Shown: positions 1 to 64,000 of the stretch, piece after piece
How the letters are laid out: each line of letters starts with the position of its first letter
How positions within the stretch are numbered: position 1 is the first letter of the stretch
Assembly (NCBI GenBank): GCA_030606335.1
Contig: JAUWGP010000003.1
Coordinates: 26,065-90,064 of the forward strand
Reading direction: 5' to 3'
From: a candidate division WOR-3 bacterium
GTDB lineage: Bacteria; Hydrothermota; UBA3073
DNA length: 64,000 bases
The notes under the pieces: model-generated
Seen by the model: the letters and a program-made list of their open reading frames with translations, nothing else
What the model was told of the DNA's origin: nothing
The model's database searches: none
Made by a program: the position numbers and the translations under genes

Positions 1-2
1 GT

Positions 3-1220
3 GCAAGACTTGCTGCACGGAAACTTAGAGAAGGTCTAAAAAATCTTGTAATACCTACTATCCTCTTTGAAGAACTGGGCTTAACTTATGTTGGCCCACT
101 CGATGGTCATAATATACGAAGCCTGGTTGAGGCGCTTGAATCTGCTAAGGAATCGAACGGACCTCTATTACTACATGTATTGACAGAAAAGGGAAGAGGA
201 TATGAACCAGCAATAAATAATCTGCCATTATTCCATGGACTTGGACCATTTGATGTGGAGTCTGGAAAACTTATAAAAAAGGATGGACCTCCAACCTTTA
301 CAAGGATATTTGGTGAAACCCTTTGTAAGCTTGCTGAAAAGAACGATAAAATTATTGCTATTACTGCAGCAATGCCTGAAGGGACTGGAACATATCATTT
401 CAGAGATAAATTTAAGGATAGATTCTTCGATGTGGGAATTGCTGAGCAGCACGCTGTGACGTTTGCAGCAGGTATGGCTCTTGAGGGTTATATACCAGTA
501 TGTGCCATTTATTCAACATTCCTACAAAGGGGATTTGATCAGATAGTTCATGACATAGCCCTTCAGAATATCCCTGTTATCTTCTGCCTTGACAGGGCTG
601 GTCTTGTGGGAGAAGATGGACCAACTCATCACGGTACATTTGATCTGACTTATCTCCGCATGATACCAAATATGGTTGTTATGAGCCCAAAAGACGAGAA
701 TGAATTCGTTGATATGCTCAGCTTAGCTGTAAACTATAAAAAGGGACCTATTGCAATAAGATATCCAAAGTCCTTTGCAATAGATTCTAATGAAAAACCA
801 TCAAAAATTAAAATTGGAAAAGGAGAGATCATTAGAGAAGGCAATGACGGTTTTATACTTGCCATAGGTTCACTCGTATACCCTGCAATTGAGGCAAGTG
901 ATATTTTAAAGAAGAAAGGATTTGGTGTTGGTGTATTCAACGCAAGATTTGTAAAGCCTATTGATAAAAGTACAATCATCCAGGTTGCAAAAAAGACAAA
1001 CAAAATAATAACCTGTGAAGAAAATGCATTATATGGAGGATTTGGTAGTGCAGTTTTAGAGGTTCTTGCAGATAATAAAATAATATGTAATGTTCTTCGT
1101 CTGGGAATTCCTGATAAATTCATAGAACATGGCTCAAGAACAATACTACTTGAAAAATTAGGACTTACAGCCAATGGCATAACAAAGAAGGTAGAACAAT
1201 TCCTGAAAAAGGAGAATTAA
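3..1220 (+). CDS. dxs: 1-deoxy-D-xylulose-5-phosphate synthase, C-terminal part (5' end lies outside the window)
   Basis: Frame 3 is open from the window start: ...FEELGLTYVGPLDGHNIRSLVEALESAKESNGPLLLHVLTEKGRGYEPA..., which is the transketolase-like pyrimidine-binding and C-terminal region typical of DXS. The ORF track only begins at the internal TTG at 180. Confidence 0.88.
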   Translation, partial: ARLAARKLREGLKNLVIPTILFEELGLTYVGPLDGHNIRSLVEALESAKESNGPLLLHVLTEKGRGYEPAINNLPLFHGLGPFDVESGKLIKKDGPPTFTRIFGETLCKLAEKNDKIIAITAAMPEGTGTYHFRDKFKDRFFDVGIAEQHAVTFAAGMALEGYIPVCAIYSTFLQRGFDQIVHDIALQNIPVIFCLDRAGLVGEDGPTHHGTFDLTYLRMIPNMVVMSPKDENEFVDMLSLAVNYKKGPIAIRYPKSFAIDSNEKPSKIKIGKGEIIREGNDGFILAIGSLVYPAIEASDILKKKGFGVGVFNARFVKPIDKSTIIQVAKKTNKIITCEENALYGGFGSAVLEVLADNKIICNVLRLGIPDKFIEHGSRTILLEKLGLTANGITKKVEQFLKKEN

Positions 1221-1654
1221 TGTCTCTCTTTACCCCACAGGAGCGTAGGATTATATATATTCTTATAGCTATACTGGTAATTGGCTCTTCTATATATTTC
1301 TATAAATTAAAGAACCCTTTTTTTGCACCAGAGCTTGACAAGGCAATTTTAGAAATGAGCTATAATGAGGAATCCATTGACAGTCTTATCAGGTTATCTA
1401 CTTCATCATCAAAAACAGCCACAAATATCACTTCAAAAAAGGGAAACAATATAACTGAATTGATGATAAACATAAATACTGCAAGTAAAGAAGAACTTAC
1501 ATTACTACCAGGAATAGGGCCAGTATATGCAGAAAGAATAATCGAGTATAGAAAAGAGAATGGCGGTTTCAAAAACATAGATGAGATAACGAATGTGAAG
1601 GGTATAGGGGAAAAGAGATTTGAAAATCTAAGGGATAAGATAAAGATAGAATAA
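1220..1654 (+). CDS. comEA: ComEA-like helix-hairpin-helix DNA-binding protein
   Basis: N-terminal transmembrane segment plus C-terminal LPGIGPVYAERIIEYRKENGGFKNIDEITNVKGIGEKRFENL (tandem HhH motif). AAGGAG Shine-Dalgarno upstream; start overlaps the dxs stop (taATG). Confidence 0.75.
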   Translation: MSLFTPQERRIIYILIAILVIGSSIYFYKLKNPFFAPELDKAILEMSYNEESIDSLIRLSTSSSKTATNITSKKGNNITELMININTASKEELTLLPGIGPVYAERIIEYRKENGGFKNIDEITNVKGIGEKRFENLRDKIKIE

Positions 1655-2037
1655 TGGAAATAGAATCAATAATAGAGAAGGCAAAAAAGGCAAGGGAAAA
1701 CGCATACGCGCCTTACTCCGGCATTAAGATAGGAACAGCTATATTGACTAAAAGTGGAAAGACATTTACAGGCTGTAACATTGAGAATGCATCATATGGA
1801 CTAACAATTTGTGCGGAGAGGGTAGCTATAGCAAATGCTATATCAGAAGGAGAAAGAGAATTTGAGCTTCTTGTTATTGCATCTGATGATTTTTCATATC
1901 CCTGTGGCGCCTGCAGGCAGGTCTTAATTGAATTTTCTGGTGATATAAAGATAATATTGGTAAATAAAAAGGGAGATATAATTGATACAACAATCAAGAA
2001 GCTCCTTCCGCACCCTTTTTATATTTCTCGTAAATAA
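1654..2037 (+). CDS. cdd: cytidine deaminase
   Basis: CAER zinc-ligand motif and PCGACRQ motif; 127 aa is the typical tetrameric CDA size; start overlaps the upstream stop. Confidence 0.85.
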   Translation: MEIESIIEKAKKARENAYAPYSGIKIGTAILTKSGKTFTGCNIENASYGLTICAERVAIANAISEGEREFELLVIASDDFSYPCGACRQVLIEFSGDIKIILVNKKGDIIDTTIKKLLPHPFYISRK

Positions 2038-2051
2038 CTATCATTATATTT

Positions 2052-2525
2052 ATGATAAATCCTATCAGATATTTTCTCTCCCTGCCCATGAAAAGACAGA
2101 TCGTAGATATGGGAGAGATAGCAAGACACTCGAGACACATTGCGGTCATATTCCCAATGAATGATAGTAACATGTTTAAAAGCGATATAGTAAAATTGAT
2201 TAAAGATGACTTCAGTGGATGCAAGATATATGCAATTGTTAGCAGAGGAAGCGAAGTAATTAATTTCGATGAAATAGTATATCTTGACTCGAATTTAGTC
2301 ATCTTCGGAAGAAAGTTTTTCAAAACAAAGGCACTTCTAAGAAATCTCCATATCGATATATCGTTTGATTTAAACCAAACGATAGATATAATAACTTATT
2401 TGGTTGGTGCGTCACTAAGAATAGGAATAATAGACTCACCATTTTTTAACGTTGTAGTGAAAGGAGCAAACAATAACCCCAATAAAATGTTCTCTATTTT
2501 TAATAATAATCCTTTGAGTTTATAG
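2052..2525 (+). CDS. hypothetical protein
   Basis: 157-aa ORF, co-directional with and tightly packed between its neighbours; no motif recognised. Confidence 0.35.
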   Translation: MINPIRYFLSLPMKRQIVDMGEIARHSRHIAVIFPMNDSNMFKSDIVKLIKDDFSGCKIYAIVSRGSEVINFDEIVYLDSNLVIFGRKFFKTKALLRNLHIDISFDLNQTIDIITYLVGASLRIGIIDSPFFNVVVKGANNNPNKMFSIFNNNPLSL

Positions 2526-2598
2526 GACAAATACGTCTCACGGTAACGATATAAAAGTTTTTATTTTAAAATTATTGCATTTACTCACGGAGGTATAT

Positions 2599-3003
2599 AT
2601 GAAAGAAGGAAGAGGTGGACTTGCAAATATCCTAATAGCAGGAACTTACCTTAAAGGCAACCTGAAAGCCGATGGTGGTGTAAGGATTGATGGCACTGTA
2701 GAGGGAGAGGTCACTGTTAGCGACACATTCGTTTTAGGAAAGACGGGTGTAGTAAAGGGAACAATAAAAACAAAAGATGCTCTAATTGGAGGTAAGGTTA
2801 TAGGTAATATAAAGAGCCAGGGTAAAGTCGAGTTGAAGACTGGTTCTGTTGTAAATGGAGATATAATCTGCAAGAGACTAACTATGGAAGAGGGAGCAAC
2901 ATTTGATGGTTTCTGTAAAATGACAGAAGATAAACCTGATAAAGAAAGAAAAATGGTTACACTGAATCAGAAGGAAGTGGAGAAAGAACCAGCAATTAGA
3001 TAA
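2599..3003 (+). CDS. bactofilin-family cytoskeletal protein
   Basis: Gly/Val-rich beta-helical repeats (GTVEGEVTVSDTFVLGKTGVVKGTIKTKDALIGGKVIGNIKSQGKVELKTGSVVNGDIIC), the DUF583/bactofilin pattern. GGAGG lies 5 nt upstream of the ATG at 2599; the ORF track starts at 2575. Confidence 0.7.
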   Translation: MKEGRGGLANILIAGTYLKGNLKADGGVRIDGTVEGEVTVSDTFVLGKTGVVKGTIKTKDALIGGKVIGNIKSQGKVELKTGSVVNGDIICKRLTMEEGATFDGFCKMTEDKPDKERKMVTLNQKEVEKEPAIR

Positions 3004-3174
3004 TACAATAAACCTATTAGTATATAAAAAATACCTCGACAACTGAAACCTTGTAATCAACAAACCTGATTTTTGTCGAACTAGCAGATATAATTACCAC
3101 AAAGTACACAATTTTGCGTCAACGCTTTTATAATTACATTTAATCAGCTCTTCAATAAATCAGGAGGTAAAATT

Positions 3175-3957
3175 ATGTGCTGGGGATTGGAAAATCGATT
3201 AAGTCGCATATTTCAGAAGGATAATCATACCATTATGCTGGCAGTAGATCATGGATACTTTTTAGGACCAACATCTGGTCTTGAAGTTCCTAAAAAGACC
3301 ATTGAACCACTGATTTCCTTTGCTGATTCCTTAATGCTAACCAGGGGAATACTTCGCACTTCTATATCCTCTGATATACCTGTTCCTATTGTACTTAGGG
3401 TATCGGGTGGAAATAGTATCATTGGTAAAGAACTCTCTGATGAAGACATTACAGTTTCGATGGAAGATGCAATCCGCCTTAATGTCTCTGCGGTGGCACT
3501 CTCAATATATGTTGGAAGTGAATACCAGCACCGCACTATTATTAATCTTTCCAGATTGGTTGATGAAGGTGAAAAATATGGTATTCCAGTCCTGGCTGTA
3601 ACAGCAGTGGGAAGAGAAATGGTTCGTGATTCGAAATATCTTGCCTTATGCTGTCGCATTGCAGCAGAACATGGTGCACACTTTGTTAAGACATACCATT
3701 GTAAAGATTTCAGGAAGGTTGTAGAGAGTTGTCCTGTACCCTTAGTAATAGCAGGTGGTAAAAAGATTCCAGAGAAAGATGCACTACAAGTTGCATTCAA
3801 TGCAATACAAGATGGTGCTTCCGGTGTTGACATGGGGAGAAATATCTTCCAATCAACTCATCCTGTTGCAATGATTAAAGCTGTGCGTGCAATTGTGCAT
3901 AAGAATGCTTCTGTAGACGATGCATACAATATATTCAACGAATTAAAGTCGAAATAG
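3175..3957 (+). CDS. class I aldolase, DhnA family (fructose-bisphosphate aldolase / ADH-synthase like)
   Basis: About 260 aa TIM-barrel aldolase pattern (IMLAVDHG...VLRVSGG...HFVKTY...PLVIAGG); AGGAGG Shine-Dalgarno at 3163-3168. Confidence 0.65.
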   Translation: MCWGLENRLSRIFQKDNHTIMLAVDHGYFLGPTSGLEVPKKTIEPLISFADSLMLTRGILRTSISSDIPVPIVLRVSGGNSIIGKELSDEDITVSMEDAIRLNVSAVALSIYVGSEYQHRTIINLSRLVDEGEKYGIPVLAVTAVGREMVRDSKYLALCCRIAAEHGAHFVKTYHCKDFRKVVESCPVPLVIAGGKKIPEKDALQVAFNAIQDGASGVDMGRNIFQSTHPVAMIKAVRAIVHKNASVDDAYNIFNELKSK

Positions 3958-3975
3958 TATACGATCACTTTATGA

Positions 3976-4217
3976 AATGTGCCTGTCATTGCGAACGAAC
4001 GGTGTGCATGGCAATCTCATCCCTTGTTATCAATTATTTTTGGAGTGCATTACCTTGGTAATGCAATATGGTAATCCAATTTCTTTATCACTATTACATC
4101 TAAATGAGATTGCTTCACCCGTCAATTCGTCGTACTTCTTGACGGACGACGGGCTCGCAATGACAAAAGTGAATGCCTGTCGTTGCGAGTGAACTTAGTG
4201 AGTGCAGTAATCTCATA
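3976..4217. repeat. composite dispersed repeat, copy A ('tgtcattgcgag...ggcaatctcat' family)
   Basis: gtcattgcgaacgaac...ggcaatctcat at 3985-4020, gtgcattaccttggtaatgca at 4045, and gacggacgacgggctcgcaatgacaaaagtgaatgcctgtcgttgcgag...gtaatctcat at 4150-4217. The same modules recur at 20598, 27421-27660 and 57100-57440. Confidence 0.6.
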
Positions 4218-4239
4218 TAGATAAATATCTTCAAAATCA

Positions 4240-4995
4240 CTAATGTCCTGTTGGTAGGTCTATAAACTCGATATCTATACCAAATTTCGTGTTGATATAA
4301 CTACCAAGTGCCTTTATACCAAGCGTTTCAGTAGCATAGTGTCCGGCAAATATACAGTTCATCTTTGCCTCTTTTGCCACCCAGTAAGCACTGTGGCGTG
4401 GTTCACCAGTCACAAAGACATCAAATCCCAAATCAATTGCCTCTCTCAGATAACCAATTCCTCCCCCGCTTATATATCCTATTGTCCTAATTCTATCCTG
4501 ACCAAATCTCCAGGAGATAATCTGTGTTTTAAACTCACTATTTATCTTATCTATCAACTCCTCTATATGGATAGACTGTTCTAATATTATCTCTTTTCCT
4601 AAACTTATTCCACCCTCTATACCAAAACCTATACCTTCCTTCCCACCAAATAACTTCACCGCCTGAGCATTGTTACCAAGTTCATGATGGACATCAAGAG
4701 GTAAGTGACATGAGTATAATCCTATATTGTTATCAAGTAGAAATTTTATTCTCTCATATAGCACTCCTGATATATGAGATGCAACTTCCTTTTTAAAAAG
4801 TCCATGATGAACAAGGAGTAGATTTGCGCCTCTTTTTTTCGTCTCTATAAATGCCTCAAGCGATGCATCAACTGAAAGGGCTATCTTTTCAATATCACCT
4901 TTATTATCTACCAATAATCCATTTACAAGGATATCATTAATCTTATCTACCTGTAGTAGTTGGTTTATTTTTTCTGCCAGTTCTCTTGATTTCAT
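4240..4995 (-). CDS. Nif3-family dinuclear metal-centre protein (GTP cyclohydrolase 1 type 2 homologue)
   Basis: NIF3 hallmarks (LLLVHHG, HLPLDVH, AGHYATE). The start is taken at the internal ATG at 4995, which has a GGGGAGAG Shine-Dalgarno; the longer ORF to 5076 would run into the upstream repeat element. Confidence 0.8.
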   Translation of the reverse strand: MKSRELAEKINQLLQVDKINDILVNGLLVDNKGDIEKIALSVDASLEAFIETKKRGANLLLVHHGLFKKEVASHISGVLYERIKFLLDNNIGLYSCHLPLDVHHELGNNAQAVKLFGGKEGIGFGIEGGISLGKEIILEQSIHIEELIDKINSEFKTQIISWRFGQDRIRTIGYISGGGIGYLREAIDLGFDVFVTGEPRHSAYWVAKEAKMNCIFAGHYATETLGIKALGSYINTKFGIDIEFIDLPTGH

Positions 4996-5021
4996 ACTCT
5001 CCCCTTGCCTTTTCCTTAATG

Positions 5022-5412
5022 CAAAACTTAACCACAGAGAACACAGAGAAATTAAATCAAAATTACTAATTAGCAATGTGTAATTATAAATTTGTGAAAA
5101 ATCCTTTTTAAACTGCTAACTTTATATTTTACATTGTTTCTTTGTCTCTGTGACCTCTTATCCATCTCAAGATCTGTTCCGTGGGATCCGTATGGAATGA
5201 ATAGGTATAAGGTCACCTTCCTAATTATCTTACCTGCTAGCTGGCAGGTGGTAGACAGACAATTCCTGTGAAATCATATCCGTTAGCTAATGAACATTAT
5301 CTGGATTCACTCTGTTAAATAGTTATAAAATTGAGTAAAAGAAATCACTCCTGGTACTTTATTTAACAGGAGAACCACGGAGAATTAATTTTTCTCTGTG
5401 CTCTCTGTGGTT
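5022..5412. repeat. MITE-like element with CCACAGAGAACACAGAGAA terminal inverted repeats, copy 1
   Basis: ccacagagaacacagagaa at 5022-5040 and its inverse ttctctgtgctctctgtggtt at 5392-5412. The interior shares ctgtgaaatcatatccgttagctaatgaacattatctgga with copy 2. Confidence 0.55.
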
Positions 5413-5425
5413 TATTTCATATTTT

Positions 5426-7405
5426 TTACAGTATCCTCTTTTTTACCATAGATTGTAATTTCCTTATTCTATCCCTTACTTTAATTGCCTCCTCAAAATT
5501 TTCCTCATCTGCAAGTTTCCCCATAATTTTTGTCAGTTTGCTTATCATCTCCATACCTTCTATGCCTTCTAAAATTTCATACACCTCTCCTTTTTCTTTT
5601 ATACGTGTATCTGCTATGGATGTGGAGCGGAGAATCTCCTCCTTAGTTTTATATATAGTCTCTGGAGTTATGTTATGTTTCCTGTTATATTCTAATTGTG
5701 CCCTACGTCTTCTCTCCGTCTCTTCTATAGTTTTCATCATAGAACCTGTGATGTTATCAGCATACATTATTACTTCTCCATTCACATTCCTTGCAGCTCT
5801 CCCTGCAGTCTGTATAAGGGATGTATATGAGCGTAAGAATCCTTCGTGATCTGCATCTAGAATAGCAACGAGAGATACCTCGGGTAGATCCAGTCCCTCC
5901 CTTAGTAGATTTATACCAACAAGGCAATCAAATTCTGAAAGCCTTAGATCCCTCAGGATGTCTACCCTCTCTATAGCATTTATCTCAGAGTGTATATACC
6001 TTACTTTTATATCTAATCTTGCAAGATAATCTGTTAATTCCTCTGCCATTCTTTTTGTCAGGGTTGTAACAAGAATCCTCTCCCCCCTTTCCACTCTCCT
6101 TTTTATCTCCTCTAAAAGATCATCTATCTCATTCTTTTTTGGTTTTACAGTAATCTTCGGGTCTTGAATACCTGTTGGTCTTATGATCTGCTCGACAATA
6201 TGGGATGAATTTCTAAATTCAAAATCACCAGGTGTTGCTGAGGTAAAGATTATCTGTGGAACTTTCTCTAAAAACTCATCAAATGTAAGGGGGCGGTTAT
6301 CGAGTGCAGAAGGTAGTCTGAATCCATATTCAACCAGTGTCTCTTTCCTCGAACGGTCACCAAGATACATGCCTATAATTTGAGGGATAGTAACATGAGA
6401 TTCATCAATTATACAGAGAAAGTCGTCAGGAAAGAAATCAAGCAGACAGAACGGTCTCGAGCCTGGCTTCCTTACTGAAAGATGACGCGAATAGTTTTCT
6501 ATACCTGTGCAGTATCCGACCTCTCTAAGTAGTTCTATATCATATTTCGTGCGTCCTTCAAGTCTCTGAGCCTCAAGTAGTTTTCCCTTATCTTTAAAAT
6601 ACTTCAACCTATCCTCCAGTTCCTGCTCTATGTCTTTTATTGCCCTTCCTAATCTCGTGTGGTCTGTAACAAAGTGTCTTGCGGGATAAATATGTACCCA
6701 TTCCCTTTCTTCAATCTTCTTGCCTGTAAGTGGATCAATCATAGATATCTTTTCTACAGTATCACCAAAAAAATCAATTCTAACACCACCCTCCTCATAT
6801 GCCGGACGAACCTCAACCACATCACCCTTTACCCTGAATGTTCCTCGGAGAAAATCAAGGTCATTTCTCGCATAATGGATGTCAACAAGCCCTTTTAACA
6901 GCTTCTTTCTCGAGATTAATTCGTTCTTTTTTACCCTTACCACATGTTTTTTATAATCCTCTGGGGAACCAAGTCCGTATATACAGGATACTGATGCAAC
7001 GATAACTACATCATTTCTCTCAATGAGTGCACTTGTAGCCCGTAGACGTAATTTATCTATTTCGTCGTTTATGGAGGCGTCCTTCTCTATATAGAGATCT
7101 GTTGCAGGTAAATACGCCTCAGGTTGATAATAGTCGTAATAAGAGATAAAATACTCAACCGAGCTGCCCGGGAAAAAACCCCTATATTCGCCGAATAACT
7201 GCGCAGCAAGAGTCTTATTATGAGAGATGACGATTGTGGGTTTATCCACTCTCGCTATAACATTACCCATTGTGAATGTCTTGCCAGAACCAGTTATGCC
7301 CAGAAGTGTCTGGAACTTATAACCCTTATTAATCCCCTCTACAAGCCTATCCACTGCCTGGGGTTGGTCACCAACAAGTGAGAATTTCGATGTTATATTA
7401 AACAT
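5426..7405 (-). CDS. uvrB: excinuclease ABC subunit B
   Basis: 659 aa. Walker A GITGSGKT, helicase motifs and a C-terminal UVR domain ([13 protein letters not shown]); the whole length follows the UvrB pattern. Confidence 0.95.
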
Positions 7406-7410
7406 ATCCT

Positions 7411-7560
7411 CTTCTCTCTTCCCCCTTCGCCTTATTTATCCCGTAGAATGCGTAGCTATTCTATCGGGACGCCCTACGCCCTATACTCCTCTCTTATCGC
7501 AACGAGGACGTTGCTCCTACCATAGATCGTCCGTCAAACGACGGACTCCTACTTTTAATT
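7411..7560. repeat. dispersed hairpin repeat ('cccgtagaatgcg...ctattctatcggg' module plus 'ctcctctcttatcg-hairpin-ctcctacc' module), copy 1
   Basis: About 75 nt are near-identical to 25140-25215, and 7478-7522 parallels 24999-25048 with a different but still self-complementary stem. Confidence 0.5.
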
Positions 7561-7599
7561 TACTATTTTCGATTGTCGATTTACGACTGCTTTCCAATT

Positions 7600-7990
7600 T
7601 GTTTTCCTCAATAGTCAGTTGTCATTAGTCATTCAATATCCCCAACATTAAACATTAAACATTTCACATACAACATGTATCATTTAACCAATTAACTTTT
7701 CAACTAATTAATTCGTGTGTTTATTGAGTTTATTGAGTTTGTTGTGTTCATTGAGTTTTTTTAGTTGATTTGGTTTATTTAGTTCGTTTAGTTGATTTAG
7801 TTGTTATATATAATAACCAATAACCATTAACTAATAACATTTAACATTAAACATTTAACATTTACTACTCCACTGATAACCGATAACCTAATTAACTAAT
7901 CAACCAATTAACCAATCAACTATTCCTTCTATCGCGACTGGGAAGTCGCTCCTACCTTATGCCATCTGATACATTTAACATTCAACATTT
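7600..7990. repeat. AT-rich low-complexity degenerate tandem repeats
   Basis: Runs of taaacatt/acatttaacatt, tattgagttt and ttagttgattt units. The ttgagtt motif recurs at 24700-24760. Confidence 0.5.
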
Positions 7991-8009
7991 CACATTCAAC
8001 ATTTTCCCT

Positions 8010-10229
8010 TTATCTCTCCTTCACCTCCAGTATGTACGGAATCATATATAGATACTCAGAGGAAAGGAGCGACCTAATAGACGATAAATAATTGTCTAAA
8101 TCAAATGGTGAACCCATCATGCCTAAACTAAATCCTGTCTTCGGTTTAGGATATATATCGACATCTCTTTCCTTGATATCCGCCATTCTCTGTGCCTCAT
8201 CCAGCGCATCGAGCAAGCCTCCTATTTCATCTATAAGCCCTAACTCCTTTGCCTTAATTCCACTCCATATCCTTCCCTCTCCAATGGAGTGTATATATTC
8301 TTTTGAAGTATCCCTCTCTGATGCAACAAGATTGATAAACCTATCATAATACCATTCAACAGATTTTTTGATTCTCTCACGTTCATATTCATCCCACTTA
8401 TGTATCTCAGACATTATATCTGCATGCTTACCCAATTTTACTATATCCCATGATATTCCAATTTTATCATAGAGCTCCTTAAAAATAAAGTTTATCCAGA
8501 AAACACCTATAGAGCCTGTAAGTGTAGTATTGTCTGAAAATATTTTATCCCCATATATGGATATCACATATCCGCCTGAACCTGCAACACCACCCATTGA
8601 GATTATAACAGGTTTATCCTTACTTATATCCCTTAATGCATTTGTGATTAGTTCTGATGCTAATGCATCTCCCCCACCAGAATTCACTCTCAAGACCACT
8701 GCCTTTACATCTTCATCATCCCTTATACCCTCAAGCGTCTTTACCATATCATCTGAGCCCATATAACCCTGTGATGACTTTCCCCGTATGATATTTCCAT
8801 CCGCAATAACAAGTGCTATCTTTTTCTTGCCTTTTCTCCATTCTCTTCCCACTATCTTTTCTTTTTTAAATTTTCTTGCTCCAGAACCAATAAGCGAATC
8901 CAAATCCTGTTTTTCCAGTGCGGCATCTACCAATCTCGCCTCTATTGCTCCATCACTATTAAAAAAAATGCCTTCATCAATGAGTTTTTGCAGGCTATCT
9001 GTTGACATACCCCTTGCCTCAGCGATAATCTCAATTGTAGGATAATAAACATCTTCAAGATACTCTATGATCTGAAGGCTGTCTTCCTCAGACATATCCT
9101 TTCTTTCAAATGTCTCAGGAGTAGATTTAAATCTACCTATTCCTTCAACCTGAGCCTCTACACCGATTTTTTCCATTGTTCCCTTAAAATATATCCTTCT
9201 GATCTGTATGCCAGGTATAACAACTTTTCCAACTGGATGTACAAATATTGAATCTGCTATAGATGAAAGGTATAAAGAGCCCAGACCATAAGATAGCGAG
9301 TATATGTATATTTTCTTACCACTTGCCTTAAATCGACTCAGTTCATTCCTTATCTCCTCCCATTTGCTCATATGCATCAAAGAACCTTTTAATTCCAAAA
9401 CCAGACCTTTACAGGCATCATCCTCTGAAAGTTCCTTTATCTGAGATAATAACTTATAAAAGGGTGCCTCGATCTTCTCAAACAAAAATTGACTTCTTTT
9501 AAGCTCGGGATAAGAACCTTCTATCTTTAGCTCTGCAAAGCAAGGTTTGGGTTTCATGAAGGTTGGATATTTCTCGTTTGATAGGACTAAACCTGCATTA
9601 TAAGTTTCGTTATCATCATTTTTACCATATCTGCCACCTAAACCGATATTACCAAAAGAGATGGAAATACCTGCATTCCATACATCCTCATTACCATAAC
9701 CCTCTATGAAAATTCCATCCACAGGTTCTACCTTCAATCCCACGAAATAATCCGAAGACTCATCCTCAACATTGTAGTTATAATCAAAACTTAGTGTTAT
9801 TCTATCAGTACCTGGTCTAATGCCTATACCAGACTTGAGTAAAAAATTGTCTCCTATCTTATCACCCACAAACCCAAGTGAAAGAAACCTGTGGGGTCTT
9901 ACCGTTGTTCCAATAAGGTAACCCTTTGTATCACCAAATTTGTATCCATAACCCATATGTAGCCAATTGCATATTCGAGCTCCACTTGATAGCACATAAC
10001 TTGTTTGTTCACCCCTTATAACTGTTCCAAAACCCAGATTACCAAGCGAAAGACCGATGGTATGTGAAGTATCTATATCACTAAAACTTCCAAGATAAGA
10101 TAATTCAAGCCCTGGAGATATTGCAATCCCTGACGGATTTACAAATGACGAAAACGACCTCTGAGTTGTTGATACACTTACATCAGCAAAAAGTGTAATC
10201 ACAACAGACATCAGGATGTTTACCAACAT
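8010..10229 (-). CDS. sppA: signal peptide peptidase SppA (67K type, two ClpP-like domains) fused to an N-terminal beta-rich (outer-membrane-barrel-like) domain
   Basis: C-terminal two thirds carry tandem S49 peptidase domains (VLRVNSGGGDALASE...GGVAGSGGYVIS, and a second, degenerate S49 repeat). The N-terminal ~240 aa have alternating hydrophobic and Gly/Ser/Asn-rich strands (GYGYKFG, ISISFGNIGLGGRYG). Confidence 0.8.
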   Translation of the reverse strand: MLVNILMSVVITLFADVSVSTTQRSFSSFVNPSGIAISPGLELSYLGSFSDIDTSHTIGLSLGNLGFGTVIRGEQTSYVLSSGARICNWLHMGYGYKFGDTKGYLIGTTVRPHRFLSLGFVGDKIGDNFLLKSGIGIRPGTDRITLSFDYNYNVEDESSDYFVGLKVEPVDGIFIEGYGNEDVWNAGISISFGNIGLGGRYGKNDDNETYNAGLVLSNEKYPTFMKPKPCFAELKIEGSYPELKRSQFLFEKIEAPFYKLLSQIKELSEDDACKGLVLELKGSLMHMSKWEEIRNELSRFKASGKKIYIYSLSYGLGSLYLSSIADSIFVHPVGKVVIPGIQIRRIYFKGTMEKIGVEAQVEGIGRFKSTPETFERKDMSEEDSLQIIEYLEDVYYPTIEIIAEARGMSTDSLQKLIDEGIFFNSDGAIEARLVDAALEKQDLDSLIGSGARKFKKEKIVGREWRKGKKKIALVIADGNIIRGKSSQGYMGSDDMVKTLEGIRDDEDVKAVVLRVNSGGGDALASELITNALRDISKDKPVIISMGGVAGSGGYVISIYGDKIFSDNTTLTGSIGVFWINFIFKELYDKIGISWDIVKLGKHADIMSEIHKWDEYERERIKKSVEWYYDRFINLVASERDTSKEYIHSIGEGRIWSGIKAKELGLIDEIGGLLDALDEAQRMADIKERDVDIYPKPKTGFSLGMMGSPFDLDNYLSSIRSLLSSEYLYMIPYILEVKER

Positions 10230-10268
10230 ATACCCTCCTTTGTTTATATAGTATTGTTAAAAATCTCA

Positions 10269-10558
10269 CCACAGAGAACACAGAGAATGTTAAGTATTAA
10301 GGAATTATAAAAGATTCTTCTCCCTCCCCCCTGTGGCCTCTCTATATAACCAATCCTTTGACATTTATACATAGAAATTTATAAATTAAAACAGGGATTT
10401 AAAGAGATTGAAAGAAATTCATTTTTTTAAAAATAATACATTCTCTTAAGTTCTCTTTCCATCCCTGTAAAATCATATCTGTTAGTTAACGGACATTGTC
10501 TGGAGAGCACAGAGAATTAAATTTACTCTGTGATCCGTCTGAGACGGACTGTGGTTTC
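10269..10558. repeat. MITE-like element with CCACAGAGAACACAGAGAA terminal inverted repeats, copy 2
   Basis: ccacagagaacacagagaa at 10269-10287 and the inverted copy ctctgtgatccgtctgagacggactgtggtttc at 10526-10558. The interior is shared with copy 1. Confidence 0.55.
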
Positions 10559-10732
10559 ATATTCTATTTGACACTACCAATTGTTTATATAATAAAAATC
10601 CTAACTAACCCGTATTAATAAATACGAAATTTTTCATAAAAAGTTTCACACAATTATAACCTTAAATTTTTTAAAAGTCAAGAGAAAATGATGTCCGATA
10701 GTTTGTAATAAAGTTGTTTTATATAAAAAATC

Positions 10733-10761
10733 TTGCAAAATTAAAAAATCTGTGGTATAAT
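10733..10761 (+). promoter_or_regulatory. sigma70-like promoter upstream of hsdR (TTGCAA-N17-TGgTATAAT)
   Basis: -35 ttgcaa at 10733-10738, 17-nt spacer, extended -10 tggtataat at 10753-10761, about 24 nt upstream of the hsdR ATG. Confidence 0.45.
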
Positions 10762-10784
10762 TCGTAAATTACTTCTAATAAATT

Positions 10785-13133
10785 ATGGAAAAATTTAATA
10801 TGCATCTCAGCGAAGCAGATACAAGAGCAAAATTAATTGACCCCGCTCTCCATCTTTCTGGATGGACAGAAGACCTTGTAAGACGTGAAGAAACTGAGAG
10901 AGGTATTGATATTATAGATGGAAAACCACGCAGAAGAAGAAGGGGACGAATAGATTATATTCTACGCATTAAAGTTAATATTAACTCACAACCCATCGCA
11001 GTTGCTTTAATAGAAGCTAAGAAAAGCGATAACCCACCTGATAAAGGACTCGAACAAGCAAAGAAGTACGCAAGACTAAATAACGTACCTTTTGTATATT
11101 CTTCCAATGGTCATCTCTTTGTGGAATATGACAACTTTACAGGTAAAACTTCTCACCCGAATTCTTTAGAAAAGTTTCCTACACCATTTGAACTACGACA
11201 ACGCCATGAAAAAGGGATTGGTATTTCACTTGATAAAGAAAATGCAAAGCCACTTCTTATCCCGTATCCAGGAGGTGAAGCAAGCCGTCGTTATTATCAG
11301 GATGCAGCAATTCGTGCTACACTCGAGAAAATTATACAGGGAAAAAAACGGATGCTCCTATTCCTTGCTACAGGCTCCGGGAAAACCTTCATTGCGGTTC
11401 GTCTTTTGAAGAAGATTGCAGATGCTGGGCATTTACATCGTGCTTTATTTCTTTGTGACAGGGATGAACTCCGAAATCAGGGACTTTCAGCATATCAAAA
11501 TATTTTTGGTGCTGATGCTGCTCCTGTATCTACTGCAAATCCACAGAAAAACGCAAGAATTTTAATAGCAACATATCAAACTCTTAATGTAGCAGGCGAG
11601 AACGAAGATGCTAAATTCTTACTCGATAACTATCCTGAAAACTATTTCAGTCATATAATAATCGATGAATGCCATAGGAGTGCCTGGGGTAAATGGAGTA
11701 TCGTGCTAAAAAGAAATTCCGATGCAATTCAAATAGGACTTACAGCCACTCCACGTTACTGGGAGGGTGGTAGTAAGGAGGAAAAAAAAGTAGACAAAGA
11801 GATAACTGCTAACAACCTTCAATATTTTGGCGAACCAATTTACGAATACTCAATGTCACAAGGAATTGAAGATGGTTATCTCCCTGCTTGTGAGGTGATA
11901 AGACGCGATGTGAATCTCGATATAATAGGTGTCACACGAAATGATATTAAAGTATTGGGAGCAAGAGATGCTACAACAGGTAAGCAACTTACACCCGACG
12001 AAACCCGTGAGATATACGAAGCTACATCCTTTGAGGATATTATTCAATTGCCTGACAGAGTAGAAACAATGTGTAAAGACCTTTTTAAAATGTTCCTTCA
12101 AACGGGTGGACCTCACCAGAAGACAGTTATTTTTTGTGTGCGTGATACCCATGCAGATGCCATTGCCGCTGAAATAAATAATCTTTATGCTGAGTGGTGT
12201 GATAGAAATAAGCAAAAAAGATATGAGCCTTATGCATTCAAATGCACTGCTTCTGTGGGAGGAAGCAAATATATATCAGATTTGCGTAGCTTAGAGCGAA
12301 GTCATTTTATCGCTACTACAGTTGATTTAATAACTACAGGAGTTGATATACCAATATTACGTAATGTAGTATTCTTTAGATATATCCGTTCTCCAATATA
12401 CTTTCAACAAATGATGGGAAGGGGGTCAAGAATTCATCTTCCTACAAATAAATTGATGTTTCGGGTTTATGATTATACGGATGCTACAAGACTGTTAGGA
12501 GAAGAGTTTAAGTCAAAACCCTCACCCACACGAGAAAAAAAGGAAACAGAAGAGGGAGAAAAAGAAAGAATAATCCGAGTAGAAGGATTTGATGTTCGAA
12601 TTAATCCTGCCGGAACTTATATTGTCACTGAAAAAGAAGGAAGATTATCAATGGTTACAGTAGAGGAGTACAAGCAGACTATTGCAGAGCACTTGGTTGA
12701 AAATGTTAAAACATTAGACGATCTTCGTCATAGATGGATAAATCCTGAGGAACGTGGAGAGCTTATAGATTCCCTTCCCGAAGACGGACGAGGAATAAGA
12801 ATGCTGCAGGAACTTCTTAATCGAAAAGAATATGACCTTTATGATTTAATGGCAGAAATCGGGTTTGGTGTATCCCCTAAAAGTCGTGAGGAAAGAGTTG
12901 AAGCCCTTCAATATAAACATGCTGACTGGTTTAAACATTTACCCTCAGAAACAGCAAAAACATTGTTTGCACTTGCAAGGCAATTTGAAAGAGGCGGTAC
13001 TGAAGAATTAGAAAACCCGTATGTTTTCAATGCTCCTGATGTTGTTAAAGCGGGTGGACATCAAGCTTTAAAGGTGCTTGGTGGACCAAAAGACATTATT
13101 ATTGAGATGAAAAGGAGGTTATTTGCAGCCTGA
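10785..13133 (+). CDS. hsdR: Type I restriction enzyme R subunit (EcoEI-like size class)
   Basis: N-terminal HsdR signature MHLSEADTRAKLIDPALHLSGW; helicase motif I LATGSGKT and motif II IIIDECHRS; 782 aa. Confidence 0.9.
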   Translation: MEKFNMHLSEADTRAKLIDPALHLSGWTEDLVRREETERGIDIIDGKPRRRRRGRIDYILRIKVNINSQPIAVALIEAKKSDNPPDKGLEQAKKYARLNNVPFVYSSNGHLFVEYDNFTGKTSHPNSLEKFPTPFELRQRHEKGIGISLDKENAKPLLIPYPGGEASRRYYQDAAIRATLEKIIQGKKRMLLFLATGSGKTFIAVRLLKKIADAGHLHRALFLCDRDELRNQGLSAYQNIFGADAAPVSTANPQKNARILIATYQTLNVAGENEDAKFLLDNYPENYFSHIIIDECHRSAWGKWSIVLKRNSDAIQIGLTATPRYWEGGSKEEKKVDKEITANNLQYFGEPIYEYSMSQGIEDGYLPACEVIRRDVNLDIIGVTRNDIKVLGARDATTGKQLTPDETREIYEATSFEDIIQLPDRVETMCKDLFKMFLQTGGPHQKTVIFCVRDTHADAIAAEINNLYAEWCDRNKQKRYEPYAFKCTASVGGSKYISDLRSLERSHFIATTVDLITTGVDIPILRNVVFFRYIRSPIYFQQMMGRGSRIHLPTNKLMFRVYDYTDATRLLGEEFKSKPSPTREKKETEEGEKERIIRVEGFDVRINPAGTYIVTEKEGRLSMVTVEEYKQTIAEHLVENVKTLDDLRHRWINPEERGELIDSLPEDGRGIRMLQELLNRKEYDLYDLMAEIGFGVSPKSREERVEALQYKHADWFKHLPSETAKTLFALARQFERGGTEELENPYVFNAPDVVKAGGHQALKVLGGPKDIIIEMKRRLFAA

Positions 13134-14034
13134 AAAGGAGATATTTGATTTTCTTGTTGAAAATGCAATATACCCTATGATTAGTAAGAAGGGTAAGGTC
13201 TTCTTTAAATATCCGAAGAAAGGAATGTTAACTGAGGCTAAAGCAAGAGAAATTATTGAACAATTGGATATTAAGACCAGAAATGACTGCAAAAAATTAA
13301 GGGAAAAAATCAGAAACCTGAGATCTGCATTCAGAGAAAATCGTCCTATAAGCAAATGGATTAAAGAGGAAAGACCAAGGGAGATGCTGGTTAAATACGG
13401 TCCCGAGTTCCTCCCTTTATCAAAACTTCTTGCAATAATATTAAGGATAGGAAGGGAAGGAATAAGTGCAGAAGAACTATCAAAAAGGTTATTGAATAAG
13501 TTTGGTGCATTAAGGAAAATAGATACTGCAACAATTTCTGAGATACGTGAGATAGAAGGAATAGGTCTTGCAAAAGCAGCACAAATAAAAGCTGCACTTG
13601 AACTTGGTAAAAGGCTATATAAAGAAACTGCTGTAAGGAAGAGAAAGATAACAAAACCAGATGAACTTATTGAGTATGTAGCAGAATATTACGGTCCTTA
13701 TCTAAGGGACTCTGTTAAAGAGTTTTTTTATGTCATACTTCTGGATATAAAAAATAAACCTATTGATAACGTGGAAATAAGTAAGGGTAGTATAAATGCA
13801 AGTGTGGTAGATCCAAAGGATATTGTAAAAGAAGCAACTATACGGTCAGCCTCGTCAATAATTTTGGTTCATAATCATCCATCAGGTGAGACAGACCCAT
13901 CTGAAGAGGATAAAAGGTTAACAAAATCAATTATAGATGCCTGTGAACTCATTGATATAAAGGTATTAGACCATATAATCATTGGAAAAAATCAAGAAGA
14001 CTATTTTAGTTTCGTAAAGAACGGATTGATATAA
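13123..14034 (+). CDS. radC: RadC-like JAB/MPN-domain protein with an N-terminal extension
   Basis: ERPREMLVKYGPEFLPLSKLLAIILRIGREG, HhH motif IEGIGLAKAAQI, JAMM motif LVHNHPSGETDPSEEDKRLT. TTG start with AAGGAGG 5 nt upstream; overlaps the hsdR stop by 11 nt. Confidence 0.8.
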   Translation: MQPEKEIFDFLVENAIYPMISKKGKVFFKYPKKGMLTEAKAREIIEQLDIKTRNDCKKLREKIRNLRSAFRENRPISKWIKEERPREMLVKYGPEFLPLSKLLAIILRIGREGISAEELSKRLLNKFGALRKIDTATISEIREIEGIGLAKAAQIKAALELGKRLYKETAVRKRKITKPDELIEYVAEYYGPYLRDSVKEFFYVILLDIKNKPIDNVEISKGSINASVVDPKDIVKEATIRSASSIILVHNHPSGETDPSEEDKRLTKSIIDACELIDIKVLDHIIIGKNQEDYFSFVKNGLI

Positions 14035-14050
14035 TAGAGATTATTTTATT

Positions 14051-15526
14051 ATGAAAAAATATAAAATATTCGTAAGTGGCGTTCAGAGAGAGCTCAAAGA
14101 GGAGCGGTTTGCAGTAAAAGAAATCATCACTCTGAACACTTTTTTAAAGAAATACTTTGATGTCTTTCTTTTTGAGGACCTGCCAGCCAAAAGCAAGCCA
14201 GCAGAAAAGGTCTACCTTGGAAAAGTCTCGGAGAGTGATATCCTGCTATTGTTATTGGGAAAGGAGTATGGACAACCCAGTCCTGATGGTCTTTCAGCTA
14301 CAGAAAGGGAATTTAGAAAGGCTGTGGAACGGAATTTGAAAATCCTGGTTTTTTTGAGAGGAGAAGATGACTCTACCAGAGACAGGCGGGTTAGAAATCT
14401 TATACGGGAGATAAAAAGACCGGGCAGTGGATATACTTATGATGAATTTAATGGTACGTCCGATTTAAAAGAATGTGTTTTCAATAGTCTTGTAGAACTC
14501 CTGGAGGATGATGGTATTCTTGCCAGGCTCCCCTTCGATTCTACAATTTGTGAAGAAGCAACTTATGAAGACATAAATGAAGAACTGGTAGAGAACTTCC
14601 TGAAGTATAGAGCAATAAAACTAAAAGTGGAAGTTCCTGAAATACCCATAAGAGATTTCTTAGTAAAGACTATTAAAGCGGTCCGGGAATTAGACGGAAT
14701 CTTTAAGCTAACTAATGCAGCGATTCTTTTCTTTTGTGATTATCCTCAAGAATTCATTTCTCAAAGCAGTATAAAGATAGCAAGATACAGGGGGAATTCA
14801 AGGATAGAATTTATTGACTCACAGGAACTTACTGGTCCATTCTATAAAATAATTGATGATTTAGAGATATTCTTTAAAAGAAATACCCGATTAGCCAGCA
14901 AGATTGTGGAGTTTAAGAGAGTGGATATTCCCGAGTATCCCTTTGAGGCAATAAGAGAAGGAATAGTCAATGCAATGGCTCACAGAGATTATCTCCGCAT
15001 TGGTTCTAATATTCAGATGGATATCTTTAACGATAGAATAGAGGTCACCAGCCCCGGAGGACTTCTTCCAGGGTTGGACATTAAAAATCTGGAAGGGGTT
15101 CATGAGACGAGAAACAAAAGGATTTGCAAAATCTTTCACGAAACGAAAGATATGGAAAGATATGGGACTGGTATTACTAAAATGAAGAATTGGATGACAG
15201 AACACGGTTTGAAGCCGCCAGTAATAACTCAACCAGGTGATTTCTTCAGAATTAATTTTTATGGTCCGGGTGATAAGATATTAGATTTAGTTCCCAATAT
15301 ACCCGAAGAAAGACAAACAGATTTGAAAAAATTGGGCTTAAATAACAGACAAATAGAAGCATTAAGATTGATGGTAAATGAAGGGAAAGCCTTAACAAAC
15401 AGAAAATACAGAGAATTGTTTAACGTTAGCAATCAAACATTCGTTAGAGATATGCGACTACTGTCCAAGTTGGAATTTGTCACTTCCGAAGGTAAAGGTC
15501 GGTCTTTGCAATACAAAGCAAAATAA
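14051..15526 (+). CDS. DUF4062 / AlbA_2 (divergent AAA) / HATPase_c_4 protein with C-terminal HTH (Schlafen-like 'RecG-related' regulator family)
   Basis: N-terminus KIFVSGVQRELKEERFAVKEII...ILLLLLGKEYG matches the DUF4062 pattern. The middle has AIREGIVNAMAHRDYLRIGSNIQMDIFNDRIEVTSPGGLLPG (HATPase_c_4). The C-terminus has an HTH (NNRQIEALRLMVNEGKALTNRKYRELFNVSNQTFVRDMRLL). Confidence 0.6.
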   Translation: MKKYKIFVSGVQRELKEERFAVKEIITLNTFLKKYFDVFLFEDLPAKSKPAEKVYLGKVSESDILLLLLGKEYGQPSPDGLSATEREFRKAVERNLKILVFLRGEDDSTRDRRVRNLIREIKRPGSGYTYDEFNGTSDLKECVFNSLVELLEDDGILARLPFDSTICEEATYEDINEELVENFLKYRAIKLKVEVPEIPIRDFLVKTIKAVRELDGIFKLTNAAILFFCDYPQEFISQSSIKIARYRGNSRIEFIDSQELTGPFYKIIDDLEIFFKRNTRLASKIVEFKRVDIPEYPFEAIREGIVNAMAHRDYLRIGSNIQMDIFNDRIEVTSPGGLLPGLDIKNLEGVHETRNKRICKIFHETKDMERYGTGITKMKNWMTEHGLKPPVITQPGDFFRINFYGPGDKILDLVPNIPEERQTDLKKLGLNNRQIEALRLMVNEGKALTNRKYRELFNVSNQTFVRDMRLLSKLEFVTSEGKGRSLQYKAK

Positions 15527-15527
15527 C

Positions 15528-15700
15528 AATGTCACGAAACAAGTCCAAATGTCACGAGAATGTCATGAAAAAGCATGTCACGAAAAGTGAGAGAATGTCA
15601 CGGAATGCGTCACGAAAAAAGTATCCACAAAGGTGGAAAATTAATTTAAGAAATGTCCCTAAAAATTAAAAATGTCCTTAATAATGTCCGAAATCAGTAA
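15528..15700. repeat. array of about 9 degenerate AATGTCAC / AATGTCC motifs
   Basis: caATGTCACgaaa, aaATGTCACgag, aATGTCAtgaaa, gcATGTCACgaaa, gaATGTCACgga, gCGTCACgaaa, then aATGTCCct, aATGTCCtta, aATGTCCgaaa, irregularly spaced 12-21 nt apart. Confidence 0.5.
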
Positions 15701-15767
15701 TCCTAAGATAGAACTTCCAGCAGGCTGGCGATGGGTGAGACTGGGCAAGAAGATAGAAATTTATTGA
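15684..15767 (+). pseudogene. hsdS: hsdS N-terminal remnant (27 codons)
   Basis: Encodes MSEISNPKIELPAGWRWVRLGKKIEIY*, matching the N-terminus of the full hsdS (ILPPDWRWVKLGEVCEF); ctggcgatgggtga is shared at the nucleotide level. Confidence 0.5.
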
Positions 15768-15774
15768 TTTATAT

Positions 15775-16458
15775 GTGGAGGTGTCGTTAATGCTTAATCT
15801 ACAGAGAGGAATTCCAATCGAAGATGGAGATTTGTTTATCTTAGATACAAATCCATTCAGATTTTTGTATCTGGCAGCGGAAAGCCTAATCAAAGATGCA
15901 GAGCAAGCTGCAACCAAAAATAAGCATCGGGTTGAAATTAATCATTCTATTGGAGCACTTGTGGTGCTTCTTCTATCTACCGAAGCACTCATAAACAGAG
16001 TGTATGAGTGTTTCCTTAGAAGTAAATTCCCCAGACAGATATACGAAGAGATTATGGGTAAATGGTCTCTCACAATGAAATGGTATTTTGCTCCTCTGAT
16101 TTATAAATCTGGTGGTAACAATAAAACCTTTGATGTTAAAAAAGAACCCTGGCAATCTTTTTCTGAACTGAAAAAGATCAGGGATTATTTTGCTCACCCA
16201 AAGCCAGCCCAATTTCCCTTTACAGTATTAGATGCTAAAAAAAAGATCTTGGATGTTAATGAGGGCGTTATACCAAGATGGCCCCAAACAACAATTCCTA
16301 AAGACTTGAACCATTTTCGTTGGAAGGATGCTCAAACGGTTTTGGAAATTATTAATAAAATGATTGATAAATTAGACTCCTTCATGGGGGGAACAATCAA
16401 AAAGGACGATTGGTATTTAATAGAACAAATGAGTAAATATGAAAAAGCAGCTGAATAA
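15775..16458 (+). CDS. hypothetical protein embedded in the Type I RM locus
   Basis: About 222-227 aa. GGAGG at 15777-15781 precedes the ATG at 15790; the track ORF starts at GTG 15775. No recognisable motif. The 3' end overlaps the hsdS start by 20 nt. Confidence 0.5.
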   Translation: MEVSLMLNLQRGIPIEDGDLFILDTNPFRFLYLAAESLIKDAEQAATKNKHRVEINHSIGALVVLLLSTEALINRVYECFLRSKFPRQIYEEIMGKWSLTMKWYFAPLIYKSGGNNKTFDVKKEPWQSFSELKKIRDYFAHPKPAQFPFTVLDAKKKILDVNEGVIPRWPQTTIPKDLNHFRWKDAQTVLEIINKMIDKLDSFMGGTIKKDDWYLIEQMSKYEKAAE

Positions 16459-17581
16459 AGAAATACTTCCACCCGACTGGCGATGGGTGAAGTTGGGGGA
16501 AGTATGTGAGTTTGCGTATGGTTCAGGATTACCGGTACGAGATAGATTGAAGGGTCTCATTCCTGTATTTGGCTCAAACGGTGTTATTGGTTACCATAAC
16601 ATGGCAATTACTCAAAGTCCTACAATTATAATTGGTCGCAAGGGTTCAATTGGTCAAGTGAATTCTTCAGAATCTCCATGTTGGCCAATTGATACAACTT
16701 ACTACATTGACGAATCCAAAACCTCCTGTTATCTACATTGGCTGTACTGGTTACTTAAGTACCTGAGACTAGACGAACTTAATAAAGCGACTGGGGTGCC
16801 AGGTTTGAATCGTAATGACGCCTATAGTCAAGTTATCCCCCTCCCTCCTCTTTCTGAGCAGAAGCGCATCGCTGCAAAAATTAAGGAGTTAATGCAGGAG
16901 GTAGAACATGCCCGAACAGCCTGCGAAAAGCAATTAGAGGCAGCAAAAGCCCTTCCCTCCGCATATCTGCGAGAGGTCTTTAAAAGCGAAGATGCAAAGA
17001 AGTGGGAGAGTAAGAGGTTGGGAGAGGTTTGTGAGACTACAAGCGGAGGCACTCCATATAGAGGGAATAAAGAGTATTTTGACGGGGATATTCCCTGGGT
17101 GAAATCGGGAGAATTGGAAGACAATTACATCTATGACACGGAAGAGAAAATAACAGAATTAGGTCTTAAAAATTCTAGTGCTAAAATTTTGCCTATGGGA
17201 ACATTGTTAATTGCAATGTATGGAGCAACTGTTGGAAAGTTGGGGGTCTTGAATATTTCCGCTACTACTAATCAAGCTATTTGTGCCATTATTCCAAATT
17301 CCAAAGCCTCGACCAATTTTCTCTTTTTCTTTTTCATGCATTTTAGAAGAGACCTGGTCAATAAATCTTATGGAGGTGCTCAGCCAAATATCAGTCAAGA
17401 ACTAATAAAAGAAACACACATTCCTTTTCCGTCTATAAAAACCCAGCATCGTATTGCCGCTGAACTCAAAGAAAAAAAAGCAGAGGTAGATAAACTTCAC
17501 TCATCCATTGAAAGACAATTTGAAGCAATAAACGCCTTGCCACAGGCAATTTTAAGGAAGGCATTCATAGGGAAGTTGTGA
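16439..17581 (+). CDS. hsdS: Type I restriction-modification specificity subunit (two target-recognition domains)
   Basis: Two half-repeats, each starting with a conserved motif (LPPDWRWVKLGEVCEF / ESKRLGEVCETTSGGTP), each followed by a conserved coiled-coil spacer (LPPLSEQKRIAAKI..., FPSIKTQHRIAAEL...). Confidence 0.9.
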   Translation: MKKQLNKEILPPDWRWVKLGEVCEFAYGSGLPVRDRLKGLIPVFGSNGVIGYHNMAITQSPTIIIGRKGSIGQVNSSESPCWPIDTTYYIDESKTSCYLHWLYWLLKYLRLDELNKATGVPGLNRNDAYSQVIPLPPLSEQKRIAAKIKELMQEVEHARTACEKQLEAAKALPSAYLREVFKSEDAKKWESKRLGEVCETTSGGTPYRGNKEYFDGDIPWVKSGELEDNYIYDTEEKITELGLKNSSAKILPMGTLLIAMYGATVGKLGVLNISATTNQAICAIIPNSKASTNFLFFFFMHFRRDLVNKSYGGAQPNISQELIKETHIPFPSIKTQHRIAAELKEKKAEVDKLHSSIERQFEAINALPQAILRKAFIGKL

Positions 17582-17634
17582 TGGAAATTAAACCTACTAC
17601 ATTTATCTCTGTGATATCAACAAAAATATAAGAA

Positions 17635-18702
17635 ATGAATCTAAATAAACGGTCAAATAGCTTTTCCCAAGAAAATATTACTCGCATTACAGAATTCTTT
17701 AAAAATCAGCAACTTCCTGAACCTCATTTACATCTTTTTAAGAGTGTGGTTTGGAAGGGATATCGTTGGAGAGCAATTTGGAACACTCTCCATTATCGTC
17801 CACTTCATGAAACATTTCATGAATTTATCATATATATTTTGAAAGCAACTTTTGGTGAAAAATGGCGCAAAGAGCAGATGAATTTGTCTGAAGAAGAAAG
17901 ACATATTCTTATTCGCTGGGTTAAATCTTATGGTGAATGGAAAAAAGCTACTCATAATGATGAAAAGAAAGAAGGCGAGTATATCTATGGTGCTATCCCA
18001 AGTGGTGAAGTTATGGCACTCCATTCATTTGCTTATGATATATATTGCCTCCAAGTAGTCAATAAGTTACCAAACTTCTTAGTAAATAGACTGAAGAATA
18101 AAAATGAATTCCAAGGTGCAAGATATGAAATAGCTGTGGCTGCTATTATCGCTCGAGCGGGCTTTGCTATAACCTTCCTCGATGACAAGGTTAAAAGTCA
18201 AAAGCATTGTGAATTCGTCGCCAAGAATAAATATTCTGGGTTACAAATTGGAGTTGAAGCTAAAAGTCGAAGAAGGAAAGGTGTACTCCATGAAAAAGGA
18301 AATTTGAATTACTCTTCAGTTGTAAGAGGAGACATTGAGAACCTTTTTGAAAAGGCTCTTACTCAGAGGCCCAAGAACATGCCATATTTTATTTTCATCG
18401 ACTTGAATGTAATGCCTACCCCAGACCCAGAAATTCCCCCTGACAAAAAACCATGGTTTAAGGATATAAAATTGCTATTAGATAGATATGGGATACCTTC
18501 TAAAGAAAATCCAGATCCGTTTAATGCATTGGTGTTGACTAATTTTTCTTATTATTATTTGGGAAACTTACCTATTACTCATTTGGGAGAATACGGTCTA
18601 ATCATCTCTGAAATTCCAGAATACCCGTGCAAAGATATGCAGGCTATAAGTGAAATATGGGAAAGTTTAGGACGGTATTCTCATATTCCGAAAGATGTAT
18701 AA
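17635..18702 (+). CDS. hypothetical protein between hsdS and hsdM; possible PD-(D/E)xK-like nuclease core (inference)
   Basis: 355 aa with no P-loop. The segment ARYEIAVAAIIARAGFAITFLDDKVKSQKHCEFVAKNKYSGLQIGVEAKSRRRK fits a helix-E, strand-D, strand-ExK arrangement. Confidence 0.45.
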   Translation: MNLNKRSNSFSQENITRITEFFKNQQLPEPHLHLFKSVVWKGYRWRAIWNTLHYRPLHETFHEFIIYILKATFGEKWRKEQMNLSEEERHILIRWVKSYGEWKKATHNDEKKEGEYIYGAIPSGEVMALHSFAYDIYCLQVVNKLPNFLVNRLKNKNEFQGARYEIAVAAIIARAGFAITFLDDKVKSQKHCEFVAKNKYSGLQIGVEAKSRRRKGVLHEKGNLNYSSVVRGDIENLFEKALTQRPKNMPYFIFIDLNVMPTPDPEIPPDKKPWFKDIKLLLDRYGIPSKENPDPFNALVLTNFSYYYLGNLPITHLGEYGLIISEIPEYPCKDMQAISEIWESLGRYSHIPKDV

Positions 18703-18725
18703 CCTTATACCCTAAATTATCTTAT

Positions 18726-20231
18726 ATGCGAAAAAATTCTCACAAAATAACCACACCACAATCTCTGAATGCCTATATCAAGGGTATCTGTGATATTATG
18801 CGGAGGTCGGGAAGAGCTGGGGCTCTCCAGTATGTGCCTGAACTTACCTGGATGCTCTTCCTCCGTATTCTTGATGAAAAAGAGGAGATAGAAGTAGAAT
18901 ATACTAAAGCATTAGGTAGAGAATTTATTCCTTCACTCCAATATCCATATCGCTGGCGAGATTGGGCTGCTCCTGATGGAGAAAAAAGAAAGGAATTACA
19001 AGAGGGAACATTTGGAAGATTTATGAGCTTCGTCGATGGAGACCTGCTCCCTACCCTCAAAAAATTAAAGGATAAACCTGGTGCAACTCCTCGTCAGAAG
19101 GTTGTCAGTCAAGTCTTCTCCTCTTTTGAAAAAACGGGTATTGATACCGAACGCAATCTTTTAGATATACTTGATAAAATTCATGAACTCTCCTTGGAGC
19201 AAGTTGAAGAAACCCACATGTTCACACTCTCCCAGGTCTATGAGGGACTGATACAGAAAATGGGTGAGAAAAACAACGACGGTGGACAGTTTTTCACACC
19301 AAGAGAGGTTATTCGTGTTATGGTTAAAGTGATTGACCCGAAGATTGGAGAAACCGTTTATGACCCCTGCTGTGGAACGGGTGGGTTTCTGGCTCAGGCA
19401 TATCTACATATGAATAAAAATGCAACAATAGCAGATGACATTGAAACCCTCAAGATTAGAACCTTCTACGGTAGAGAGAAAGAAAATCTTGTTTACCCCA
19501 TTGTCCTTGCAAATCTCGTGCTTCATGAGATAGATGAACCACATATATGGCATGGCAACACGCTAACAGGTCATGAGGTTTATGGTGGACTTTTCCAAAG
19601 TGCACCCGTCCTCTTTGATGTAGTCCTCACTAATCCTCCCTTTGGTGGTAAAGAGGGAAAAGATGCTCGGACTCATTTTGCCTATAAAACCAGCTCTACA
19701 CAGGTATTGTTCTTGCAACATGTCATTGATAACCTTAAAAATAGTGGCAGGTGTGGAATCGTAATGGATGAAGGTGTTTTATTCCGCACAAATGAGAAAG
19801 CCTTTGTCCAGACTAAACGCAAACTCTTGAGTGAGTGCAACCTCTATTGTATTGTAAGTCTTCCTCCCAAGGTATTCCTTAATGCTGGTGCAGCAAGTAA
19901 AACCAATCTACTTTTTTTCACTAAAGGTGAACAAACTAAAGAAATATGGTATTATGACCTATCTGATTTAAATGTAACAAAAAGGCAGCCCTTAACTATG
20001 CATCACTTTGAGGAGTTCTTTAAATTATTACCAGAAAAAAAAGAAAGTGAGCATTCCTGGAAGGTTCCAATAGAAGAAATAGAAGAGAAAAATTACGACA
20101 TAAAAGCAGTAAATCCAAACAGAAAAATCGAGGAAGACACAAGAAGCCCGCAAGAGCTATTAGCAATTATTGAGTCCCAGCAAAAAGAAATCACAAACGC
20201 ATTATCAAAATTGAAAGATAAAGGCTTGTGA
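18726..20231 (+). CDS. hsdM: Type I restriction-modification N6-adenine DNA methyltransferase subunit
   Basis: HsdM N-domain (GALQYVPELTWMLFLRILDEKEE), GTGGFL SAM-binding motif, NPPFGG catalytic motif. The start is taken at the ATG at 18726, after the stop of the upstream gene. Confidence 0.9.
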   Translation: MRKNSHKITTPQSLNAYIKGICDIMRRSGRAGALQYVPELTWMLFLRILDEKEEIEVEYTKALGREFIPSLQYPYRWRDWAAPDGEKRKELQEGTFGRFMSFVDGDLLPTLKKLKDKPGATPRQKVVSQVFSSFEKTGIDTERNLLDILDKIHELSLEQVEETHMFTLSQVYEGLIQKMGEKNNDGGQFFTPREVIRVMVKVIDPKIGETVYDPCCGTGGFLAQAYLHMNKNATIADDIETLKIRTFYGREKENLVYPIVLANLVLHEIDEPHIWHGNTLTGHEVYGGLFQSAPVLFDVVLTNPPFGGKEGKDARTHFAYKTSSTQVLFLQHVIDNLKNSGRCGIVMDEGVLFRTNEKAFVQTKRKLLSECNLYCIVSLPPKVFLNAGAASKTNLLFFTKGEQTKEIWYYDLSDLNVTKRQPLTMHHFEEFFKLLPEKKESEHSWKVPIEEIEEKNYDIKAVNPNRKIEEDTRSPQELLAIIESQQKEITNALSKLKDKGL

Positions 20232-20239
20232 GATATAAT

Positions 20240-20451
20240 ATGATAAAATCTAACCCTTTCACTCCAAAGTCTGGTTTGGAGCAGAAAATCTTTTTCAATA
20301 GGGAAGATGAGATAAAATTGCCGATATTGAGATAAAAAGTTTGAATGTTTATCTTCGTAGGTTGGTAGAGAAAGAAATCTTAATTGGTGTTAGGCGTGGC
20401 GAATATAAATTAAAAGACATTCTATTGTGTGAATACCTGAGAAGAAAATAA
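20240..20451 (+). pseudogene. degraded remnant of an AAA-type (PF01637-like) ATPase gene
   Basis: Frame A encodes MIKSNPFTPKSGLEQKIFFNREDEIKLPILR*, the characteristic NPF.P...FxxREDEI N-terminus of 'archaeal-type' ATPases. A second frame at 20353-20451 encodes LRRLVEKEILIGVRRGEYKLKDILLCEYLRRK*, a wHTH-like C-terminus. The body of the gene is missing. Confidence 0.3.
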
Positions 20452-20812
20452 CAAAAATTACAAATCAAGCCTAATGTTGTAATTTCTGTAATTTTGGATA
20501 TAGAATTCTTAGGGATCGTAGGGTCAAGTCTCAACATAAGACATTTTTATTGGCGAGGGAAGTTCGGTGGCGGGGTACTCCAACGAGAGCTGTAATTTGA
20601 GTGCATTACCTTGGTAATGCAAGTGGGCGGTAGCAAGCTATTGCAATTCTTAATCTCTAAGATAGATTTTATTTAATAAAAAGGAAATATTAATAGGGAT
20701 TACAATTAGAAAGATAAACTTCTTTTGGTAAGACTAATGGGGGTCAGTTCTTGGCACACTCCAAAGAAGTTTTAATAGCACTGTAGAAATTAATCAGTAT
20801 TAGGATATAGAT

Positions 20813-21859
20813 ATGTTTAAACCAAAATTCACAATCACCAATAAAATAAACAATTTCCTTCTTGAAATTGAGAGGGCAAGAGGATTTTTGGAGGCGGCAA
20901 AGTTAAAGGAGGCATGGATAAAGGATATGCAAAGTGAAGCACTTATCCTTGAAGCGCACCACTCTACACATATTGAAGGAACTCAACTGACCTTATCCCA
21001 GGCTCAAAGAATTCTTACCGGCAAATCTGTAAAGGGCATTAGGAAAGATGATCGTCAAGAACTCCTGAACTATAAAGAGGCAACTGATTTTGTCTCCGAA
21101 TACCTGGGGAAGAAATTAGAAATCACGGAGGATTTAATTAAGCAGATACACAAGATTTTAGTTAAAGATGTCAGGGGTGGAACCCTTGAGCCAGGAAGAT
21201 ATAGAAAAGTTCAGAATTATGTAGTCAACTCCTTGACAAGAGCAATAATTTATATTCCGCCCCCTCCAGAGGAAGTTCCTAAACTAATGAAAGAATTCGT
21301 TGAATGGTTAAACGTAAAAAAGAAGATATCACCTGTGCTCATGGCAGGGATCAGTCAATATCAGTTTGTTGACATTCATCCCTTCTTAGATGGAAACGGA
21401 AGGACTGCTCGTGTTTTATGTACGCTCATTCTTTATCAGAATGAATATGATTTTAAAAGGCTTTTTTCATTGTCCGAATATTACGACAAAAAACGCCGGA
21501 GGTACTACGACGCCATTCAATCAGTGAGAGAGAATAATATAGATATGACAGAATGGCTCGAATATTTTACAGAAGGACTGAAAAATCAATTGATAGAAGT
21601 AAAAACAAAGGGAGAAAAGGCAATTAAAAAGGAAGTTCTCATTGAGAAGGCTAAAAGATTTAACTTAAACGAGCGTCAACAGAAAATTTTATTACATTTA
21701 TTGGAGCAAAAGCGGATTTCGGTTGAGGAAATCAGACAGAAATATAATTTGGTTAGAAGAACGATTCAACGTGATTTCTCAAAATTGGTTGAGTTAGGTC
21801 TAATAAAGGAAATAGCAAAAAGCAAGACAGACCCTACAAGGTATTATGAATTACTGTGA
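20813..21859 (+). CDS. fic: Fic/DOC family protein (AMPylator-type) with C-terminal winged-helix domain
   Basis: Canonical Fic motif HPFLDGNGRTARVL; 348 aa. Confidence 0.9.
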   Translation: MFKPKFTITNKINNFLLEIERARGFLEAAKLKEAWIKDMQSEALILEAHHSTHIEGTQLTLSQAQRILTGKSVKGIRKDDRQELLNYKEATDFVSEYLGKKLEITEDLIKQIHKILVKDVRGGTLEPGRYRKVQNYVVNSLTRAIIYIPPPPEEVPKLMKEFVEWLNVKKKISPVLMAGISQYQFVDIHPFLDGNGRTARVLCTLILYQNEYDFKRLFSLSEYYDKKRRRYYDAIQSVRENNIDMTEWLEYFTEGLKNQLIEVKTKGEKAIKKEVLIEKAKRFNLNERQQKILLHLLEQKRISVEEIRQKYNLVRRTIQRDFSKLVELGLIKEIAKSKTDPTRYYELL

Positions 21860-21903
21860 CATTTTACTGCGACAATACTGTGACATTTACTGTGACATAA
21901 TTA
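21857..21903. repeat. 4 tandem CTGTGACAT units (12-13 nt period)
   Basis: ctgtgacatttta ctgcgacaata ctgtgacattta ctgtgacataatt immediately after the fic stop. The core GTGACAT is the reverse complement of the ATGTCAC array at 15528-15700. Confidence 0.5.
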
Positions 21904-21973
21904 TTGAGGTCGGGAGACCTCTCCCACAAAGTTTGTATTGGGAGAAATGGGGGTCAGGCTAATGGAGAAATGG

Positions 21974-22142
21974 GGGTCAGGCTAAGAGATAAGAAATAGA
22001 AAATAATCTCACTACTTTGCCACGAAATATCAGATGATAAAAATCTCCTTCATATTCTATCCTCAGTTTCCTGGCATATTTTTATTTTACTATAACTTTC
22101 CCTCTATCTCAAGCAATTATCTCTTATCTTTTAGCCTGACCC
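21974..22142. repeat. about 170 bp MITE-like element, copy 1 (24-nt terminal inverted repeats gggtcaggctaagagataagaaat / atctcttatcttttagcctgaccc)
   Basis: The TIRs are perfect reverse complements over about 20 nt. The interior is near-identical to 24808-24978. A partial extra TIR copy sits at 21942-21964. Confidence 0.6.
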
Positions 22143-22161
22143 ACAATACCACTCTAAAATT

Positions 22162-24702
22162 ATGTTTAGATTATATAGACTAATCCTATTCACAGTCATC
22201 TCATCCTCCCTGTTTGGCAGGGCATTATCATTAGAAGAGGCAAAGGTATGCAACCCTGAGATTAAGAGGTTGATTGAATGTGCAAGTGGAGATGAAAAAG
22301 AGTGGGTGGATTTGCTTCTTCAATATATGCCAACCATTGACCTTGTAACCCTGAAAGCCGATTCTTTTCTTCTTGATTTTAAAGCCCTACAAATTAATCT
22401 TGATTCACTTCCCTGGGTAAAGGAAATACCTCAAGAATTTTTCGACCACTATGTTCTTCCATATCGGGTGTCACAAGAGCCATTGGAGTATTTTCGACTC
22501 CATTATGGAAGAGAGCTCTTCGAACGTGTTCGAGATTGTTCTGACTTAAAGAGTGCAGTACTTTCAGTAAATGAATGGGCTTATGAACAGATGAAATATG
22601 AACCAACATCCAGATGGGACCAATCTGCAGGTCAGACTATTAGACGAGGCATTGGGCGGTGTGAAGAAATGGCTATACTCTTTATTAAGGCATGCAGGTC
22701 AGTAGGTATTCCAACCAGAATGGTATCTTCACCCTGGTGGCCATTTACTAACTCGAATCATGCATGGGTTGAAGTCTGGACACAAGACGGATGGCATTAT
22801 CTTGGAGGTGCTGAGATGACTGCATTAGATAATACCTGGTTTAGAAAGGCAGTCAGAAGAACAGCAATCATAAAAGGTGTTACGTGGGGAGAATTTACTA
22901 AATCAAAAAAGATGGTATATTATAAAGGAGATGAATATACAGTTCTCAATCTAACATCTAACTATAGTGATACAACAGGTCTATCTATAACTGTAATGGA
23001 TACTGATGGAGCACCTGTAGAAAGTGCAGATGTCTGGATATCTGTCTTCAACTACTCATCTCTCCGTTCTGTTGCACATAAATATACCGACAAATCAGGA
23101 AAAACTCATCTGGTAGTTGGAAAGTGTGACCTATTTATTTCCTGTGGGAAGGACTCACTCTGGGATTATGATATACTGCGATTTTCAGAAGGTAATACAA
23201 CAAGCAATATCTCCCTCTTAATCGAGAAGATTTCGATACCAGATACATCCTTCTGGTTCAGGGTAAAGGATAAAGATGATGTTCCAGGAGATACGACCTA
23301 TAAGCCTCCAGAGCTATCCTATGTTCTTCATGACCTCCATCAGGAACAGGTAACCGCTGTAGACCCTGAGATTCTGAAAGAATTACCAGATACATCTTTA
23401 GAATATCGTCTTTTAAAAAACCTGAATCGCTCTCGTGGAAATCGAGAAACATTGATGAACTTCTGGAGAAAGTATGAGGAGGAACCTGAGCTTTTATTAT
23501 CCTTATGGGATGTTATGCACACAAAGGACCTCGTTGCGGTTGACAGCAGCACCATGCAGAAAATTATAGATTTGTCAAAGGATAGGCGAGAGTATTTTGA
23601 CAACTATGAGTACCCGGATTCACTATTCTTCAAATATGTTGCAAATCCAAGGATTCTATGGGAGGATTTTTATAAAGGTTCTGTATTGTTTAAGAATCCA
23701 TTCTTAGAACTCATAAGTAAAAAGCCAAATGAGATTGCAAATTATGTGGTGAGATATATCCAGAAAGAAATAGATACTCTAAGTGATAAGAACTATTTTG
23801 GTGGAAAGATGAATCCTTATCAAACACTTGCCGCAGAAACAGGCAGCTCAATTGAGAGACTGACCCTCTTTGTAGAAGCGATGAGGTCGGTTGGAATACC
23901 TGCACGCATATACTGGGATTATAAAAGTGCAGAATACTATGATGACAATTGGGTATCAGTTAAATTTGATACAACAGTAGAGATAGAAACCCAGGAGACA
24001 GTGATAGCTGCAAGATTCATACAAAATGGTGAAACACGAATAGATGTTAGATACTATTATGATTTTTCAATATGCCAGATTGAGGATGGAGTATTTAAAG
24101 ACATTACCCCCCCAATGGATACATCAATGGGTATTGTCTCCTTTACGGTTCCTACTGGAGAGTATTGCTTTATTACAGGTTTTCGTCAGGCAAAGGGAGA
24201 TGTCTTTGTCAGGGTTAATCCAGTTAAGACAGAGGAAGATACAGTGAAAATTACGGTAGAATTGGGGTTCCCGCCAATAAATGCAATCGGTTCATTTGAC
24301 TTACTCATAAGGGACTTCAAAGAACTTTCTGATATTTCTATTAGGGATACAGATGGTAATGTTCTCTCTCAGTCCGATTGGCAGAATGGTAATATTATTA
24401 TTGCTTTCCTTGACCCTGAGAAGGAAAGTTCAATATCAACTACCAAAAGACTTGCACTGATTAACGATATTCCTTTTTTGATTTTTATAAAGACTGATAA
24501 GAGGGATAACGCATTACATTTTTGTGTTGAAAATAAACTTGAGGGCAGGATCTTTTATGGTGACGAGGAAAAATTAAAAGAGATATTGAAATTCCATGAA
24601 CTCCCTTCAATTCTATTCCTACGGTATGGAAAGGCAATACTCTGGACAGAGGGTTTAAATCTTGAGATTGCAATTATGATAAGGCAAATAAAAGACAATT
24701 GA
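22162..24702 (+). CDS. secreted transglutaminase-like cysteine-protease-fold protein (two TGase-like cores, the second degenerate)
   Basis: Signal peptide. Core 1 has GRCEEMAILFIKACRSVGIPTRMV ... HAWVEVW ... DGWHYLGGAE (Cys-His-Asp). Core 2 has GSSIERLTLFVEAMRSVGIPARIYWDY (Cys replaced by Ser). Confidence 0.7.
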   Translation: MFRLYRLILFTVISSSLFGRALSLEEAKVCNPEIKRLIECASGDEKEWVDLLLQYMPTIDLVTLKADSFLLDFKALQINLDSLPWVKEIPQEFFDHYVLPYRVSQEPLEYFRLHYGRELFERVRDCSDLKSAVLSVNEWAYEQMKYEPTSRWDQSAGQTIRRGIGRCEEMAILFIKACRSVGIPTRMVSSPWWPFTNSNHAWVEVWTQDGWHYLGGAEMTALDNTWFRKAVRRTAIIKGVTWGEFTKSKKMVYYKGDEYTVLNLTSNYSDTTGLSITVMDTDGAPVESADVWISVFNYSSLRSVAHKYTDKSGKTHLVVGKCDLFISCGKDSLWDYDILRFSEGNTTSNISLLIEKISIPDTSFWFRVKDKDDVPGDTTYKPPELSYVLHDLHQEQVTAVDPEILKELPDTSLEYRLLKNLNRSRGNRETLMNFWRKYEEEPELLLSLWDVMHTKDLVAVDSSTMQKIIDLSKDRREYFDNYEYPDSLFFKYVANPRILWEDFYKGSVLFKNPFLELISKKPNEIANYVVRYIQKEIDTLSDKNYFGGKMNPYQTLAAETGSSIERLTLFVEAMRSVGIPARIYWDYKSAEYYDDNWVSVKFDTTVEIETQETVIAARFIQNGETRIDVRYYYDFSICQIEDGVFKDITPPMDTSMGIVSFTVPTGEYCFITGFRQAKGDVFVRVNPVKTEEDTVKITVELGFPPINAIGSFDLLIRDFKELSDISIRDTDGNVLSQSDWQNGNIIIAFLDPEKESSISTTKRLALINDIPFLIFIKTDKRDNALHFCVENKLEGRIFYGDEEKLKEILKFHELPSILFLRYGKAILWTEGLNLEIAIMIRQIKDN

Positions 24703-24807
24703 GTTTCTTGAGTTTTCACAGTTTATTGAGTTTCTTGAGTTATTGGGTTTGTTGGGTCTTAGGGTAGTACTTAAGGGGGTCAAGAAATGGGGGTCATCAA
24801 GAAATGG

Positions 24808-24978
24808 GGGTCAGGCTAAAAGATAAGAGATAGAATATAGTCTCACTCCTATTGCCACGAGATATCAAATGATAAAAATCTCCTTCATATTCTATCCTCA
24901 GTTTCCTGGGCATATTTTCGTTTTACTTTAACTTTCCCTCTGTCTCAAGCAATTATCTCTTATCTTTTAGCCTGACCC
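24808..24978. repeat. about 170 bp MITE-like element, copy 2 (same orientation as copy 1)
   Basis: gggtcaggctaaaagataagagat ... atctcttatcttttagcctgaccc, with an interior matching copy 1. Confidence 0.6.
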
Positions 24979-24998
24979 GCAATATTCCCGCAATATTA

Positions 24999-25262
24999 CG
25001 CCCTACGCTCCTCTCTTATCGCCCCGCCAAAGGCGGGGCTCCTACCTTTTTTCTTTTCTCCTAAGTTATTCTAAATTGCTAATTGCTAATTTTGCATTGA
25101 TAATTGACTTCACCTTCTCTATTCCCTCTTTCCTCATCTCTCTTCCCCCTTCGTTTTATTTATCCCGTAGAATGCGCAGCTATTCTATCGGGACGCTCTA
25201 CGCCCTTCGCCTTACGCTCTACGCCTTACGCCCTACGCCCTTCCCTCATCACTCTTCCGTCT
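24999..25262. repeat. dispersed hairpin repeat, copy 2, plus cttacgcc/ctacgcc microsatellite
   Basis: acgccctacgctcctctcttatcgCCCCGCCaaaGGCGGGGctcctacc, tctcttcccccttcgttttatttatcccgtagaatgcgcagctattctatcgggacgc, and (c)ttacgcc x6. Confidence 0.5.
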
Positions 25263-27146
25263 TCACTTCTCCCACCTATCAGGTGTAATGTAGTCTCCGT
25301 ACTTTTCCCCTGCCTCGTTCAAACGTCTCTTTTCCTCTTCTAAAATTTTAAACAATACGGGGGGTGTATCAGTAACAGTGGTCTCATATATTTTCTTAAT
25401 TCTCTCAATCTTTGAAAGGCTTTCGGGCACCTTGATGGTAAACTGTTTTATGTAATCTTCCCTTGAATATATCTTGTTCAACAGCTCTTTAAAGATTTTC
25501 CTGAGGTCATCGTACATGGGTATATATCCTGTGGGAGTCTTTAATGCATCAATCTCGTTATACACACGCAATTCCATCCACTTGAGCCAGACACCCTTGT
25601 CAACCCTCTCGTTCATAAAATTTCCATTTCTGTCCTTAAGGAAATAGTTAACCCCAAATATCTTAGGTGGTTTTTCCATAGAACTACCGAATTTTAAATT
25701 CATATCTACGTATCTGCCAATTGGCACTGAAAGAAAATCCAGATTTGACATAGGGTTGAATTGTCTAACACCTTCTTTACCAAGTGTGGCAGCAGTTGTT
25801 TCTGATTCGAGTGATGCACCTTTGGTTATTATTCCATGTGTCCAGTCGAATGCCTCCTCTACAGGAACCCATGTATCTGAATCCCTGCCCCCATATATCA
25901 TCCCACCTATCTCAACCCCGTTTGGGTCATTCATCTTAAAGTCCACGCTCTTTAAACTACTCAGTTTAATTGTAAATCGTGCGTTTTTATGTGAGGGTGT
26001 AACCTCATTACCCTCTGTATCCTTTTTACCAGGTACCCATTCACCTGAATGGTTTTTACCCTTCTTAGGCACATCACCATCTTTACCAATCCAGTATACA
26101 CCTTTATCTTCTTTAATTAGAACATTTGAGAATATAATCTCGTTCGGTGAATTTAAAGCATTCCATATTATTGGGTCATCCTTAGAATTTACACCCATTA
26201 TTATCCCAAAAACACCTGATTCTACATTAACTGCATATGCCTTATCCCCTCTCTTCCTGATATAGGCTATGTCATCACCAACTATGGTTTCATGAGGTAT
26301 CATGGCTGTTGAGGTCTTTCCACATAAAGAAGGGAAGGCACCAGTAAAGTATGTAGTTCTTTTATCTGGTCCATGAACACCCATTAAAAGCATGTGTTCT
26401 GTAAGCCATCCCTCCTTTGCGGCTCTATGAATAGCCAAACGCATGGCAAGTTTCTTTAATCCTATCGTATTACCACCATATTGTGTGTTAACTGAATATA
26501 CAACTGCGTCTTCAAAATCAATATATATCCTTCGCTTATCTATATTCCTACTTACCTTTCTTTCATCAAGCTCCCCAGCACTGTGGACAAATTTAAAAAA
26601 CTGAGCCGAACGACCCTGTCTTTTGAATTCTTCATAACCATTTCTATAGAGCAAATCTTCACTGTGTGCCACATAAGCAGAATCAGTAAGCTCAACACAG
26701 GGAATTGAGAACTCTGAATTCGTTGGACCAAGACAGAAAAATCTTATATAGAGTTCATGTCCCTTCATTATGTCTTTCATAATCTCATGAATCTCCTGGA
26801 GACCTTCATGTTTATCAATTGTGTTTAAGTTTGGACCTAAATCTACGCCCTTTGGGACGAGAAATTTAGTGTGTCCTTTATCTCTTGCCTGGTCATAGTA
26901 TCCATCAAAATGAACAGAATGTCCCTCTATAGCCAGCTTCATTTCTTCGCCATTCCTTATTGCAGTTTCTTTGATATACCTTATATCCTCTTCTGAATCT
27001 GTTGAGATAAATACCTTATCTGGATTACACAACTCTATATACTCTGCCACAAATTGGTGCAAATGTGGATTATCTATTGCCATAAGCTTGTGATAATTTT
27101 TTTTATCCAATCTGTTTTCATGCAACTTTATTATATTTTCAGGCAT
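25263..27146 (-). CDS. pckG: phosphoenolpyruvate carboxykinase (GTP)
   Basis: FPSLCGKTSTAM kinase-1a loop, GDDIAY, QYGGNTIGLKK; 627 aa. Confidence 0.9.
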   Translation of the reverse strand: MPENIIKLHENRLDKKNYHKLMAIDNPHLHQFVAEYIELCNPDKVFISTDSEEDIRYIKETAIRNGEEMKLAIEGHSVHFDGYYDQARDKGHTKFLVPKGVDLGPNLNTIDKHEGLQEIHEIMKDIMKGHELYIRFFCLGPTNSEFSIPCVELTDSAYVAHSEDLLYRNGYEEFKRQGRSAQFFKFVHSAGELDERKVSRNIDKRRIYIDFEDAVVYSVNTQYGGNTIGLKKLAMRLAIHRAAKEGWLTEHMLLMGVHGPDKRTTYFTGAFPSLCGKTSTAMIPHETIVGDDIAYIRKRGDKAYAVNVESGVFGIIMGVNSKDDPIIWNALNSPNEIIFSNVLIKEDKGVYWIGKDGDVPKKGKNHSGEWVPGKKDTEGNEVTPSHKNARFTIKLSSLKSVDFKMNDPNGVEIGGMIYGGRDSDTWVPVEEAFDWTHGIITKGASLESETTAATLGKEGVRQFNPMSNLDFLSVPIGRYVDMNLKFGSSMEKPPKIFGVNYFLKDRNGNFMNERVDKGVWLKWMELRVYNEIDALKTPTGYIPMYDDLRKIFKELLNKIYSREDYIKQFTIKVPESLSKIERIKKIYETTVTDTPPVLFKILEEEKRRLNEAGEKYGDYITPDRWEK

Positions 27147-27420
27147 ATTATTCCTCCCCTATTTATGATGTAATACGTCAAAGAATAGCATACCATAATA
27201 TGTGGATAAAATTGGTTTCTATTATAACACCAATTTCTCAAAATGTCAATCTTTTTATATACTTCAATCTCATTTAACCTCTTAAATAACACAAGAATTT
27301 ACTTTCTATAATTTAGTTGATTCAAAATACATACGAGCATATGAATAAACTCTTAAATATAGGAATTATTAAATTTTTCTATAATCGCAGGGCTTACATG
27401 CCTAACAGCAGTCAGTAAGA

Positions 27421-27660
27421 CTTGTCGTATATTCTCTCTATTGTAATGAGATTGCCACGCTCCTGTTAGTCGCTCGCAATGACAAATAAGTCATTAAATG
27501 GTAGGCGTAGACTTTATGCCTGCGAAGGAACGAATGAGATTGCTGCGCTCACTTCGTTCGCTCGCAATGACCGGGGTTGGTATCTGTCATTGCGAGGAGT
27601 CCGTCGTCCGTCAAGAAGTGCGACGGATTGACGGACAACGAAGCAATCTTATCACTTAGA
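27421..27660. repeat. composite dispersed repeat ('cattgcgag' family), copy C
   Basis: gagattgccacgc...gtcgctcgcaatgac, gaacgaatgagattgctgcgctcacttcgttcgctcgcaatgacc, gtcattgcgaggagtccgtcgtccgtcaagaagtgcgacggattgacggacaacgaagcaatc. Inverted relative to copy A. Confidence 0.6.
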
Positions 27661-27752
27661 TTCTATGGAATACTATGTGTTAATCTTATTCTTTTAATAA
27701 TATGATAATTGGCTTTTTCAAATTTATTTTCCTAATGATATACCTAAAATAC

Positions 27753-27781
27753 TTGACAAGTCAAAAAAAATGTGATATAAT
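27753..27781 (+). promoter_or_regulatory. consensus sigma70 promoter upstream of thiC (TTGACA-N17-TGaTATAAT)
   Basis: ttgaca at 27753-27758, 17-nt spacer, extended -10 tgatataat at 27773-27781, 39 nt before the thiC ATG. Confidence 0.55.
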
Positions 27782-27819
27782 AGTCGTGCTTTTAATTTTC
27801 TTACTCAAAATAACCCACT

Positions 27820-29127
27820 ATGACTCTTATAGAAAACGCTAAAAAGGGTAAAATTACCTCAATTTTCAGGACAATAGCTAAGGAAGAGGGACAATTACCT
27901 GAATATATAAGAGAGGGTATATCAAATGGGACTATAGTAATCCCCTCTAATAGTAAAAACCCACCCAGGAAAGCCGTTGGCATAGGTAAGGGATTGCGGA
28001 CTAAAGTTAATGCAAATATAGGTACATCACCTGATATTGCTGATATAGAAACGGAGATTAAGAAGGCACGCATTGCTGATAAATATGGCTCAGATACAAT
28101 AATGGATCTATCAACTGGTGGTGATCTTTCTAATATTAGAAAGAAGATCAGAGAGGAATTTCCAGGTCCGCTTGGAACTGTTCCCATCTATGAGATAGCC
28201 TGTAGAAAGGCTCAAAAAGAAATAGATTTTAGAGATGCGGGTGAAGAGGAGATAATTGATATTATTGAGGAACATGCAAGAGATGGTGTCGATTTCGTAA
28301 CAGTGCACTGTGGGGTTACAAGAGGCGTTGTCGACCTACTCAAAAGCCATGGAAGAGTTATGGACATAGTATCTCGAGGGGGGTCTATTCTTGCTGCATG
28401 GATGGAATACAATAAGAAAGAAAACCCTTTATATACATATTTTGATAGACTTATTGAGATAGCAAGGGAATACGATCTGGTTCTTTCGCTCGGTGATGGA
28501 CTTCGTCCCGGCTCAATTATTGATTCGACAGACAAACCTCAGATAGAAGAAATGATAGTGCTTGGTAAATTAAGAGACAGAGCACTCAAAGCAGGTGTCC
28601 AGGTAATGATAGAGGGACCTGGACACATTCCAATTCATGAAGTAGAAATGAATATCAGGATAGAGAAAAGCATTTGCAAGGGTGCTCCATTTTATGTTCT
28701 TGGTCCAATTGTGACTGATATAGCACCCGGCTATGACCACATTACATCTGCAATCGGTGGTGCACTTGCAGCAGCCTGTGGTGCAGATTTCCTGTGTTAC
28801 GTTACTCCTGCAGAACATATTGGCCTACCTACAGTGGATGATGTAAAAGAAGGTGTAATTGCTGCAAGGATCGCTGCACATGCCGGGGATCTCGCCAAGG
28901 GGATAAGAGGAGCTTCCCAGATAGATAAAGAAATATCCATGGCAAGAAGGAGTCTTGACTGGAAAGAACAGAGAAAACTCGCCATAGACCCGGAAAGAAT
29001 TTCAGAAAAAAAATCAATAGAGACCTGTACAATGTGTGGTAATTATTGCGCAATAAAAATAACAGAACAGTACGTAACCAGTAAGATAGGTAAGAATGCA
29101 AAAAAAATTAAAAAGTCACAGAGATAA
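27820..29127 (+). CDS. thiC: phosphomethylpyrimidine synthase, short form
   Basis: 435 aa. ThiC core motifs including the C-terminal CTMCGNYC Fe-S cluster motif. Confidence 0.9.
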   Translation: MTLIENAKKGKITSIFRTIAKEEGQLPEYIREGISNGTIVIPSNSKNPPRKAVGIGKGLRTKVNANIGTSPDIADIETEIKKARIADKYGSDTIMDLSTGGDLSNIRKKIREEFPGPLGTVPIYEIACRKAQKEIDFRDAGEEEIIDIIEEHARDGVDFVTVHCGVTRGVVDLLKSHGRVMDIVSRGGSILAAWMEYNKKENPLYTYFDRLIEIAREYDLVLSLGDGLRPGSIIDSTDKPQIEEMIVLGKLRDRALKAGVQVMIEGPGHIPIHEVEMNIRIEKSICKGAPFYVLGPIVTDIAPGYDHITSAIGGALAAACGADFLCYVTPAEHIGLPTVDDVKEGVIAARIAAHAGDLAKGIRGASQIDKEISMARRSLDWKEQRKLAIDPERISEKKSIETCTMCGNYCAIKITEQYVTSKIGKNAKKIKKSQR

Positions 29128-29344
29128 ATCAAAAATACATAAGCTAACGTTAAAATTCTAAACAACAATTTCTAAATCCTAAACAACATCTAAATCCCAA
29201 TTTTCCAAATTCCCCGAAACATCACATGATTGTTAGGAATATATAATTTGAAGTTTATTTATAATTTCGTATTTTGAGTTTTAACTTTTTGTTTGTAATT
29301 TTTATATTTGATATTTAATTTTTTATTTTATTATAGGGGGTATT

Positions 29345-30685
29345 ATGGCTGAGAAGAAATTGTCAGTTGAAGAGCTCCTTGCAAAAGCAAATAAGCCTGG
29401 AGAGGATGCTATGAAACTACATCCTTTCTATCGAGGAAAGGTAGAGATTGTTCCTAAGTGCTGTGTTCGTGATTTTGATGACTTTGCAATATGGTATACA
29501 CCCGGAGTTGCAAAACCTTGTAGGGACATAGAGGCACATCCCGAGAAGGTATTCGAGCACACCAACAAGGCAAACTTCGTTGCGGTCATAACAGACGGCA
29601 CCAGGGTACTTGGGCTTGGTGACATAGGTCCTGAGGCGGGAATGCCTGTTATGGAAGGAAAGGCACTTCTCTTTAAATATCTTGGAGGAGTGGATGCATT
29701 CCCAATATGCCTCGATACAAAAGATCCCGAAAAGATCATAGAGACCGCTCTTCTGCTCCAACCAACTTTCGGAGGTATTAACTTAGAGGATATCTCTCAG
29801 CCGAAGTGTTTCCATGTTCTTAACGAGTTGAGGAAGCGTGCCAGAATTCCTGTATGGCATGACGACCAGCAGGGTACTGCCGCTATTATATGTGCTGGAT
29901 TAATCAACGCCGTAAAACTTGTAGGAAAGGAACTGAAAAATGTTAAAATAGTAATGGTCGGAGCTGGTGCAGCAAATATTAGAACTGCATGGGTAATTAT
30001 AAAGGCGGGTGTGGAACCAGCAAATATCATCCTTTGCGATACAAAAGGGACGCTTCACAAAGGGAGAACAGACCTCGTAGAAAAATATAAAGAAAAATGG
30101 GAACTTTGTAAGATTACCAATGCAGAGGGATTAAAAGGAGATGTTGCTGATGCTATGAAGGGAGCCGATGTTTGTATCGCAGCATCTAAACCAGGACCAG
30201 GTACCATAAAACCTGAGTGGGTTAAGAGTATGGCAAAAGATGCTATAGTATTCCCCTGTGCAAATCCAATCCCGGAAATATGGCCCTGGGAGGCAAAGGA
30301 AGCTGGAGCAAGAGTTATAGCCACAGGTAGATCTGATTTTCCTAACCAGATTAACAACTCACTTGGATTCCCTGGAATATTCAGAGGAACACTGGATGTT
30401 ATGGCAACTACTATTACCGATGAGATGTGTATAGCAGCTGCTCAAGAACTTGCAAAATGTGCTGAAGACAAGGGTTTACATGAGGAATACATTATCCCGA
30501 GTATGGGTGAGTGGGAGGTATTCCCCAGAGAGGCAGTTGCCGTCGGGCTCAAGGCTATAGAACAGGGTGTTGCAAGAATAAAACTTGGCAGAGAAGAGCT
30601 GATGAAGATGGCAGAGGAGAAAATCAAGAGGGCAAGAGATGAGACAAGCGTATTGATGAAAGAGGGATTTATTCCTTTGCCGTAG
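29345..30685 (+). CDS. NAD(P)-dependent malic enzyme (short MaeB-type)
   Basis: YTPGVAKPC, VITDGTRVLGLGDIGP, VMVGAGAAN Rossmann motif; 446 aa. Confidence 0.9.
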   Translation: MAEKKLSVEELLAKANKPGEDAMKLHPFYRGKVEIVPKCCVRDFDDFAIWYTPGVAKPCRDIEAHPEKVFEHTNKANFVAVITDGTRVLGLGDIGPEAGMPVMEGKALLFKYLGGVDAFPICLDTKDPEKIIETALLLQPTFGGINLEDISQPKCFHVLNELRKRARIPVWHDDQQGTAAIICAGLINAVKLVGKELKNVKIVMVGAGAANIRTAWVIIKAGVEPANIILCDTKGTLHKGRTDLVEKYKEKWELCKITNAEGLKGDVADAMKGADVCIAASKPGPGTIKPEWVKSMAKDAIVFPCANPIPEIWPWEAKEAGARVIATGRSDFPNQINNSLGFPGIFRGTLDVMATTITDEMCIAAAQELAKCAEDKGLHEEYIIPSMGEWEVFPREAVAVGLKAIEQGVARIKLGREELMKMAEEKIKRARDETSVLMKEGFIPLP

Positions 30686-30749
30686 TTCCTTATTCGTTTA
30701 TTGCTCTCTGTAGTAAGTTTGGCGGATTATACACCAAATAAGAATATAA

Positions 30750-30770
30750 GGACAGGGGTTTTTTCTGTCC
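30750..30770 (+). terminator. rho-independent terminator after the malic enzyme gene
   Basis: ggacaggggttttttctgtcc: a GGACAG/CTGTCC stem with a T-rich loop and tract. Confidence 0.55.
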
Positions 30771-30931
30771 AGAGGTATATCAGCCAATCAGATTATCAGT
30801 AGGAAGAGTATCAGGGCATCAGCATATCCGTTAAGATAAGGGAAGTGCCTGATACCCTGGTAAGCTGATATTCTGCCCGCTGATATAGAGATATCCTGAT
30901 ATGCACTAAAATTAATTGATCAGGGAGGTCT

Positions 30932-31438
30932 ATGTCATATATCATTGCTTTTCTGCTGTTGGTAGTACCCCAGGATTTTTTCCACCTCTCTTTAACATCA
31001 GAAGGGAAGTGCTTTGACCTTTTTCTTCCTCTACAACTTATTGAATATACGGATATATTTATGGAGAGTGAGGGTGGTCTGGATGAGTTACTAAAGAAAG
31101 CAGAACTTCATATTGGAGACACTTTAATAGATATAAATACTGAAGAAGATAAGCTGCTTATGGTTATTGTGGGAAAAGATGAGATATTGGAAAGGGGAGA
31201 AAAGTGTCTAAAGTGGCTTTGTTTGAAGATAGAGGATAAAAAAGAGGGAGACGTTACGATAAAAATTCCAATATGGGCTTTTAATGTATTATCAAAGTTC
31301 GGGGTTGATACGATGGGTGAGTTAGATGCTACTTTTTTATATACACTTGTAGAATCCATAGAGGAGATGGGAGGGGGAAGATATAAGTTTTTGGAGATTA
31401 GAGATGTAGAAAGCTCGATAGATATTTATATAGAATAG
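30932..31438 (+). CDS. hypothetical protein
   Basis: 168-aa ORF, followed by a strong bidirectional terminator. The true start may be the ATG at 31063. No motif recognised. Confidence 0.4.
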   Translation: MSYIIAFLLLVVPQDFFHLSLTSEGKCFDLFLPLQLIEYTDIFMESEGGLDELLKKAELHIGDTLIDINTEEDKLLMVIVGKDEILERGEKCLKWLCLKIEDKKEGDVTIKIPIWAFNVLSKFGVDTMGELDATFLYTLVESIEEMGGGRYKFLEIRDVESSIDIYIE

Positions 31439-31456
31439 AATCTATCTGTTAAAAAA

Positions 31457-31478
31457 GGGGGTGAGTTGTCTCACCCCC
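31457..31478. terminator. bidirectional rho-independent terminator between convergent genes
   Basis: aaaaaaGGGGGTGAGttgtCTCACCCCCtttcc: a perfect 9-bp GC-rich stem flanked by an A-run and a T-run. Confidence 0.65.
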
Positions 31479-31505
31479 TTTCCTTGTTAACCTCTTTTAG
31501 TAGTC

Positions 31506-32306
31506 TCAATCATCCCCCAGTCGCCTGAATCCTGCAACAGGCTGGAATCCGTACTTGAAGATGAAGTTGTGATGACCATTTACCTTTCTACTCGTAACCA
31601 ACATCTTGAGATAGTAACCATTTTCCAGGTAAAGGATATATATACTCCCGGTTGCTGTTATCTCTGCGTAGTTTAGATAAGCCCCTATACCGAATTCCGG
31701 AGCTATCTTTGTATTTGTGAAACCCGTCTCCCCGGTTAATGCTGTAGTATGGAATCTTGTCTCATTAGCATCATCCCACCATGCATCAGTACTTATTATC
31801 TTATCTGTTCCCTTTGCTACGCTCACTGTATCCATATAGAAATCAATTAAATCTTTGTTGCCAACTACCATAGAATATGTATTCCCGGCACCATTTTCAT
31901 CCCATCCATAGGCACTGTATCCAGTGTCAATGGGTGCATCGAACCACCAGACAGGGCCCTGATTTGCAGCAATAATTAGTTCTGTACTTGCCTCTATAGG
32001 ATTGCTCTCATCGTCGTTCCTATACGCCCTAACCCTGTATGTACCAAGTTCTGTTGGGTTATTATGGGTATATTCTGTATTGGTTACATTATCTATACTT
32101 ACATCATTCAGTCTTATGACATATCCATCGATATCAGAAGTAGGAGACGCATCCCAGGTGAGTTTAATGGAAAGACTATCGTTACCCGCAACCTCAATCT
32201 GAAGGTTACTTGGGGCCTGTAATGCCTCTACAGGTTCTGTTTTACAACCGCCGCCTGATAAAATTAGACATATTGGTGTTAGTAAAAACGGGATTAATTT
32301 TTTCAT
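31506..32306 (-). CDS. lipoprotein with fibronectin type III-like domain
   Basis: Signal peptide plus ILSGGGC lipobox-like cysteine; LQIEVAGNDSLSIKLTWDASPTSDIDGYVIRLNDVSI...YRVRAYRND (Fn3 pattern). Confidence 0.55.
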   Translation of the reverse strand: MKKLIPFLLTPICLILSGGGCKTEPVEALQAPSNLQIEVAGNDSLSIKLTWDASPTSDIDGYVIRLNDVSIDNVTNTEYTHNNPTELGTYRVRAYRNDDESNPIEASTELIIAANQGPVWWFDAPIDTGYSAYGWDENGAGNTYSMVVGNKDLIDFYMDTVSVAKGTDKIISTDAWWDDANETRFHTTALTGETGFTNTKIAPEFGIGAYLNYAEITATGSIYILYLENGYYLKMLVTSRKVNGHHNFIFKYGFQPVAGFRRLGDD

Positions 32307-32318
32307 ACCACCTCCTTT

Positions 32319-32855
32319 TTAATATGTTTTCTTTTCTATTTTTTTACGCTCTGCTTCTTTCTCCTCTTCAATTCTTTCTTCTGGCTTCTCGACAGTCTCT
32401 TTCTCTTTCACGTCGATTTTTCCTCCTTTTATATATGCTTTTAGTCCCTCAAGTCTCACACCCTCACCTTTCAATACCTCAATATCTTCAAAAAGTCCCC
32501 CAATCCTATCCCTGATGATAGGGATTTCTTCCTTTATGGGACGGGTTGCTCTGGGGTTCCCTTCTAAAATATTAAGAGAATCATTAATGGTTTTAAGTCT
32601 TATTTCTAATGATATTAACTCACGCATTCGATTCTTGAGTTTGTCTATCTCAGGGATAAGTTCCTCAGATGGATTTTCAATAATTTGCTTTTCAAGGTTA
32701 GAGGCTTGTTCTATTAAATGTTTACCTTCCTTTATATCTTGTGATAGAGAAATTATATCCGCCTTTAATCCCTTCAATCCTATCCTTACAGGATTTGCAC
32801 AGGCAAGAATAAGTACTAATCCCAGAAGCACTGCTATTGTCCATTTAAATTTCAC
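32319..32855 (-). CDS. coiled-coil lipoprotein
   Basis: Signal peptide with LILAC lipobox; heptad-rich, charged C-terminus (EEKEAERKKIEKK). Confidence 0.5.
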   Translation of the reverse strand: MKFKWTIAVLLGLVLILACANPVRIGLKGLKADIISLSQDIKEGKHLIEQASNLEKQIIENPSEELIPEIDKLKNRMRELISLEIRLKTINDSLNILEGNPRATRPIKEEIPIIRDRIGGLFEDIEVLKGEGVRLEGLKAYIKGGKIDVKEKETVEKPEERIEEEKEAERKKIEKKTY

Positions 32856-32906
32856 GATACCCCCATAATAATATTAAATATCAAAAATCAAATTGCAAAA
32901 AATTAA

Positions 32907-33204
32907 CCACAGAGAGCACAGAGATTAAAGATTATTTTCTCTGTGTTCCCTAAAGCACTATGTTTTTCTAATTCATATAATAGAATAAAAGATAATAATT
33001 CCTTTAATCTAATAGTGTAGGTGCTTTTTAAAAGAAAAACAAGTTTATTCGAAGAATCCTCCTGAAAAGTTCTCAAATCTTTCACCCTCTTATTTTGAAA
33101 TAGGAGAGCACACAGAGGAACCAAAGAGTTCTTATTTCTTTTTCCCTGCTCGCTCTATGTCTCGCTAAGGCGGGACGACCTCTGTGGTTACACTTCTGTG
33201 GTTT
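32907..33204. repeat. MITE-like element with CCACAGAGAGCACAGAGA-type ends, copy 3
   Basis: ccacagagagcacagaga at 32907-32924, ggagagcacacagagg at 33103-33118, and inverted cctctgtggttacacttctgtggttt at 33179-33204. Confidence 0.5.
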
Positions 33205-33341
33205 ATTCATAAATTTAACATAACCATTAAGAATATCAAAGATAAATCCACAAAAATATTATAAACCAATTTTAATGTTTTGTCAAGGAAATTTTTAGAG
33301 AGCTCAAAGGTAGTTTTTTAGAAGCTCTCTAAAAAATTTAC

Positions 33342-33369
33342 TTGACTTTTTCAGGATTTGTGATATAAT
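33342..33369 (+). promoter_or_regulatory. consensus sigma70 promoter (TTGACT-N16-TGaTATAAT)
   Basis: ttgact at 33342-33347, 16-nt spacer, tgatataat at 33361-33369, 12 nt before the 33382 start. Confidence 0.5.
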
Positions 33370-33381
33370 TATGAATACTAT

Positions 33382-35505
33382 ATGGAAACAATTATATCCA
33401 TATTAATCCTTACTACACTTATTTCTAATAATGGAAACATCGAAAATTTCCTGAACTCAAGCCATATATATAGTATGTTCCACAATGAGAACTTGATATA
33501 TTGTGCAACAAGTGGTGGTGCAGCGATTTTTGATACAAGTACAGGTAGTTTTGATAGAATTTTCACAGGCAAAGGACTTGCTAAAAATGATGTAAGAGAT
33601 ATTATTTTAGATAAATATGGCAATATTTGGTTTCTATGCTATGGTAAAGGTATATCGATTTTATCACCTAATAATATATGGAAAGAAGTAAGCGGCGAAT
33701 GGTATGAGATTCCTGAGTCGGTATTTTGTATAAATATCCTTTCTGATACTGTCCTTGTTGGAACTCACGATGGAATTAGATTATGGGACATAAAAAATAC
33801 GAACCCAATGGAAAAGACAGACAAAATGGAAAAAATCTCAACATATCCAGGAAATTTTGTAAAAAATATAATTTTTTTAAATGACACCTTATATATATGT
33901 ACTGATGAGGGAATCGGAAAGGTCACCCTGTCAAACATCGAGCATTTCTCAGAATGGAATACTATTACTGAAATTGGTAACGTTAATTCTGTTGAGATGT
34001 TAAGAGATACGTTATGGATAGCAACATCAGGTGGTATCTCATACATTAATGACGGAGATTATCATTATGTTGCCTCATATGACTCAAGAGATTTTACTGT
34101 TTGGGGTGGAAAATTATGGGTTGCGACATACAACGGACTCCGCCGATGGAATGGTACAGGATTCTCATTTACCCCAATCATAAAGGAATTAAGATGTTTT
34201 CTTCCTCTGTCCAAGCTCTGGATAGGTTCCTGGGGAGAGGGTATCTTAGAGTTTAATTACGATACGGTAATAACTCATATTCCTGAAGGACCAGGAGATA
34301 ATAGGATTGGTGATATAGCCGTTGATGAAGCTGGAAACCTCTGGAGTATTAATGGAGGATGTATGGTTTCTAAATACAATGTAGAGGAAGGTATATGGGA
34401 AATTTTCAATCTAAATAACGAGTGGAATGTACAAGGAGGCGGTTTAAGTGCGCTGGCAGTTGCAAAAGATAGTAAAGTATGGTTGGGTGTTTGGAACTGG
34501 TCTAACGAGGGACCTGCTCTTATACGACTATATCCTGATGGCACCCTCGACACCCTCTTCCGTCTTCAGGGTAACAATGTAATAAGTGATATTGCAATTA
34601 GTGATAGTAATGATGTATGGGTTTCAACATGGAAAATAGAGGGGGAAATTTCACGCCTTCGAAGATATAGGCGGGGTTCTATTGATTCTATTGATATTTT
34701 TACCTTTCCACCTGGAATTAACCGTATTACATTTGATAACCAGTTAAATACATGGGTTGGGTGTACCTATGAACTAAGTGGAGGTGTTTATAGAATAATA
34801 AATCAATCTGAAGCAGAAGAGCTCTTATGTCCCGAAATCCAGGGAGAGGAAATTCATTCTCTTGCATTTGACTTTGAGGGGAGAATATGGATTGGAACAC
34901 CAGCAGGGACATATGTGATCAGAGACGGAATCATAGAATATTTACTAACGAGCGGGGATACAGATGTGGTAGGAGACGTAGCACAAGACATCATATGTGA
35001 CATCCATGGCAACATCTGGCTATTACTCGAACCAACTCCTGGTGTTACTGAAGGGGGCTTAACAAAAGTCACAAGTAACTTTGAGTTCTCATCCATTACA
35101 CATGCAGATGGACTTCTACCTGTGAGTATAGACTACAGCAAAGGAAAAGACTATCTTGCCTATGACGCAACAAGAGGCTGGTTATGGATAGCAACCAGTG
35201 AGGGTATTTCAAGATACGACACTGGGATTACCCCCCCCTCCACAATCTTCTCGGTACTGGTCTATCCAAATCCCTTTTTAGAAGATGTACATACCTTCAT
35301 TAAGTTCTATTCTGATGATTTAATGGGGGGGAGCATAAGAATATACTCTCTTAGCGGTCAATGTATAAAAACATTCTCTAACATAAACGGAGATACACTA
35401 AAATGGATAAACCCTGTTCTTGCAAGCGGGGTTTACATATATACTGCATATGCTGGTTCTGAGAATAAAGATAAAACGATAGGAAAATTTTCAGTTATTC
35501 GTTAA
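33382..35505 (+). CDS. secreted beta-propeller (two-component-regulator-propeller, Reg_prop-type repeats) protein with T9SS C-terminal sorting domain
   Basis: Repeated W/G-rich blades (NIWFLCYGKGISIL, LWIATSGGISYI, LWVATYNGLRRW, RIWIGTPAGTYVI, WLWIATSEGISRYD). C-terminus VLVYPNPF...GVYIYTAYAGSENKDKTIGKFSVIR is the por-secretion-tail pattern. Confidence 0.7.
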   Translation: METIISILILTTLISNNGNIENFLNSSHIYSMFHNENLIYCATSGGAAIFDTSTGSFDRIFTGKGLAKNDVRDIILDKYGNIWFLCYGKGISILSPNNIWKEVSGEWYEIPESVFCINILSDTVLVGTHDGIRLWDIKNTNPMEKTDKMEKISTYPGNFVKNIIFLNDTLYICTDEGIGKVTLSNIEHFSEWNTITEIGNVNSVEMLRDTLWIATSGGISYINDGDYHYVASYDSRDFTVWGGKLWVATYNGLRRWNGTGFSFTPIIKELRCFLPLSKLWIGSWGEGILEFNYDTVITHIPEGPGDNRIGDIAVDEAGNLWSINGGCMVSKYNVEEGIWEIFNLNNEWNVQGGGLSALAVAKDSKVWLGVWNWSNEGPALIRLYPDGTLDTLFRLQGNNVISDIAISDSNDVWVSTWKIEGEISRLRRYRRGSIDSIDIFTFPPGINRITFDNQLNTWVGCTYELSGGVYRIINQSEAEELLCPEIQGEEIHSLAFDFEGRIWIGTPAGTYVIRDGIIEYLLTSGDTDVVGDVAQDIICDIHGNIWLLLEPTPGVTEGGLTKVTSNFEFSSITHADGLLPVSIDYSKGKDYLAYDATRGWLWIATSEGISRYDTGITPPSTIFSVLVYPNPFLEDVHTFIKFYSDDLMGGSIRIYSLSGQCIKTFSNINGDTLKWINPVLASGVYIYTAYAGSENKDKTIGKFSVIR

Positions 35506-35529
35506 TATCTACTAATTTGAATTTTTTTC

Positions 35530-35558
35530 TTGACAAATCAGGTTTTTTTTGTTAAAAT
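35530..35558 (+). promoter_or_regulatory. consensus sigma70 promoter (TTGACA-N17-TAAAAT with upstream TG)
   Basis: cttgacaaatcaggttttttttgttaaaat; nearly identical in architecture to the promoter at 61470. Confidence 0.5.
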
Positions 35559-35634
35559 ATACTAAGCACTAAAGACCTTTAGTTTTTCTTATGTTGTTTT
35601 TAATATAAACCTATCACCCCAAAAAGGAGGGGAT

Positions 35635-36801
35635 ATGCTGTTCAACTTTAAGGACATACTACGCTCCATGCGGCTTGGCTTTTCTGCCAAAAAGATATGG
35701 GTTGGGTTCCTTGGCATCCTTATTGGAACCATATTATATTCGATACTCTCATATGTAGCATTTACTCTATCACCAGACTGGAATTGGATTGAGGTTTGGA
35801 GAGAGTATAGGTTTATCCCTGTCCCAATAATAGGTTACACATTAATGCCATGGTTTAGTTGGTTAATATGGGGAGTTGGTATTGCATTCTTTGTTTTCAT
35901 AAAACTACTTGCAATTGGTGCAATATCTAAGATAACATACGAACAGCTTAAGGGAGACGAGTTCTATGAGGTCACCGAGGGAATCAAGTTCTCACTGAAG
36001 AAGTGGAAGGCTATAATATTATCTCCTATAACACTTATTATAATAACCGCTGTTATACTTCTATGTGGATTTATTTTTGGTGTGGTTGGCAGGATTCCTT
36101 ATTTTGGACAACTTGCAATTGGCATTCTCTTTATACCTATAGCTCTTGGTGCCCTATTTCTTGTATACCTTACTGTGGTACTTTTCCTTTCATTTCTTAT
36201 TGCACCCTCTGTTGTTGCCACCACCAAAAGCGATACATTTGATACACTGTTCGAGGTCTTCAGTGTACTCAATGACCAGACATGGAGGCTGGTAGTCTGG
36301 GAGATATTGGTGGCGTTTCTTTCTCTTGCTGGCACAACGATATTAGCCTTGTTTACAAAGAAGGCCTTCAGGCTTACCTATTTTGCTATTTCTTTCTGGC
36401 AGGGTCCAAGGGAATGGTTTGAAGTAATGTGGAACAATGCATTATGGTATCTACCATCCTGCCCTCCCGTTATCTGGACTGAGAATATTATAGGTAGATT
36501 TCTACCTACACTCCTTCTTCCTCATACATGGGCAACCCAGAACTGGGCAACTACATTTGGTGGTTTCTGTGTCGGAATAAGCTTTCACTTAGTTGCAATT
36601 TTCGTACTCGCCTATGGTTTATCTATATGGAGTGTTGGACAGACGATGATATATACTGTCCTTGTTAAAATGAAGGACGATAAAAACCTCCTTGAGGTAA
36701 AAGAAGAAGAGTTTGAAGAAGAGTTTGAAGAAGAAAAGGAGGAGAAGTTAGAAGAAGAAAAAGAAGAGAAATCAGAGGAAGAAAAAGAAGAAAATAATTA
36801 A
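35635..36801 (+). CDS. polytopic membrane protein with poly-Glu/Lys acidic C-terminal tail
   Basis: At least 8 predicted hydrophobic helices. C-terminus EEEFEEEFEEEKEEKLEEEKEEKSEEEKEENN. AAAGGAGG Shine-Dalgarno upstream. Confidence 0.55.
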   Translation: MLFNFKDILRSMRLGFSAKKIWVGFLGILIGTILYSILSYVAFTLSPDWNWIEVWREYRFIPVPIIGYTLMPWFSWLIWGVGIAFFVFIKLLAIGAISKITYEQLKGDEFYEVTEGIKFSLKKWKAIILSPITLIIITAVILLCGFIFGVVGRIPYFGQLAIGILFIPIALGALFLVYLTVVLFLSFLIAPSVVATTKSDTFDTLFEVFSVLNDQTWRLVVWEILVAFLSLAGTTILALFTKKAFRLTYFAISFWQGPREWFEVMWNNALWYLPSCPPVIWTENIIGRFLPTLLLPHTWATQNWATTFGGFCVGISFHLVAIFVLAYGLSIWSVGQTMIYTVLVKMKDDKNLLEVKEEEFEEEFEEEKEEKLEEEKEEKSEEEKEENN

Positions 36802-36922
36802 GAATACACAAACCTGGAGCTTTTTGCTGACAAGCCTGTCTATCGAGAGCTCCAGGTTTTTCATACTAAATGTGGTTTCGTAGGAAAGGTTAGGTTCGAC
36901 GCTATACCTCATAATATATATA

Positions 36923-37213
36923 ATGAAAGAAGATTTGATAAAGAAAATCGAGAATTTGATAAACAAGGTTCTGTGGGATAAGAACATACGTCTTGTTAGG
37001 TTGGAGCTTAAAGGATGTGAACCATATTCAATCTTAAGAGTATTTATAGATAAACCGGGTGGGGTTACAGTCGAGGATTGTAGTAATGTTTCAAAGGAAC
37101 TTTCAAATTTACTTGACATTGAAGATCCTATAAAACCGAGGTATACCCTTGAAGTATCATCACCTGGTATTGATATTAACTCTGATGTAAAAATCAATAA
37201 GAAGAAACGGTGA
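36923..37213 (+). CDS. rimP: ribosome maturation factor RimP, N-terminal domain only
   Basis: [38 protein letters not shown] matches the RimP N-domain. Sits directly upstream of nusA-infB-rbfA. Only 96 aa, with no room for the C-terminal domain. Confidence 0.6.
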
Positions 37214-37295
37214 GAAAATATAAAAAACCACACCTTCCTGCAAGCAAGCAGGTCTGTGGTTTGGCTACTAACAATAAAAAGGGTAAGGTGAATAT

Positions 37296-38534
37296 ATGAC
37301 AGTGTATAACGTATCACACTTTCTAAACCAGCTTGCAGAGGACAGGAAAATTGATCTATCCAAGGTTCAAGAACTGTTTGAAGATACTATCAAAACTATA
37401 GCCAGAAAGACCTTTGGAAGGGATACCGATGTAAATGTAAATATAAATGAATCTGATGGTTCTATATCAGTTATTATCTTAAAAGAGGTGGTAAAAAGAG
37501 TCGAACTTCAATCAAAAGAGATAGCACTGAAAGACGCAGTAAAATATGATGAGTCTGTAAAGATAGGTGATACATTGAGCATTCCCATAGAATTTGAAAC
37601 ATTTGGAAGAAATGCTATTCTATTAACCAAGCAACTTCTTTTCCAAAAACTCCGAGAGGTAGAAAGAGATGCAATATATTCTTCCTTTGAACAAAGAGTA
37701 GGTGAGATTGTAACAGGCAGCATAAGAAGAATAGAAGGAAAAAGAATATTAATTAGTCTCGATAAAACTGAAGGAGTACTCCAAAAAAAAGAACAAATTC
37801 AGGGAGAATACTTCCGCCAGGGAAGCATAATAAAGACATATATACTCTCGGTAGATCTAAAAGATGGTATACAACTATCTCGAACACATCCAGATTTCCT
37901 CAGGGGATTATTTGAATCTGAGGTTCCTGAAATTAAGGAAGGGATAGTAGAAATAAAGGACATTGTAAGGATTCCCGGGATCAGGGCAAAAGTAGCTGTC
38001 ATCAGCAATGATCCGAGGATTGATCCAGTTGGTGCATGCGTTGGTGTAAAAGGATCAAGGGTTCAGGTTGTGGTTAAAGAACTGGCAGGTGAAAAGATAG
38101 ATGTTATACAGTGGAGTCAGGATTCTCTCGTTTATGTTTCAAGGTCACTTTCTGGTGTAAAAATATTAAAAGAGGACAGGGATGAAGATAGTAAGAGAAT
38201 ACAAATTATTGTAGGCGATGATGAACTTCCCATTGCAATTGGTAAGAATGGACAAAATGCATTTCTATCCTCAAAATTGACCGGATACAGAATTGATATT
38301 ATTTCTGAAAGTATGTACAACAAAACTTCCATTGCTAACATAAAAGGATTAGCATCAGGTCTAAAAACAAAACTTCTTGATAGTGGATTTATAAGTGCGT
38401 ACGATGTTGTATTTAATGGTTTACCAAAACTACTTAAAATAAAAGGTATAGGAAAAAACCTTGCGAATAAGGCTTACGAAATTTCATCCGAAGTTGTAAA
38501 AAATATTAAACATTCGTCCGTCAATAAATCTTAA
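37296..38534 (+). CDS. nusA: transcription termination/antitermination factor NusA
   Basis: S1 domain (GEIVTGSIRRIEGKRILISL) and KH domains (PVGACVGVKGSRVQ; IGKNGQNAFLSSKLTG), within the conserved operon. Confidence 0.9.
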   Translation: MTVYNVSHFLNQLAEDRKIDLSKVQELFEDTIKTIARKTFGRDTDVNVNINESDGSISVIILKEVVKRVELQSKEIALKDAVKYDESVKIGDTLSIPIEFETFGRNAILLTKQLLFQKLREVERDAIYSSFEQRVGEIVTGSIRRIEGKRILISLDKTEGVLQKKEQIQGEYFRQGSIIKTYILSVDLKDGIQLSRTHPDFLRGLFESEVPEIKEGIVEIKDIVRIPGIRAKVAVISNDPRIDPVGACVGVKGSRVQVVVKELAGEKIDVIQWSQDSLVYVSRSLSGVKILKEDRDEDSKRIQIIVGDDELPIAIGKNGQNAFLSSKLTGYRIDIISESMYNKTSIANIKGLASGLKTKLLDSGFISAYDVVFNGLPKLLKIKGIGKNLANKAYEISSEVVKNIKHSSVNKS

Positions 38535-38577
38535 ATTGACATATCTATTGTTATATTGAGATATTTACTTAAACCTT

Positions 38578-40680
38578 ATGGAACATCTCCGAGTATATGA
38601 AGTTGCAAAAGAATTGAATCTATCAAGCGAGGCATTAACCCACCTCTTGAGAGAACAAGGCTTTAAGGTCCGCGGTTATATGAGTGTGGTTACTCAGGAA
38701 ATGCTCGATAAAGTCAAAAAAAGGATGGACGAGGACAAGCAAAGCATAAAGAAAAAGGACATGCGAAAGGAAAGACTTCGTAGAAGAAGGAAAGGAAAAT
38801 TAGAGAAGACGTTAAAGAGACCAGAAGAAAAGAAAAGAGCTGAGCTTAAAGTTAAGGAAACTCTCACTAAAATAAAGATAGGTGAGCAAAAACCTACAAA
38901 AAAGAAAGAAAAGGCTGAACAAGTTCCATCAGATGAAAAGAAAGATGAAAGAATTATACAATTACCTGAACTTATCAGTGTAGAGGAACTCGCAAAACTC
39001 CTTCTTATTTCCCCGCTTTCACTTATTAGCAAATGCGTTGAACTTGGACTCATGGTTACTATAAACCAGCGTCTGGATTATGAGACAGCAAGCATGATAG
39101 CATCTGAGTATGACTACGATACTAAACTTATATCATATTATGAAGAAGTTGCAGAAGATGAAGAAGCAAAGATAGAGAGGGCTCCCGTTGTAACACTAAT
39201 GGGACATGTTGATCATGGGAAAACCACACTTCTGGACTATGTAAGAAAGACAAATGTCGTAGCTGGTGAGAAGGGTGGAATAACACAACATATTGGAGCT
39301 TCTATGGTTGTACACCATAATAAGAAAATAACCTTCCTGGATACACCTGGTCATGAGGCATTCACAGCCATGAGAGCAAGAGGTGCACAGGTTACAGATA
39401 TAATTCTAATAGTCGTTGCTGCTGATGACGGAGTTATGCCCCAAACCGTAGAAGCAATAGACCATGCCCGTGATGCGAAGGTTCCTATAATTGTGGCAAT
39501 AAATAAAACTGACCTTGAGAATGCACACCCTGATAAGATTAAACAACAACTAATACAGCATAAACTTATGTTGGAAGAAATGGGTGGTGATATACCTACT
39601 ATTCTTGTCTCAGCAAAAAAGGGAGATGGAGTTGATGAACTCCTCGACTCAATACTTTTAATTGCTGAGATGGAGGAACTCAAGGCTCAAGAAAAGGGTA
39701 GAGCTAAAGGGTATGTAATTGAAGCGAAATTGGATAGATATAAAGGTACTGTAGCAACTATTCTCATAACTGGTGGTAGATTAAAGAAAGGAGACAGTTT
39801 TGTAGTAGGAACTACATATGGAAAGGTTCGCGCCATATATGATGAATTTGATGATATTGTAGAGGAAGCACAACCATCAGAACCTGTTATGGTACTTGGT
39901 TTCGAGGATATCCCCAGAGCTGGTGATAGATTCGTAGTTATAGAGGAAGACAGGCAAGCAAGAGAGATTGCCCGTAAAAGAAAATTAGCTAAGAAGGAGA
40001 TGACTTACCGTCCAACTGCTGTGAGAACCCTCCAATCTATTCAAGATCAGATCCAAAGTGGAGAAGCAAAAGAACTAAAAGTAATAATTAAAGGAGATGT
40101 TAGTGGCTCTGTCGAGGCCATTTCAGATTCTTTCAGGGAATTATCTACAGAAGATACAAAAATCTTGGTTGTTCATAGTGGTGTTGGAGAGATCACAGAA
40201 TCCGATGTCCTTCTGGCAAATGTCTCAGGTTCAATAATAGTTGGATATCATATTGGAGCTCCAAGCAATGTAAAAGTATTAGCTAAGAGCGAGGGTGTAG
40301 AGTTAAGGATGTATGATGTAATATACAAAGCACTTGAAGATATAAAACTAGCACTTACAGGTTTACTTGAACCCGTTTTCGAAGAAAAATTGATTGGCAA
40401 AGCTGAAATAAGAGAGGTATTTACCATACCCAGGATTGGCAAAATTGCAGGCTGCTATGTAAAGGACGGTGTGGTTGTAAAAAATGCAACTGTTAAAATC
40501 CTTAGAGATACAGAGGTTATAGGAGAGGGAAAAATAATTTCATTAAGAAGGATAAAGGACGTAGTAAATGAGGTGACAGCAGGATTCGAATGTGGGATAG
40601 GATTAGAGGATATAGATGAGTTTTATAAAGGAGATATGATTCAGGTGTATGAGGTGATTGAAAAGAATAGGGAGATTTAA
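38578..40680 (+). CDS. infB: translation initiation factor IF-2
   Basis: GHVDHGKTTLLD G1 motif, DTPGHEAF, NKTD, and a lysine/glutamate-rich N-terminal linker; 700 aa. Confidence 0.95.
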   Translation: MEHLRVYEVAKELNLSSEALTHLLREQGFKVRGYMSVVTQEMLDKVKKRMDEDKQSIKKKDMRKERLRRRRKGKLEKTLKRPEEKKRAELKVKETLTKIKIGEQKPTKKKEKAEQVPSDEKKDERIIQLPELISVEELAKLLLISPLSLISKCVELGLMVTINQRLDYETASMIASEYDYDTKLISYYEEVAEDEEAKIERAPVVTLMGHVDHGKTTLLDYVRKTNVVAGEKGGITQHIGASMVVHHNKKITFLDTPGHEAFTAMRARGAQVTDIILIVVAADDGVMPQTVEAIDHARDAKVPIIVAINKTDLENAHPDKIKQQLIQHKLMLEEMGGDIPTILVSAKKGDGVDELLDSILLIAEMEELKAQEKGRAKGYVIEAKLDRYKGTVATILITGGRLKKGDSFVVGTTYGKVRAIYDEFDDIVEEAQPSEPVMVLGFEDIPRAGDRFVVIEEDRQAREIARKRKLAKKEMTYRPTAVRTLQSIQDQIQSGEAKELKVIIKGDVSGSVEAISDSFRELSTEDTKILVVHSGVGEITESDVLLANVSGSIIVGYHIGAPSNVKVLAKSEGVELRMYDVIYKALEDIKLALTGLLEPVFEEKLIGKAEIREVFTIPRIGKIAGCYVKDGVVVKNATVKILRDTEVIGEGKIISLRRIKDVVNEVTAGFECGIGLEDIDEFYKGDMIQVYEVIEKNREI

Positions 40681-40689
40681 CAAACAAGA

Positions 40690-41001
40690 ATGCGAGATTA
40701 CTCCGATAGGAAAAATAGAAGAACAGAGACACTTTTTAAAGAAGAAATTGCCAGAATCCTTACTGAGAGAAAGGATCCTGAAATTGGTTTTGTTACAGTA
40801 ACGAGAGTGATAATCGGAAAAGATAGAAGAAAATTATTCTGTTATGTGAAATTTCTATCTGATAAAGAGAAAGGTTTGGCTGCTCTTGTATATGTAAAAA
40901 ATTCTATAAAGTCTGCAATAGCCTCAAGCGTCCCCCTAAGATTCATGCCTGATATAGAATTTCTATTAGATGAAGAATCTTATTATTCAACAATAAGCTA
41001 A
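40690..41001 (+). CDS. rbfA: ribosome-binding factor A
   Basis: About 100 aa; FVTVTRV...KL KH-like RbfA pattern; positioned after infB. Confidence 0.8.
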   Translation: MRDYSDRKNRRTETLFKEEIARILTERKDPEIGFVTVTRVIIGKDRRKLFCYVKFLSDKEKGLAALVYVKNSIKSAIASSVPLRFMPDIEFLLDEESYYSTIS

Positions 41002-41011
41002 CTTACCATAA

Positions 41012-43633
41012 ATGAGAAAGACCACACTTTTACTATTAATTACTTCTTTATTTTATCTCACCCAGGATACAAGCACAGCATCTATTCATCCATCCTCAGA
41101 AAGTGAAAAATTAACTCTATCAAATGGTCTTACTGTCATATTGGCACCAATAGACGCCTCTCCTATTTTATATACTGCAGTTTGCGTTAATGCAGGAAGT
41201 ATATATGAGGATGAATATCTCGGATGCGGTATATCACATTTCGTAGAACATACATTGACTGAGAGTACCCACAATATGACCCACAAGGAAATAGAAAGAA
41301 TGAGAGATAAAATGGGTGGGATTGAAAACGCATACACCACATATGACCATACCTGCTACCATATCACTATAACCCCGAAATACCTCTCCAACGCGCTATA
41401 CCTTCTATCATCTTACATCATGTATTCTGCCTTTGATGAATTTTTTGTTAATCAAGAGAGGGAGGTTATCTTAAGGGAAATTACAATGGGTGAAGATGAA
41501 CCAGACAATGTTATCTATAAAAAGTTTATCGAGACAATGATGAGTGAACATCCAATGAGATACCCAATTATTGGATGCACCGAGCTCTTTAAGACACTGA
41601 CAAGGGATGACCTTGTAAAATATTATGAGAGAATGTATCACCCTGAAAATACAACAGTAATAATAGCCGGTGGATTCGATAAAGATTCCGCAACTACTCT
41701 GATAGATAATTACTTTTCTGAATGGGAACGAAAACCAAACAGGAACCCTATTATTAGAGATGAATCCCCTCAGATAAGTCAAAGAAGGATTTATGTAGAT
41801 AAGGAGAGTGGTTTATCTCATCTGTTTATCGGATTCCATACCGTTAGTATAACCCATCCTGATATGTACCCCCTTGATGTTCTTTCTACTATTCTTGGTG
41901 GCAGTGAAAGCTCCCTGCTTCAGAGAGAGATAATCCAGAAAAAAGGATCGGCTTATAACGTATATTCATATTCATATACACCCCATTTTGGGGGTGGATA
42001 TTTAGGAATTTATGCCATGTGTGAACCAGGTAAAGAGATGAAATTAGAAAATGCGATTCTTAATGTGCTTGGAAATATAGAAAAGGAGGTATCTGAACAG
42101 GGTATTATAACTGCAAAAAGGAGAATGAGACGAAGGTATGAACTTGCAATCCAGACACCAGAAGACAAGGCTCAAATCCTTATTAGCAATGAGCTATCTA
42201 CTGGAGACATTGAATTTACAAATACGTACCTCTTAAACATAGAAAAGGTAGAAAAAGAAAATATTATTAATGTATGGGAGAAATATCTAACAAGGGATAA
42301 CATGACTGTAGCTGTTCTGGGCAAAGAAGAATTGCTTGAAGAAATTAGCTATGAGATTCCCTCATTCTCACAAAAACACTGGACAGACGACATAATCTAT
42401 GATACATTGAGTAATGGCATAAGGTATCTTATAAGAGAAGATTATAGTTCTTCTGTACTTTCAATTCAGTTGGTGATACTCGGTGGAGTAAGAATCGAAA
42501 CAGAGGGTAACAATGGAATATCAAATTTATTATTAAATACCTTAATACGCTCTACTGAAAAAAGGGAAACACAAGAAATTAACCAGATATTGGACGATAT
42601 GGGAACAAGTTTCAAGCCTTTTGTAGGTAACAATACTATGGGAATATCCATAGATGTGGTTAAGGAAGATAGTGAGAGAGGTATAGCACTTTTATCCGAA
42701 ATAATAAATTTTCCCTCATTCGATGAGATTGAACCAGCCAGAAAAGAGATTCTGGGTACAATAGAAAAGCAAAACGAACAACCCGCATTTTTTACCATAA
42801 ATAAAACCAAGGGGGTCTTATATAGTTCCCACCCTTACTCATTAAACCCAAAAGGAAGAAGAGAGGTTGTAGAGAATTTAACCAGGAAAGACCTAAAGGA
42901 TTTTTATGCTGCATATCTACCAACAAAGGAAATTGTAATCTCGATATTTGGAAACACGGATAAAGAGGAGGTTAAGATACTCTTAGAAAGATACTTTGGT
43001 AACATAAATGAGAAGAAAAAAGTTATTCCAGTCTTTATGAGTATTGAATTCCCTGACTCGAGCATAACAACTGAAGTTGCAGCGAATTTTGGGCAGGTAG
43101 TTGTATGTATAGCATTCCCTGGTATAGACAATAAAAATTATGACAGGTTTGCATTTGATGTAATGGATGCAGTACTAACAGGTTCATACATGCCTTCGGG
43201 CTGGCTTCATCAGGCATTGAGAGGAGAAGGCAAGGGGTATGCATACTGGATGCAGGGTGGTAATATCACTGGAATAGATGGAGGTATGTACTACTTGATT
43301 GCTGGTACTACTGAGGAATACCTGGAAACTGTAAAGGAGATAATGCTCGACCTTGTAAAAAGAATAAAGGAGTCACAGGTAACAGAAGAAGAAATTGAAG
43401 TCGCAAGAACAAGGTGTATTATGGCAAATGCCACATCTCAGCAGAAGAATAGTGATATGGGACTCAACTCTACCCTTAATGAAATATACGGACTTGGTTA
43501 TGACGCAGATAGAGACTACGAGTCTAATATTATGAAAATTTCACCCTCCGATATAAACAAGATCGCCAACAAGTATCTGAATGAATATGTTATGGTAGTT
43601 CTTACCTCAAAGGCTAATAAAGATGATCCCTGA
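41012..43633 (+). CDS. secreted M16-family zinc metallopeptidase (two-half pitrilysin-like)
   Basis: Signal peptide. Inverted zinc motif HFVEH plus a downstream Glu (EREVILRE); 873 aa, two M16 halves. Confidence 0.8.
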   Translation: MRKTTLLLLITSLFYLTQDTSTASIHPSSESEKLTLSNGLTVILAPIDASPILYTAVCVNAGSIYEDEYLGCGISHFVEHTLTESTHNMTHKEIERMRDKMGGIENAYTTYDHTCYHITITPKYLSNALYLLSSYIMYSAFDEFFVNQEREVILREITMGEDEPDNVIYKKFIETMMSEHPMRYPIIGCTELFKTLTRDDLVKYYERMYHPENTTVIIAGGFDKDSATTLIDNYFSEWERKPNRNPIIRDESPQISQRRIYVDKESGLSHLFIGFHTVSITHPDMYPLDVLSTILGGSESSLLQREIIQKKGSAYNVYSYSYTPHFGGGYLGIYAMCEPGKEMKLENAILNVLGNIEKEVSEQGIITAKRRMRRRYELAIQTPEDKAQILISNELSTGDIEFTNTYLLNIEKVEKENIINVWEKYLTRDNMTVAVLGKEELLEEISYEIPSFSQKHWTDDIIYDTLSNGIRYLIREDYSSSVLSIQLVILGGVRIETEGNNGISNLLLNTLIRSTEKRETQEINQILDDMGTSFKPFVGNNTMGISIDVVKEDSERGIALLSEIINFPSFDEIEPARKEILGTIEKQNEQPAFFTINKTKGVLYSSHPYSLNPKGRREVVENLTRKDLKDFYAAYLPTKEIVISIFGNTDKEEVKILLERYFGNINEKKKVIPVFMSIEFPDSSITTEVAANFGQVVVCIAFPGIDNKNYDRFAFDVMDAVLTGSYMPSGWLHQALRGEGKGYAYWMQGGNITGIDGGMYYLIAGTTEEYLETVKEIMLDLVKRIKESQVTEEEIEVARTRCIMANATSQQKNSDMGLNSTLNEIYGLGYDADRDYESNIMKISPSDINKIANKYLNEYVMVVLTSKANKDDP

Positions 43634-43691
43634 TGATGTTGAAAGCTTTGCATCTAATGTCATACGTTAGACAATATCATTGATTCATTTT

Positions 43692-45167
43692 TTATTTGCT
43701 AGTCTTCACAAATTTCACTGCCTTAATATAATCCTCAGAACATCTTACTCCAATAATTTTCTCTTTTAATCTCTTAATAATTTCTTCTTGTTTCATAAAA
43801 CCGAATTCTCCATCAATCTTATATCCTTCGGAGAGAATCTGCTGCATACTATTTTCGTATTCTTCAACAATATCATATGTACCCCTATATCTTATAATAA
43901 ACCACACCTCATCTAACTTAGTGATTCCCATGAGCGAATCAAGTTTATCTACACCAAGGTATGTATCCAACTTTGTACTTCCATAGAACCGAAATGGAAA
44001 TTCTGCTGTCATTACAATCGAATTATCGCTTGCTTCTTCTTCTACAGTTTCTACAATCTCTCTCCAGGGTACGATATATGCTTGATTGTGGAAATGCCTT
44101 ACCGTGTAGTAATTGAAAAGTCCATATAGATTACAGCAGATCAATAGAAAAAGGAGTGTATTACCAAATTTGGTTTCTTTTACACCTGCTGCTACAATAG
44201 TATAGGCAATCGGTGCAAGAAAAATTAGTCTGCTGGAAGAAAATGGAAAAAGTATTTGGGCAAATACAGTTGAAAGAGCAGTTGTACCAATAATAAGTGG
44301 AAGAATAAAAAAGGAAAAAGAGTATTTAGGATACCTCAGCATCCCCTTGAAGAATAGAAAATAGAATATCACTATAGTCGGTAGAGCAATAAAGAATTCC
44401 CATAGAAATATCGTCTCACCAATAGAGTAAGAGTATAGTGGATATAGCAATTTAAGGAAAAAATCTAAAGGAAGGTATGTTAAATTTCCTCCGATATGTA
44501 GAAAAAGAAGAACATAAATCCATGGAAGAAAGAGAAATACCACGATTGATTGCATAAATATCCATGTAGATAGACTGACTACCCTCTTTTCTTTCTTCTT
44601 GATAAGAAAATAAACGTTTTCTGCTACAAATAATATAACTCCTGGGTAAGCTGTATACAAGAGTAGAATATTGGACACACAGTAAAGCAATTTCCACCTT
44701 CTTTCAGGTCTCTTTATAATTTCGAGAAGTGATATTATAGACAAAACACCAAAAAACATCATAAGTGAGTAATATCTTCCCATTCGTGAATACATTACTA
44801 TGAATGGTGATGACATAAATAATAATAAGGATGAAATACCCAATTTACTCTTCTTGAAGTAGAAAAACATAAGAATGAGTGTTAACATAGAGAATACAAT
44901 GGAAGGGAATCTCAAAGCAAATTCACTTTGACCAAATGGAATCATCCAGAAATGAATAAAAATATAGTACATCGGGGAATGAATATCTATTACAAGGAGG
45001 TGTTTTAATATCTGTGATAACGGTTTTGATGCAACAATTATTGTACCTATCTCATCCCCCCAGAAGGCAAGGTTACCCAGTCTATAAATGAGTAACATGA
45101 AGAATACAATTATTAATAACCATTTATACCCCTCTATCTTATGAACCGATGATAAGAATTTATTCAT
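43692..45167 (-). CDS. GT-C fold membrane glycosyltransferase (ArnT/PMT-like, polyprenyl-phosphate-sugar dependent)
   Basis: About 11 TM helices. Acidic WGDE motif in the first extracytoplasmic loop. C-terminal soluble domain. Confidence 0.5.
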   Translation of the reverse strand: MNKFLSSVHKIEGYKWLLIIVFFMLLIYRLGNLAFWGDEIGTIIVASKPLSQILKHLLVIDIHSPMYYIFIHFWMIPFGQSEFALRFPSIVFSMLTLILMFFYFKKSKLGISSLLLFMSSPFIVMYSRMGRYYSLMMFFGVLSIISLLEIIKRPERRWKLLYCVSNILLLYTAYPGVILFVAENVYFLIKKKEKRVVSLSTWIFMQSIVVFLFLPWIYVLLFLHIGGNLTYLPLDFFLKLLYPLYSYSIGETIFLWEFFIALPTIVIFYFLFFKGMLRYPKYSFSFFILPLIIGTTALSTVFAQILFPFSSSRLIFLAPIAYTIVAAGVKETKFGNTLLFLLICCNLYGLFNYYTVRHFHNQAYIVPWREIVETVEEEASDNSIVMTAEFPFRFYGSTKLDTYLGVDKLDSLMGITKLDEVWFIIRYRGTYDIVEEYENSMQQILSEGYKIDGEFGFMKQEEIIKRLKEKIIGVRCSEDYIKAVKFVKTSK

Positions 45168-45179
45168 AAATCTCCTCCC

Positions 45180-46619
45180 TTATTTCATATAATCCTTTGT
45201 ATTTCTTAGTAGGAATATGGAGATGCCATTGCATTCCTTTATCTTTTCATAGCCCATTTCTCTTAATCTAAAAAACTCTAAGTCTTCATCATCAATTACA
45301 TCTACTATTAACCGGGGTTTATAACGTTGTAAAAGATTAGGGATATCTTCATAGGTAATAAGGTGATATCTCTCCCTTAATCTTGGAGCCACATTCTCAC
45401 TTACGTCATAGTTCGGTATCGCAAACTCAGGAACAGTTTCTCTGTCTGCCAGAAATCCAAAATAGAATCCAAAGGAAACTACCTTGTCATCCTTTTCTGT
45501 AACTGCTTCAATAGCCCTGGTTACATCTCTTATATTTGAAATTATATATTTCTTCTGCCATTCTCTTACATTAGAGAAATACATAAGAGAGCACGGAATG
45601 TAGGATGTTATGTATAAGATAAGAAGCCATTTGCTCCATGTTTTTCTTTTTAGATAACCAATATATGGTACAAGTAAGAATAAAAGAAATGGATAAATCT
45701 CTGTCATATAGCCGAAATGCGTAGGAGTAAGTATGAAATAGTATACTATAAAAAGAACTACAGCACAAATTAATGCCAACAATTCCTCTCTTCTCATTTT
45801 TCTCCACTTAATAGCTATTGCAAGTAGTATAAAAAGCACAATATTTGATGGAAAAAAGACAACCTTGGCAAGAATTAGGAATCTGTGGGTTATAAACCAA
45901 TAAAATGAAGGGGTAGTTCTGTTGAAATGATATAAAAAGTTACAGAAAAGAAAACAATCCGTATATTTAAAAAAATAATACAATGATGGAATAATACCAA
46001 GAACAAAACCAGCAACTGTATAAAGTATCATCTTCCACTCTCGCCTAAAGAGAAGAAGAATAATCGTAATAATAAGTAATACAATAAATATTGAGCGAAA
46101 ACTCACTGAAAGACCAATACAAATACCAGAAAGCAAAGAATATATACACCTTCTTCTCTTCAGGGAAAAGGAAAATAAAATAAGAAATAGAATATTTAAT
46201 AAATTCACCCAGGCTCTTTGTGTTGCCTGGATGGAGTTGTAGAAAAGCACTGCGTTACCTGTCCAGAGTATACCCATATAAACGGTCTCCTTCTTAGACT
46301 TATTAATATAAAATGTATATAGAAGGAGGATAACACCTGAGATAAGAGCAATAAGGGAAGATGATATTCTGGCGAGAAAGAAATTAGACCAACCACCACC
46401 AGAAAAAGGCAGAAAGACTAAAGCTGAGAGCGGCATCTGAGGGAAGAAAAAATCTTTATATAAGTGCATTCCTCTCGATATTAGTCTTGCTGCGGGAAAA
46501 TAATAGCTCAATTCATCTGTGAAAACATTTTGTATAAAGACAAGAGCAATAAGAATACTACCACTTATAATACAGTATAATATAATAAATTTGGATATGC
46601 TATTTCTACTTTGTTTCAT
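45180..46619 (-). CDS. GT-C-like polytopic membrane glycosyltransferase, paralogue 1
   Basis: 479 aa. TDELSYY acidic motif after TM1. About 85% identical to the 46901-48331 product. Confidence 0.5.
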   Translation of the reverse strand: MKQSRNSISKFIILYCIISGSILIALVFIQNVFTDELSYYFPAARLISRGMHLYKDFFFPQMPLSALVFLPFSGGGWSNFFLARISSSLIALISGVILLLYTFYINKSKKETVYMGILWTGNAVLFYNSIQATQRAWVNLLNILFLILFSFSLKRRRCIYSLLSGICIGLSVSFRSIFIVLLIITIILLLFRREWKMILYTVAGFVLGIIPSLYYFFKYTDCFLFCNFLYHFNRTTPSFYWFITHRFLILAKVVFFPSNIVLFILLAIAIKWRKMRREELLALICAVVLFIVYYFILTPTHFGYMTEIYPFLLFLLVPYIGYLKRKTWSKWLLILYITSYIPCSLMYFSNVREWQKKYIISNIRDVTRAIEAVTEKDDKVVSFGFYFGFLADRETVPEFAIPNYDVSENVAPRLRERYHLITYEDIPNLLQRYKPRLIVDVIDDEDLEFFRLREMGYEKIKECNGISIFLLRNTKDYMK

Positions 46620-46639
46620 TAAAATCCCTTAAGGATTTT

Positions 46640-46760
46640 CTAATTTATTTCTATGTGTTTTAAGAAGTTGGTGGTGGGTCTAAGCTGTTTTCATAGCAAT
46701 CCTGTCCCAAGAAAAATACTATTTGACAAACCCTTTATCACTACGAGATAGGGTTTCTTT
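46640..46760 (-). pseudogene. degraded 3' fragment of the GT4 glycosyltransferase gene (duplication scar)
   Basis: The reverse complement reads ETLSRSDKGFVK*YFSWDRIAMKTA*, against the intact C-terminus ETLSHKGKKLVKEYFSWDRIAVKTAETYQQL of the 48342-49526 gene. Confidence 0.5.
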
Positions 46761-46900
46761 TTTATTTTTACCCTTTAATAAATGTATAAGAAAGTCAGTT
46801 CTGCAGCATTTTATCACTGATTGTATTAAAAATTAATTTTATTTACCTTTCTGGGTTCCTATGGAAAGTAAGTAAAATTTACAAACTTATCTTTTATATC

Positions 46901-48331
46901 TCAATCACCAACTAATAAAAGCGATATACCCCTGTAATCTCCTATTTTCTTATAACCTAATTCCTTTAACTTAAAGTATTCTAATTCTGTCTTATCAATC
47001 ACATTTACTATTAGCCTGGGTCTATAGCGTTGTAAAAGCTGCGGGATGTCCTCATAAGTAGTAAGATGATACCTTTCCCTCTGTTTTGGACTTATATCCT
47101 CGCTTATGTCGTGAAGATAAAAAGCAAGTTCTGAAACAGTTTTTCTTTTCGCCAGAAATCCAAAATAGAATCCAAAGGAAACTACCTTATCATCCTTTTC
47201 TGTAACTGTTTCAATAGCCCTGGTTACATCTCTTATATTTGAAATTGAATGCCCCTTTTGCCAATCTCTGATGTTAAAGGAATACATTAAAGAGCACGGT
47301 ATATATGATGCAATATAGACAATTAGAAGCCATTTACTCCATGTTTTTCTTCTTAGATAACAGATATAGGGTACAAGTAAGAATAAAAGAAATGGGTAGA
47401 CCTCAGTCATATAACCGAAATGTGTAGGGGTAAGTAAGAAATAGTAAACTATAAAAAGGACTGCAGCACAAATTAATGCTAACAATTCCTCTCTTTTTAT
47501 TTTTCTCCACTTAACAGCTATTGAAAGTAATATAAAAAGCACAATATTTGATGGAAAAAAGATAACCTTGGAAAGAATTAGAAATCTGTGGGTTACAAAC
47601 CAATAAAATGAAGGGGTAGTCCTATTAAAATGATATAACAAATTACAGAAAATAAAATTATCCGGATATTTAAAAAAGTAATATAATGAAGGAATGACAC
47701 CAAGAACAAAACCAGCAACTGTATATAGTATCATTTTCCACTCTCGCTTAAAGAGAAGAAGAACAATCGCAATGATTAACAGTATTACAAATATTGAGCG
47801 AAAACTCACTGAAAGACCAATACAAACTCCAGAAAGTAAAGAATATATACATTTTCTTCTCTTTAAGGAAAGGGAAAATAAAATAAGAAACAGAATATTC
47901 AGTAAATTCACCCAGGCTCTTTGTGTTGCCTGGATGGAGTTGTAGAAAAGCACTGCGTTACCACTCCACAGGACACCAATATAAATAGTATCTCTCTTAG
48001 ATTTATTAATATGAAAGGTATATAGAAGAAGGATAACACCTGATATAAGTGTAAGTATGGAAGAAGATACTCTGGCGAGAAAGAAATTTGTCCATCCACC
48101 ATTTGAAAAAGGCAGAAAGACTAAAGCTGAGAGTGGCATTTGATTAAAGAAAAAATCTTTATATAATTTCTTTCCTATTGCTATTAAAGATGCTGCAGGA
48201 ATATAAGTACTTAATTCATCCGTATAAACATTTTGAGTAAAGATAAGAGCGACAAGAATACCTCCACTTATGATGCAGAATAATATGATAATTTTAAATA
48301 TGCTATCCTGACTTCGCCTCATGAAAACCAT
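46901..48331 (-). CDS. GT-C-like polytopic membrane glycosyltransferase, paralogue 2
   Basis: 476 aa, collinear with paralogue 1; even the antisense ORF shadows match (46205-46399 and 47908-48102). Confidence 0.5.
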   Translation of the reverse strand: MVFMRRSQDSIFKIIILFCIISGGILVALIFTQNVYTDELSTYIPAASLIAIGKKLYKDFFFNQMPLSALVFLPFSNGGWTNFFLARVSSSILTLISGVILLLYTFHINKSKRDTIYIGVLWSGNAVLFYNSIQATQRAWVNLLNILFLILFSLSLKRRKCIYSLLSGVCIGLSVSFRSIFVILLIIAIVLLLFKREWKMILYTVAGFVLGVIPSLYYFFKYPDNFIFCNLLYHFNRTTPSFYWFVTHRFLILSKVIFFPSNIVLFILLSIAVKWRKIKREELLALICAAVLFIVYYFLLTPTHFGYMTEVYPFLLFLLVPYICYLRRKTWSKWLLIVYIASYIPCSLMYSFNIRDWQKGHSISNIRDVTRAIETVTEKDDKVVSFGFYFGFLAKRKTVSELAFYLHDISEDISPKQRERYHLTTYEDIPQLLQRYRPRLIVNVIDKTELEYFKLKELGYKKIGDYRGISLLLVGD

Positions 48332-48341
48332 TTAAAGATTT

Positions 48342-49526
48342 TCAACTAACTACTGTGTGTTTTTTAACAAGTTGTTGGTAGGTTTCGGCTGTTTTTACAG
48401 CAATCCTGTCCCAGGAAAAATACTCTTTGACGAGCTTTTTACCCTTATGAGATAAAGTTTCTCTTAATTTCATGTCCTTCAACACATGTATAATCTTTTG
48501 TGCAATTTGCTCCTGATTTTGAGGGTCAATGAGCACTGCACTTCCTTCAATCAATCCAACGACATCCCTTACTGGACCAATATCTGATGCGATAACAGGA
48601 ACTCCAAATGCCATAGCTTCAATTAGCACTATCCCTTGAGTTTCGTAAAGTGTTGGGAAAACAAAAATACTCGCCTTTTTATATAACTCGTATATTTTCT
48701 GTCTTGGTAGGGGTCCAGTAAACTCTATATTTGAGGTTAGGTTGTTTTCCTTTATAAATTTCTGCAGTGAGTTAAAATAACCTTTTTCATCTACAGGTCC
48801 AGCGAAGATAAACATCGTATCAGGAACTTCTTTTAAAACACCTATAGATGCCCTTACTAAAGCTAACTGATTTTTTCTCCTGCAAATTCTTGCAGGGTAC
48901 ATCACAATATGTCTTTTTTCCCTGTTAGATTTATTATAATTAATATATTCCTTTATTTTTTCTACCTCTAATCCATAGTGTATCGAAGTAATTTTCAAAG
49001 AATTTAATCCAAAATGAGACACAAGTGTGTTCTTTACGCTTATAGTGGGGGTAAATATGTGGTCAATCCTCTTAAGTAGTATAGACTCTGCTATGTGCTT
49101 TATCCTGTTTAAAAGTGAGGGGTTGAGTATAAACTTAGTGTTATGAGTGGTATATAATATAACTATATGCCATTTGAAAATACTCTTTGCAATCAGTACA
49201 AACAAACCTGCAAATTGTGAGTGACTATGAATTATATCTACAGGCTTCTCTTTTAATAAGTAGTATAATTTAGGTATTGTACTATAGGCAAATGAGAGAA
49301 CCTGTAATAATGGGTGAACATCACATAGGGAGGGTATCTTTACCTCACAGAAAACAATTCCTGTTTTTCCTCTATCTATATTCGATTTTATATCGATTAT
49401 ATCAACACTATTTCCATATTTAACTAGCTTCTTAGAAAGTTCATATATTGCATTCTCTACGGCACCGACACCAATAGGTGGGATAGACATAATACCCGTA
49501 CCAATATGGACAATATTCATTCCCAT
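48342..49526 (-). CDS. GT4-family (group 1) glycosyltransferase
   Basis: GT-B C-terminal motif E...GIVLIEAMAFGVPVIASDIGPVRDVV; 394 aa. Confidence 0.8.
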   Translation of the reverse strand: MGMNIVHIGTGIMSIPPIGVGAVENAIYELSKKLVKYGNSVDIIDIKSNIDRGKTGIVFCEVKIPSLCDVHPLLQVLSFAYSTIPKLYYLLKEKPVDIIHSHSQFAGLFVLIAKSIFKWHIVILYTTHNTKFILNPSLLNRIKHIAESILLKRIDHIFTPTISVKNTLVSHFGLNSLKITSIHYGLEVEKIKEYINYNKSNREKRHIVMYPARICRRKNQLALVRASIGVLKEVPDTMFIFAGPVDEKGYFNSLQKFIKENNLTSNIEFTGPLPRQKIYELYKKASIFVFPTLYETQGIVLIEAMAFGVPVIASDIGPVRDVVGLIEGSAVLIDPQNQEQIAQKIIHVLKDMKLRETLSHKGKKLVKEYFSWDRIAVKTAETYQQLVKKHTVVS

Positions 49527-49592
49527 ATTATCCGTCTTGTATAAAAATCCTAATTTTTATGTCATCTATCACCAGATCCATATAATAACATA

Positions 49593-52500
49593 CTATCTGA
49601 TATATACAAGTTTAGATGTTTTAAGTTCGCCCTCTGTATCGAGAACAATAAAATAGACCCCATTTGCAACCTTGTTTCCGTTTTCACCTACTCCACTCCA
49701 TTTTAATGTATAAGTTCCACCCTCTCTGGGCTCGTCAAGAAGTGTCTTTATGACTCTGCCACATACATCATACACTTTTATCTTCACATGTTTAATAGAG
49801 GATATTTGATACCTTATATCAACTATTCCTCTCATGGGATTAGGATAAGGTGGAAAAATACAGTCTATATACGGAAAGTCCATAGTAACTTCTGTAATTT
49901 CAGGTATAACAAATCCGTAAAGTCCTGTGTTCCATCTATCATGTCTTGCTGAGCCCCATTCAATACTATCTCCCTCAACCTCCCATACGTATAAATAAGT
50001 TCCCTGATAGTTAGTCACCAGAAGTTCATTCATACCGTCGTCATCTATATCATCAATCACAGGAGACCTCTTTATGTTATGGTATGTCTGTACTGGAAAG
50101 CCCGGCGTGAATGAACCATCTGCCTCTATAGAATATACAGCGCCATCTGTTCCTCCAACAACCACCTCCATGTTACCATCACCATCAACATCGGCTATCA
50201 GGGGTGGAGATGCAGGGAGTGCATCTCTATGTCTCATCCTCAAGTGAACAGGCCAACCTGAAAGTAACATTCCTTCTTTATTCCATGCAGTAACCTGATC
50301 AAAACACACCATTACTATATCAGGTTCGCCATTACCTGTTACATCACCCACTGCAATACCAGGTCCCTCAGATGGAGGAGGAGAATATTCCTGTGGCCAT
50401 CCTGTTAGTGGTCTGCCAAACCTATTCAAAACCCACAACTTTTCTTCTGTAGCTGTAATAATCTCAAGTCCATCCATCTTTAAGTCTATATCTGCGATTG
50501 ACGGGTTCACTATGACATCAGCCTCAAGCCATACAGGAAAGCTGTCAATTACCTCTCCTTCAGGATTCCATACATAAAGGCTGTCTCCACCTGCAATTAT
50601 CTCAAGTGTGTCATCTCCATCTATATCGGCAATAGAAGGTGAAATTAAACTTGGGTTGACTCCAACATTAGAAAAAAGGTTCACACTCCCTGTATGCTCA
50701 ATTAAATATATATTTCCAGAAAAGGTGAGAACAATAATCTCAAGAAATCCATTGCCATATATATCTTGCAGAACAGGTGAACCAATAAGACCAACTCCTG
50801 CATCAGGTAGTAGTACAGGGAAACCCTGTTCAATCTGCCCCTCTCCATTAAAAACATATATTGAACAACATGAGGAAGCCCAAAATGGTGCAATTATAAT
50901 CTCCTCCTCTCCGTCTGCATCAATATCTCCTACAGCTGACCTGCCCCATACAGGATATTCTACATTAGCAAATTCTTCCTCATCTAAAAGCGTAGAACCA
51001 TCACAATGCCATCCATAAAGTCGACCATCATCACACCCACAAAAAACCTCTTTCCCGGTATGAGTTTTATCTATATCTGCGCAGACTACTACCCAGAAAG
51101 GCTTTTCCTTTGGTCCCTTCTTGGGCCATCCGGTTTTCATCACGGGATTTGTCTTGCCATAAATATGAGCTGATAGCCCACTTTCATTCATAAAGGAATC
51201 TATTGCACTTACTCTGTAGTAGTAGCCTGTCCATGGTAAAAGACCCTGATCGAGTAACATAGAATTTTCACTCTGTATAATTGAGTTTAATTTAATATAT
51301 CCAGTTTCTTCTACACCACTCCTGTAGATGTTGTATCCAATAGCATAATCTACAGGTTGCCAGAAAATTCTCATGCTTGTCTCACCTGGAAAGACATATA
51401 AACCCTCCGGAGGTAGTAAATTCCTTACTATAAAAGTATCCACCCATGTCCTGTCTAATCCATCTATCACCACAATACTAAAGATTGAATCACCTCCTGT
51501 ATAGGAAAATGCATCTTCTATTAGAAGGAGTGTATCGGGTTCAAATAAATCGATATTATATATACTATCAATTATATTGCTGGAGCTCAATGTTGCTGTC
51601 AGACTCTCTACCTCTCCAAATCCTGAATTCCTTAAAACAATTGACATAGAGAAGGTATCTGTTGATATTTCATTTATACTATGTCCATAGTGAAAAATCT
51701 CTGGATAATAAATATAAAGTAGGGTAGAATCCCTTGAACTCAATGTGTCATTATAATAAATATTAAAGGCAAGATATACTATAGGATCTTCCATCTCCTT
51801 GTTTATAAGAATGGTTGCAATAACTGTATCACTCTCACCTTGAGAGAGGTCCTTCATAATAAATAATGTATCTATCAGGTTGACAAGCGTGTCATTGGTA
51901 TAACCTTTTGCAGATATATTCCAGGCATCTGAACCACCACTATTCATAAACTCACATAAAAACGAAATAGAATCACCTGAAGATAAAATCTCAGGCGAGA
52001 AATCCTTAATTATAATATAAGGTTGCTCGGGTTCTACATACAGCTCACCCTCATAAGGTATATAATTATGTGCTGTCACAACAATCGATAGCATACCCTC
52101 TACCTCTGGTGTCAGCTCAAATGAGGCAACGCCGCTTTCATCTGTATATGCAGTGGCATATACATTCTCGTTTGATACACATATATAGGCACCTGAAAAA
52201 GGAAATTCATCATCGGTTACATATATATCAAATATCTGTTGTCCAACATCCACTGTGTCATCGTAGACTACAGATAATGTGTCAGGAAAATCCGTCCAGA
52301 GGTATATCTCAGGGTCTCCCAGATAATTAAGTGCATAGTTCTCCCATCTCCACCAGACCCCAGTTCCTCCAGTTATCTTGGATGCTGCATCTGCCTCTGC
52401 TGGAGAGAATAGAGAGTCGGTAAAAATAGCCTTAAAGAATGCTCTATTTATAGGTCTGGAACATTCGGGAAAGTCTGACCTTGTTGAGGCAATTATCCCA

Positions 52501-53987
52501 ATTCCACCGCCAAGGTTGCTCTCAATGTAATGTGCACAGAAGTTGTCTGAATCATAGGAATTTGTCCAACATGTTGTTAGATACATAAATCCAGATGGGT
52601 TTATCAGTGAATCCCAGTCACTTCTCCAGATAGGTGGCCATCTGGAGAGCATAACCCTTAGATCTTCGATGTACCCATGACATACAGCATACACCATATT
52701 ATAACCGGTTACGATTGAATCCAGAAATTCCTCTCTTGTGGGATATCCATAATACTCATACATCTTGCTAACAGTAAAATCATCTGGCAACTCATCTGCT
52801 ATATCCTCACAGTGTTCCATTCCATCTAAACCCCATTCTCCATTACCTGAGAAGAGCTCTGAACCTACAAGCATAATCTTCTTCTGATAGCCATATAGGG
52901 GAGATTTTTCGTATAAAAGGAGTTTTTCAACAAGACTCTCTGCTCCTTCCCTGGTTTGTACAGGTAATCTTCCTATAAATACATCATATCCCATATCGAC
53001 GTCATCCTCAGACTCGCCAAATATTCCATTGTCATTTGCATCCCAGTCTCCATCAAGACAGGCATAATACATATCAGTTGGTATCAGTTCACCTAAATTA
53101 TACTCTGCCTGAATGAATGCATACCTCACTGGTATTATATTTATACCTCCCCCAATTACTATATAACATAACCCCCACTTCTGGTACGCATCCTTTATAA
53201 AGTTTCTTATCTTCTCAGATACATCACATCCTGTATAGTATGACTCGATCCATTCCAGAGTCCTAATGGTCGACCTTACTCCCTTTCTTGATTTCCAGTA
53301 TATTAGCGGCATAAAGGATTCTTTCAGTGAATCGCTGGTTATAAGACATAGGTCTATCCTATCAGAGGTGTAACTTGGTAACTCTGTCTCGCTTTTCATT
53401 TTTAAAACTGAAAATCTTTCTTTACAATTCTTAGACCAATCACTCTCAAATATTGATAGAAACCTGTTAATTCTCTCTCTTGTGTAAATGCTTCTTTCTG
53501 GAGAGACAACGTATACTGGTTTATAACTGAATGAGAAATCAATATTCTGAATAAATGAAATACTGCTGTCTTCAGGATGATAAAGCAGTGGGTGAACTGC
53601 TATAGTAACTATTCTTTCACCAAAATATACATCCTCCCTTTTTATCTCAACTATAGAAGACGGATATATATCTGCACATTCTAATGAAATAAATGGTCCC
53701 TCTTCATTGTCAAGCCTTTTATATGGTTGAAAGGGATAGGGTATGAACTTGCCATCGAGTGATATCATCATTATATTTTCCAATCTTACTTTAGAGATTG
53801 CCATGCCATGCGGCATGACAAAATGAAGAAGTCTTTCAGGTAGTTCAGGTTGACCTACCTTCTCAGTTTTAGTACATCCACACATGGATATTCTATCGTA
53901 ACAACCCTGCTTAAGGATTGTTAAATCTCCTATATCGAAGGTCAGAGTGGTAGTAAATAATGAAATCGTTATGAAGATGCTTATCAT
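49593..53987 (-). CDS. C25 (gingipain-like) cysteine peptidase with Fn3 domain, FG-GAP/VCBS repeats and T9SS C-terminal sorting domain
   Basis: C25 core (LCLITSD...WKSRKG...IVIGGG...DMYYACLDGDWD...FIGRLPV); catalytic His (AVCHGY) and Cys (YLTTCWT); Fn3 (IFWQPVDYAIGYNIYRSG); repeated DIDADGEEEI / DVDGDGNMEV / DIDDDGMNEL FG-GAP units. C-terminus PYPNPM...KWSGVGENGNKVANGVYFIVLDTEGELKTSKLVYIR. Confidence 0.7.
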   Translation of the reverse strand: MISIFITISLFTTTLTFDIGDLTILKQGCYDRISMCGCTKTEKVGQPELPERLLHFVMPHGMAISKVRLENIMMISLDGKFIPYPFQPYKRLDNEEGPFISLECADIYPSSIVEIKREDVYFGERIVTIAVHPLLYHPEDSSISFIQNIDFSFSYKPVYVVSPERSIYTRERINRFLSIFESDWSKNCKERFSVLKMKSETELPSYTSDRIDLCLITSDSLKESFMPLIYWKSRKGVRSTIRTLEWIESYYTGCDVSEKIRNFIKDAYQKWGLCYIVIGGGINIIPVRYAFIQAEYNLGELIPTDMYYACLDGDWDANDNGIFGESEDDVDMGYDVFIGRLPVQTREGAESLVEKLLLYEKSPLYGYQKKIMLVGSELFSGNGEWGLDGMEHCEDIADELPDDFTVSKMYEYYGYPTREEFLDSIVTGYNMVYAVCHGYIEDLRVMLSRWPPIWRSDWDSLINPSGFMYLTTCWTNSYDSDNFCAHYIESNLGGGIGIIASTRSDFPECSRPINRAFFKAIFTDSLFSPAEADAASKITGGTGVWWRWENYALNYLGDPEIYLWTDFPDTLSVVYDDTVDVGQQIFDIYVTDDEFPFSGAYICVSNENVYATAYTDESGVASFELTPEVEGMLSIVVTAHNYIPYEGELYVEPEQPYIIIKDFSPEILSSGDSISFLCEFMNSGGSDAWNISAKGYTNDTLVNLIDTLFIMKDLSQGESDTVIATILINKEMEDPIVYLAFNIYYNDTLSSRDSTLLYIYYPEIFHYGHSINEISTDTFSMSIVLRNSGFGEVESLTATLSSSNIIDSIYNIDLFEPDTLLLIEDAFSYTGGDSIFSIVVIDGLDRTWVDTFIVRNLLPPEGLYVFPGETSMRIFWQPVDYAIGYNIYRSGVEETGYIKLNSIIQSENSMLLDQGLLPWTGYYYRVSAIDSFMNESGLSAHIYGKTNPVMKTGWPKKGPKEKPFWVVVCADIDKTHTGKEVFCGCDDGRLYGWHCDGSTLLDEEEFANVEYPVWGRSAVGDIDADGEEEIIIAPFWASSCCSIYVFNGEGQIEQGFPVLLPDAGVGLIGSPVLQDIYGNGFLEIIVLTFSGNIYLIEHTGSVNLFSNVGVNPSLISPSIADIDGDDTLEIIAGGDSLYVWNPEGEVIDSFPVWLEADVIVNPSIADIDLKMDGLEIITATEEKLWVLNRFGRPLTGWPQEYSPPPSEGPGIAVGDVTGNGEPDIVMVCFDQVTAWNKEGMLLSGWPVHLRMRHRDALPASPPLIADVDGDGNMEVVVGGTDGAVYSIEADGSFTPGFPVQTYHNIKRSPVIDDIDDDGMNELLVTNYQGTYLYVWEVEGDSIEWGSARHDRWNTGLYGFVIPEITEVTMDFPYIDCIFPPYPNPMRGIVDIRYQISSIKHVKIKVYDVCGRVIKTLLDEPREGGTYTLKWSGVGENGNKVANGVYFIVLDTEGELKTSKLVYIR

Positions 53988-54079
53988 AATAAAAAATTAG
54001 TTATTGGTTTACCCTGCCTGCCATATTTAATGTTTCACTTTATTACATTATGGCTTGTCCTGTAGCACAGTGTACAGGG

Positions 54080-54165
54080 TGAAATGCGAACTTGTGAGCT
54101 ATTTCATCAGGGTCATTAGTTTACCCTATGAAATGTGAACTCGTGAGCTATTTCATTGGGGTCAT
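54080..54165. repeat. tandem about 49-bp duplication, each unit carrying an ATGAAAT/ATTTCAT hairpin
   Basis: gtgaaatgcgaacttgtgagctatttcatcagggtcattagtttaccct followed by atgaaatgtgaactcgtgagctatttcattggggtcattgggctattcc. Confidence 0.5.
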
Positions 54166-55097
54166 TGGGCTATTCCCAACCTCCTTGGTAAATACATGGC
54201 AGCAAGGTCCACTGTTCTCTGACAGTTTAACCAACATCGATTACATCGGGTAAATGAACGAATCGCTTCTTTTGTCTTTCTATCTCTCCATATCTGTCCG
54301 AAACTTCTCTTATGTAGATTACCAAGCTTTATTTTCCTTGCCTCACACAGTTCAACATCACCATTTGGTTTTATTACCGGTCTAACATATATACTAAGGC
54401 AGGGAAGGTTTAACCTCCTATTTGCCCATAGAGAATAAAGGCTGTAATAATCTGAAGTAAACATATCCGATACATCATAGAGTTCTAATACTTCTCTTTC
54501 TATACCGAAATATTCAACAAAAGAGAAGTATCCAACACTGAGTCCAATATTGTGACTTTTGGTAAAATCAAGTACAAACTCCAAGTCCTCTTTTGTGTTC
54601 CATTTACTTATTGTATATTCAATCTCAATACTGCTGAACTCCTTAATTTCATCAACAATTTTCTCGACGTTCCTAAATGTATCTATACCCCTTATATACT
54701 TGTTGGTTTCAGGTTTTCCATCAAGTGAAACTGAGACATATTTCACCTTTTCGTCCTTTACAAGCGAAATCAGTTCATCTACTAAGATTCCGTTCGAAAA
54801 AACCCTTATATTTTTCCCTCTGAAAAGGGATACAATCTCTCTGCATTCAGGATGAAGGAGAAAATCACCACCTGTGATAATAAATTCCATATCATCTCCA
54901 ATTTCATCATCCGCTAATAGCATTTCAATTATAGACTTATCCAGGTCAATTTTTTCTACCATTCTCCATATATTACAGGTCCTACATCTCGATGTACATC
55001 TATTAGTTATATATATAGGCATGGAGAGAATTCGTCTTCTCCTTATCGAATAAATAAGCCTTGAGAGATTAAACGCTTTATTAAAAAATCTATCCAT
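54162..55097 (-). CDS. radical SAM enzyme with C-terminal SPASM/twitch-like Cys cluster
   Basis: CTSRCRTC (CxxxCxxC) near the N-terminus. C-terminal CEARK...CNRCWLNC cysteine cluster. The start may be the internal ATG at 55022. Confidence 0.75.
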   Translation of the reverse strand: MDRFFNKAFNLSRLIYSIRRRRILSMPIYITNRCTSRCRTCNIWRMVEKIDLDKSIIEMLLADDEIGDDMEFIITGGDFLLHPECREIVSLFRGKNIRVFSNGILVDELISLVKDEKVKYVSVSLDGKPETNKYIRGIDTFRNVEKIVDEIKEFSSIEIEYTISKWNTKEDLEFVLDFTKSHNIGLSVGYFSFVEYFGIEREVLELYDVSDMFTSDYYSLYSLWANRRLNLPCLSIYVRPVIKPNGDVELCEARKIKLGNLHKRSFGQIWRDRKTKEAIRSFTRCNRCWLNCQRTVDLAAMYLPRRLGIAQ

Positions 55098-55227
55098 TTA
55101 TAAAGCCAGATTAATATAAAATTCAGCTGTATTATAGTTATATTTAATGAACTTTTATGTAAATAATTATACCATACATAAAAAGAAATGTCAATAATTT
55201 AAAAATAAAAGACTGACCAAACATTCT

Positions 55228-56229
55228 TCAAAGATTTCCTATCAGAGATTTTAAAATTTTATAATAGCAATCCTTCGAACCAAAATATCTTGTGATAGAC
55301 CTTTTTCCAAAATCTATAAACACACCAGGTGCGTAATAAAAAAACCATGAAAGAATTTTTGCAGGCATAAAATTCTTATGAAACTCCCTAAAATATGGGT
55401 CTAAAAACGGTTTTTGGAATTTTAGATGTTGTTCTATCATCTTACCTGCCAATAATGCTGAAAGAACTCCAGAGTATATACCTGCTGCAGTAATTGGTGA
55501 GGCAAAAGCTCCTGCATCACCAATCAGAATCATATTTTTCTTTATCCTTATCCCTTCTCTCCAAATTGGGTAGCGATAGTGGTATACCTTTCCACATAGT
55601 TCAATCTCTAATTCTTCTCTCAGTTTTATTGCCCACCTTTTAGGGTCCTCAAACCCTCCAGCGCCAAAAGCAACTGTGCTTTTCTTTGGCCAGAACCATG
55701 TATATCCTGCTCCAGGTCCAATTGAAACTATAAAATCTTCAGCGCGAAGGGGTAATTCCCATTCAACAGTTTCAATCCATCGAGGATACTGGATACCTAT
55801 AGTTTTCCTCACTATGCTGAACGGTCCATCAGCACCTACAATAATTCTAGCTTCATATATAGAATTACCTGTATATACATAATTATCCTTGACCCTTCGA
55901 ACCATCTCAAAGACAACTTTGGCTCCAGCATCTGTTGCCATATCGAGCAGATAACAATCAAAATCTTCCCGTTTCACAGTAACTATTGGAGCAGCGAGTT
56001 TTAATTGCCAGCTTCTATTACCCTTTTTTAGAGTTAGATGGTCAAATCTACGCTCAAAAGGGAAATCACCTATCAGTTCACTCAGAATAAAGGGAATAGC
56101 TCCCGCACAGACCTTATACCTGGGGAATTTTCTCTTCTCAATTATCAGGACATCAAATCCTTTCGATGAAAGTAATCTACCCAATGTAGAACCTGAGGGT
56201 CCCCCACCAACAACTATTACATCGTACAT
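55228..56229 (-). CDS. FAD-dependent oxidoreductase, geranylgeranyl-reductase family
   Basis: YDVIVVGGGPSGSTLGRLLSSKGFDVLIIEKR dinucleotide fold with CAGAI; 333 aa, the typical GGR/FixC-like length. Confidence 0.7.
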   Translation of the reverse strand: MYDVIVVGGGPSGSTLGRLLSSKGFDVLIIEKRKFPRYKVCAGAIPFILSELIGDFPFERRFDHLTLKKGNRSWQLKLAAPIVTVKREDFDCYLLDMATDAGAKVVFEMVRRVKDNYVYTGNSIYEARIIVGADGPFSIVRKTIGIQYPRWIETVEWELPLRAEDFIVSIGPGAGYTWFWPKKSTVAFGAGGFEDPKRWAIKLREELEIELCGKVYHYRYPIWREGIRIKKNMILIGDAGAFASPITAAGIYSGVLSALLAGKMIEQHLKFQKPFLDPYFREFHKNFMPAKILSWFFYYAPGVFIDFGKRSITRYFGSKDCYYKILKSLIGNL

Positions 56230-56312
56230 ATAACCTTATTATATTATAAACAAATCGATTTATAAAAAAGTTACCAGGCAGGTTCCTATTTTTAAAGCTA
56301 AATATTTCCTTT

Positions 56313-56975
56313 TTAAGTTCTTCGGTGAGCCTTCAGGAATATATGCACCCCGAATCGACCACTTTTTATATTGAAGTATAAACTCTCATTTATATGTCTT
56401 ATGAATGGTATCCCAAGCGGTTTTGTATAAACTTTATCAACATTAAATCCAGCTTTTAAAAAGAGCGATAAAAGGCTTTTATGGTTGAACAACTGGATAT
56501 GAAGAGGGTCATATAGATAGTCATAGCCAGTAATAGCAGACTTAATTTTATGCAGAAATGCCCATCTATTGGGTGTAGAGACAACAATCCTCCCCTCCTT
56601 CTTGAGTAATCTCTTTATGCTGCGTAGTGTATTGAGAGGCTTGGGTAGATGTTCAACAACCTCTATCATTGTTACTGCATCATAGATATCCTTATCCATA
56701 TCTTTCAGCTTTATATTTTTAAATGATATGTCTGGATAGTTTGAAGATGCTATTTTAAGTGCCTTTTCATTTATATCTATCCCCTCTGGGACCGCTTCAT
56801 ATTTCTTTTCCAGGAGATAACAGAATTCCCCTGTTCCACATCCTACATCAAGTATCCTCTCCCCCTTCTTTGGCGAAAGGATTGTAATAATCTCCCTAAA
56901 CTCCCAATTATCGTAATCCTTAAGATGGAGTATGGCGTATCTATAGTCGTATTCCATAGTAAAATCAAAAATCAA
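56313..56975 (-). CDS. class I SAM-dependent methyltransferase
   Basis: Motif I ILDVGCGTGEF; motif post-I/II (GIDINEKALKIA; AVTMIEVVEHL). Confidence 0.75.
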   Translation of the reverse strand: MIFDFTMEYDYRYAILHLKDYDNWEFREIITILSPKKGERILDVGCGTGEFCYLLEKKYEAVPEGIDINEKALKIASSNYPDISFKNIKLKDMDKDIYDAVTMIEVVEHLPKPLNTLRSIKRLLKKEGRIVVSTPNRWAFLHKIKSAITGYDYLYDPLHIQLFNHKSLLSLFLKAGFNVDKVYTKPLGIPFIRHINESLYFNIKSGRFGVHIFLKAHRRT

Positions 56976-57099
56976 ATATTAAATATCAAAATTTTTAGCC
57001 ACAGATTACACAGATTCTCGATCTCACCTCTTTTTAAACAGGGACTTGAACGAGACATAAACGAGATTTTATCTAAAGAATAACGTGCAAGAGAGCCTA

Positions 57100-57440
57100 T
57101 GTTATTGCGAGTTAATTCCATCCTGGCTGGTGTCTTGTTAACTAACTTAGTTCACCTTTTTTCTTTGTCAAGATGCTATGGTAGTATCAGGTTCCTACCT
57201 ACGATTATGAGTCACAACGAGCCTGTCTACCGTCAGGTAGATAGGTTGCTCCAACCTCCAAAGGATACATTATTTTATAGAACACTAACTGTCATTGCGA
57301 GACTGAACGAAGTGAAGTCGTGGCAATCTCATCCTTTACTTCTAATATCTAAATGCGATTGCTTCACCTATGGTTCGCAATGACAAAAGTGAATGCCTGT
57401 CATTGCGAGCGAACAAAGTGAGCGTGGCAATCTCATTCTT
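57100..57440. repeat. composite dispersed repeat ('cattgcgag' family), copy D
   Basis: gttattgcgag..., tgtcattgcgagactgaacgaagtgaagtcgtggcaatctcat, gattgcttcacc...ttcgcaatgacaaaagtgaatgcctgtcattgcgagcgaacaaagtgagcgtggcaatctcat. The 94-aa ORF here is repeat-derived. Confidence 0.6.
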
Positions 57441-58839
57441 TATTACCTAAAACAACCCTTATATCCTCTTTTGTTATCCCCTTCATAATATAGAGTAAAA
57501 ATGTATATATAACTGCACCAATAAACACAAGCAGAATAACATTTAACGACCTCAAGAAGTAAAGAATGGCACACATTATTGCTGAAGCAAAAATCGGCTT
57601 TCCAAAAAATGTAAACAACCTAAACTTCACTACTCTATGAAAAACACGATACATAAGGTAGAACATAATTAACTCAGCACATATAGTTGCTAAAGCCGCT
57701 CCTATTATACCAAGTCTTGGTATCATAATCACATTCAGAATTATATTCGACACAGTGCCTGTCACCATTGCTACTGCATATCTCTTCTCCTGTCCTGTGC
57801 CAATTAACCCCTGTGTGTATATACTTCCTATCGTAGTAATTGCCAGGGTCCATATAAGTATCTGGAGGACTGGAGTTGAGGATGTGTAACCTTGTCCAAA
57901 TATAAACCTTATGATGGGCATTGCAAGCAAGGTCCCTCCGGCACATATTGGAATAACTACAGTTATAACTGCCCTGGCAGCCATAGAGAGTATCTCCTCA
58001 AGTTTCTTAATCGATTCCTTATAATATCTCGAAATAAGGGGAAGTATAACCATTGAAAAAACCCTATCCACAAGTAGAAGAAACATTAGAAGTTTATAGG
58101 CAACAGTATAAAGACCAACATCCGTTGTGCCTCTTATAAATCCAAGCATAGTAATATCGAAGTTAAAATATATCTGAGTCATCACAGTTCCTATTCCTAT
58201 AGGTAGGGCATGTTTCAATATTTCCCAGGTTCTGATTTCCAATCTCGGACCAACGACCTTCAGCTCACTTCTTCTTCGCACCATTAAACCGAGATATAGA
58301 GCCGCCACTGCACTTCCAGTAAACCAGAGAATCGGTACAAGATATATATTACCCGTACTTCTGACAAATAAAAGCACCAGAAATAGATACGAACCATATG
58401 ACATTATCATTGATGTACCTATGTTTCTCATCTCCTCGATTCCTCGGAAAAACCACTCAAGGGATAATGCGTATGGAAAGACAGAAAGGCAATAGAGGAT
58501 TATAAGCAGCCTCATATCCATCATGCCTTTGATAAGGAAGGTTAATATTGTAATAATTGTAAAGGCGGTTGCTGCAAGTAAAAATTTTAAGGGAATTATT
58601 TTAGTTATGTAGTCTTTTGAAAGGAGGGGTGCCTTTGCAATCTCTCTTGTGCCAATAGTTGATAAACCGAGGTCAGTAAAAATGAGTGCATAACCGAGGA
58701 ATGTGAAGGCAAAACTTAATGCGCCAAATCCTGCGACTCCCAGCACTCTCGCAAGCCAGATTGTAGCAAAAAAACCCAGGAGACGAGATAAAACATCTCC
58801 AGAGAATACAAATAGAATGTTCTTTGCAATTCTTCTCAC
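57433..58839 (-). CDS. MOP-superfamily polysaccharide/oligosaccharide flippase (Wzx-like)
   Basis: About 12-14 TM helices; N-terminus KNILFVFSGDVLSRLLGFFATIWLARVLGVAGFGALSFAF is the Polysacc_synt pattern. Confidence 0.75.
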   Translation of the reverse strand: MRRIAKNILFVFSGDVLSRLLGFFATIWLARVLGVAGFGALSFAFTFLGYALIFTDLGLSTIGTREIAKAPLLSKDYITKIIPLKFLLAATAFTIITILTFLIKGMMDMRLLIILYCLSVFPYALSLEWFFRGIEEMRNIGTSMIMSYGSYLFLVLLFVRSTGNIYLVPILWFTGSAVAALYLGLMVRRRSELKVVGPRLEIRTWEILKHALPIGIGTVMTQIYFNFDITMLGFIRGTTDVGLYTVAYKLLMFLLLVDRVFSMVILPLISRYYKESIKKLEEILSMAARAVITVVIPICAGGTLLAMPIIRFIFGQGYTSSTPVLQILIWTLAITTIGSIYTQGLIGTGQEKRYAVAMVTGTVSNIILNVIMIPRLGIIGAALATICAELIMFYLMYRVFHRVVKFRLFTFFGKPIFASAIMCAILYFLRSLNVILLVFIGAVIYTFLLYIMKGITKEDIRVVLGNKE

Positions 58840-58843
58840 AGTT

Positions 58844-59740
58844 TTAATCTATATCCTCAAGCTTCTCAACATTCGTTATCTCTACATCTGGTAGGGTTCT
58901 TTTTATCAATCCTTTCAATACCTTGCCAGGACCCACCTCTACAAACCGACTCACACCGTATTCTTTCATCGCCGTAACACATTCTACCCATCTCACAGGT
59001 GAGACTATCTGTTTCTTGAGTGCATCTTCTATCTGATTTACATCTCTGGTTAATGCTCCGGTCACGTTCAAGGCAACAGGAATATTGGGTGTGTTAAATT
59101 TGAATTTGGTCAAAACCTTACCGAATTTTTCAAAGGCAGACTGCATAAGAGGAGAATGAAATGCACCTGAAACCTGCAGCTTGATAACTCTTTTTGCACC
59201 TGCCTTCAAAGCCCTGGCAGAAGCAATCTCAACTGCCTTCTCATTTCCCGATATCACAGTTTGTGCAGGTGAATTGTAATTCGCAATAATAACATTATCG
59301 ATCTCATCTATTATTTCCTTTACCGCAGTCGTATTAAGTCCAATAATTGCACACATAGCACCAGGACTCTTCTTTCCAGCCTCTGACATAAGTTCTCCCC
59401 TGAATCTAACAATATGTAGTACATCATCAAATGAGAATACACCAGCAGCATAAAGCGCAGAATATTCTCCAAGTGAGTGTCCAGCAAAACAGTCCGGATT
59501 TAAACCCTTTTCTTTGAGTAACTCAAAACATATAATGGAATTCATAAGTATGGCAACCTGGGCATTTTTGGATTCTTTTAGAATATCTTCAGGTCCACTA
59601 AAAAGTATGTCTTTTATGTCAAAACCGAGAACCTTCTTAGAACTCTCAAAGAAATATTTTGCCTTTTCACTACCATCGTACAGGTCTTTTGCCATACCAA
59701 CATACTGTGAACCCTGTCCCGGAAAGACAAATCCAATCAT
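58844..59740 (-). CDS. fabD: malonyl-CoA:ACP transacylase
   Basis: FPGQGSQYVGM, GHSLGEYSALYAAG active-site motif. Confidence 0.9.
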   Translation of the reverse strand: MIGFVFPGQGSQYVGMAKDLYDGSEKAKYFFESSKKVLGFDIKDILFSGPEDILKESKNAQVAILMNSIICFELLKEKGLNPDCFAGHSLGEYSALYAAGVFSFDDVLHIVRFRGELMSEAGKKSPGAMCAIIGLNTTAVKEIIDEIDNVIIANYNSPAQTVISGNEKAVEIASARALKAGAKRVIKLQVSGAFHSPLMQSAFEKFGKVLTKFKFNTPNIPVALNVTGALTRDVNQIEDALKKQIVSPVRWVECVTAMKEYGVSRFVEVGPGKVLKGLIKRTLPDVEITNVEKLEDID

Positions 59741-59754
59741 AAATCCTCCTTAAC

Positions 59755-60010
59755 TCTTAAACGCAGATTACGCAGATATTTACTCTTAAACGCAGATTGC
59801 ACGGATTACACAGATTTCCACAGACTAAAATAATCTCAAATTATGTGTTAAGAAACCATTCACCCCGTGAAATAATTTATTTCACAGGGCAGGGATTATC
59901 ACAAGATACAAATCATTAAGTTATTTCCAAGCTTGTTCTTTAATTACTTAATTACCCAATAACCCAATTACCTTTTTTGATATAATCAGTAAAATCCGTG
60001 AAATCTGTGG
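59755..60010. repeat. CGCAGATT/CACAGATT-type repeat block with inverted ends (MITE-like)
   Basis: ctcttaaacgcagattacgcagat / ctcttaaacgcagattgcacggattacacagatttccacag at the left end; inverted aatccgtgaaatctgtggc at 59990-60010. A related tagccacagattacacagatt sits at 56990. Confidence 0.45.
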
Positions 60011-60030
60011 CTTAAGCTAATCCGTGGTCC

Positions 60031-60753
60031 CTACAATCGAAATCGCTCTCCTAAGTATATCCTTCTTGCTTCTTCATTATTTATCAGTTCTTCTGTTTTT
60101 CCAGATAGAAGTACTTTGCCATCATATATTACATAGGCACTGTCAGTTATCTCCAGTGTCTCTCTTACATTGTGGTCCGTTATAAGAATACCTATCCCCA
60201 TTTCCCTAAGGTTCATTATAATATCCTGTAAATCACTCCTTGAAATTGGGTCAATACCTGTAAAAGGCTCGTCAAGAAGCAAAAAGACGGGTTTTGTAGC
60301 AAGTGCTCTTGCAATCTCGACCTTCCGCCTCTCTCCTCCAGATAATATAGATGCCCTACTCTTTCTTACTTTGTTCAGATTGAATTTATTTATAAGTTCG
60401 TCAGTCCTTTTTTTTCGCTCTTCCTTTGGCTCTCTCATTATCTCCAGTATAGCAAGTATATTCTCCTCTACAGTGAGTTTGCGGAATACAGAAGCCTCTT
60501 GAGGAAGATAACTAATACCTCTTCTTGCCCTTAAGTGCATCGGCAATCTCGTGACATCCTCTTCATCAATATATATCCTACCACTTTCCGGGGTAAGAAG
60601 TCCTACAATCATATAGAAGGTGGTGGTTTTGCCTGCTCCATTTGGACCAAGAAGGCCGACAACCTCACCATTTTTTACCTCTATAGTGACCTCGTTAACT
60701 ACTTTCCTCCTGCTATAAACCTTTACAAGTTTTTCTGCTCTGAGTACAGCCAT
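60031..60753 (-). CDS. lptB: LPS-export ABC transporter ATP-binding protein LptB
   Basis: Walker [13 protein letters not shown] signature [15 protein letters not shown], Walker B LLLDEP; about 240 aa. Confidence 0.85.
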
Positions 60754-61246
60754 ATATAATAATTAAAGTTATTAATAACATCCAGTAGTATTATACATTA
60801 TATACAAACAAAAGTCAAGCAAAAAATTGGACGTCCCGCCTTTGGCGGGATCCCGAAGAAAGCGGGACAGATTCACCCTGTTAAATAACTACAATGGTAA
60901 ATGTTAAAAATCACTAATAGCTGGATATTTAACACGGTAACCGCTGATTACTCCTAATTTCTTTATTTTTGTAATTGAAAAACATTTGATACCAAAAAAA
61001 TGCTTATACTAAGCTGTATCCTCGTTTCATGTTTATCATCTTTATTCCTTTTACCCCGCCAAAGGTGGGGAAACGAAGCTTCCCAGAATTCGTATCCATA
61101 CGACCCTACGGCTCGTTCACAGAATCCGTATGGATGTGAGATCCTTACAATCTACCTAAAAAACATCATAGTAATTAGATTTGTATAATACTATTTTTAA
61201 CCAGTTAGTGTAAAAATTTTATAAATACCAATTCCTTTTGAAATCC

Positions 61247-61310
61247 GTTGAATAAATGTAATCTGCTCAATCCGTTGAATCCGTTGAATAAATATAATCT
61301 GCTCAATCCC
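61247..61310. repeat. 2.x tandem copies of a 30-nt unit (aatccgttgaataaatRtaatctgctcaatcc)
   Basis: Direct visual repeat in the 1.29-kb non-coding gap. Confidence 0.5.
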
Positions 61311-61469
61311 TGCCTACCGGCAGGCAGGCGTTGACCTGATTTTTTATAATTTTGTGAACGTATAAGCTACATTCACAGATAGAAACCTGGAAACCTTTTC
61401 CCACAATCATTCAATATTTGCTATTCACTATTTACTACTAAATATTTACTATTTAATATCATTTTTTCC

Positions 61470-61498
61470 TTGACAAATTGGTATTTTTTGATTATAAT
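61470..61498 (+). promoter_or_regulatory. consensus sigma70 promoter (TTGACA-N17-TATAAT)
   Basis: ccttgacaaattggtattttttgattataat; same architecture as the 35530 promoter. Confidence 0.5.
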
Positions 61499-62040
61499 AT
61501 ATATAAAGAGTTTTTGTAAAAATTTTTCTTCAATCTACTAAAAATATATAGGGGGTGAGGATTTATGAGGTGAGATGATTGGAGATTATTTATACCTGGT
61601 ATTTCCATGGTTTTTTGACCACTGACTACGCAATCTGAGTAAAAATCACTATAAAATAGATAAAATTACTGTTATATTTCCCATTCTTACCAAAAGAATC
61701 ATTATAGTACTTCCTCGTTAAGGATTGAAAAATTCACTCACCTTTGATCTTACAAACTAACTATAAATTTCAAGCAGCTTAAATCTCCTACCACATTTTT
61801 CTAAAATCTTCTACTATACTCAAAAAAATTCTTTACTCTATAGAAGTTTGGTTCGTATATTTTCTATTACTTACACGCAAAAAGTAATGAATTAGAAAAA
61901 AGTAAAGAGCTCTTATAAAAAATTATAGAGGATCACTATAATATAGGGAGTAAAGTTTCACAAAAAAAGAGTTTAAGCTATCTTCTATTGTATTCAAATT
62001 AGGAAAATTTACAATACAAGCTCTTTGAAAAGGAGGACAA

Positions 62041-64000
62041 GATGAAGAGTGTAAAGATATTTCTTGTAATGCTACTCGTAGGTACTATTACAAGTGGCAT
62101 ATACGCAAGACCGGTTGAAGTGTACCTCCTGCCGTCCAGTCCTGGTGAACCAAGTAAAATGATATCGCCTGATAAGCCCTCAGGCGAGTGGCTAATACAG
62201 TATGACGGCGGAGAAGGTATTTGGTATCTCATAGGACTCTTTCCCGGCGATACACTGGGTGTTTTTTTTACACCACCTGCAGCCTGTTCTCTTGTTGAGG
62301 TGCACTTCTGCAAAAAGAGATGGGGTGACGAAAGTGGTCCAACTCAATACTATGGTATTGCTGCTTATGTACCAGGAGGTGTAACACTTGATGATTATGA
62401 TGAATATCACTCCGATGCATCTATGCCTGGTCCAAGCTGCATTGGTACTATTCTTGCTGGACCCACTGCATTGGATATTAATGCTTTTGATGAGTTCGAG
62501 TGGGACACCCTTGATGTGCCTGGTAATCCTGATATAGGCACGAACAACTTCTGGGCTGGAACGACAATAGAGGATACAACGCATTCAACGAGAATAGATG
62601 CAACTGTGGACCCTCCACATCGTGCGATATGCTATAAGCAGGGAGGTACCGGACCAGAGACTAACGGTCCCGGTTGGTACTCCTCATGGCACCTCTTCTG
62701 GGTGAGGGCACTTGTTAGGGTATATGAGAACATCCCTCCTATTGTTGATGCTGATGCGTTGCTGGGAACATATGACACAAGTGACAGAACTGTGTATATC
62801 TACACAGAGGACTTTGGTCCAGTAGCTCCAGGAATTGATGAAATATACCTGTATTATTACTTAGAAGGGAAAACTGATACTCTTGCAGCTATTATGGTTC
62901 AGGATTCAGTCCTCACAGAAGGTAGTTTTGAATATGCATGGTGGCATGCAGATATACCCGGACAGTCGGCTGGATCAGTTGTACATTATTGGGTCGAATG
63001 TACTGATAATGAAGGTGCCGACGGCTCATCAGGCGAATTCTCCTATGGTGTAGGCGCAGGTACATCTGGATATGGTCTTTTATACGTGGAAAGTGATGAT
63101 GTATATGGAGATGTGGGTGTGCACGATGCATTTGGTGCTTTTTTATGGGATGTATGGTACGAATCGACCAATGGCGTCGCTGACAATACCGTAACAGACT
63201 TCTATATCAGTGGGGCTGGTGTAAAGGCGGTTTCATGGCTCAGTTTTTCAAGCTATAGTTTTGCCAACTGGTCCTTCACTCAGGCATTTAGTGACTTCAT
63301 GGATAATGGAGGATGTGTATTTATTTCCTCAGAAGATGTGGTTGGTAGTGGCTATGGTTTAGGATATGGAGGGTGGTCAGCACCATCACCACACCCACTC
63401 AGGGACTATCTAAAGGCCTATACAGGCACCGATGATTACATCACCACATCACCATTCACATTGTATGTTGAAAATACTGATTTCCTGACAGCGGGTATGC
63501 AAGATGAGCTGACAGTTGACTGTGATTCTATTGGACCCGGCACCTGGGTTGGTATATTCACAGACATTGATGCCAACTGCGTTCCTCTGTTTTATGACGG
63601 TGAAGGCAACATCCTGGGATATAGGTATGAGTCATCTAAGGGTTTTAAGGTTGTGTTTCTTTATTTTCCGTTTCATGGTATAACCTCTACAGACGACCAG
63701 GATGAATTTATATCTAACATCACTGGCTGGTTTGGTGTCGGAGCAGACATCACTGTATCTCCCGATTCTTTATACATTATAACACCCATAATAGTTACTG
63801 ATTCTTTCTGGATTGGAAATTTGGGTTCTGTTTCGCTTTCTGTAGACTCTATAACCCATGCTGCTACATGGATTACTGATATCTCACCAACAAACTTCAC
63901 AGTTGACTCAGGGGATTCTACTCCTGTGTATATAACGATGGATCCAGACTCCTTTGTATTGGGCGTTTTTGTAGGTAAAGATACACTCTGGATATGGTCT
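62041..64000 (+). CDS. large secreted protein, N-terminal about 650 aa (3' end lies outside the window)
   Basis: AAGGAGG Shine-Dalgarno at 62030-62036. Signal peptide MKSVKIFLVMLLVGTITSGIYA. Frame 1 appears open to the window end by my manual translation, and no long ORF exists on either strand here in the supplied track. No motif recognised. Confidence 0.5.

Follow-up and report, generated by a model that had tools for sequence, protein, structure and literature searches.

We describe a version of RadC that carries an extra N-terminal domain and is encoded in the restriction operons of dozens of unrelated microbes. Comparative sequence evidence indicates that its gene, radC-ext, is a recurrent, co-expressed, optional accessory of one mobile type I restriction-modification (R-M) cassette, a copy of which lies in the 64,000-nt stretch of DNA analyzed here (the window). 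As an accessory gene of this cassette, radC-ext may act on HsdR-DNA complexes, a reading to which we assign a probability of about 0.4; such action would probably serve as self-protection. No published description of the hsdR-radC arrangement was found in the literature on RadC, type I restriction, defense, or KlcA.

RadC is found in most bacteria, under a name that is acknowledged to be misleading. Neither an activity nor a substrate has been established for the family (PMC5512222, PMC11981726), and a subfamily linked to hsdR offers a concrete, testable handle on RadC function. RadC-ext lies behind a motor/nuclease gene in about two thirds of cases, and RadC-like genes also occur beside anti-type I genes on mobile elements.

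The restriction cassette in the window

The island contains a type I R-M system, with an HsdR bearing both a PD-(D/E)xK nuclease motif and an SF2 motor, and with hsdS and hsdM at the same locus (Table 1). The cassette layout is hsdR-(slot)-hsdS-(slot)-hsdM, with RadC-ext in the first slot. HsdR matches the Pfam families ResIII, SWI2_SNF2, HSDR_N, and EcoEI_R_C, the last of these as its C-terminal domain, as well as PADLOC REase_I (5e-95); its nuclease motif reads D57...E77-A-K79, and 15 RadC-linked orthologs preserve this motif as well as those of the helicase. The true start of hsdR may be the ATG at 10800; a database protein 100% identical to HsdR is annotated at 777 aa. Likewise, hsdM probably begins some 24 codons downstream of the start in Table 1, its homologs aligning from residue ~24. 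The promoter-like site ahead of hsdR is likely the operon promoter, an assignment that is only suggestive because the regional total of such sites does not exceed the shuffled expectation.

In most relatives, the counterpart of the DUF4062/HATPase_c_4 gene encodes a Schlafen/AlbA_2-type protein. Of the 24 dereplicated R-M-linked loci for which sufficient sequence was available, 16 have this third gene after radC. An orf355 homolog fills the same slot in a related locus (L092). The Fic protein of the window, by comparison, shares only 34% identity with the Fic found in the same place in a sister genome (L081) and is variable cargo. The genes flanking the island are housekeeping genes, and no second radC copy was found within the window.

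Table 1. Features of the island, in window coordinates
Feature	Positions	Strand	Description
Promoter-like site	10733..10761	+	TTGCAA-17-TATAAT, extended TG; ahead of hsdR; 10/12 consensus matches
hsdR	10785..13133	+	Type I restriction subunit, 782 aa; TGA at 13131-13133
radC-ext	13123..14034	+	303-aa RadC-family protein, three domains, TTG start
hsdR/radC overlap	13123..13133	+	11 nt, from radC TTG to hsdR TGA
N-terminal extension	13123..13377	+	aa 1-85; subfamily-specific alpha-beta-beta-alpha-alpha domain (predicted)
UPF0758_N/(HhH)2 domain	13348..13581	+	aa 76-153; predicted DNA-binding domain
RadC-type JAB/MPN+ domain	13672..14025	+	aa 184-301
Promoter-like site	13952..13979	+	TTGATA-16-TATAAT, 11/12; consensus scan; within radC 3' end
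DUF4062 + HATPase_c_4 gene	14051..15526	+	Third gene of conserved left arm; Pfam
orf227	15775..16458	+	Variable cargo; no family match (Pfam, PADLOC, NCBIfam)
hsdS	16439..17581	+	Specificity subunit; Pfam Methylase_S 1e-45, PADLOC Specificity_I
orf355	17635..18702	+	Variable cargo; no family match (Pfam, PADLOC, NCBIfam)
hsdM	18657..20231	+	Methyltransferase subunit; Pfam N6_Mtase 3e-66, HsdM_N
Fic/DOC + HTH protein	20813..21859	+	SoFic-like; island right edge; Pfam Fic, PADLOC SoFic 1.7e-71

A RadC subfamily with an additional domain

The product of radC-ext belongs to the RadC/UPF0758 family by its JAB domain, its UPF0758_N/HhH domain, its JAMM motif, and its equivalog score. Pfam recognized UPF0758_N and the RadC JAB domain (PF04002; 6e-40, 136 bits, cutoff 22.1), and the RadC JAB protein PDB 2qlc was matched at 6e-29. 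Two whole-protein RadC models, the NCBIfam equivalog NF000642 (225 bits against 180, aa 86-302) and TIGR00608 (213 bits against 134), were exceeded, and both cover only aa 84-303. The HNHPSG sequence (aa 250-255; nt 13870-13887), whose presence in a RadC-type JAB protein had been predicted, was confirmed as part of a full, intact JAMM motif consisting of E218 (13774-13776) and H250-x-H252-x7-S260-x2-D263 (13870-13911). All five residues are invariant columns among 28 homologs; in a larger alignment of 89 sequences, E218 is conserved in at least 90%, and H250, H252, S260, and D263 remain invariant.

What departs from the canonical two-domain layout (~210-230 aa, with nothing before UPF0758_N) is the presence of 85 extra conserved residues. 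This extension, ~80 residues long and conserved in the 89 homologs, was modeled by AlphaFold2 with a pLDDT of 86; it has no Pfam family (only noise matches at E >= 0.004), and fold searches gave no significant match. Among 1.84 billion representative clusters it is carried by 30, always at the N terminus of proteins of no more than 338 aa; neither HsdR-RadC fusions nor other architectures containing it were found there, and N-extended homologs were absent from the 72,556 plasmids of PLSDB. In bootstrap trees built by a light distance method, RadC-ext forms a clade apart from canonical RadC (90% bootstrap). These comparisons indicate a distinct RadC subfamily in which the new N-terminal domain is followed by (HhH)2 and then by a JAB domain with an intact JAMM motif. 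The original prediction had assigned the protein to the RadC-like type that recurs on mobile elements near anti-restriction genes; that assignment fails, as the protein is full length, with HhH and JAB, and has the subfamily-specific N-terminal domain besides.

The hsdR-radC junction

The TTG start, the AAGGAGG Shine-Dalgarno sequence, and the 11-nt overlap with hsdR were all as predicted. The AAGGAGG lies at 13112-13118 (+), inside the hsdR codons K-R-R, and its spacing of 4 nt from the TTG is a little under optimal; almost every related hsdR 3' end has GAGG or GGAGG at the equivalent position. The overlap follows from the hsdR TGA ending at 13133 and the radC TTG beginning at 13123. No other ATG, GTG, or TTG separates the conserved N-terminal motif from the in-frame upstream stop (ending at 13110). 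An alternative start at the downstream ATG (13177, codon 19), with a promoter of its own, would have contradicted the predicted coupling and was rejected: it would cut off F10, N14, I16, Y17, and P18, each at least 90% conserved among the 89 homologs, and a consensus scan revealed no promoter-like site ahead of it. The same scan, which is weak evidence, found no promoter-like site on the + strand from 13951 back to 12403 and no terminator-like site in the hsdR-radC interval. The pair thus has the properties of coupled genes: a stop/start overlap, a Shine-Dalgarno sequence within the upstream gene, and neither promoter nor terminator detected between them. We infer that radC is co-transcribed with hsdR and that its translation is coupled by the stop/start overlap, within a chain of genes joined to one another by ATGA junctions.

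The TTG/11-nt form is common to the close relatives L081, L082, L091, L092, and L096, and it is a lineage-specific replacement of an ancestral 4-nt ATGA overlap. In the lineage of the window, loss of the ATGA was accompanied by a move of the radC start to a TTG further upstream, which has a strong Shine-Dalgarno sequence; the rebuilt start has a GGAGG, and the conserved N terminus was retained. The window has also lost the usual ATGA junction between radC and the next gene, for which reason the promoter-like site within the radC 3' end may drive the downstream genes.

While translational coupling was upheld as a prediction from the overlap and the Shine-Dalgarno sequence, the functional link that had been drawn from it was not, as RadC is not the only gene to begin at the ATGA junction. 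The 3' end of hsdR is conserved as '...gcagcATGA' and starts whichever gene comes next, be it RadC, Schlafen/HATPase_c_4, or hsdS, and radC itself usually ends in a further ATGA junction. Because these junctions are generic, coupling shows co-expression along an operon chain, not a dedicated relationship between the R subunit and RadC.

Recurrence, mobility, and optional presence of radC-ext

We surveyed how often radC lies 3' of hsdR elsewhere. An EcoEI_R_C-type hsdR was directly 5' in all four of the radC relatives at 70-95% identity that were looked up. After dereplication of RadC-ext at 95% identity (n = 55 clusters), hsdR was immediately 5' in 31 clusters and absent from that position in 17, the context being not determinable in seven. 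The 31 hsdR-linked lineages comprise 26 with the ATGA overlap, two with the TTG/11-nt form, and three with a 5-nt spacer. A type I gene was near only one of 77 canonical radC loci in a control set, which was drawn from a genome-contig scan with the full-length alignment; matches in that scan were mostly canonical RadC and included only three loci of the subfamily. Linkage to hsdR is therefore enriched, at ~65% for RadC-ext against ~1% for canonical radC. The arrangement recurs across many phyla (at least 31 dereplicated lineages, among them an archaeon) and is not unique to this genome; uniqueness would have spoken against the original prediction. In other loci RadC-ext follows hsdM (L128, L148, and L161) or a type III-like res gene (L156).

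Pairwise identities of HsdR and RadC are correlated (r = 0.75, 105 pairs). Across phyla, HsdR (68-84%), HsdM (75-81%), and RadC (60-90% identity) are conserved, while other cargo turns over. The type I R-M cassette spreads horizontally between bacterial and archaeal phyla. A cassette built as a chain of ATGA-coupled modules, with defense cargo slotted in register, bears on the assembly of defense islands and on the question of how a restriction system can survive its entry into a host whose DNA is unmethylated.

RadC is nevertheless dispensable for this R-M clade. It is missing from five of eight sampled close HsdR relatives (73-77% identity) and from both plasmid outgroups, and RadC-less HsdRs are nested among the RadC-linked ones (L176 groups with L094 and L095 at 100% bootstrap). 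Sequence comparison revealed no HsdR residues separating RadC-linked from RadC-less enzymes. Conversely, full-length RadC-ext remains after deletion of hsdR, with pseudogenized hsdR 3' remnants in L113, L142, L131, L156, and L115, and the deepest RadC-ext branches, L001 (Archaeoglobus), L002 (WOR-3), and L003, are solitary genes in housekeeping contexts. The protein is therefore useful without HsdR.

Proposed role and alternatives

In the reading that we prefer, restriction itself would work without RadC-ext, whose targets would be restriction-motor products bound to DNA. Most likely the protein would be a metallo-hydrolase tethered to DNA, removing or inactivating HsdR complexes that are stalled or translocating on host DNA, with the N-terminal domain as a docking module. 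It would thus be a self-encoded, host-independent counterpart of the restriction alleviation mediated by ClpXP, helping the cassette to establish in very different invaded hosts and limiting autoimmunity. In type IA and IB systems, both establishment and protection once DNA is damaged require that ClpXP degrade translocating HsdR (PMC12707154). All biochemically characterized JAB domains are peptidases (PMC5512222), and on mobile elements the RadC-type JAB domain occurs in fusions with ArdC-N or is paired with ArdB/KlcA anti-type I modules (PMC3239186; PMC12458937). Counting against a peptidase role is the argument that RadC-type JAB domains lack the ubiquitin-tail groove and are nucleic-acid enzymes (PMC5512222).

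From our own data we counted in favor of self-protection the linkage to hsdR, the co-inheritance, the rebuilt start (as selection on expression), the intact JAMM motif with (HhH)2, and the operon order, hsdR being first and hsdM last; we counted against it the generic ATGA junctions, the optional presence of radC, its persistence without hsdR, the solitary deep branches, and the lack of an HsdR signature. Regulation or processing of the R subunit by RadC, as originally proposed, is a reasonable hypothesis.

A serious alternative, if one we consider rather unlikely, is that RadC-ext hitch-hikes: it would do the R-M-independent job of canonical RadC, having landed once in the post-hsdR slot and been carried along by linkage. 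The same slot holds unrelated cargo (SLFN/HATPase_c_4, OLD-like, TIR, SMODS, KAP NTPase, HEPN/NTase, and Fic), ATGA coupling is generic, RadC is optional within the HsdR clade, and a single capture could account for most hsdR-linked copies; moreover, solitary RadC-ext genes are intact, and some show lineage-level synteny, e.g., a neighboring HAD hydrolase gene in L162 and L163. Such passive carriage fits poorly, however, with a linkage so far above that of canonical radC, and with a junction retained in 31 lineages whose proteins share only 60-75% identity, all other cargo positions having turned over. Nor does it sit well with the rebuilding of the radC start codon once the ATGA was lost, with the additional positions beside hsdM and a type III res gene, or with decaying islands, in which radC is the gene that remains.

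That RadC-ext is instead an accessory nuclease, its metal-dependent JAB domain being guided by (HhH)2 to trim or degrade DNA ends or loops made by HsdR and so to boost restriction, seems unlikely to us. Iyer and Aravind proposed the RadC JAB domain to be a nucleic-acid enzyme. In DinG fusions it replaces the 3'-5' exonuclease of close relatives, it also occurs joined to HhH and primase domains, and its fold is the deaminase-like one seen in enzymes acting on nucleotides (PMC3239186; PMC5512222); the (HhH)2 domain confirmed here and the location of radC directly 3' of a motor/nuclease gene agree with this. Yet HsdR retains its PD-(D/E)xK motif in all RadC-linked loci, and close relatives without RadC restrict or at least have R, S, and M genes that are all complete. 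In addition, no RadC has been reported to act as a nuclease, and peptidases are what a structural comparison brings up (PMC11981726). Substitution for a degenerate HsdR nuclease was rejected: the nuclease and motor motifs of HsdR itself are conserved, and therefore RadC is not a replacement nuclease.

An extension of the preferred reading to the whole class, which we regard as speculative and quite unlikely, would make RadC-type JAB proteins DNA-tethered peptidases of restriction motors (HsdR, possibly type III Res). Host cassettes would then carry RadC-ext as a built-in, host-independent alleviation and establishment factor, docking on HsdR through its N-terminal domain, and the short RadC-like forms used by mobile elements together with ArdB/KlcA or ArdC-N would be the missing catalytic partner in anti-restriction. 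If true, this would explain why KlcA/ArdB is active in vivo but not in vitro and would finally say what one of the most widely distributed uncharacterized bacterial proteins does.

Very improbable, finally, is a PrrC-like guardian that is checked by, or monitors, the R-M system and responds to its attack by phage or plasmid anti-restriction proteins, for instance through cleavage of these proteins or by triggering a secondary response: there is precedent for an hsd-embedded gene that senses R-M inhibition (PMC12707154), RadC-like genes adjoin anti-type I proteins on mobile elements (PMC3239186; PMC12458937), and the island is rich in other defense cargo, but RadC-ext has no toxic effector domain, resembles neither PrrC nor RloC, has no PADLOC match, and occurs in solitary copies without any R-M genes.

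Comparison with known systems

With canonical RadC/UPF0758 (E. coli YicR, B. subtilis YsxA; PDB 2qlc), RadC-ext has in common UPF0758_N/(HhH)2, JAB, and the JAMM motif. It differs in adding a conserved N-terminal domain of ~80 aa limited to its subfamily, and in that about two thirds of its members reside in type I R-M operons, against ~1% of canonical radC genes. The alpha-beta-beta-alpha-alpha order predicted for this domain was compared with that of the beta-hairpin docking domains of NRPS/PKS subunits (TubC, EpoB, and AerJ).

Prophages, ICEs, and plasmids encode short RadC-like JAB proteins (YeeS/YkfG/YfjY type), which also have a RadC-type JAB domain and are likewise linked by context to type I restriction (PMC3239186, PMC12458937). 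They consist of JAB alone or are fusions with anti-restriction modules, and they are carried by the invading element, whereas RadC-ext is full length, has the new N-terminal domain, and is encoded in the restriction operon itself. The window locus is not a mobile-element RadC/ArdB anti-restriction module, and ArdB, KlcA, and ArdC domains were not detected by Pfam in the eight island proteins.

Type I loci of Campylobacter contain "restriction-linked ORFs" (rlo), accessory genes between hsd genes. The prrC gene of the EcoprrI hsd locus is likewise placed, and its link to the enzyme is physically and functionally proven (PMC12707154). PrrC, an ABC-ATPase with an anticodon nuclease, belongs to an unrelated family, while RadC-ext, although embedded among hsd genes, is a JAB protein without an evident guardian effector, also exists alone, and is not a guardian of the PrrC/RloC type.

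EcoAI and EcoEI (type IB) share with the window HsdR the HSDR_N nuclease, the SF2 motor, and the EcoEI_R_C tail. Its best NCBIfam model, EcoAI/FtnUII NF046051, scored 483 bits, under the cutoff of 550, and identity to annotated EcoAI-family enzymes in plasmids is only 27-31%; the cassette also differs in its order, R-(cargo)-S-(cargo)-M, and in the ATGA-coupled junctions of the cassette family. The closest proposed analog in function is restriction alleviation by ClpXP in type IA and IB systems, in which HsdR is proteolyzed on unmodified host DNA, so that the chromosome is spared and new hosts can be colonized (PMC12707154). ClpXP, an AAA+ serine protease, belongs to the host and has its genes elsewhere; RadC-ext is a candidate JAMM metalloenzyme encoded by the cassette itself.

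The hsdR-radC junction and the RadC-ext protein

The predicted architecture, in which radC begins at a TTG behind a perfect Shine-Dalgarno sequence and overlaps the hsdR stop by 11 nt, was confirmed. hsdR encodes a type I restriction subunit with ResIII, SWI2_SNF2, HSDR_N and EcoEI_R_C domains and a PADLOC REase_I match (5e-95); among NCBIfam models it fits EcoAI/FtnUII best, with a score of 483, below the cutoff of 550. The TTG is the sole canonical start between the in-frame upstream stop and the conserved N-terminal motif, and homologues, 300-310 aa long, align over 98-100% of the window RadC. Residues F10, N14, I16, Y17, P18, S21, G24 and K25 are conserved in these homologues, and all of them either precede the internal ATG at 13177 or lie close to it; a consensus scan of the + strand from 12403 to 13951 found no promoter-like site; a true start at that downstream ATG, served by its own promoter, is therefore unsupported.

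The product is, as originally predicted, a RadC-like JAB protein with an intact HNHPSG: it carries a UPF0758_N/HhH domain (aa 76-153) and a RadC JAB domain (aa 184-301), scores above the NCBIfam RadC equivalog cutoff over aa 86-302, and has a complete JAMM motif (E218...H250-N-H252-P-S-G-E-T-D-P-S260-E-E-D263). Residues 1-85 fall outside every RadC model and matched no Pfam family. When 1.84 billion cluster representatives were scanned in full with HMMER, only 30 clusters had this segment, always N-terminal and in proteins no longer than 338 aa. Neighbour-joining trees, built from alignments of modest size, place the N-extended proteins (RadC-ext) in a clade apart from canonical RadC (90% bootstrap). 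All examples come from uncultivated lineages, mostly anaerobic, and RadC-ext was absent from 72,556 plasmids searched.

Coordinates of features in the window and in compared loci (L numbers)
Feature	Locus	Position	Strand	Remark
hsdR	window	10785-13133	+	TGA stop 13131-13133
Shine-Dalgarno AAGGAGG	window	13112-13118	+	4 nt before TTG
radC ORF	window	13123-14034	+	TTG start; 303 aa
Sigma-70-like promoter	window	13952-13979		TTGATA-16-TATAAT (11/12)
Third cassette gene	window	14051-15526
Third cassette gene	L083	10924-12282
Third cassette gene	L087	10912-12273
Third cassette gene	L173	10346-11701
ORF	window	15775-16458		227 aa
ORF (orf355)	window	17635-18702		355 aa
Fic/DOC + HTH gene	window	20813-21859		PADLOC SoFic 1.7e-71
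Fic gene	L081	16659-17798		34% identical to window's
Canonical radC, hsdR, hsdM	L074	4783-9412
Full cassette	L086	6772-18642
radC-only locus	L112	9184-13452
Type III-like region	L156	4428-16652
UPF0758_N fragment	L174	7560-8010		92 aa
Mobility genes	L180	5609-6951, 15874-16056
SbcCD-like pair	L086	1-4869
SbcCD-like pair	L087	4247-7629
SbcCD-like pair	L133	6442-10735

Linkage of hsdR and radC in other genomes

All four relatives looked up (70-95% identity) have a 775-778 aa EcoEI_R_C-type hsdR directly 5' of radC, and sppA and transglutaminase flanks are common to the window and its sister genome. With the N-extension alone as a metagenome query, 80 more loci were recovered, and dereplication at 95% identity left 55 RadC-ext clusters, on metagenomic contigs that are short. 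The gene lies directly 3' of hsdR in 31 of these, with a 4-nt ATGA overlap (26 clusters), a TTG with an 11-nt overlap (2) or a 5-nt spacer (3); hsdR is not immediately 5' in 17, and 7 contigs are too short to tell. By comparison, a type I gene was found within 10 kb at one of 77 canonical radC loci in reference genomes, a control in which type I genes were detectable only by BLAST with the window's proteins. The linkage is thus not peculiar to this genome, and it extends across many phyla. At the single canonical locus (L074) hsdR lies 62 nt after radC and is followed by hsdM, a gene order opposite to that of the window, and this hsdR, with 25% identity to that of the window, is from another family.

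The hsdR 3' end, '...aaGAGGaggttgtttgcagcATGA', is conserved whether it precedes radC, a Schlafen/HATPase_c_4 gene (L173) or hsdS (L174, L177), and radC itself usually ends in '...ataaaATGA', the ATG of which starts the next gene, suggesting that the operon is a chain of ATGA-coupled genes with radC inserted in register. Co-translation had been taken to indicate a link to the R subunit; co-expression in an operon stands, but the coupling is generic, as the ATGA junction starts other genes too, and it does not indicate a dedicated R-RadC relationship. In the lineage formed by the window and five other loci (L081, L082, L091, L092, L096), the ATG of ATGA is gone and the frame shifted by a 1-nt deletion; radC starts there at a TTG that lies in frame 7 nt further upstream and has GGAGG as its Shine-Dalgarno sequence, and the conserved N-terminus is kept. 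Such turnover of the start codon argues that radC expression is under selection. The junction between radC and the next gene has also been lost in the window, where radC ends in '...TTGATATAA' and the next ATG lies 17 nt downstream; together with a near-consensus promoter-like site within the radC 3' end, this suggests that the downstream genes may have acquired their own promoter.

RadC-ext and hsdR are separable

A reciprocal sample comprised eight HsdR look-ups (73-77% identity), at loci some of which were picked because they showed no obvious RadC partner. RadC-ext was present in three (L175, L179 and L178, the last a minimal cassette, hsdR-radC-hsdS-hsdM) and absent from five (L173, L174, L176, L177, L180); counting six further HsdR matches, for which co-location is presumed because their contigs are exactly as long as those of RadC-ext matches, about 9 of 14 long contigs carry it. 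The RadC-less HsdRs are nested among the RadC-linked ones (L176 with L094/L095, 100% bootstrap), and no HsdR residue separates the two groups. Among cultured organisms the nearest HsdR relatives are plasmid-borne, one in Carboxydocella (60% identity, R-S-M order) and one in Meiothermus (55%), and neither system has RadC.

Solitary RadC-ext genes are likewise nested among R-M-linked ones (L109, L121 and L126 with L086, 100%; L153 and L159 with L144, 98%), and in some of them pseudogenised hsdR 3' remnants precede the radC ATG, of about 50 nt with in-frame stops in L113 and L142 and shorter, about 20 nt, in L131, L135, L115 and L156 (about 24 nt). AP_endonuc_2 and LMF1 flanks are common to L086, a full cassette plus SMODS and SocA_Panacea genes, and L112, which holds only radC and a 23S_rRNA_IVP gene; their relatives L109 and L126 have radC and hsdS, with hsdR gone. 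This series looks like stepwise island decay with radC retained and, with the remnants and the nested solitary genes, points to repeated loss of hsdR from loci where radC remained intact. The deepest branches are solitary and in housekeeping contexts (Archaeoglobus L001, WOR-3 L002, L003).

Other placements include positions directly after hsdM (L128, L148, L161) and, in L156, after a type III-like mod-res pair (N6_N4_Mtase, 638 aa; ResIII helicase, 841 aa). The L156 region also holds a YhcG PDDEXK gene. Two proteins encoded downstream, one of 825 aa that contains sigma70_r4 and one of 772 aa with a PAPS-reductase domain, may be parts of a DNA-modification or Dnd-like system. In L174 the stretch just upstream of the RadC-less hsdR holds a UPF0758_N fragment of canonical type that shares 31% identity with aa 78-165 of the window RadC. 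One copy of a repeat of about 35 nt (gtttaccatatactgg[c/a][g/c]gaaa...ggggggaaa) stands on either side of it, and the whole resembles a small element that was inserted or is decaying.

Spread and cargo of the cassette

The taxa represented include Stahlbacteria-like bacteria, Dehalococcoidia, Pelotomaculum, Thermodesulfobacteriota, Syntrophales, WS2, Dadabacteria, Caldisericaceae and one Methanospirareceae archaeon. Cross-phylum identities are unusually high (HsdR 68-84%, HsdM 75-81%, RadC-ext 60-90%) and the housekeeping genes around cassettes differ from genome to genome, which points to horizontal spread of the whole cassette. HsdR and RadC pairwise identities correlate (r=0.75 over 105 non-independent pairs). 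Among sampled loci, only the RadC-less L180 has obvious mobility genes, its cassette adjoining a tyrosine integrase, an HTH_17/MerR excisionase-like gene and a resolvase fragment; the other cassettes lie between housekeeping genes, with no such genes there.

The third cassette gene, which can follow hsdR directly where radC is absent, keeps its HATPase_c_4 C-terminal half and swaps its N-terminal domain (DUF4062 in the window, L081 and L097-L100; SLFN_AlbA_2 in most other loci), and matches PADLOC pAgo-associated models (Aga_SIR2-PNTD, 4e-17). The 227- and 355-aa ORFs within the island had no match in Pfam, NCBIfam or PADLOC and are possibly uncharacterised defence cargo; an orf355 homologue (81% identical) occupies the same slot after hsdS in L092. 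A Fic/DOC gene closes the island, in the window and at the same place in its sister L081. Between these two, hsdS is only 35% identical whereas hsdR, radC and hsdM are 94-97% identical, and the right arm is exchanged independently of the left. SbcCD-like pairs (Metallophos plus SMC/AAA_23) adjoin several RadC-ext loci, some R-M-linked and some solitary, with AddB also in L086; this may be coincidence or a shared tie to DNA-end processing.

Possible function

RadC-ext is a co-expressed member of the operon; its metalloenzyme motif is intact, it has an (HhH)2 DNA-binding domain, and its association with ATP-dependent restriction genes is strong but non-obligatory. Our tentative reading, to which we give a probability of about 0.4, a figure that includes the weaker claim of a functional link, is that RadC-ext would act on the DNA-bound products of the restriction motor, clearing or inactivating HsdR complexes engaged on the host's own DNA. 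It would then be a cassette-encoded analogue of restriction alleviation by ClpXP, which type IA and IB enzymes depend on both when they become established in a new host and when DNA has been damaged (PMC12707154). The position of hsdR first and hsdM last in a phylum-jumping operon fits this reading, as do the dispensability of radC and the ties of RadC-type JAB domains to anti-type-I functions on mobile elements, where they are fused to ArdC-N (PMC3239186) or occur in RadC/ArdB modules (PMC12458937); survival of RadC-ext without HsdR would fit a more general clearing of proteins from DNA.

That radC is instead a hitch-hiker in a cargo hot spot is less probable but a serious alternative; the generic coupling and a gene optional in the HsdR clade and separable from hsdR speak for it. 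An accessory nuclease, in line with the proposal of Iyer and Aravind on RadC domains, is still less probable; a replacement nuclease is excluded, as HsdR keeps D57...E77-A-K79 and all motor motifs. An essential fourth subunit is likewise excluded by the RadC-less relatives and solitary copies. A PrrC-like guardian, for which only precedent speaks, is very improbable.

Comparison with known systems

The function of RadC is unknown (PMC5512222, PMC11981726), and RadC is nowhere mentioned in a 2025 review of R-M biology (PMC12707154). Our literature search found neither an hsdR-radC operon nor a RadC with an N-terminal extension described in print. The rlo genes are accessory genes embedded in type I loci. 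So are prrC (PMC12707154) and embedded type IV systems; what is new here is a RadC subfamily with a new domain, as a recurrent component of one apparently mobile type I cassette.

What the first reader, a model, noticed from the sequence alone, without database searches (positions are those of the whole stretch)
14051..15526. DUF4062 plus Schlafen-like AlbA_2/HATPase_c_4 plus HTH protein embedded in the RM operon
DUF4062 is an N-terminal module recurrent in defence-island NTPases. The AlbA_2/HATPase_c_4 core is the bacterial Schlafen-like 'RecG-related' module often annotated as a transcriptional regulator. The gene is in operon position between hsdR and hsdS and is immediately followed by an array of ATGTCAC motifs. 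These could be binding sites for its C-terminal HTH. The architecture suggests a sensor or regulator of the island, or an independent defence effector.
Basis: partly seen in the sequence, partly recalled or inferred. Interest (0 to 1): 0.6.

Follow-up and report, generated by a model that had tools for sequence, protein, structure and literature searches.

The report
Defence NADase tethered to DNA array
A gene inside a restriction-modification operon encodes a likely NAD-destroying anti-phage enzyme whose DNA-binding tail appears to dock onto six short repeats placed right after its own stop codon, and this gene-plus-docking-site layout recurs in hundreds of relatives and in two other toxin families without, as far as I could find, having been described.

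Summary
The ORF (14051-15526, 491 aa), its DUF4062 and HATPase_c_4 domains, its C-terminal winged helix, its hsdR-radC-X-hsdS-hsdM position and the ATGTCAC array are all real. The AlbA_2/Schlafen domain is not there. In relatives that have it, AlbA_2 sits where DUF4062 sits here. The protein is therefore a TIR-like NADase effector (DUF4062/NIR, catalytic Glu E85 kept) mounted on the GHKL-ATPase + wHTH chassis of 'Schlatpase' proteins.

The main result concerns the array. 49 of 57 related loci carry direct repeats starting within about 13 nt of the stop codon, with a fixed geometry (0, +20, +32, usually duplicated). The repeat sequence differs between loci. It tracks the recognition helix and wing of the wHTH (partial Mantel r = 0.58, 0/2000 permutations) and not the rest of the protein. 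Sites are conserved and spacers are not. No site lies in the gene's own promoter region. Fic-wHTH toxins, including the one at 20813-21859, and canonical Schlafen-GHKL-wHTH proteins show the same arrangement.

Best reading: an autonomous single-gene abortive-infection effector that binds a cognate cis array. I infer that the array parks or pre-assembles the toxin. Binding is strongly supported. The role of binding is inferred.

The parts
14051..15526 (+). Gene X: 491-aa DUF4062(NIR)-GHKL-wHTH protein
   Evidence: ORF list, translation, Pfam. 830 homologues with E<=1e-5 among the scored candidates; the listed 120 are almost all about 491 aa. AF2 model, mean pLDDT 82.
14051..14515 (+). N-terminal DUF4062/NIR TIR-like domain (aa 1-155), predicted catalytic Glu E85 in the 'SATE' motif
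14528..15265 (+). GHKL (Bergerat-fold) ATPase region (aa 160-405), including Pfam HATPase_c_4 at aa 318-403; Mg-ATP residues E303 and N307
15332..15523 (+). C-terminal LNxRQ-type winged helix-turn-helix (aa 428-491); recognition helix aa 461-473, wing aa 477-490
15529..15617 (+). Primary array: six direct 11-nt sites (ATGTCACGAAA consensus) starting at 15529, 15549, 15560, 15575, 15595 and 15607; spacing 20/11/15/20/12; first site 2 nt after the stop codon
   Evidence: Sequence, motif search, repeat finder, geometry. The same motif follows every one of the 7 loci that encode the 'SNQTFVRDM' recognition helix.
15653..15694 (+). Second array: three sites ATGTCC(C/T/G) at 15653, 15672 and 15684 (spacing 19/12). 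This class goes with other HTH types (NEKTARRD / KKTA(L/I)RD). It is probably the relic of an earlier HTH+array module.
   Evidence: Sequence, D6. The same class is the primary array in L004, L026, L032, L039, L042 and L051. It sits just before hsdS in L001, L002, L013, L016 and L062.
10785..13133 (+). hsdR (type I restriction subunit), first gene of the operon
   Evidence: Pfam ResIII, EcoEI_R_C, HSDR_N.
13123..14034 (+). RadC-like JAB protein, conserved neighbour between hsdR and gene X in close relatives
   Evidence: Pfam RadC E 6e-40, NCBIfam. The order hsdR-radC-X is seen in L001-L003, L005, L006, L008 and L009.
15711..15767 (+). Orphan hsdS 5' stub (ELPAGWRWVRLGKKIEIY*) directly after the arrays
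   Evidence: Read from the sequence. It matches the N-terminus of the intact HsdS and the hsdS starts that follow the arrays in L001-L003, L009 and L010.
16439..17581 (+). hsdS (intact)
   Evidence: Pfam Methylase_S, two stretches; translation.
18657..20231 (+). hsdM
   Evidence: Pfam N6_Mtase, HsdM_N.
20813..21859 (+). Fic-wHTH (SoFic-like) toxin gene with the same type of C-terminal LNxRQ wHTH
   Evidence: Pfam Fic, Fic_N, HTH_DeoR. PADLOC SoFic 1.7e-71. The C-terminal HMM built from family X hits it at 3.9e-9.
21852..21898 (+). Fic array: four sites TACTG(T/C)GACA(T/A) at 21852, 21865, 21876 and 21888. The first site overlaps the last codons and the TGA stop.
   Evidence: Sequence. Arrays of the same kind occur in 19 of 24 Fic relatives with >=50% identity.

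Best explanation
Gene X is an autonomous single-gene anti-phage (abortive-infection type) effector that happens to sit inside a type I RM operon. It has three modules.

(1) An N-terminal DUF4062/NIR domain, a TIR-like NAD+ hydrolase, is the toxic output.
(2) A GHKL ATPase is the same module that drives ATP-dependent oligomerisation in Schlafen-GHKL ('Schlatpase') proteins. Here it has lost the Schlafen nuclease and gained the NADase, which is an effector swap.
(3) A C-terminal winged helix reads an 11-nt motif.

Six copies of that motif, arranged as two triplets at 0/+20/+32, start 2 nt after the gene's stop codon. The protein docks on this array in cis, probably as it is made, because the wHTH is the last part to be translated.

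Inferred step. The array holds a defined small oligomer of the toxin at its own locus in an inactive, pre-assembled state. This resembles the scaffolded inactive filament of SLFN-pAgo. Infection-linked events, such as loss or remodelling of host DNA or a trigger sensed through the GHKL module, would release or rearrange it. ATP-driven oligomerisation would then switch on NAD+ depletion.

The wHTH-plus-array pair behaves as an exchangeable specificity cassette. It has diversified into many orthogonal pairs, as would be expected if sharing a specificity between co-resident toxins were harmful.

Status of each step. Shown here: the domain identities, the conservation of catalytic residues, the existence, geometry and conservation of the arrays, and the HTH-motif covariation. 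Inferred: physical binding, cis loading, parking or autoinhibition, NADase activity, and defence.

For: Effector swap. AlbA_2 lies at aa 3-129 of relatives whose remainder aligns to aa 160-491 of X.

Array. 49 of 57 DUF4062-type loci have a [20,12] triplet and 33 have two. The first site starts -1 to +13 nt from the stop in 56 of 57. A triplet detector scores >=24/27 after 47.5% of the 80 ORFs that carry this wHTH, against 0.06% of 1632 other ORFs. Within one motif class, sites are 79-87% identical between loci, while spacers are 34-46% identical.

Covariation. Partial Mantel r(motif, HTH | backbone) = 0.58, with 0 of 2000 permutations reaching it. Motif against backbone gives r about 0, and HTH against backbone gives r about -0.04. 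The association is confined to aa 446-491. It peaks on one face of the recognition helix (N461, Q462, V465, R466, R469) and on the wing, while positions F464, M468 and L471, which I take to be buried from the helical periodicity, show about 0.

Autonomy. The gene and array also occur outside RM operons next to unrelated genes.

Generality. Fic-wHTH toxins and canonical SLFN-GHKL-wHTH proteins show the same arrangement. So do cultured examples in Rhodothermus marinus pRMAR01 and a Streptococcus dysgalactiae plasmid.

Analogy for a scaffolded inactive state and an ATP-driven active oligomer: SLFN-pAgo.
Against: No binding, NADase or defence experiment exists for this protein. The wHTH codons and the array are adjacent, so co-inheritance by recombination contributes to the covariation. 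The helical periodicity and the site-versus-spacer contrast argue against pure linkage but do not exclude it. An array can hold only six protomers per chromosome copy, so parking requires very low expression, which I could not assess. In Swarozyc, templated oligomerisation on a phage portal activates DUF4062, which would predict activation rather than inhibition on a template. The related wHTH-Fic enzyme SoFic is reported to bind its own promoter, and that paper cites CccR as a transcriptional autoregulator (10.64898/2026.07.09.737422), so a purely regulatory role is plausible. The window protein has N327 where 42 of 44 relatives have D, in the conserved FDDR motif near the ATP site. A Legionella plasmid DUF4062-GHKL protein with a different wHTH (Fic-like_C) has no array, so the array is not needed by every member of this architecture.
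Confidence: 0.55

Rival explanations
1. The protein is chiefly a transcription factor. By binding the array between its own gene and hsdS/hsdM, it acts as an operator-bound repressor or roadblock that tunes expression of the downstream methylase and specificity genes (a 'controller' for the RM operon) or its own mRNA 3' end. The enzymatic domains would serve as sensors.
For: The array lies in the only intergenic space before hsdS in RM-embedded loci. The wHTH-Fic enzyme SoFic binds its own promoter, and that paper cites CccR as a transcriptional autoregulator. RptR represses a type I RM island through three direct repeats. Intrinsic terminators are rare after the arrays, 4 of 44, so a protein roadblock could matter.
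Against: The motif is essentially never found upstream of the gene itself. The array travels with gene X rather than with RM genes: 31 of 47 full-length loci have no RM genes nearby, and the downstream genes there are unrelated housekeeping genes. The catalytic residues of a toxic NADase and of the ATPase are invariant, which is unnecessary for a mere regulator. Promoter-like consensus sites are not enriched in 13000-16600 and none lies in the array.
Confidence: 0.2
2. The array is an activating scaffold. Six protomers brought together on DNA form the active NADase assembly, as the phage portal does for Swarozyc. Access to the array or ATP loading would be the regulated step.
For: DUF4062 in KpSwz is activated by templated assembly of its wHTH-like AUX domains around a 12/13-mer portal. 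The strictly conserved multi-site geometry suggests a defined higher-order complex.
Against: The template is permanently present next to the gene. Activation by it would deplete NAD+ constitutively unless further controls exist, and nothing in the sequence points to such a control. In the closest mechanistic relative with the same GHKL module (SLFN-pAgo), the nucleic-acid-scaffolded filament is the inactive state.
Confidence: 0.12
3. The repeats are not protein-binding sites. They would be by-products of the recombination that shuffles 3' gene ends, or transcript (3' UTR) elements, and they co-vary with the HTH only because they are physically linked.
For: HTH and array are adjacent and are clearly exchanged together. 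Stacks of several different arrays in one locus look like recombination history. The repeats are all on the coding strand and would be transcribed.
Against: Motifs are kept at 79-87% identity across loci whose proteins are only 54-87% identical to the window protein, while the spacers between them are not kept. All six copies carry the same motif in each locus. The spacing is fixed at 20/12 regardless of sequence. The covariation is concentrated on the DNA-facing positions of the recognition helix and on the wing. Rfam finds no RNA family.
Confidence: 0.06
4. One reading: a Schlafen-like (AlbA_2) nuclease/ATPase regulator.
For: The GHKL + wHTH part is homologous to that of genuine Schlafen-GHKL-wHTH proteins, at 31-44% identity.
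Against: No AlbA_2 domain is found by Pfam at E<=10, and there is no Ex4(E/D)xK motif. DUF4062 occupies the position that AlbA_2 has in those relatives.
Confidence: 0.02

Closest known systems
Swarozyc (KpSwz), Evangelion (Eva01), and NIR effectors of Avs/Vulcan/Vesta: DUF4062 TIR-like NADase defence proteins (2026 preprints)
   Same: The N-terminal DUF4062 domain matches above Pfam threshold. The profile matches the KpSwz structure at E 1e-11. The catalytic Glu is conserved. The logic is a single gene with an effector plus an auxiliary region. KpSwz's auxiliary domain is also a winged-helix fold.
   Different: The auxiliary part here is a GHKL ATPase plus a sequence-specific DNA-binding wHTH, with a cognate array encoded next to the gene. 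KpSwz AUX binds a phage portal protein. None of the three papers mentions a GHKL/HATPase_c_4 or DNA-array variant in its text.
'Schlatpase' proteins: SLFN_AlbA_2 + GHKL (PF13749), with or without a C-terminal HTH. This includes COG2865, pSlfn HisKinase-HTH, PDB 3LMM and SLFN-pAgo RzAgo.
   Same: The GHKL and wHTH parts are homologous (31-44% identity to L059-L080; 3LMM is the best fold hit). The E-x3-N ATP-site motif is kept. They occur in type I RM operons (noted for Schlatpase in 10.64898/2026.05.29.728809). Canonical members also carry downstream arrays.
   Different: The Schlafen nuclease domain is absent and is replaced by DUF4062. The downstream arrays and their covariation with the HTH are not mentioned in the Schlafen papers I searched.
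wHTH-Fic enzymes SoFic / CccR
   Same: A toxic enzyme is fused to a C-terminal wHTH that binds DNA near its own gene. The window's own Fic gene has the same LNxRQ wHTH type as X and its own array.
   Different: SoFic is reported to bind the 100 bp upstream of its start codon, and CccR is cited there as a transcriptional autoregulator. Here the sites are exclusively downstream, abutting or overlapping the stop codon.
RptR repressor of type I RM defence islands (PMC12255303)
   Same: A DNA-binding protein associated with type I RM islands that recognises three short direct repeats.
   Different: RptR is a small four-helix repressor with no enzymatic domain. Its repeats overlap the island promoter, contain a palindrome (TAGCTA), and are conserved rather than diversified.
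Cis-linked site arrays of plasmid maintenance proteins: sopB-sopC, parB-parS, and RepA-CIS-ori of IncFII plasmids (from my own knowledge, not tested here)
   Same: The gene for a DNA-binding protein is followed directly by an array of its own binding sites. Specificities diversify into incompatibility-like groups. RepA acts preferentially in cis on sites downstream of its gene.
   Different: There is no partition ATPase or replication origin in the unit. The bound protein is a toxin/effector. The sites are 11 nt long in a 20/12 triplet geometry.

Membership tests
DUF4062 / NIR TIR-like NADase effectors | Match to Pfam PF13271 above the gathering score | tested here: met
   65.8 bits against a cut-off of 24.7, aa 5-91.
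DUF4062 / NIR TIR-like NADase effectors | Conserved catalytic glutamate (KpSwz E97, PsAvs2 E108, Eva01 E87) | tested here: met
   The family profile aligns 'SATE' (E85) with KpSwz 'SFTE'. My own count places that Glu at chain residue 82, which corresponds to E97 of the full-length protein if the deposited chain starts near residue 15. E85 is present in 44/44 family members.
DUF4062 / NIR TIR-like NADase effectors | TIR / nucleoside-deoxyribosyltransferase-like fold | tested here: met
DUF4062 / NIR TIR-like NADase effectors | NAD+ hydrolysis and phage defence that depends on the Glu | not testable with these tools
   Needs biochemistry and phage assays.
Swarozyc (specific system) | KpSwz-type AUX domain that recognises a phage portal | tested here: not met
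   The profile match to 10wc covers only aa 2-168. The remainder of the protein is GHKL + wHTH.
Prokaryotic Schlafen (pSlfn) / Schlatpase | SLFN_AlbA_2 nuclease domain with the Ex4(E/D)xK active-site motif | tested here: not met
   No PF04326 hit at E<=10. The motif is absent from the sequence. Relatives carry AlbA_2 at aa 3-129, where X has DUF4062.
Prokaryotic Schlafen (pSlfn) / Schlatpase | GHKL ATPase (PF13749) with Mg-ATP residues in an E-x3-N motif | tested here: met
   PF13749, E 2e-23. E303 and N307 are invariant and have the same E-x3-N spacing as RzAgo E314/N318; the equivalence is inferred from motif spacing, not from an alignment with RzAgo.
Prokaryotic Schlafen (pSlfn) / Schlatpase | Optional short C-terminal HTH | tested here: met
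Type I restriction-modification system (as a subunit) | Homology to HsdR, HsdM or HsdS | tested here: not met
   No such Pfam or NCBIfam match. The gene also occurs without RM genes.
Autoregulatory repressor-operator pairs (C proteins, RptR, SoFic/CccR type) | Binding sites in or overlapping the promoter of the regulated gene | tested here: not met
   The motif is absent upstream of the gene in nearly all loci, and the array is always 3' of the stop codon. No promoter-like site lies within the array.
Iteron / centromere-like cis arrays (ParB-parS, SopB-sopC, RepA-ori) | An array of direct repeats adjacent to the gene of its binding protein, with co-varying specificity | tested here: met
Iteron / centromere-like cis arrays (ParB-parS, SopB-sopC, RepA-ori) | Partner partition NTPase or a replication origin in the unit | tested here: not met
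   The neighbours are heterogeneous, and no ParA or Rep protein recurs among the 25 most frequent families of 94 neighbouring proteins.

The most novel reading that the evidence does not exclude
A short DNA array encoded immediately after the stop codon acts as a cis 'DNA antitoxin/scaffold' for single-gene abortive-infection toxins. The toxin's C-terminal wHTH is captured on the array as it is made and is held there in a defined, inactive oligomer. The wHTH-array pairs have diversified into many orthogonal specificities, like plasmid incompatibility groups, and are swapped as cassettes between at least three unrelated effector types: the DUF4062 NADase, the Schlafen tRNase and the Fic AMPylase. 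If true, this would be a general and so far undescribed layer of control in prokaryotic immunity.
Probability: 0.3. Interest if true: 0.9.

Novelty: new variant of a known kind. Interest (0 to 1): 0.72.

Why it matters
DUF4062/NIR NADases and bacterial Schlafens were recognised as immune effectors only in 2025-2026, and how most of them are kept silent is unknown. This locus shows that the NADase can be mounted on the Schlafen family's GHKL-wHTH chassis. It also shows that this chassis, and an unrelated Fic toxin, come with a built-in cognate DNA array of fixed geometry.

That gives a directly testable handle on regulation: add, remove or swap the array. It provides a natural data set of about 20 helix-motif pairs for a wHTH recognition code. 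It offers an explanation for the many 'predicted HTH transcriptional regulator / RecG-like helicase' annotations in RM operons. If the array controls toxicity, cloning such genes without their 3' flank would give misleading phenotypes in defence-system screens.

Tried and rejected
1. AlbA_2/Schlafen domain. I searched with Pfam at E<=10 on the whole protein and on aa 150-320 alone. It is absent, so I rejected it.

2. Phage-borne decoy arrays. I scanned IMG/VR for ATGTCAYG-N12-13-ATGTCAYG-N3-5-ATGTCAYG. The 9 hits are mostly GC-rich repeats with no adjacent wHTH-terminated gene. I read two of them (L083, L089) as lying inside a replication-type ORF, but ran no domain search on them. One short AT-rich contig (L084) could not be interpreted. 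This gives no support.

3. Sites in the gene's own promoter. Exact motif searches across all loci found essentially none upstream, so the classical autoregulation model is not supported.

4. Terminators after the arrays. A strict hairpin + T-run scan found them in only 4 of 44 loci. This is uninformative for these phyla.

5. Rfam on the whole window found no family.

6. Phage records. Only the GHKL part has distant relatives, such as mycobacteriophage Squirty gp31 and Gordonia phages. No DUF4062 version was found.

7. EcSofic 'AS1'. I wanted to test whether the 47-codon ORF downstream of E. coli SoFic that neutralises its toxicity (PMC12249575) is really an array. This remains an untested lead.

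8. PADLOC, NCBIfam and PHROGs gave no named system for X beyond the partial matches.

9. The neighbourhood of non-RM loci showed no conserved partner gene. I therefore rejected a multi-gene system.
Full report
**What is at the coordinates**

The window holds an ORF at 14051-15526 (+) of 491 aa. Pfam finds DUF4062 at aa 5-91 (E 4e-18) and HATPase_c_4 at aa 318-403 (E 2e-23). The flanking genes are as follows:
- hsdR, 10785-13133
- a RadC-like JAB gene, 13123-14034
- an ORF with no family match, 15775-16458
- hsdS, 16439-17581
- another ORF with no family match, 17635-18702
- hsdM, 18657-20231
- a SoFic-like Fic-wHTH gene, 20813-21859

Directly after its stop codon lie six direct repeats of consensus ATGTCACGAAA, starting at 15529, 15549, 15560, 15575, 15595 and 15607. 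The window as a whole has 12 exact ATGTCAC against 6.5 expected. Four of them lie within 73 nt here, and three more lie within 43 nt just after the Fic gene.

**What is not there**

No AlbA_2/Schlafen domain is detected, even at E<=10 and even when aa 150-320 are scanned alone. The more distant homologues fetched from genomes (L059-L080) match only aa 160-491 of this protein. Their N-termini carry textbook SLFN_AlbA_2 domains at aa 3-129, with the 'GESETLEFK' active-site motif. In the window protein, DUF4062 occupies exactly that position. The architecture is therefore DUF4062 - GHKL ATPase - wHTH. This is an effector swap on the chassis that a 2026 preprint named 'Schlatpase' (SLFN + PF13749 GHKL ATPase, often with a C-terminal HTH, sometimes in type I RM operons).

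**Domain functions**

Three 2026 preprints show that DUF4062 is a TIR-like NAD+ hydrolase used as an abortive-infection effector (Swarozyc, Evangelion, NIR in Avs/Vulcan/Vesta). A catalytic Glu is essential for defence.
- A profile of the present family hits the solved KpSwz DUF4062 structure at E 1e-11, and 'SATE' (E85) aligns to KpSwz 'SFTE'. E85 is present in 44/44 family members.
- In the GHKL part, E303 and N307 have the same E-x3-N spacing as the Mg-ATP ligands E314/N318 of RzAgo, where ATP binding drives tetramerisation. I infer the equivalence from motif spacing, not from an alignment with RzAgo. Both residues are invariant.
- The window protein and its closest relative have N327 where 42 of 44 have D. 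The significance is unknown.

**The family and its contexts**

The protein search returned 830 homologues at E<=1e-5 among the scored candidates. The 120 listed are nearly all about 491 aa, are 55-100% identical, and come from WOR-3, Cloacimonadota, Caldisericota, Omnitrophota, Nitrospirota, Elusimicrobiota, Methanobacteria and other lineages. This implies frequent horizontal transfer.

Of 47 full-length genomic loci, 16 have HsdR/S/M homologues nearby. Most relatives with >=62% identity share the order hsdR-(radC)-X-hsdS-hsdM. The other 31 loci lie among unrelated neighbours: YhcG nucleases, AAA_14/DUF4143, HEPN, AbiEii-like proteins, integrases and housekeeping genes. No partner recurs. X therefore behaves as an autonomous single-gene unit that often, but not always, lodges in RM operons.

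**The array is a family-wide feature**

Printing the 200 nt after each homologue's stop codon showed that almost every one is followed by an array. The repeated word differs between loci: ATGTCAYGAAA, ATGTCCGAAAT, ATGTCCCTAAAA, TTACACGATTA, TGGCGCATAAA, TGGTGCATAGA, TGGCTCGATTT, ATGTCGGATAA, ATTACCGAAATA, TCGAGCGATT, TGCAGCATAAA and others.

The geometry, in contrast, is constant. Site starts fall at 0, +20 and +32, and usually a second triplet follows 14-17 nt later. 49 of 57 loci have at least one such triplet and 33 have two. In 56 of 57 the first site begins -1 to +13 nt from the stop codon.

A simple triplet detector scores >=24/27 after 47.5% of the 80 ORFs that end in this wHTH module, against 1 of 1632 other ORFs in the same loci. 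Within one motif class, sites are 79-87% identical between loci whose proteins are only 54-87% identical to the window protein. The spacers between sites are 34-46% identical. The sites and their spacing are thus under selection, and the spacer sequence is not.

**Covariation with the wHTH**

Sorting loci by motif sorts them by recognition helix:
- 'SNQTFVRDM' goes with ATGTCAYGAAA (7 of 7 loci, including the window)
- 'SRRTALRDL' goes with TGGCGCATAA
- 'TNKTAATDL' goes with TTACACGATT
- 'NEKTARRD' goes with ATGTCCGAAAT
- 'TDKTAR(M/T)D' goes with ATTACCGAAATA
- 'SRNTASRHL' goes with TGGTGCATAG

Across 44 non-redundant loci, motif distance correlates with distance in aa 446-486 after controlling for the rest of the protein. 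The partial Mantel r is 0.58, and 0 of 2000 permutations reach it. Motif against backbone gives r about 0, and wHTH against backbone gives r about -0.04. The wHTH and its array are therefore exchanged together, independently of the enzyme body.

Column by column, the association is confined to the last 45 residues. It peaks at N461, Q462, V465, R466 and R469 (one face of helix 3), at N450 and R454, and at the wing 482-488. Positions F464, M468 and L471, which I take to be buried from the helical periodicity, show none. That periodicity is what direct base reading predicts. Mere linkage would not produce it. Physical binding is still an inference.

**Where the sites are not**

The motif of each locus is essentially absent from the region upstream of its own gene and from the rest of the 20-kb loci. 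In the window no promoter-like site lies in the array. A good sigma-70-like match lies at 13952-13979, 72 nt before the start codon. Intrinsic terminators follow the arrays in only 4 of 44 loci. The arrangement is therefore not the usual repressor-operator layout.

**Extra arrays**

The window has a second triplet of a different class: ATGTCC(C/T/G) at 15653, 15672 and 15684. No matching wHTH is encoded nearby. Several loci stack up to four arrays of different classes. The array next to the stop codon is always the one that matches the resident helix. The ATGTCC class commonly lies last, just before hsdS. I read these stacks as a record of successive wHTH+array replacements. This is an inference, and cross-talk with paralogues elsewhere in the genome is not excluded.

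**Generality beyond this family**

An HMM of the C-terminal module also hits the window's Fic protein. Its stop codon is embedded in the first of four TACTG(T/C)GACA(T/A) sites, at 21852-21898. I fetched 80 Fic loci from metagenomes.
- 19 of the 24 relatives with >=50% identity and the same wHTH type have 3-5 sites starting at or over the stop codon, with 10-13-nt spacing.
- The motif again tracks the wHTH, here mainly the wing: '..TDPT(R/K)(H/Y)Y' goes with CTGTGACA, 'EGATN(R/Q)L.YR' goes with TTGCGACA, and 'SIKRTATRDL' goes with AAGGGACA.
- None of the 40 more distant Fic proteins with other tails has such an array.

Canonical Schlafen-GHKL-wHTH proteins also carry arrays, often as 10-11-nt tandem units. 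Cultured examples are Rhodothermus marinus pRMAR01 (ATTGGGCAA x5 overlapping the stop, followed by an hsdS-like start) and a Streptococcus dysgalactiae plasmid (about 20 copies of CAGTAGGATA). A Legionella plasmid protein with DUF4062-GHKL but a different wHTH (Fic-like_C) has no array. The array therefore goes with the LNxRQ-type wHTH module and not with any one enzyme.

**Mechanism**

Shown here: a probable NADase effector and an intact GHKL ATP site on one polypeptide, with a sequence-specific wHTH whose cognate sites are conserved in a fixed 3+3 geometry next to the gene.

Inferred, step by step:
- The protein binds the array. It probably does so in cis as it is completed, because the wHTH is the last part translated and the array starts at the stop codon.
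- The bound complex is a storage form. My main reasons are that the template is always present, so it cannot be the alarm signal, and that in SLFN-pAgo, which shares the GHKL module, the nucleic-acid-scaffolded filament is the inactive state while the ATP-dependent tetramer is the active one.
- Release or rearrangement during infection would allow ATP-driven oligomerisation and NAD+ depletion.

The diversification of orthogonal helix-motif pairs is what one expects if two toxins competing for one array were harmful, as with plasmid incompatibility. It could also reflect counter-measures by phages. I found no phage decoy arrays.

The chief rival is a purely regulatory role, as a roadblock or operator for hsdS/hsdM or for mRNA 3' ends. 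Reported promoter binding by SoFic supports it. The portability of the unit outside RM operons and the invariant catalytic residues weaken it. An activating-scaffold model on the Swarozyc pattern is possible, but it needs an extra, unseen control.

**Comparison with the literature**

I searched the held library for DUF4062, COG2865, HATPase_c_4, Schlatpase, bacterial Schlafen, SoFic, and combinations with direct repeats. Within the DUF4062 and Schlafen papers I also searched for GHKL, HTH and DNA-binding terms, and within the Nat Microbiol Schlafen paper (PMC13056530) for repeats as well. None describes the DUF4062-GHKL-wHTH architecture in its text, and none describes stop-codon-proximal cognate arrays.

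One possibly related observation is a 47-codon ORF ('AS1') downstream of E. coli SoFic that neutralises its toxicity, although no protein could be purified. Whether that DNA holds wHTH sites could not be checked here.

**Verdict**

The protein is a new architectural variant of known effector families, not a Schlafen. The conserved, co-varying cis array shared by three toxin families is, as far as I could find, undescribed and readily testable.

Noticed in passing
window 20813-21898: The SoFic-like Fic-wHTH gene ends inside the first of four TACTG(T/C)GACA(T/A) repeats (21852, 21865, 21876, 21888). In 80 metagenome loci, 19 of 24 close relatives have such arrays at the stop codon, with motifs that track the wHTH wing.
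   Followed up: yes
window 15653-15694: A second triplet array, ATGTCC(C/T/G) with spacing 19/12, belongs to a class cognate to other HTH types. No matching HTH is encoded in the window. The same class sits just before hsdS in several related loci. It may be a fossil of an earlier wHTH+array module.
   Followed up: partly
window 15711-15767 and 15775-16458: An orphan hsdS 5' stub (ELPAGWRWVRLGKKIEIY*) precedes a 227-aa ORF with no hit in Pfam, NCBIfam, PADLOC or PHROGs. The intact hsdS starts only at 16439 with a similar N-terminus (…LPPDWRWVKLGE). This looks like a cassette inserted by recombination at the hsdS 5' end.
   Followed up: partly
window 17635-18702: A 355-aa ORF between hsdS and hsdM has no match in Pfam, NCBIfam, PADLOC or PHROGs.
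   Followed up: no
window 13123-14034: The RadC-like JAB protein is 303 aa if read from the TTG start (the RadC models match from about aa 84). It overlaps the hsdR stop and is conserved between hsdR and gene X in close relatives. In L033 and L040 a RadC gene lies just downstream of X instead.
   Followed up: partly
window 21941-21985 and about 22131-22142: A tandem duplicate GGAGAAATGGGGGTCAGGCTAA occurs twice just after the Fic array. An inverted partner (TTAGCCTGACCC) lies about 150 nt further on. It is unexplained.
   Followed up: no
window 20240-20450: Short broken reading frames follow hsdM. By eye, one stretch resembles the C-terminal winged-helix tail of an ATPase. It looks like a decayed gene, but I did not analyse it.
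   Followed up: no
window 13952-13979: A strong sigma-70-like match (TTGATA-16-TATAAT, 11/12) lies inside the radC 3' end, 72 nt before the start of gene X. It could give X its own promoter within the operon.
   Followed up: no
window 15029-15031 (codon 327 of gene X): The window protein and L001 have Asn where 42 of 44 relatives have Asp, in the conserved 'FDDRIE' motif of the GHKL domain. The effect on ATP binding is unknown.
   Followed up: no
L171 2233-2285 (Rhodothermus marinus DSM 4252 pRMAR01); L172 about 2500-2700 (Streptococcus dysgalactiae plasmid): Cultured organisms carry GHKL-wHTH genes followed by arrays. In R. marinus, ATTGGGCAA x5 overlaps the stop codon and precedes an hsdS-like start. 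In S. dysgalactiae, about 20 tandem CAGTAGGATA units follow the gene.
   Followed up: partly
L090 4001-5572 (Legionella pneumophila conjugative plasmid): A DUF4062-HATPase_c_4 protein has a different C-terminal wHTH (Fic-like_C, PF21247) and no downstream array. It lies next to ParB genes.
   Followed up: partly
literature, PMC12249575: A 47-codon ORF 'AS1' downstream of E. coli SoFic neutralises its toxicity in either cloning position, yet no AS1 protein or complex could be purified. It is worth testing whether the DNA rather than a peptide is the active agent.
   Followed up: no
L001 6179-6700: Upstream of hsdR in the closest related locus lies a C-terminal wHTH gene fragment, followed by two arrays and another hsdS-like start. 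This suggests repeated recombination at array/hsdS junctions.
   Followed up: no

Follow-up and report, generated by a model that had tools for sequence, protein, structure and literature searches.

Organization of the Locus

What are the two arrays of short repeats that lie, inverted to each other, around the hsdS-to-fic segment of a type I restriction-modification (R-M) operon? Both are in the 64-kb stretch of DNA that was analyzed here (the window). The initial annotation proposed that they are either the ends of a mobile cassette or operator arrays bound by the HTH proteins of the immediately preceding genes. A Pfam search of the open reading frames (ORFs) gave the gene order as hsdR, a RadC-like gene, a gene for a 491-aa protein, a truncated hsdS 5' fragment (S'), an unknown ORF, hsdS, a second unknown ORF, hsdM, and fic, all on the + strand. 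The restriction subunit gene, hsdR (10785..13133; Pfam ResIII, SWI2_SNF2, EcoEI_R_C, and HSDR_N; PADLOC REase_I, 5e-95), is the first gene of the operon that contains both wHTH domains and their arrays. A RadC-like JAB protein gene (13123..14034; Pfam RadC, 6e-40; NCBIfam RadC) comes next. Many related loci (L002, L005, L006, and others) have it in this position, too, with hsdR on one side and the 491-aa gene on the other.

The 491-aa gene (14051..15526) encodes a defense-type protein with a DUF4062 domain (TIR-like NADase domain; Pfam 4e-18), a Schlafen-like region, a GHKL-type HATPase_c_4 domain (Pfam 2e-23), and a C-terminal wHTH. In PADLOC it matched pAgo-associated Schlafen-type models (~1e-17), and in the PDB it matched KpSwz DUF4062 (2.5e-7) and 3lmm (1.8e-9). 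It has 662 homologues across phyla, and an alignment of the family displays a conserved body and discrete tail classes. The wHTH coding part (15332..15523) belongs to class A, with recognition helix SNQTFVRDM and wing GKGRSLQY, and the tail HMM matched the ORF at 4e-29. S' (15684..15767) was read from the sequence as MSEISNPKIELPAGWRWVRLGKKIEIY and a stop. It shares a 33-nt repeat with hsdS (15713-15745 and 16465-16497, 82% identical). Two ORFs of unknown function, one of 227 aa (15775..16458) between S' and the intact hsdS and one of 355 aa (17635..18702), had no match in Pfam, PADLOC, NCBIfam, or PHROG. The specificity subunit is encoded by hsdS (16439..17581; Pfam Methylase_S, 1e-45) and the methyltransferase subunit by hsdM (18657..20231; Pfam N6_Mtase, 3e-66, and HsdM_N).

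The last gene, fic (20813..21859), encodes a SoFic-type class II Fic protein of the AMP-transferase family (Pfam Fic, 9e-24, Fic_N, and HTH_DeoR; PADLOC SoFic, 1.7e-71; SoFic chains in the PDB, 6e-14). Two motifs were invariant in the Fic comparison, HPFLDGNGRTAR (Fic motif) and STHIEG (inhibitory motif). Its wHTH coding part (21659..21856) has recognition helix VRRTIQRDF and wing KSKTDPTRYY. Thus, both flanking proteins end in wHTH domains, as first annotated and now found with Pfam and hhalign. The two tails are homologous (hhalign probability 99%, E 8e-18). They are the only such domains in the window, and each is followed by an array.

Repeat Arrays

The array after the 491-aa gene had been described as about nine direct copies of one core. 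The copies are real, and they are a composite of two word types, six ATGTCAYGAAA words and three ATGTCC words. Array 1a (15529..15617, + strand) consists of the six direct words, counted as matches to ATGTCAYGAAA with at most two mismatches. These start at 15529, 15549, 15560, 15575, 15595, and 15607 (spacing 20, 11, 15, 20, 12), and the first begins 5 nt past the first base of the 491-aa stop codon. No promoter-like site or hexamer was found in array 1. A small hairpin, TCCACAAAGGTGGA (15624..15637), separates array 1a from array 1b (15653..15694, + strand). Array 1b is a triplet of ATGTCC[C/T/G] words that start at 15653, 15672, and 15684 (spacing 19, 12), and the last word includes the ATG of S'.

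Array 2 had been placed at 21857-21903. Its existence stands, and its limits are corrected to 21851..21898. The four direct (TT)ACTGTGACA(T) words on the + strand lie at offsets -3, +10, +21, and +33 from the stop codon. The tandem count of four was right, with three copies of ACTGTGACA (21853, 21877, and 21889) and one of ACTGCGACA (21866). The fic stop codon (CTG|TGA, 21857-21859) is inside the first word, which supplies the TGA. The words have the orientation opposite to those of array 1. Directly after the array is a hairpin, GAGGTC-GGGA-GACCTC (21906..21921, + strand), that is conserved in the syntenic locus L002. No words of the cognate type were found upstream of fic in the window.

The ATGTCAC core that the two arrays were said to share does exist. 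There are 12 copies in the 64 kb and 6.5 were expected, with four on the + strand in array 1 and three on the - strand in array 2. Are these simply the AT-rich intergenic tandem repeats of this genome, with the core shared by chance? The intergenic regions of the window are rich in short tandem repeats, and period-12 CTGTGACA is also found as coding repeats in viral contigs. The initial annotation had called the arrays non-random, and Poisson probabilities computed against the window-wide word density agree, at ~2e-12 (array 1a), 3e-12, and 6e-9 for the three word clusters. Within the window, the words are clustered here and no other enrichment was seen. Distant phyla and GC-rich genomes also have these words after wHTH domains of the corresponding classes. 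This reading was rejected, as the comparative data already refute it, and it retains virtually no likelihood.

Distribution and Layout in Other Genomes

A search of related genomes for the same arrays had been suggested, and they were found, both for the array 1 type and in Fic relatives. Of 68 homologous loci, 67 contain a short word three or more times in the 110 nt that follow the stop codon, and 48 have at least 5 copies of some 8-mer (8-mers counted with at most one mismatch). At 675 other ORF ends in those loci, 0.6% attain 5 copies. Homologues of the 491-aa gene have their first word 2-12 nt past the stop codon, mostly at 3-7 nt, and a spacing of 20, 12, 14-16, 20, 12, a layout that is kept across all classes in Bacteria and Archaea. 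In the Fic family, the offsets are about -3, 7-10, 20-21, and 30-33, with a pair period of 23 nt. Words are 78-92% identical within a class and spacers 32-55%. The words are under selection, and the spacers are not conserved.

The array is tied to the end of the gene. Downstream genes vary across loci, and usually no fic follows the 491-aa homologues, while arrays of the array 2 type follow Fic-wHTH genes in unrelated contexts. Every sampled Fic of the wHTH class found here (51-80% identity, GC-rich genomes included) has a CTGTGACA array with the same placement. The word and layout of array 1a are present in all of the class-A loci L008, L016, L027, L057, and L070.

The word differs from one class of C-terminal wHTH to another. 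More than 15 classes were distinguished, and the layout stays constant. In the 491-aa family, class SNQTFVRDM has ATGTCAYGAAA, NKTAATDL has TTACACGATT, SRRTALRDL has ATGGCGCATAA, EKTARRDLK with an STKKA-type wing has ATGTCCGAAAT, DRTALRDLN has ATGTCGGATA, and the class with a GYKKGAYF wing has ATGTCCCTAAAA. The words of archaeal classes include TGGTGCATA. In the Fic family, the TDPT wing goes with CTGTGACA, the GATNRLIYR/GETHHLFYR wings with TTGCGACA, and the GEKKGTYY wing with AAGGGACAT. Covariation is also seen on a fine scale, since RRTA/IVRDL (L024 and L029) has ATGGCACATAA and RRTALRDL has ATGGCGCATAA.

The words of array 1b belong to different wHTH classes (GYKKGAYF and STKKA). No matching wHTH is encoded within the 64-kb window, and array 1b is therefore probably a remnant, or else it serves a protein encoded elsewhere. 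In L002, the triplet and the hsdS 5' fragment are present twice. L072 (class B) and L022 (ATTACCGGAAT words) have class-A words and then ATGTCC words downstream of the array that adjoins the stop codon, and L037 has stacked arrays of several classes.

A Probable Portable Module

Some homologues have nearly identical bodies and very different tails. Gene bodies that are 97%, 95%, and 90% identical carry tails that are only 24%, 31%, and 37% identical. The L042/L050 alignment contains a swapped cassette of ~340 nt, comprising the wHTH coding part and the array, between identical flanks. Genes that are otherwise nearly identical have traded the wHTH and its array as a pair. The two appear to be one portable module of ~300-350 bp. 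This module is at the 3' end of two unrelated defense-effector families, the DUF4062-NADase/Schlafen-like/GHKL proteins and the SoFic-type Fic AMP-transferases, and the tail-plus-sites unit recurs across bacteria and archaea. No earlier description of such a unit was found in the searchable literature.

These results bear on the proposal of a transposon or integrative cassette that spans hsdS to fic, is inserted after hsdR, and has the arrays as its ends, with subterminal transposase-binding sites direct within an end and inverted between ends. The inverted ATGTCAC-core arrays do flank a 6.2-kb segment, the region is mosaic relative to L002, and a MITE-like element lies just downstream. Yet Pfam detected no transposase or integrase in or beside the segment, the outer borders are without visible target-site duplication, and the arrays share only the 7-nt core, with different words and spacings. 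Dozens of unrelated loci have just one of the two types, placed after its own wHTH gene, and the inverted orientation is a family-level property of Fic versus 491-aa words. In syntenic L002, the interior (hsdS region and fic body) was replaced piecemeal with both arrays still in place. The segment also includes hsdS and hsdM, which hsdR needs. With no transposase, unlike words, and independent arrays in other genomes, the mobile cassette is largely refuted and is extremely unlikely. The arrays seem to bracket hsdS-fic because both families happen to sit in this operon.

Proposed Binding Sites and Their Possible Role

The other initial proposal, that the arrays are operators bound by the HTH proteins of the genes directly before them, has strong support at the sequence level from the covariation of word and class, the conservation of words over spacers, and the co-transfer of wHTH and array. 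Quite probably, the C-terminal wHTH of each protein recognizes the array at the end of its own gene as a set of cognate DNA sites. Array 1a comprises the proposed sites of the class-A wHTH and array 2 those of the Fic wHTH, and each protein is predicted to bind its own array.

Covariation of word and wHTH is partly expected, because the two move as one block. Fic-family words are always on the strand opposite to 491-family words. KKTAIRDL/GYKKGAYF has ATGTCCCT on the coding strand and KRTATRDL/GEKKGTYY has it on the other strand, and TGTCGG was seen in both orientations with DRTALRDL. A similar helix and wing thus go with the same core word in opposite orientation and in a different layout between the two families. 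The pattern favors recognition of duplex DNA over simple hitch-hiking of a block.

The same observation bears on a possible role of the repeats at the mRNA level, where they would form a 3' UTR element such as a protein-binding or stability motif. The arrays lie between stop codon and hairpin and are therefore probably transcribed. Action as RNA is still very unlikely, given similar wHTH classes with one core word on opposite strands, no significant RNA structure in the arrays (z -0.6 and -1.4), no Rfam match, and a domain of the DNA-binding wHTH type.

Arrays were not found with some wHTH-Fic proteins (38-41% identity, SEDTVLRDL helix) or with plasmid homologues. These cases, together with array 1b and its lack of a cognate wHTH in the window, count against the cognate-site reading.

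Could the wHTH proteins be ordinary R-M transcription factors, with the arrays as operators for downstream promoters such as those of hsdS and hsdM? Array 1 precedes hsdS, an hsdS start codon falls within array 1b, and R-M controller proteins are known (PMC6237814). This is improbable, as the position is fixed to the upstream stop codon and not to the downstream start (L006 included), downstream genes vary or are absent, and the Fic array ends the operon. Array 1 also lacks promoter-like hexamers, and one layout serves Bacteria and Archaea, whose promoters differ.

The leading guess, made by analogy and held tentatively, is promoter-independent negative feedback by a roadblock at the 3' end. 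A protein bound a few bases from its own stop codon would block RNA polymerase before the stop codon is transcribed. The truncated transcripts would have no stop codon, and their products would therefore be discarded. Feedback of this kind, independent of the promoter, would fit genes that move into foreign operons in different phyla.

The main alternative is that the effector is tethered or sequestered at its own locus, and both may hold together. The arrays would then be anchors or scaffolds on which an NADase or AMP-transferase is held or assembled beside its gene, with release or activation upon loss of the locus or when phage infection breaks down or remodels the host DNA. In this role, the DNA would be an antitoxin or a sensor platform. 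Both proteins come from families with toxic effector domains: DUF4062 is an NADase (10.64898/2026.05.01.722283), and SoFic AMPylates EF-Tu and is toxic if deregulated (bioRxiv 10.64898/2026.07.09.737422). DNA binding alters the activity of CbFic2 (PMC10628234). The fixed, head-to-tail, multi-site layout suggests an ordered oligomer, and the many orthogonal specificities resemble those of systems that avoid cross-talk. However, 3-6 sites per genome copy give little capacity to sequester a toxin, and anchoring alone needs no placement a few bases from a stop codon. Anchoring is considered unlikely, though less so than downstream operators.

Some considerations weigh against the roadblock. A 3' block would also lower expression of the downstream hsdS and hsdM, and the same layout is kept in Archaea, which are without tmRNA.

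Comparison with Known Systems

Subterminal arrays of the Tn7, Mu, and Tn3 families likewise have multiple short sites, direct within and inverted between arrays. Here, there is neither transposase nor target duplication, the words differ by side, and in other genomes each array is tied to its own upstream gene.

The specificities of plasmid iterons and centromere-like arrays diversify, and cross-talk is thereby prevented. In these systems (Rep-iteron and ParR-parC), several head-to-tail words of 10-20 bp lie beside the gene of a wHTH or RHH binder (review PMC4980987), a likeness to the arrays here. In contrast, the present locus is chromosomal, is syntenic in a relative, and has no replication or partition genes, and its arrays abut the stop codons of enzyme genes.

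Among wHTH class II Fic enzymes, to which the Fic of the window belongs as SoFic in PADLOC, CccR (PMC9755527) and SoFic (bioRxiv 10.64898/2026.07.09.737422) bind DNA specifically, and CbFic2 is stimulated by DNA binding (PMC10628234), so that binding can modulate activity. CccR differs in that it binds an inverted repeat, AGATAATCAT-N26-ATGATAATCT, in its own promoter (PMC9755527), and SoFic binds the 100 bp that precede its own start codon (bioRxiv 10.64898/2026.07.09.737422). That these known regulators bind upstream promoters and not 3' ends counts against the roadblock and binding readings. Unlike for the Fic here, no 3' direct-repeat array has been reported for CccR, SoFic, or CbFic2.

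C.Kpn2I, from an R-M system, is an elongation roadblock inside its own gene. As an HTH protein of an R-M locus, it binds its own transcription unit and lowers full-length mRNA (PMC6237814). It is a small dedicated regulator, and its site is in the coding region near the 5' part, by divergent promoters, and is neither an array nor at a stop codon, unlike the arrays here (PMC6237814).

A likeness in position is LacI at O3, where a roadblock truncates lacI transcripts and the proteins made from them receive the SsrA tag (Abo et al. 2000, as cited in PMC3711431). The DNA-binding protein has its site where its own gene ends, at the extreme 3' end, and the feedback is promoter-independent. With a site so placed, the bound protein can therefore stop RNA polymerase before the stop codon. 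LacI uses a single palindromic operator that also serves the neighboring lac promoter by looping. The arrays here instead have 3-6 direct repeats in a fixed layout and a DNA-binding domain that is C-terminal on an enzyme. There are many specificity classes, domain and sites are transferred together, and the roadblock is proposed here by analogy with LacI.

The hsdR-to-fic operon

All of the genes from hsdR through fic are co-oriented on the forward strand and form a single operon. These are hsdR (10785-13133), RadC (13123-14034), a gene for a 491-aa protein (14051-15526), a truncated 5' fragment of hsdS (15684-15767), an ORF of 227 aa located between this fragment and hsdS, hsdS (16439-17581), an ORF of 355 aa (17635-18702), hsdM (18657-20231), and fic (20813-21859). 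Since hsdR, hsdM, and hsdS are found within one locus, it qualifies as a type I restriction-modification (R-M) system. Searches of Pfam, PADLOC, NCBIfam, and PHROGs gave no match for either the 227-aa or the 355-aa ORF. The 227-aa ORF is flanked by two copies of a 33-nt repeat (15713-15745 and 16465-16497, 82% identical). This arrangement (15684-16497) has the look of a gene insertion into the 5' end of hsdS with duplication of the hsdS start.

The 491-aa protein contains an N-terminal DUF4062 domain, a Schlafen-like/GHKL (HATPase_c_4) middle, and a DNA-binding domain of the winged-helix type (wHTH) at the C-terminus. Residues 5-91 were identified as DUF4062 (Pfam 4e-18; PDB KpSwz DUF4062 2.5e-7), and by this domain the protein is a predicted member of the DUF4062 (TIR-like NADase) defence family. 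The combination of DUF4062, Schlafen-like, GHKL, and wHTH domains was not encountered in term searches of two DUF4062 papers. The Fic protein is of the SoFic type with a C-terminal wHTH (PADLOC SoFic 1.7e-71; PDB SoFic 6e-14). HTH_DeoR and related Pfam matches cover residues 282-344, and HPFLDGNGRTAR and STHIEG are invariant in the alignment of its relatives. Its score against the NCBIfam SoFic equivalog is 86.7, far under the cut-off of 550; thus, it is a relative of SoFic and not an orthologue. In exact look-ups, the only match to the 491-aa protein was an identical Logan contig, and the Fic protein had no record. The nearest public relative is a WOR-3 MAG (L002/L007), in which shared blocks are 93% identical and the chromosomal neighbours match those of the window (left, an S49 peptidase; right, a transglutaminase).

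Repeat arrays at the two stop codons

Two arrays of short repeated sequences, here called words, had been reported in the initial annotation. Direct reading of the window DNA found both near the reported positions, with small corrections of coordinates. Array 1a lies right after the TAA of the 491-aa gene and contains six forward-strand words that match ATGTCAYGAAA (15529, 15549, 15560, 15575, 15595, and 15607). It is followed by a small hairpin (15624-15637) and by array 1b, a forward-strand triplet of ATGTCC[C/T/G] (15653, 15672, and 15684; spacings 19 and 12) whose final word includes the ATG of the hsdS fragment. Array 2 contains four (TT)ACTGTGACA(T) words (21853, 21866, 21877, and 21889), the first of which provides the TGA stop of fic. 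The arrays do have the ATGTCAC core in common in opposite orientation, as had been described. This core is common to two related word families with the general form of ATGTC plus variable bases.

The arrays also proved to be non-random, with Poisson probabilities of approximately 2e-12, 3e-12, and 6e-9 for the three clusters. A search for the motifs in the rest of the genome had been proposed. It was run within the 64 kb, and counts outside the arrays equalled the shuffle expectation. Because the words are not enriched in the remainder of the 64 kb, their clustering is the sole unusual feature. Generic intergenic tandem repeats of the genome were rejected as an identity, as the words are not common elsewhere in the 64-kb window. 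Short tandem repeats with a period of 7-9 nt are themselves numerous between the genes of the window (7469-8004, 24698-24754, 25193-25267, 61409-61459, and others), with units such as ACGCCCT, GTTTATTTA, AACATTA, and ATTGAGTTT. These are unrelated to the wHTH arrays and are the background that gave the arrays a generic look. Pairs of CACAGAGAA are present at 5033 and 10270.

A promoter scan identified no promoter-like site in array 1, and neither an RNA family (Rfam) nor a structure signal (RNA folding) was detected in the arrays. Hairpins come after both arrays in the window, which probably places the arrays within the transcription unit.

Words and layout in homologues of the 491-aa protein

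Hundreds of close homologues of the 491-aa protein, the 491 family, are represented across many phyla. In their alignment, the body is conserved and the C-terminal wHTH splits into discrete classes. Eighty genomic loci were fetched and the DNA downstream of each stop codon was read. Among the loci read, each wHTH class has its own word. SNQTFVRDM (class A, that of the window) is found with ATGTCAYGAAA, NKTAATDL (class B) with TTACACGATT, SRRTALRDL (class D) with ATGGCGCATAA, EKTARRDLK and an STKKA-type wing with ATGTCCGAAAT, DKTARMDL with ATTACCGAAAT, the GYKKGAYF wing with ATGTCCCTAAAA, and DRTALRDLN with ATGTCGGATA. The words of additional bacterial and Methanobacterium classes include TGGCTCGAT, TCGAGCGAT, TGGTGCATA, ATGACACGTAA, TGAGGCATAA, TGCAGCATAA, TGAGACGAA, and TGGCGGATA.

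Whatever the word, the start-to-start spacings are 20, 12, 14-16, 20, and 12, and the first word begins 2-12 nt (mostly 3-7) past the first base of the stop codon. The layout is therefore two triplets; a single triplet is present in some loci. Array 1a matches this layout exactly. Array 1b is an additional triplet, with words that belong to another wHTH class. It probably stems from an older array layer; alternatively, it serves a protein encoded elsewhere.

The arrays were also counted in an unbiased manner, as copies of any 8-mer (at most one mismatch) within 110 nt downstream of the stop codon. At least three copies were found in 67 of 68 loci of the 491 family and at least five in 48 of 68. 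For comparison, these loci contain 675 other ORF ends, of which 0.6% reached five copies. The sole locus with fewer than three copies, L075, has a truncated wHTH wing. L032 is without a wHTH and has no cognate array on reading, yet it is counted among the 67. In L009 (8610-9992, 461 aa) and L018 (6798-8279, 494 aa), a paralogous second ORF follows the 491-aa homologue. These second ORFs end in the same wHTH type, each with words of its own (three GTAAYGAAAG and three to five AATGCGCA, respectively) that start at or before the stop codon.

Arrays in the Fic family

Relatives of the window Fic number in the thousands, from both Bacteria and Archaea, and 80 metagenome loci were fetched. Sampled proteins of its class (RRT[LV]QRDL, TDPT wing) are 51-80% identical to it, many of them from GC-rich genomes, and all are followed by three to five CTGTGACA words. 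The words are offset from the stop by -3, 7-10, 20-21, and 30-33 nt, and the first overlaps the stop codon except in two loci. In other Fic classes, the first word begins 1-7 nt past the stop. Here, the wing GATNRLIYR/GETHHLFYR is found with YTTGCGACA, and KRTATRDL with the wing GEKKGTYY is found with TAAGGGACAT.

Among the loci fetched, distant Fic proteins (approximately 30% identity, with another type of C-terminus) have no arrays. Arrays are also absent from four Fic at 38-41% identity that have an SEDTVLRDL helix. Thus, the array rule applies to a subfamily and not to all wHTH-Fic proteins. One Fic of 38% identity without a 3' array (L115) has three AATTTTCAAT words approximately 70-100 nt before its start codon, at approximately 250-290 nt into the 370-nt stretch upstream of the gene. 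These may be a conventional promoter operator.

Probable recognition of the arrays by the wHTH domains

It had been suggested that the arrays are operators for the HTH proteins encoded upstream. Conservation of words but not of spacers and covariation of helix and word support this as the likely reading. By hhalign, the wHTH of the 491-aa protein is homologous to that of Fic (99%, E 8e-18). No other domain of this kind is encoded in the window, and each of the two is followed by an array. Identity within a class is 78-92% for words and 32-55% for spacers. Across >15 classes in two protein families, the word changes together with the recognition helix and wing. In class D, two loci with RRTA/IVRDL have ATGGCACATAA and the RRTALRDL loci have ATGGCGCATAA, so that a single residue covaries with a single base.

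Where helices are similar between the two families, the core word is shared, but the strand is opposite and the layout differs. With KKTAIRDL/GYKKGAYF the word is ATGTCCCT on the coding strand, and with KRTATRDL/GEKKGTYY it takes the form AAGGGACAT. DRTALRDL is found with TGTCGG in a class of the 491 family and, at a relic wHTH of L002, with CCCGACA. A core word shared in this manner is hard to attribute to the hitch-hiking of a single DNA block and fits recognition of duplex DNA. Words of the Fic family are always on the opposite strand to those of the 491 family, which explains the inverted look of the window arrays. Taken together, covariation and conservation point to wHTH-DNA recognition at the arrays.

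Exchange of wHTH domains and arrays

Gene bodies that are 97%, 95%, and 90% identical have tails that are only 24%, 31%, and 37% identical, and their words are different. When L042 and L050 were aligned, a swapped stretch of approximately 340 nt was found inside identical flanks. It corresponds to the entire wHTH coding part and the array. By these alignments, the wHTH and its array evidently travel together as one unit.

Extra arrays are present downstream of the stop-adjacent one in several loci, for example L022, L072, and L037. Class-A words followed by ATGTCC words are found ahead of hsdS in L072 (class B) and L022 (ATTACCGGAAT words). L042 (approximately 11590-11680) and L050 (approximately 11560-11650) share extra arrays downstream of the swapped cassette, namely three CGGACAT, two TGCGCGATTAG, and three GGGGACA-like words with no matching gene adjacent. 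This stack may consist of arrays that are relics or are used in trans. In L002, an unrelated Fic replaces the fic body, and the final 59 nt of the wHTH gene are retained with array 2 as a relic. Upstream of hsdR, L002 also possesses a stand-alone 80-aa wHTH relic (6182-6424, helix DRTALRDL) followed by three CCCGACA words, and a second copy of the ATGTCC triplet (6511-6600) joined to an hsdS 5' fragment.

Rejected reading as transposon ends, and other repeats

The inverted cores had also suggested transposon or att ends that bracket a mobile cassette from hsdS to fic. This reading failed on recombinase, matching ends, target duplication, and presence of the unit. A Pfam search of all ORFs of at least 60 aa identified no transposase or recombinase from hsdR to fic; only R-M, RadC, DUF4062/HATPase_c_4, and Fic domains were matched, and two ORFs were unmatched. 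The terminal words differ (ATGTCAYGAAA vs. ACTGTGACAT), with the 7-nt core alone shared and with different spacing. No target-site duplication is visible at 15520-15528 or 21898-21906. L002 keeps both arrays, with its hsdS region and fic body changed piecemeal, which argues against a single mobile unit. In other loci, an array of one type is found alone.

CRISPR-like arrays were rejected (words of 11 nt, spacers of 1-9 nt), as were plasmid iterons (no rep/par genes, syntenic chromosome) and hsdS shufflons (no recombinase, repeats outside hsdS). A MITE-like element of approximately 175 nt with 28-nt terminal inverted repeats (TGGGGGTCAGGCTAAGAGATAAGAAATA and TATCTCTTATCTTTTAGCCTGACCCACA) is present in two direct copies (21971-22145 and 24805-24981, 85-97% identical) on either side of the 846-aa transglutaminase gene, and a half copy is found at 21941-21963. 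The first copy begins approximately 70 nt past array 2, where L002 has a Toluene_X gene.

Viral contigs and plasmids were also scanned. The class-A pattern had five matches in viral contigs; in four of them, the preceding ORF encodes an unrelated HTH and ATGTCA repeats come next. In the viral contigs L169, L171, L172, and L173, a different HTH (...TEIARRMEVGERQIYRIHERGL...) forms the end of an ORF, which has 195 aa when complete and is followed by approximately nine AATGTCA words spaced approximately 10-11 nt apart. By eye, this HTH looks like sigma-factor region 4, and it may be a further instance of an HTH gene followed by an array. A triple CTGTGACA pattern had 114 viral matches, of which 80 were fetched. 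Most of those looked at are period-12 tandem repeats, which we take to be NVTG-type coding repeats on the opposite strand, and a few follow integrase-like or primase-like ORFs. The plasmid collection contained only distant homologues (approximately 30-34% identity). The two inspected, from Legionella and Stanieria, have other C-termini and no arrays, and thus plasmids yielded no tractable model organism.

Possible function of the arrays

Array position goes with the upstream gene's stop codon and not with downstream content. The genes downstream vary, as does the distance to the next gene (L006). A role specific to one promoter type is disfavoured by the identical layout in Bacteria and Archaea. 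In both families, the candidate sites are at the 3' end of the protein's own gene, the placement of LacI O3. A protein on such an array, a few bases from its own stop, would stall RNA polymerase before it has transcribed the stop codon. Roadblock feedback of this kind, by analogy to LacI at O3, is a tentative proposal to which we give somewhat less than an even chance. It would require no promoter of its own and would suit genes that insert into foreign operons and cross phyla. Defence genes that move in this way cannot depend on a local promoter for control, and a DNA-binding tail whose sites lie at the stop codon would serve as a device for control or tethering that is portable and independent of the promoter.

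The main alternative is tethering, or control of effector activity by DNA. In its favour, DUF4062 domains are NADases in defence (10.64898/2026.05.01.722283), EF-Tu is AMPylated by SoFic (10.64898/2026.07.09.737422), and the activity of the related CbFic2 is altered by DNA binding (PMC10628234). Unlikely, and more speculative, is a self-contained control module for abortive-infection effectors, in which the adjacent DNA array would act as keeper of the effector. Through feedback at the stop codon, protein would be made in an amount just sufficient for the three to six sites, and the occupied array would keep the NADase or AMP-transferase inactive or pre-assembled. If the array DNA is lost or damaged, the effector would be freed or activated; possible causes are degradation of the chromosome induced by phage, a phage factor that causes displacement, and deletion of the defence island. 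DNA would then serve as antitoxin or sensor, and the many orthogonal specificities could have arisen because cross-talk is avoided or through an arms race.

The rule can be stated simply: the word follows the wHTH class, the layout is fixed, tail and sites are swapped as a cassette, and two unrelated effector families, in Bacteria and Archaea alike, are involved. It provides >15 putative natural protein-DNA specificity pairs on one small wHTH scaffold, a simple sequence signature to find such modules and their relics in genomes, and a testable hypothesis for how SoFic-type and DUF4062 effectors are restrained. It also proposes a possible role for the C-terminal wHTH of SoFic-like enzymes. To our knowledge, its own promoter is the only DNA site tested so far for SoFic.

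Comparison with known systems

Roadblock feedback at the stop codon would have precedents. PMC3711431, citing Abo et al. (2000), describes truncated lacI transcripts from LacI at O3, whose products are SsrA-tagged and degraded. The R-M controller C.Kpn2I forms a roadblock within its own gene (PMC6237814), and trans-translation resolves blocked transcription-translation complexes (PMC13584721). The known wHTH-Fic regulators, CccR (PMC9755527) and SoFic (10.64898/2026.07.09.737422), bind upstream sites. No cognate-type words are found in the region upstream of the window fic. The literature searched, which covered 3' arrays, HATPase_c_4, Schlafen/R-M, and DUF4062, with most subscription journals outside its scope, contained no description of stop-codon arrays for these genes. 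The components, a wHTH, operators, and roadblock feedback, are of known kinds. What appears to be new is their arrangement, in which an exchangeable wHTH is paired with a 3' array that matches it and has a fixed layout, and which seems to span two unrelated defence-effector families, >15 predicted specificities, and both Bacteria and Archaea.
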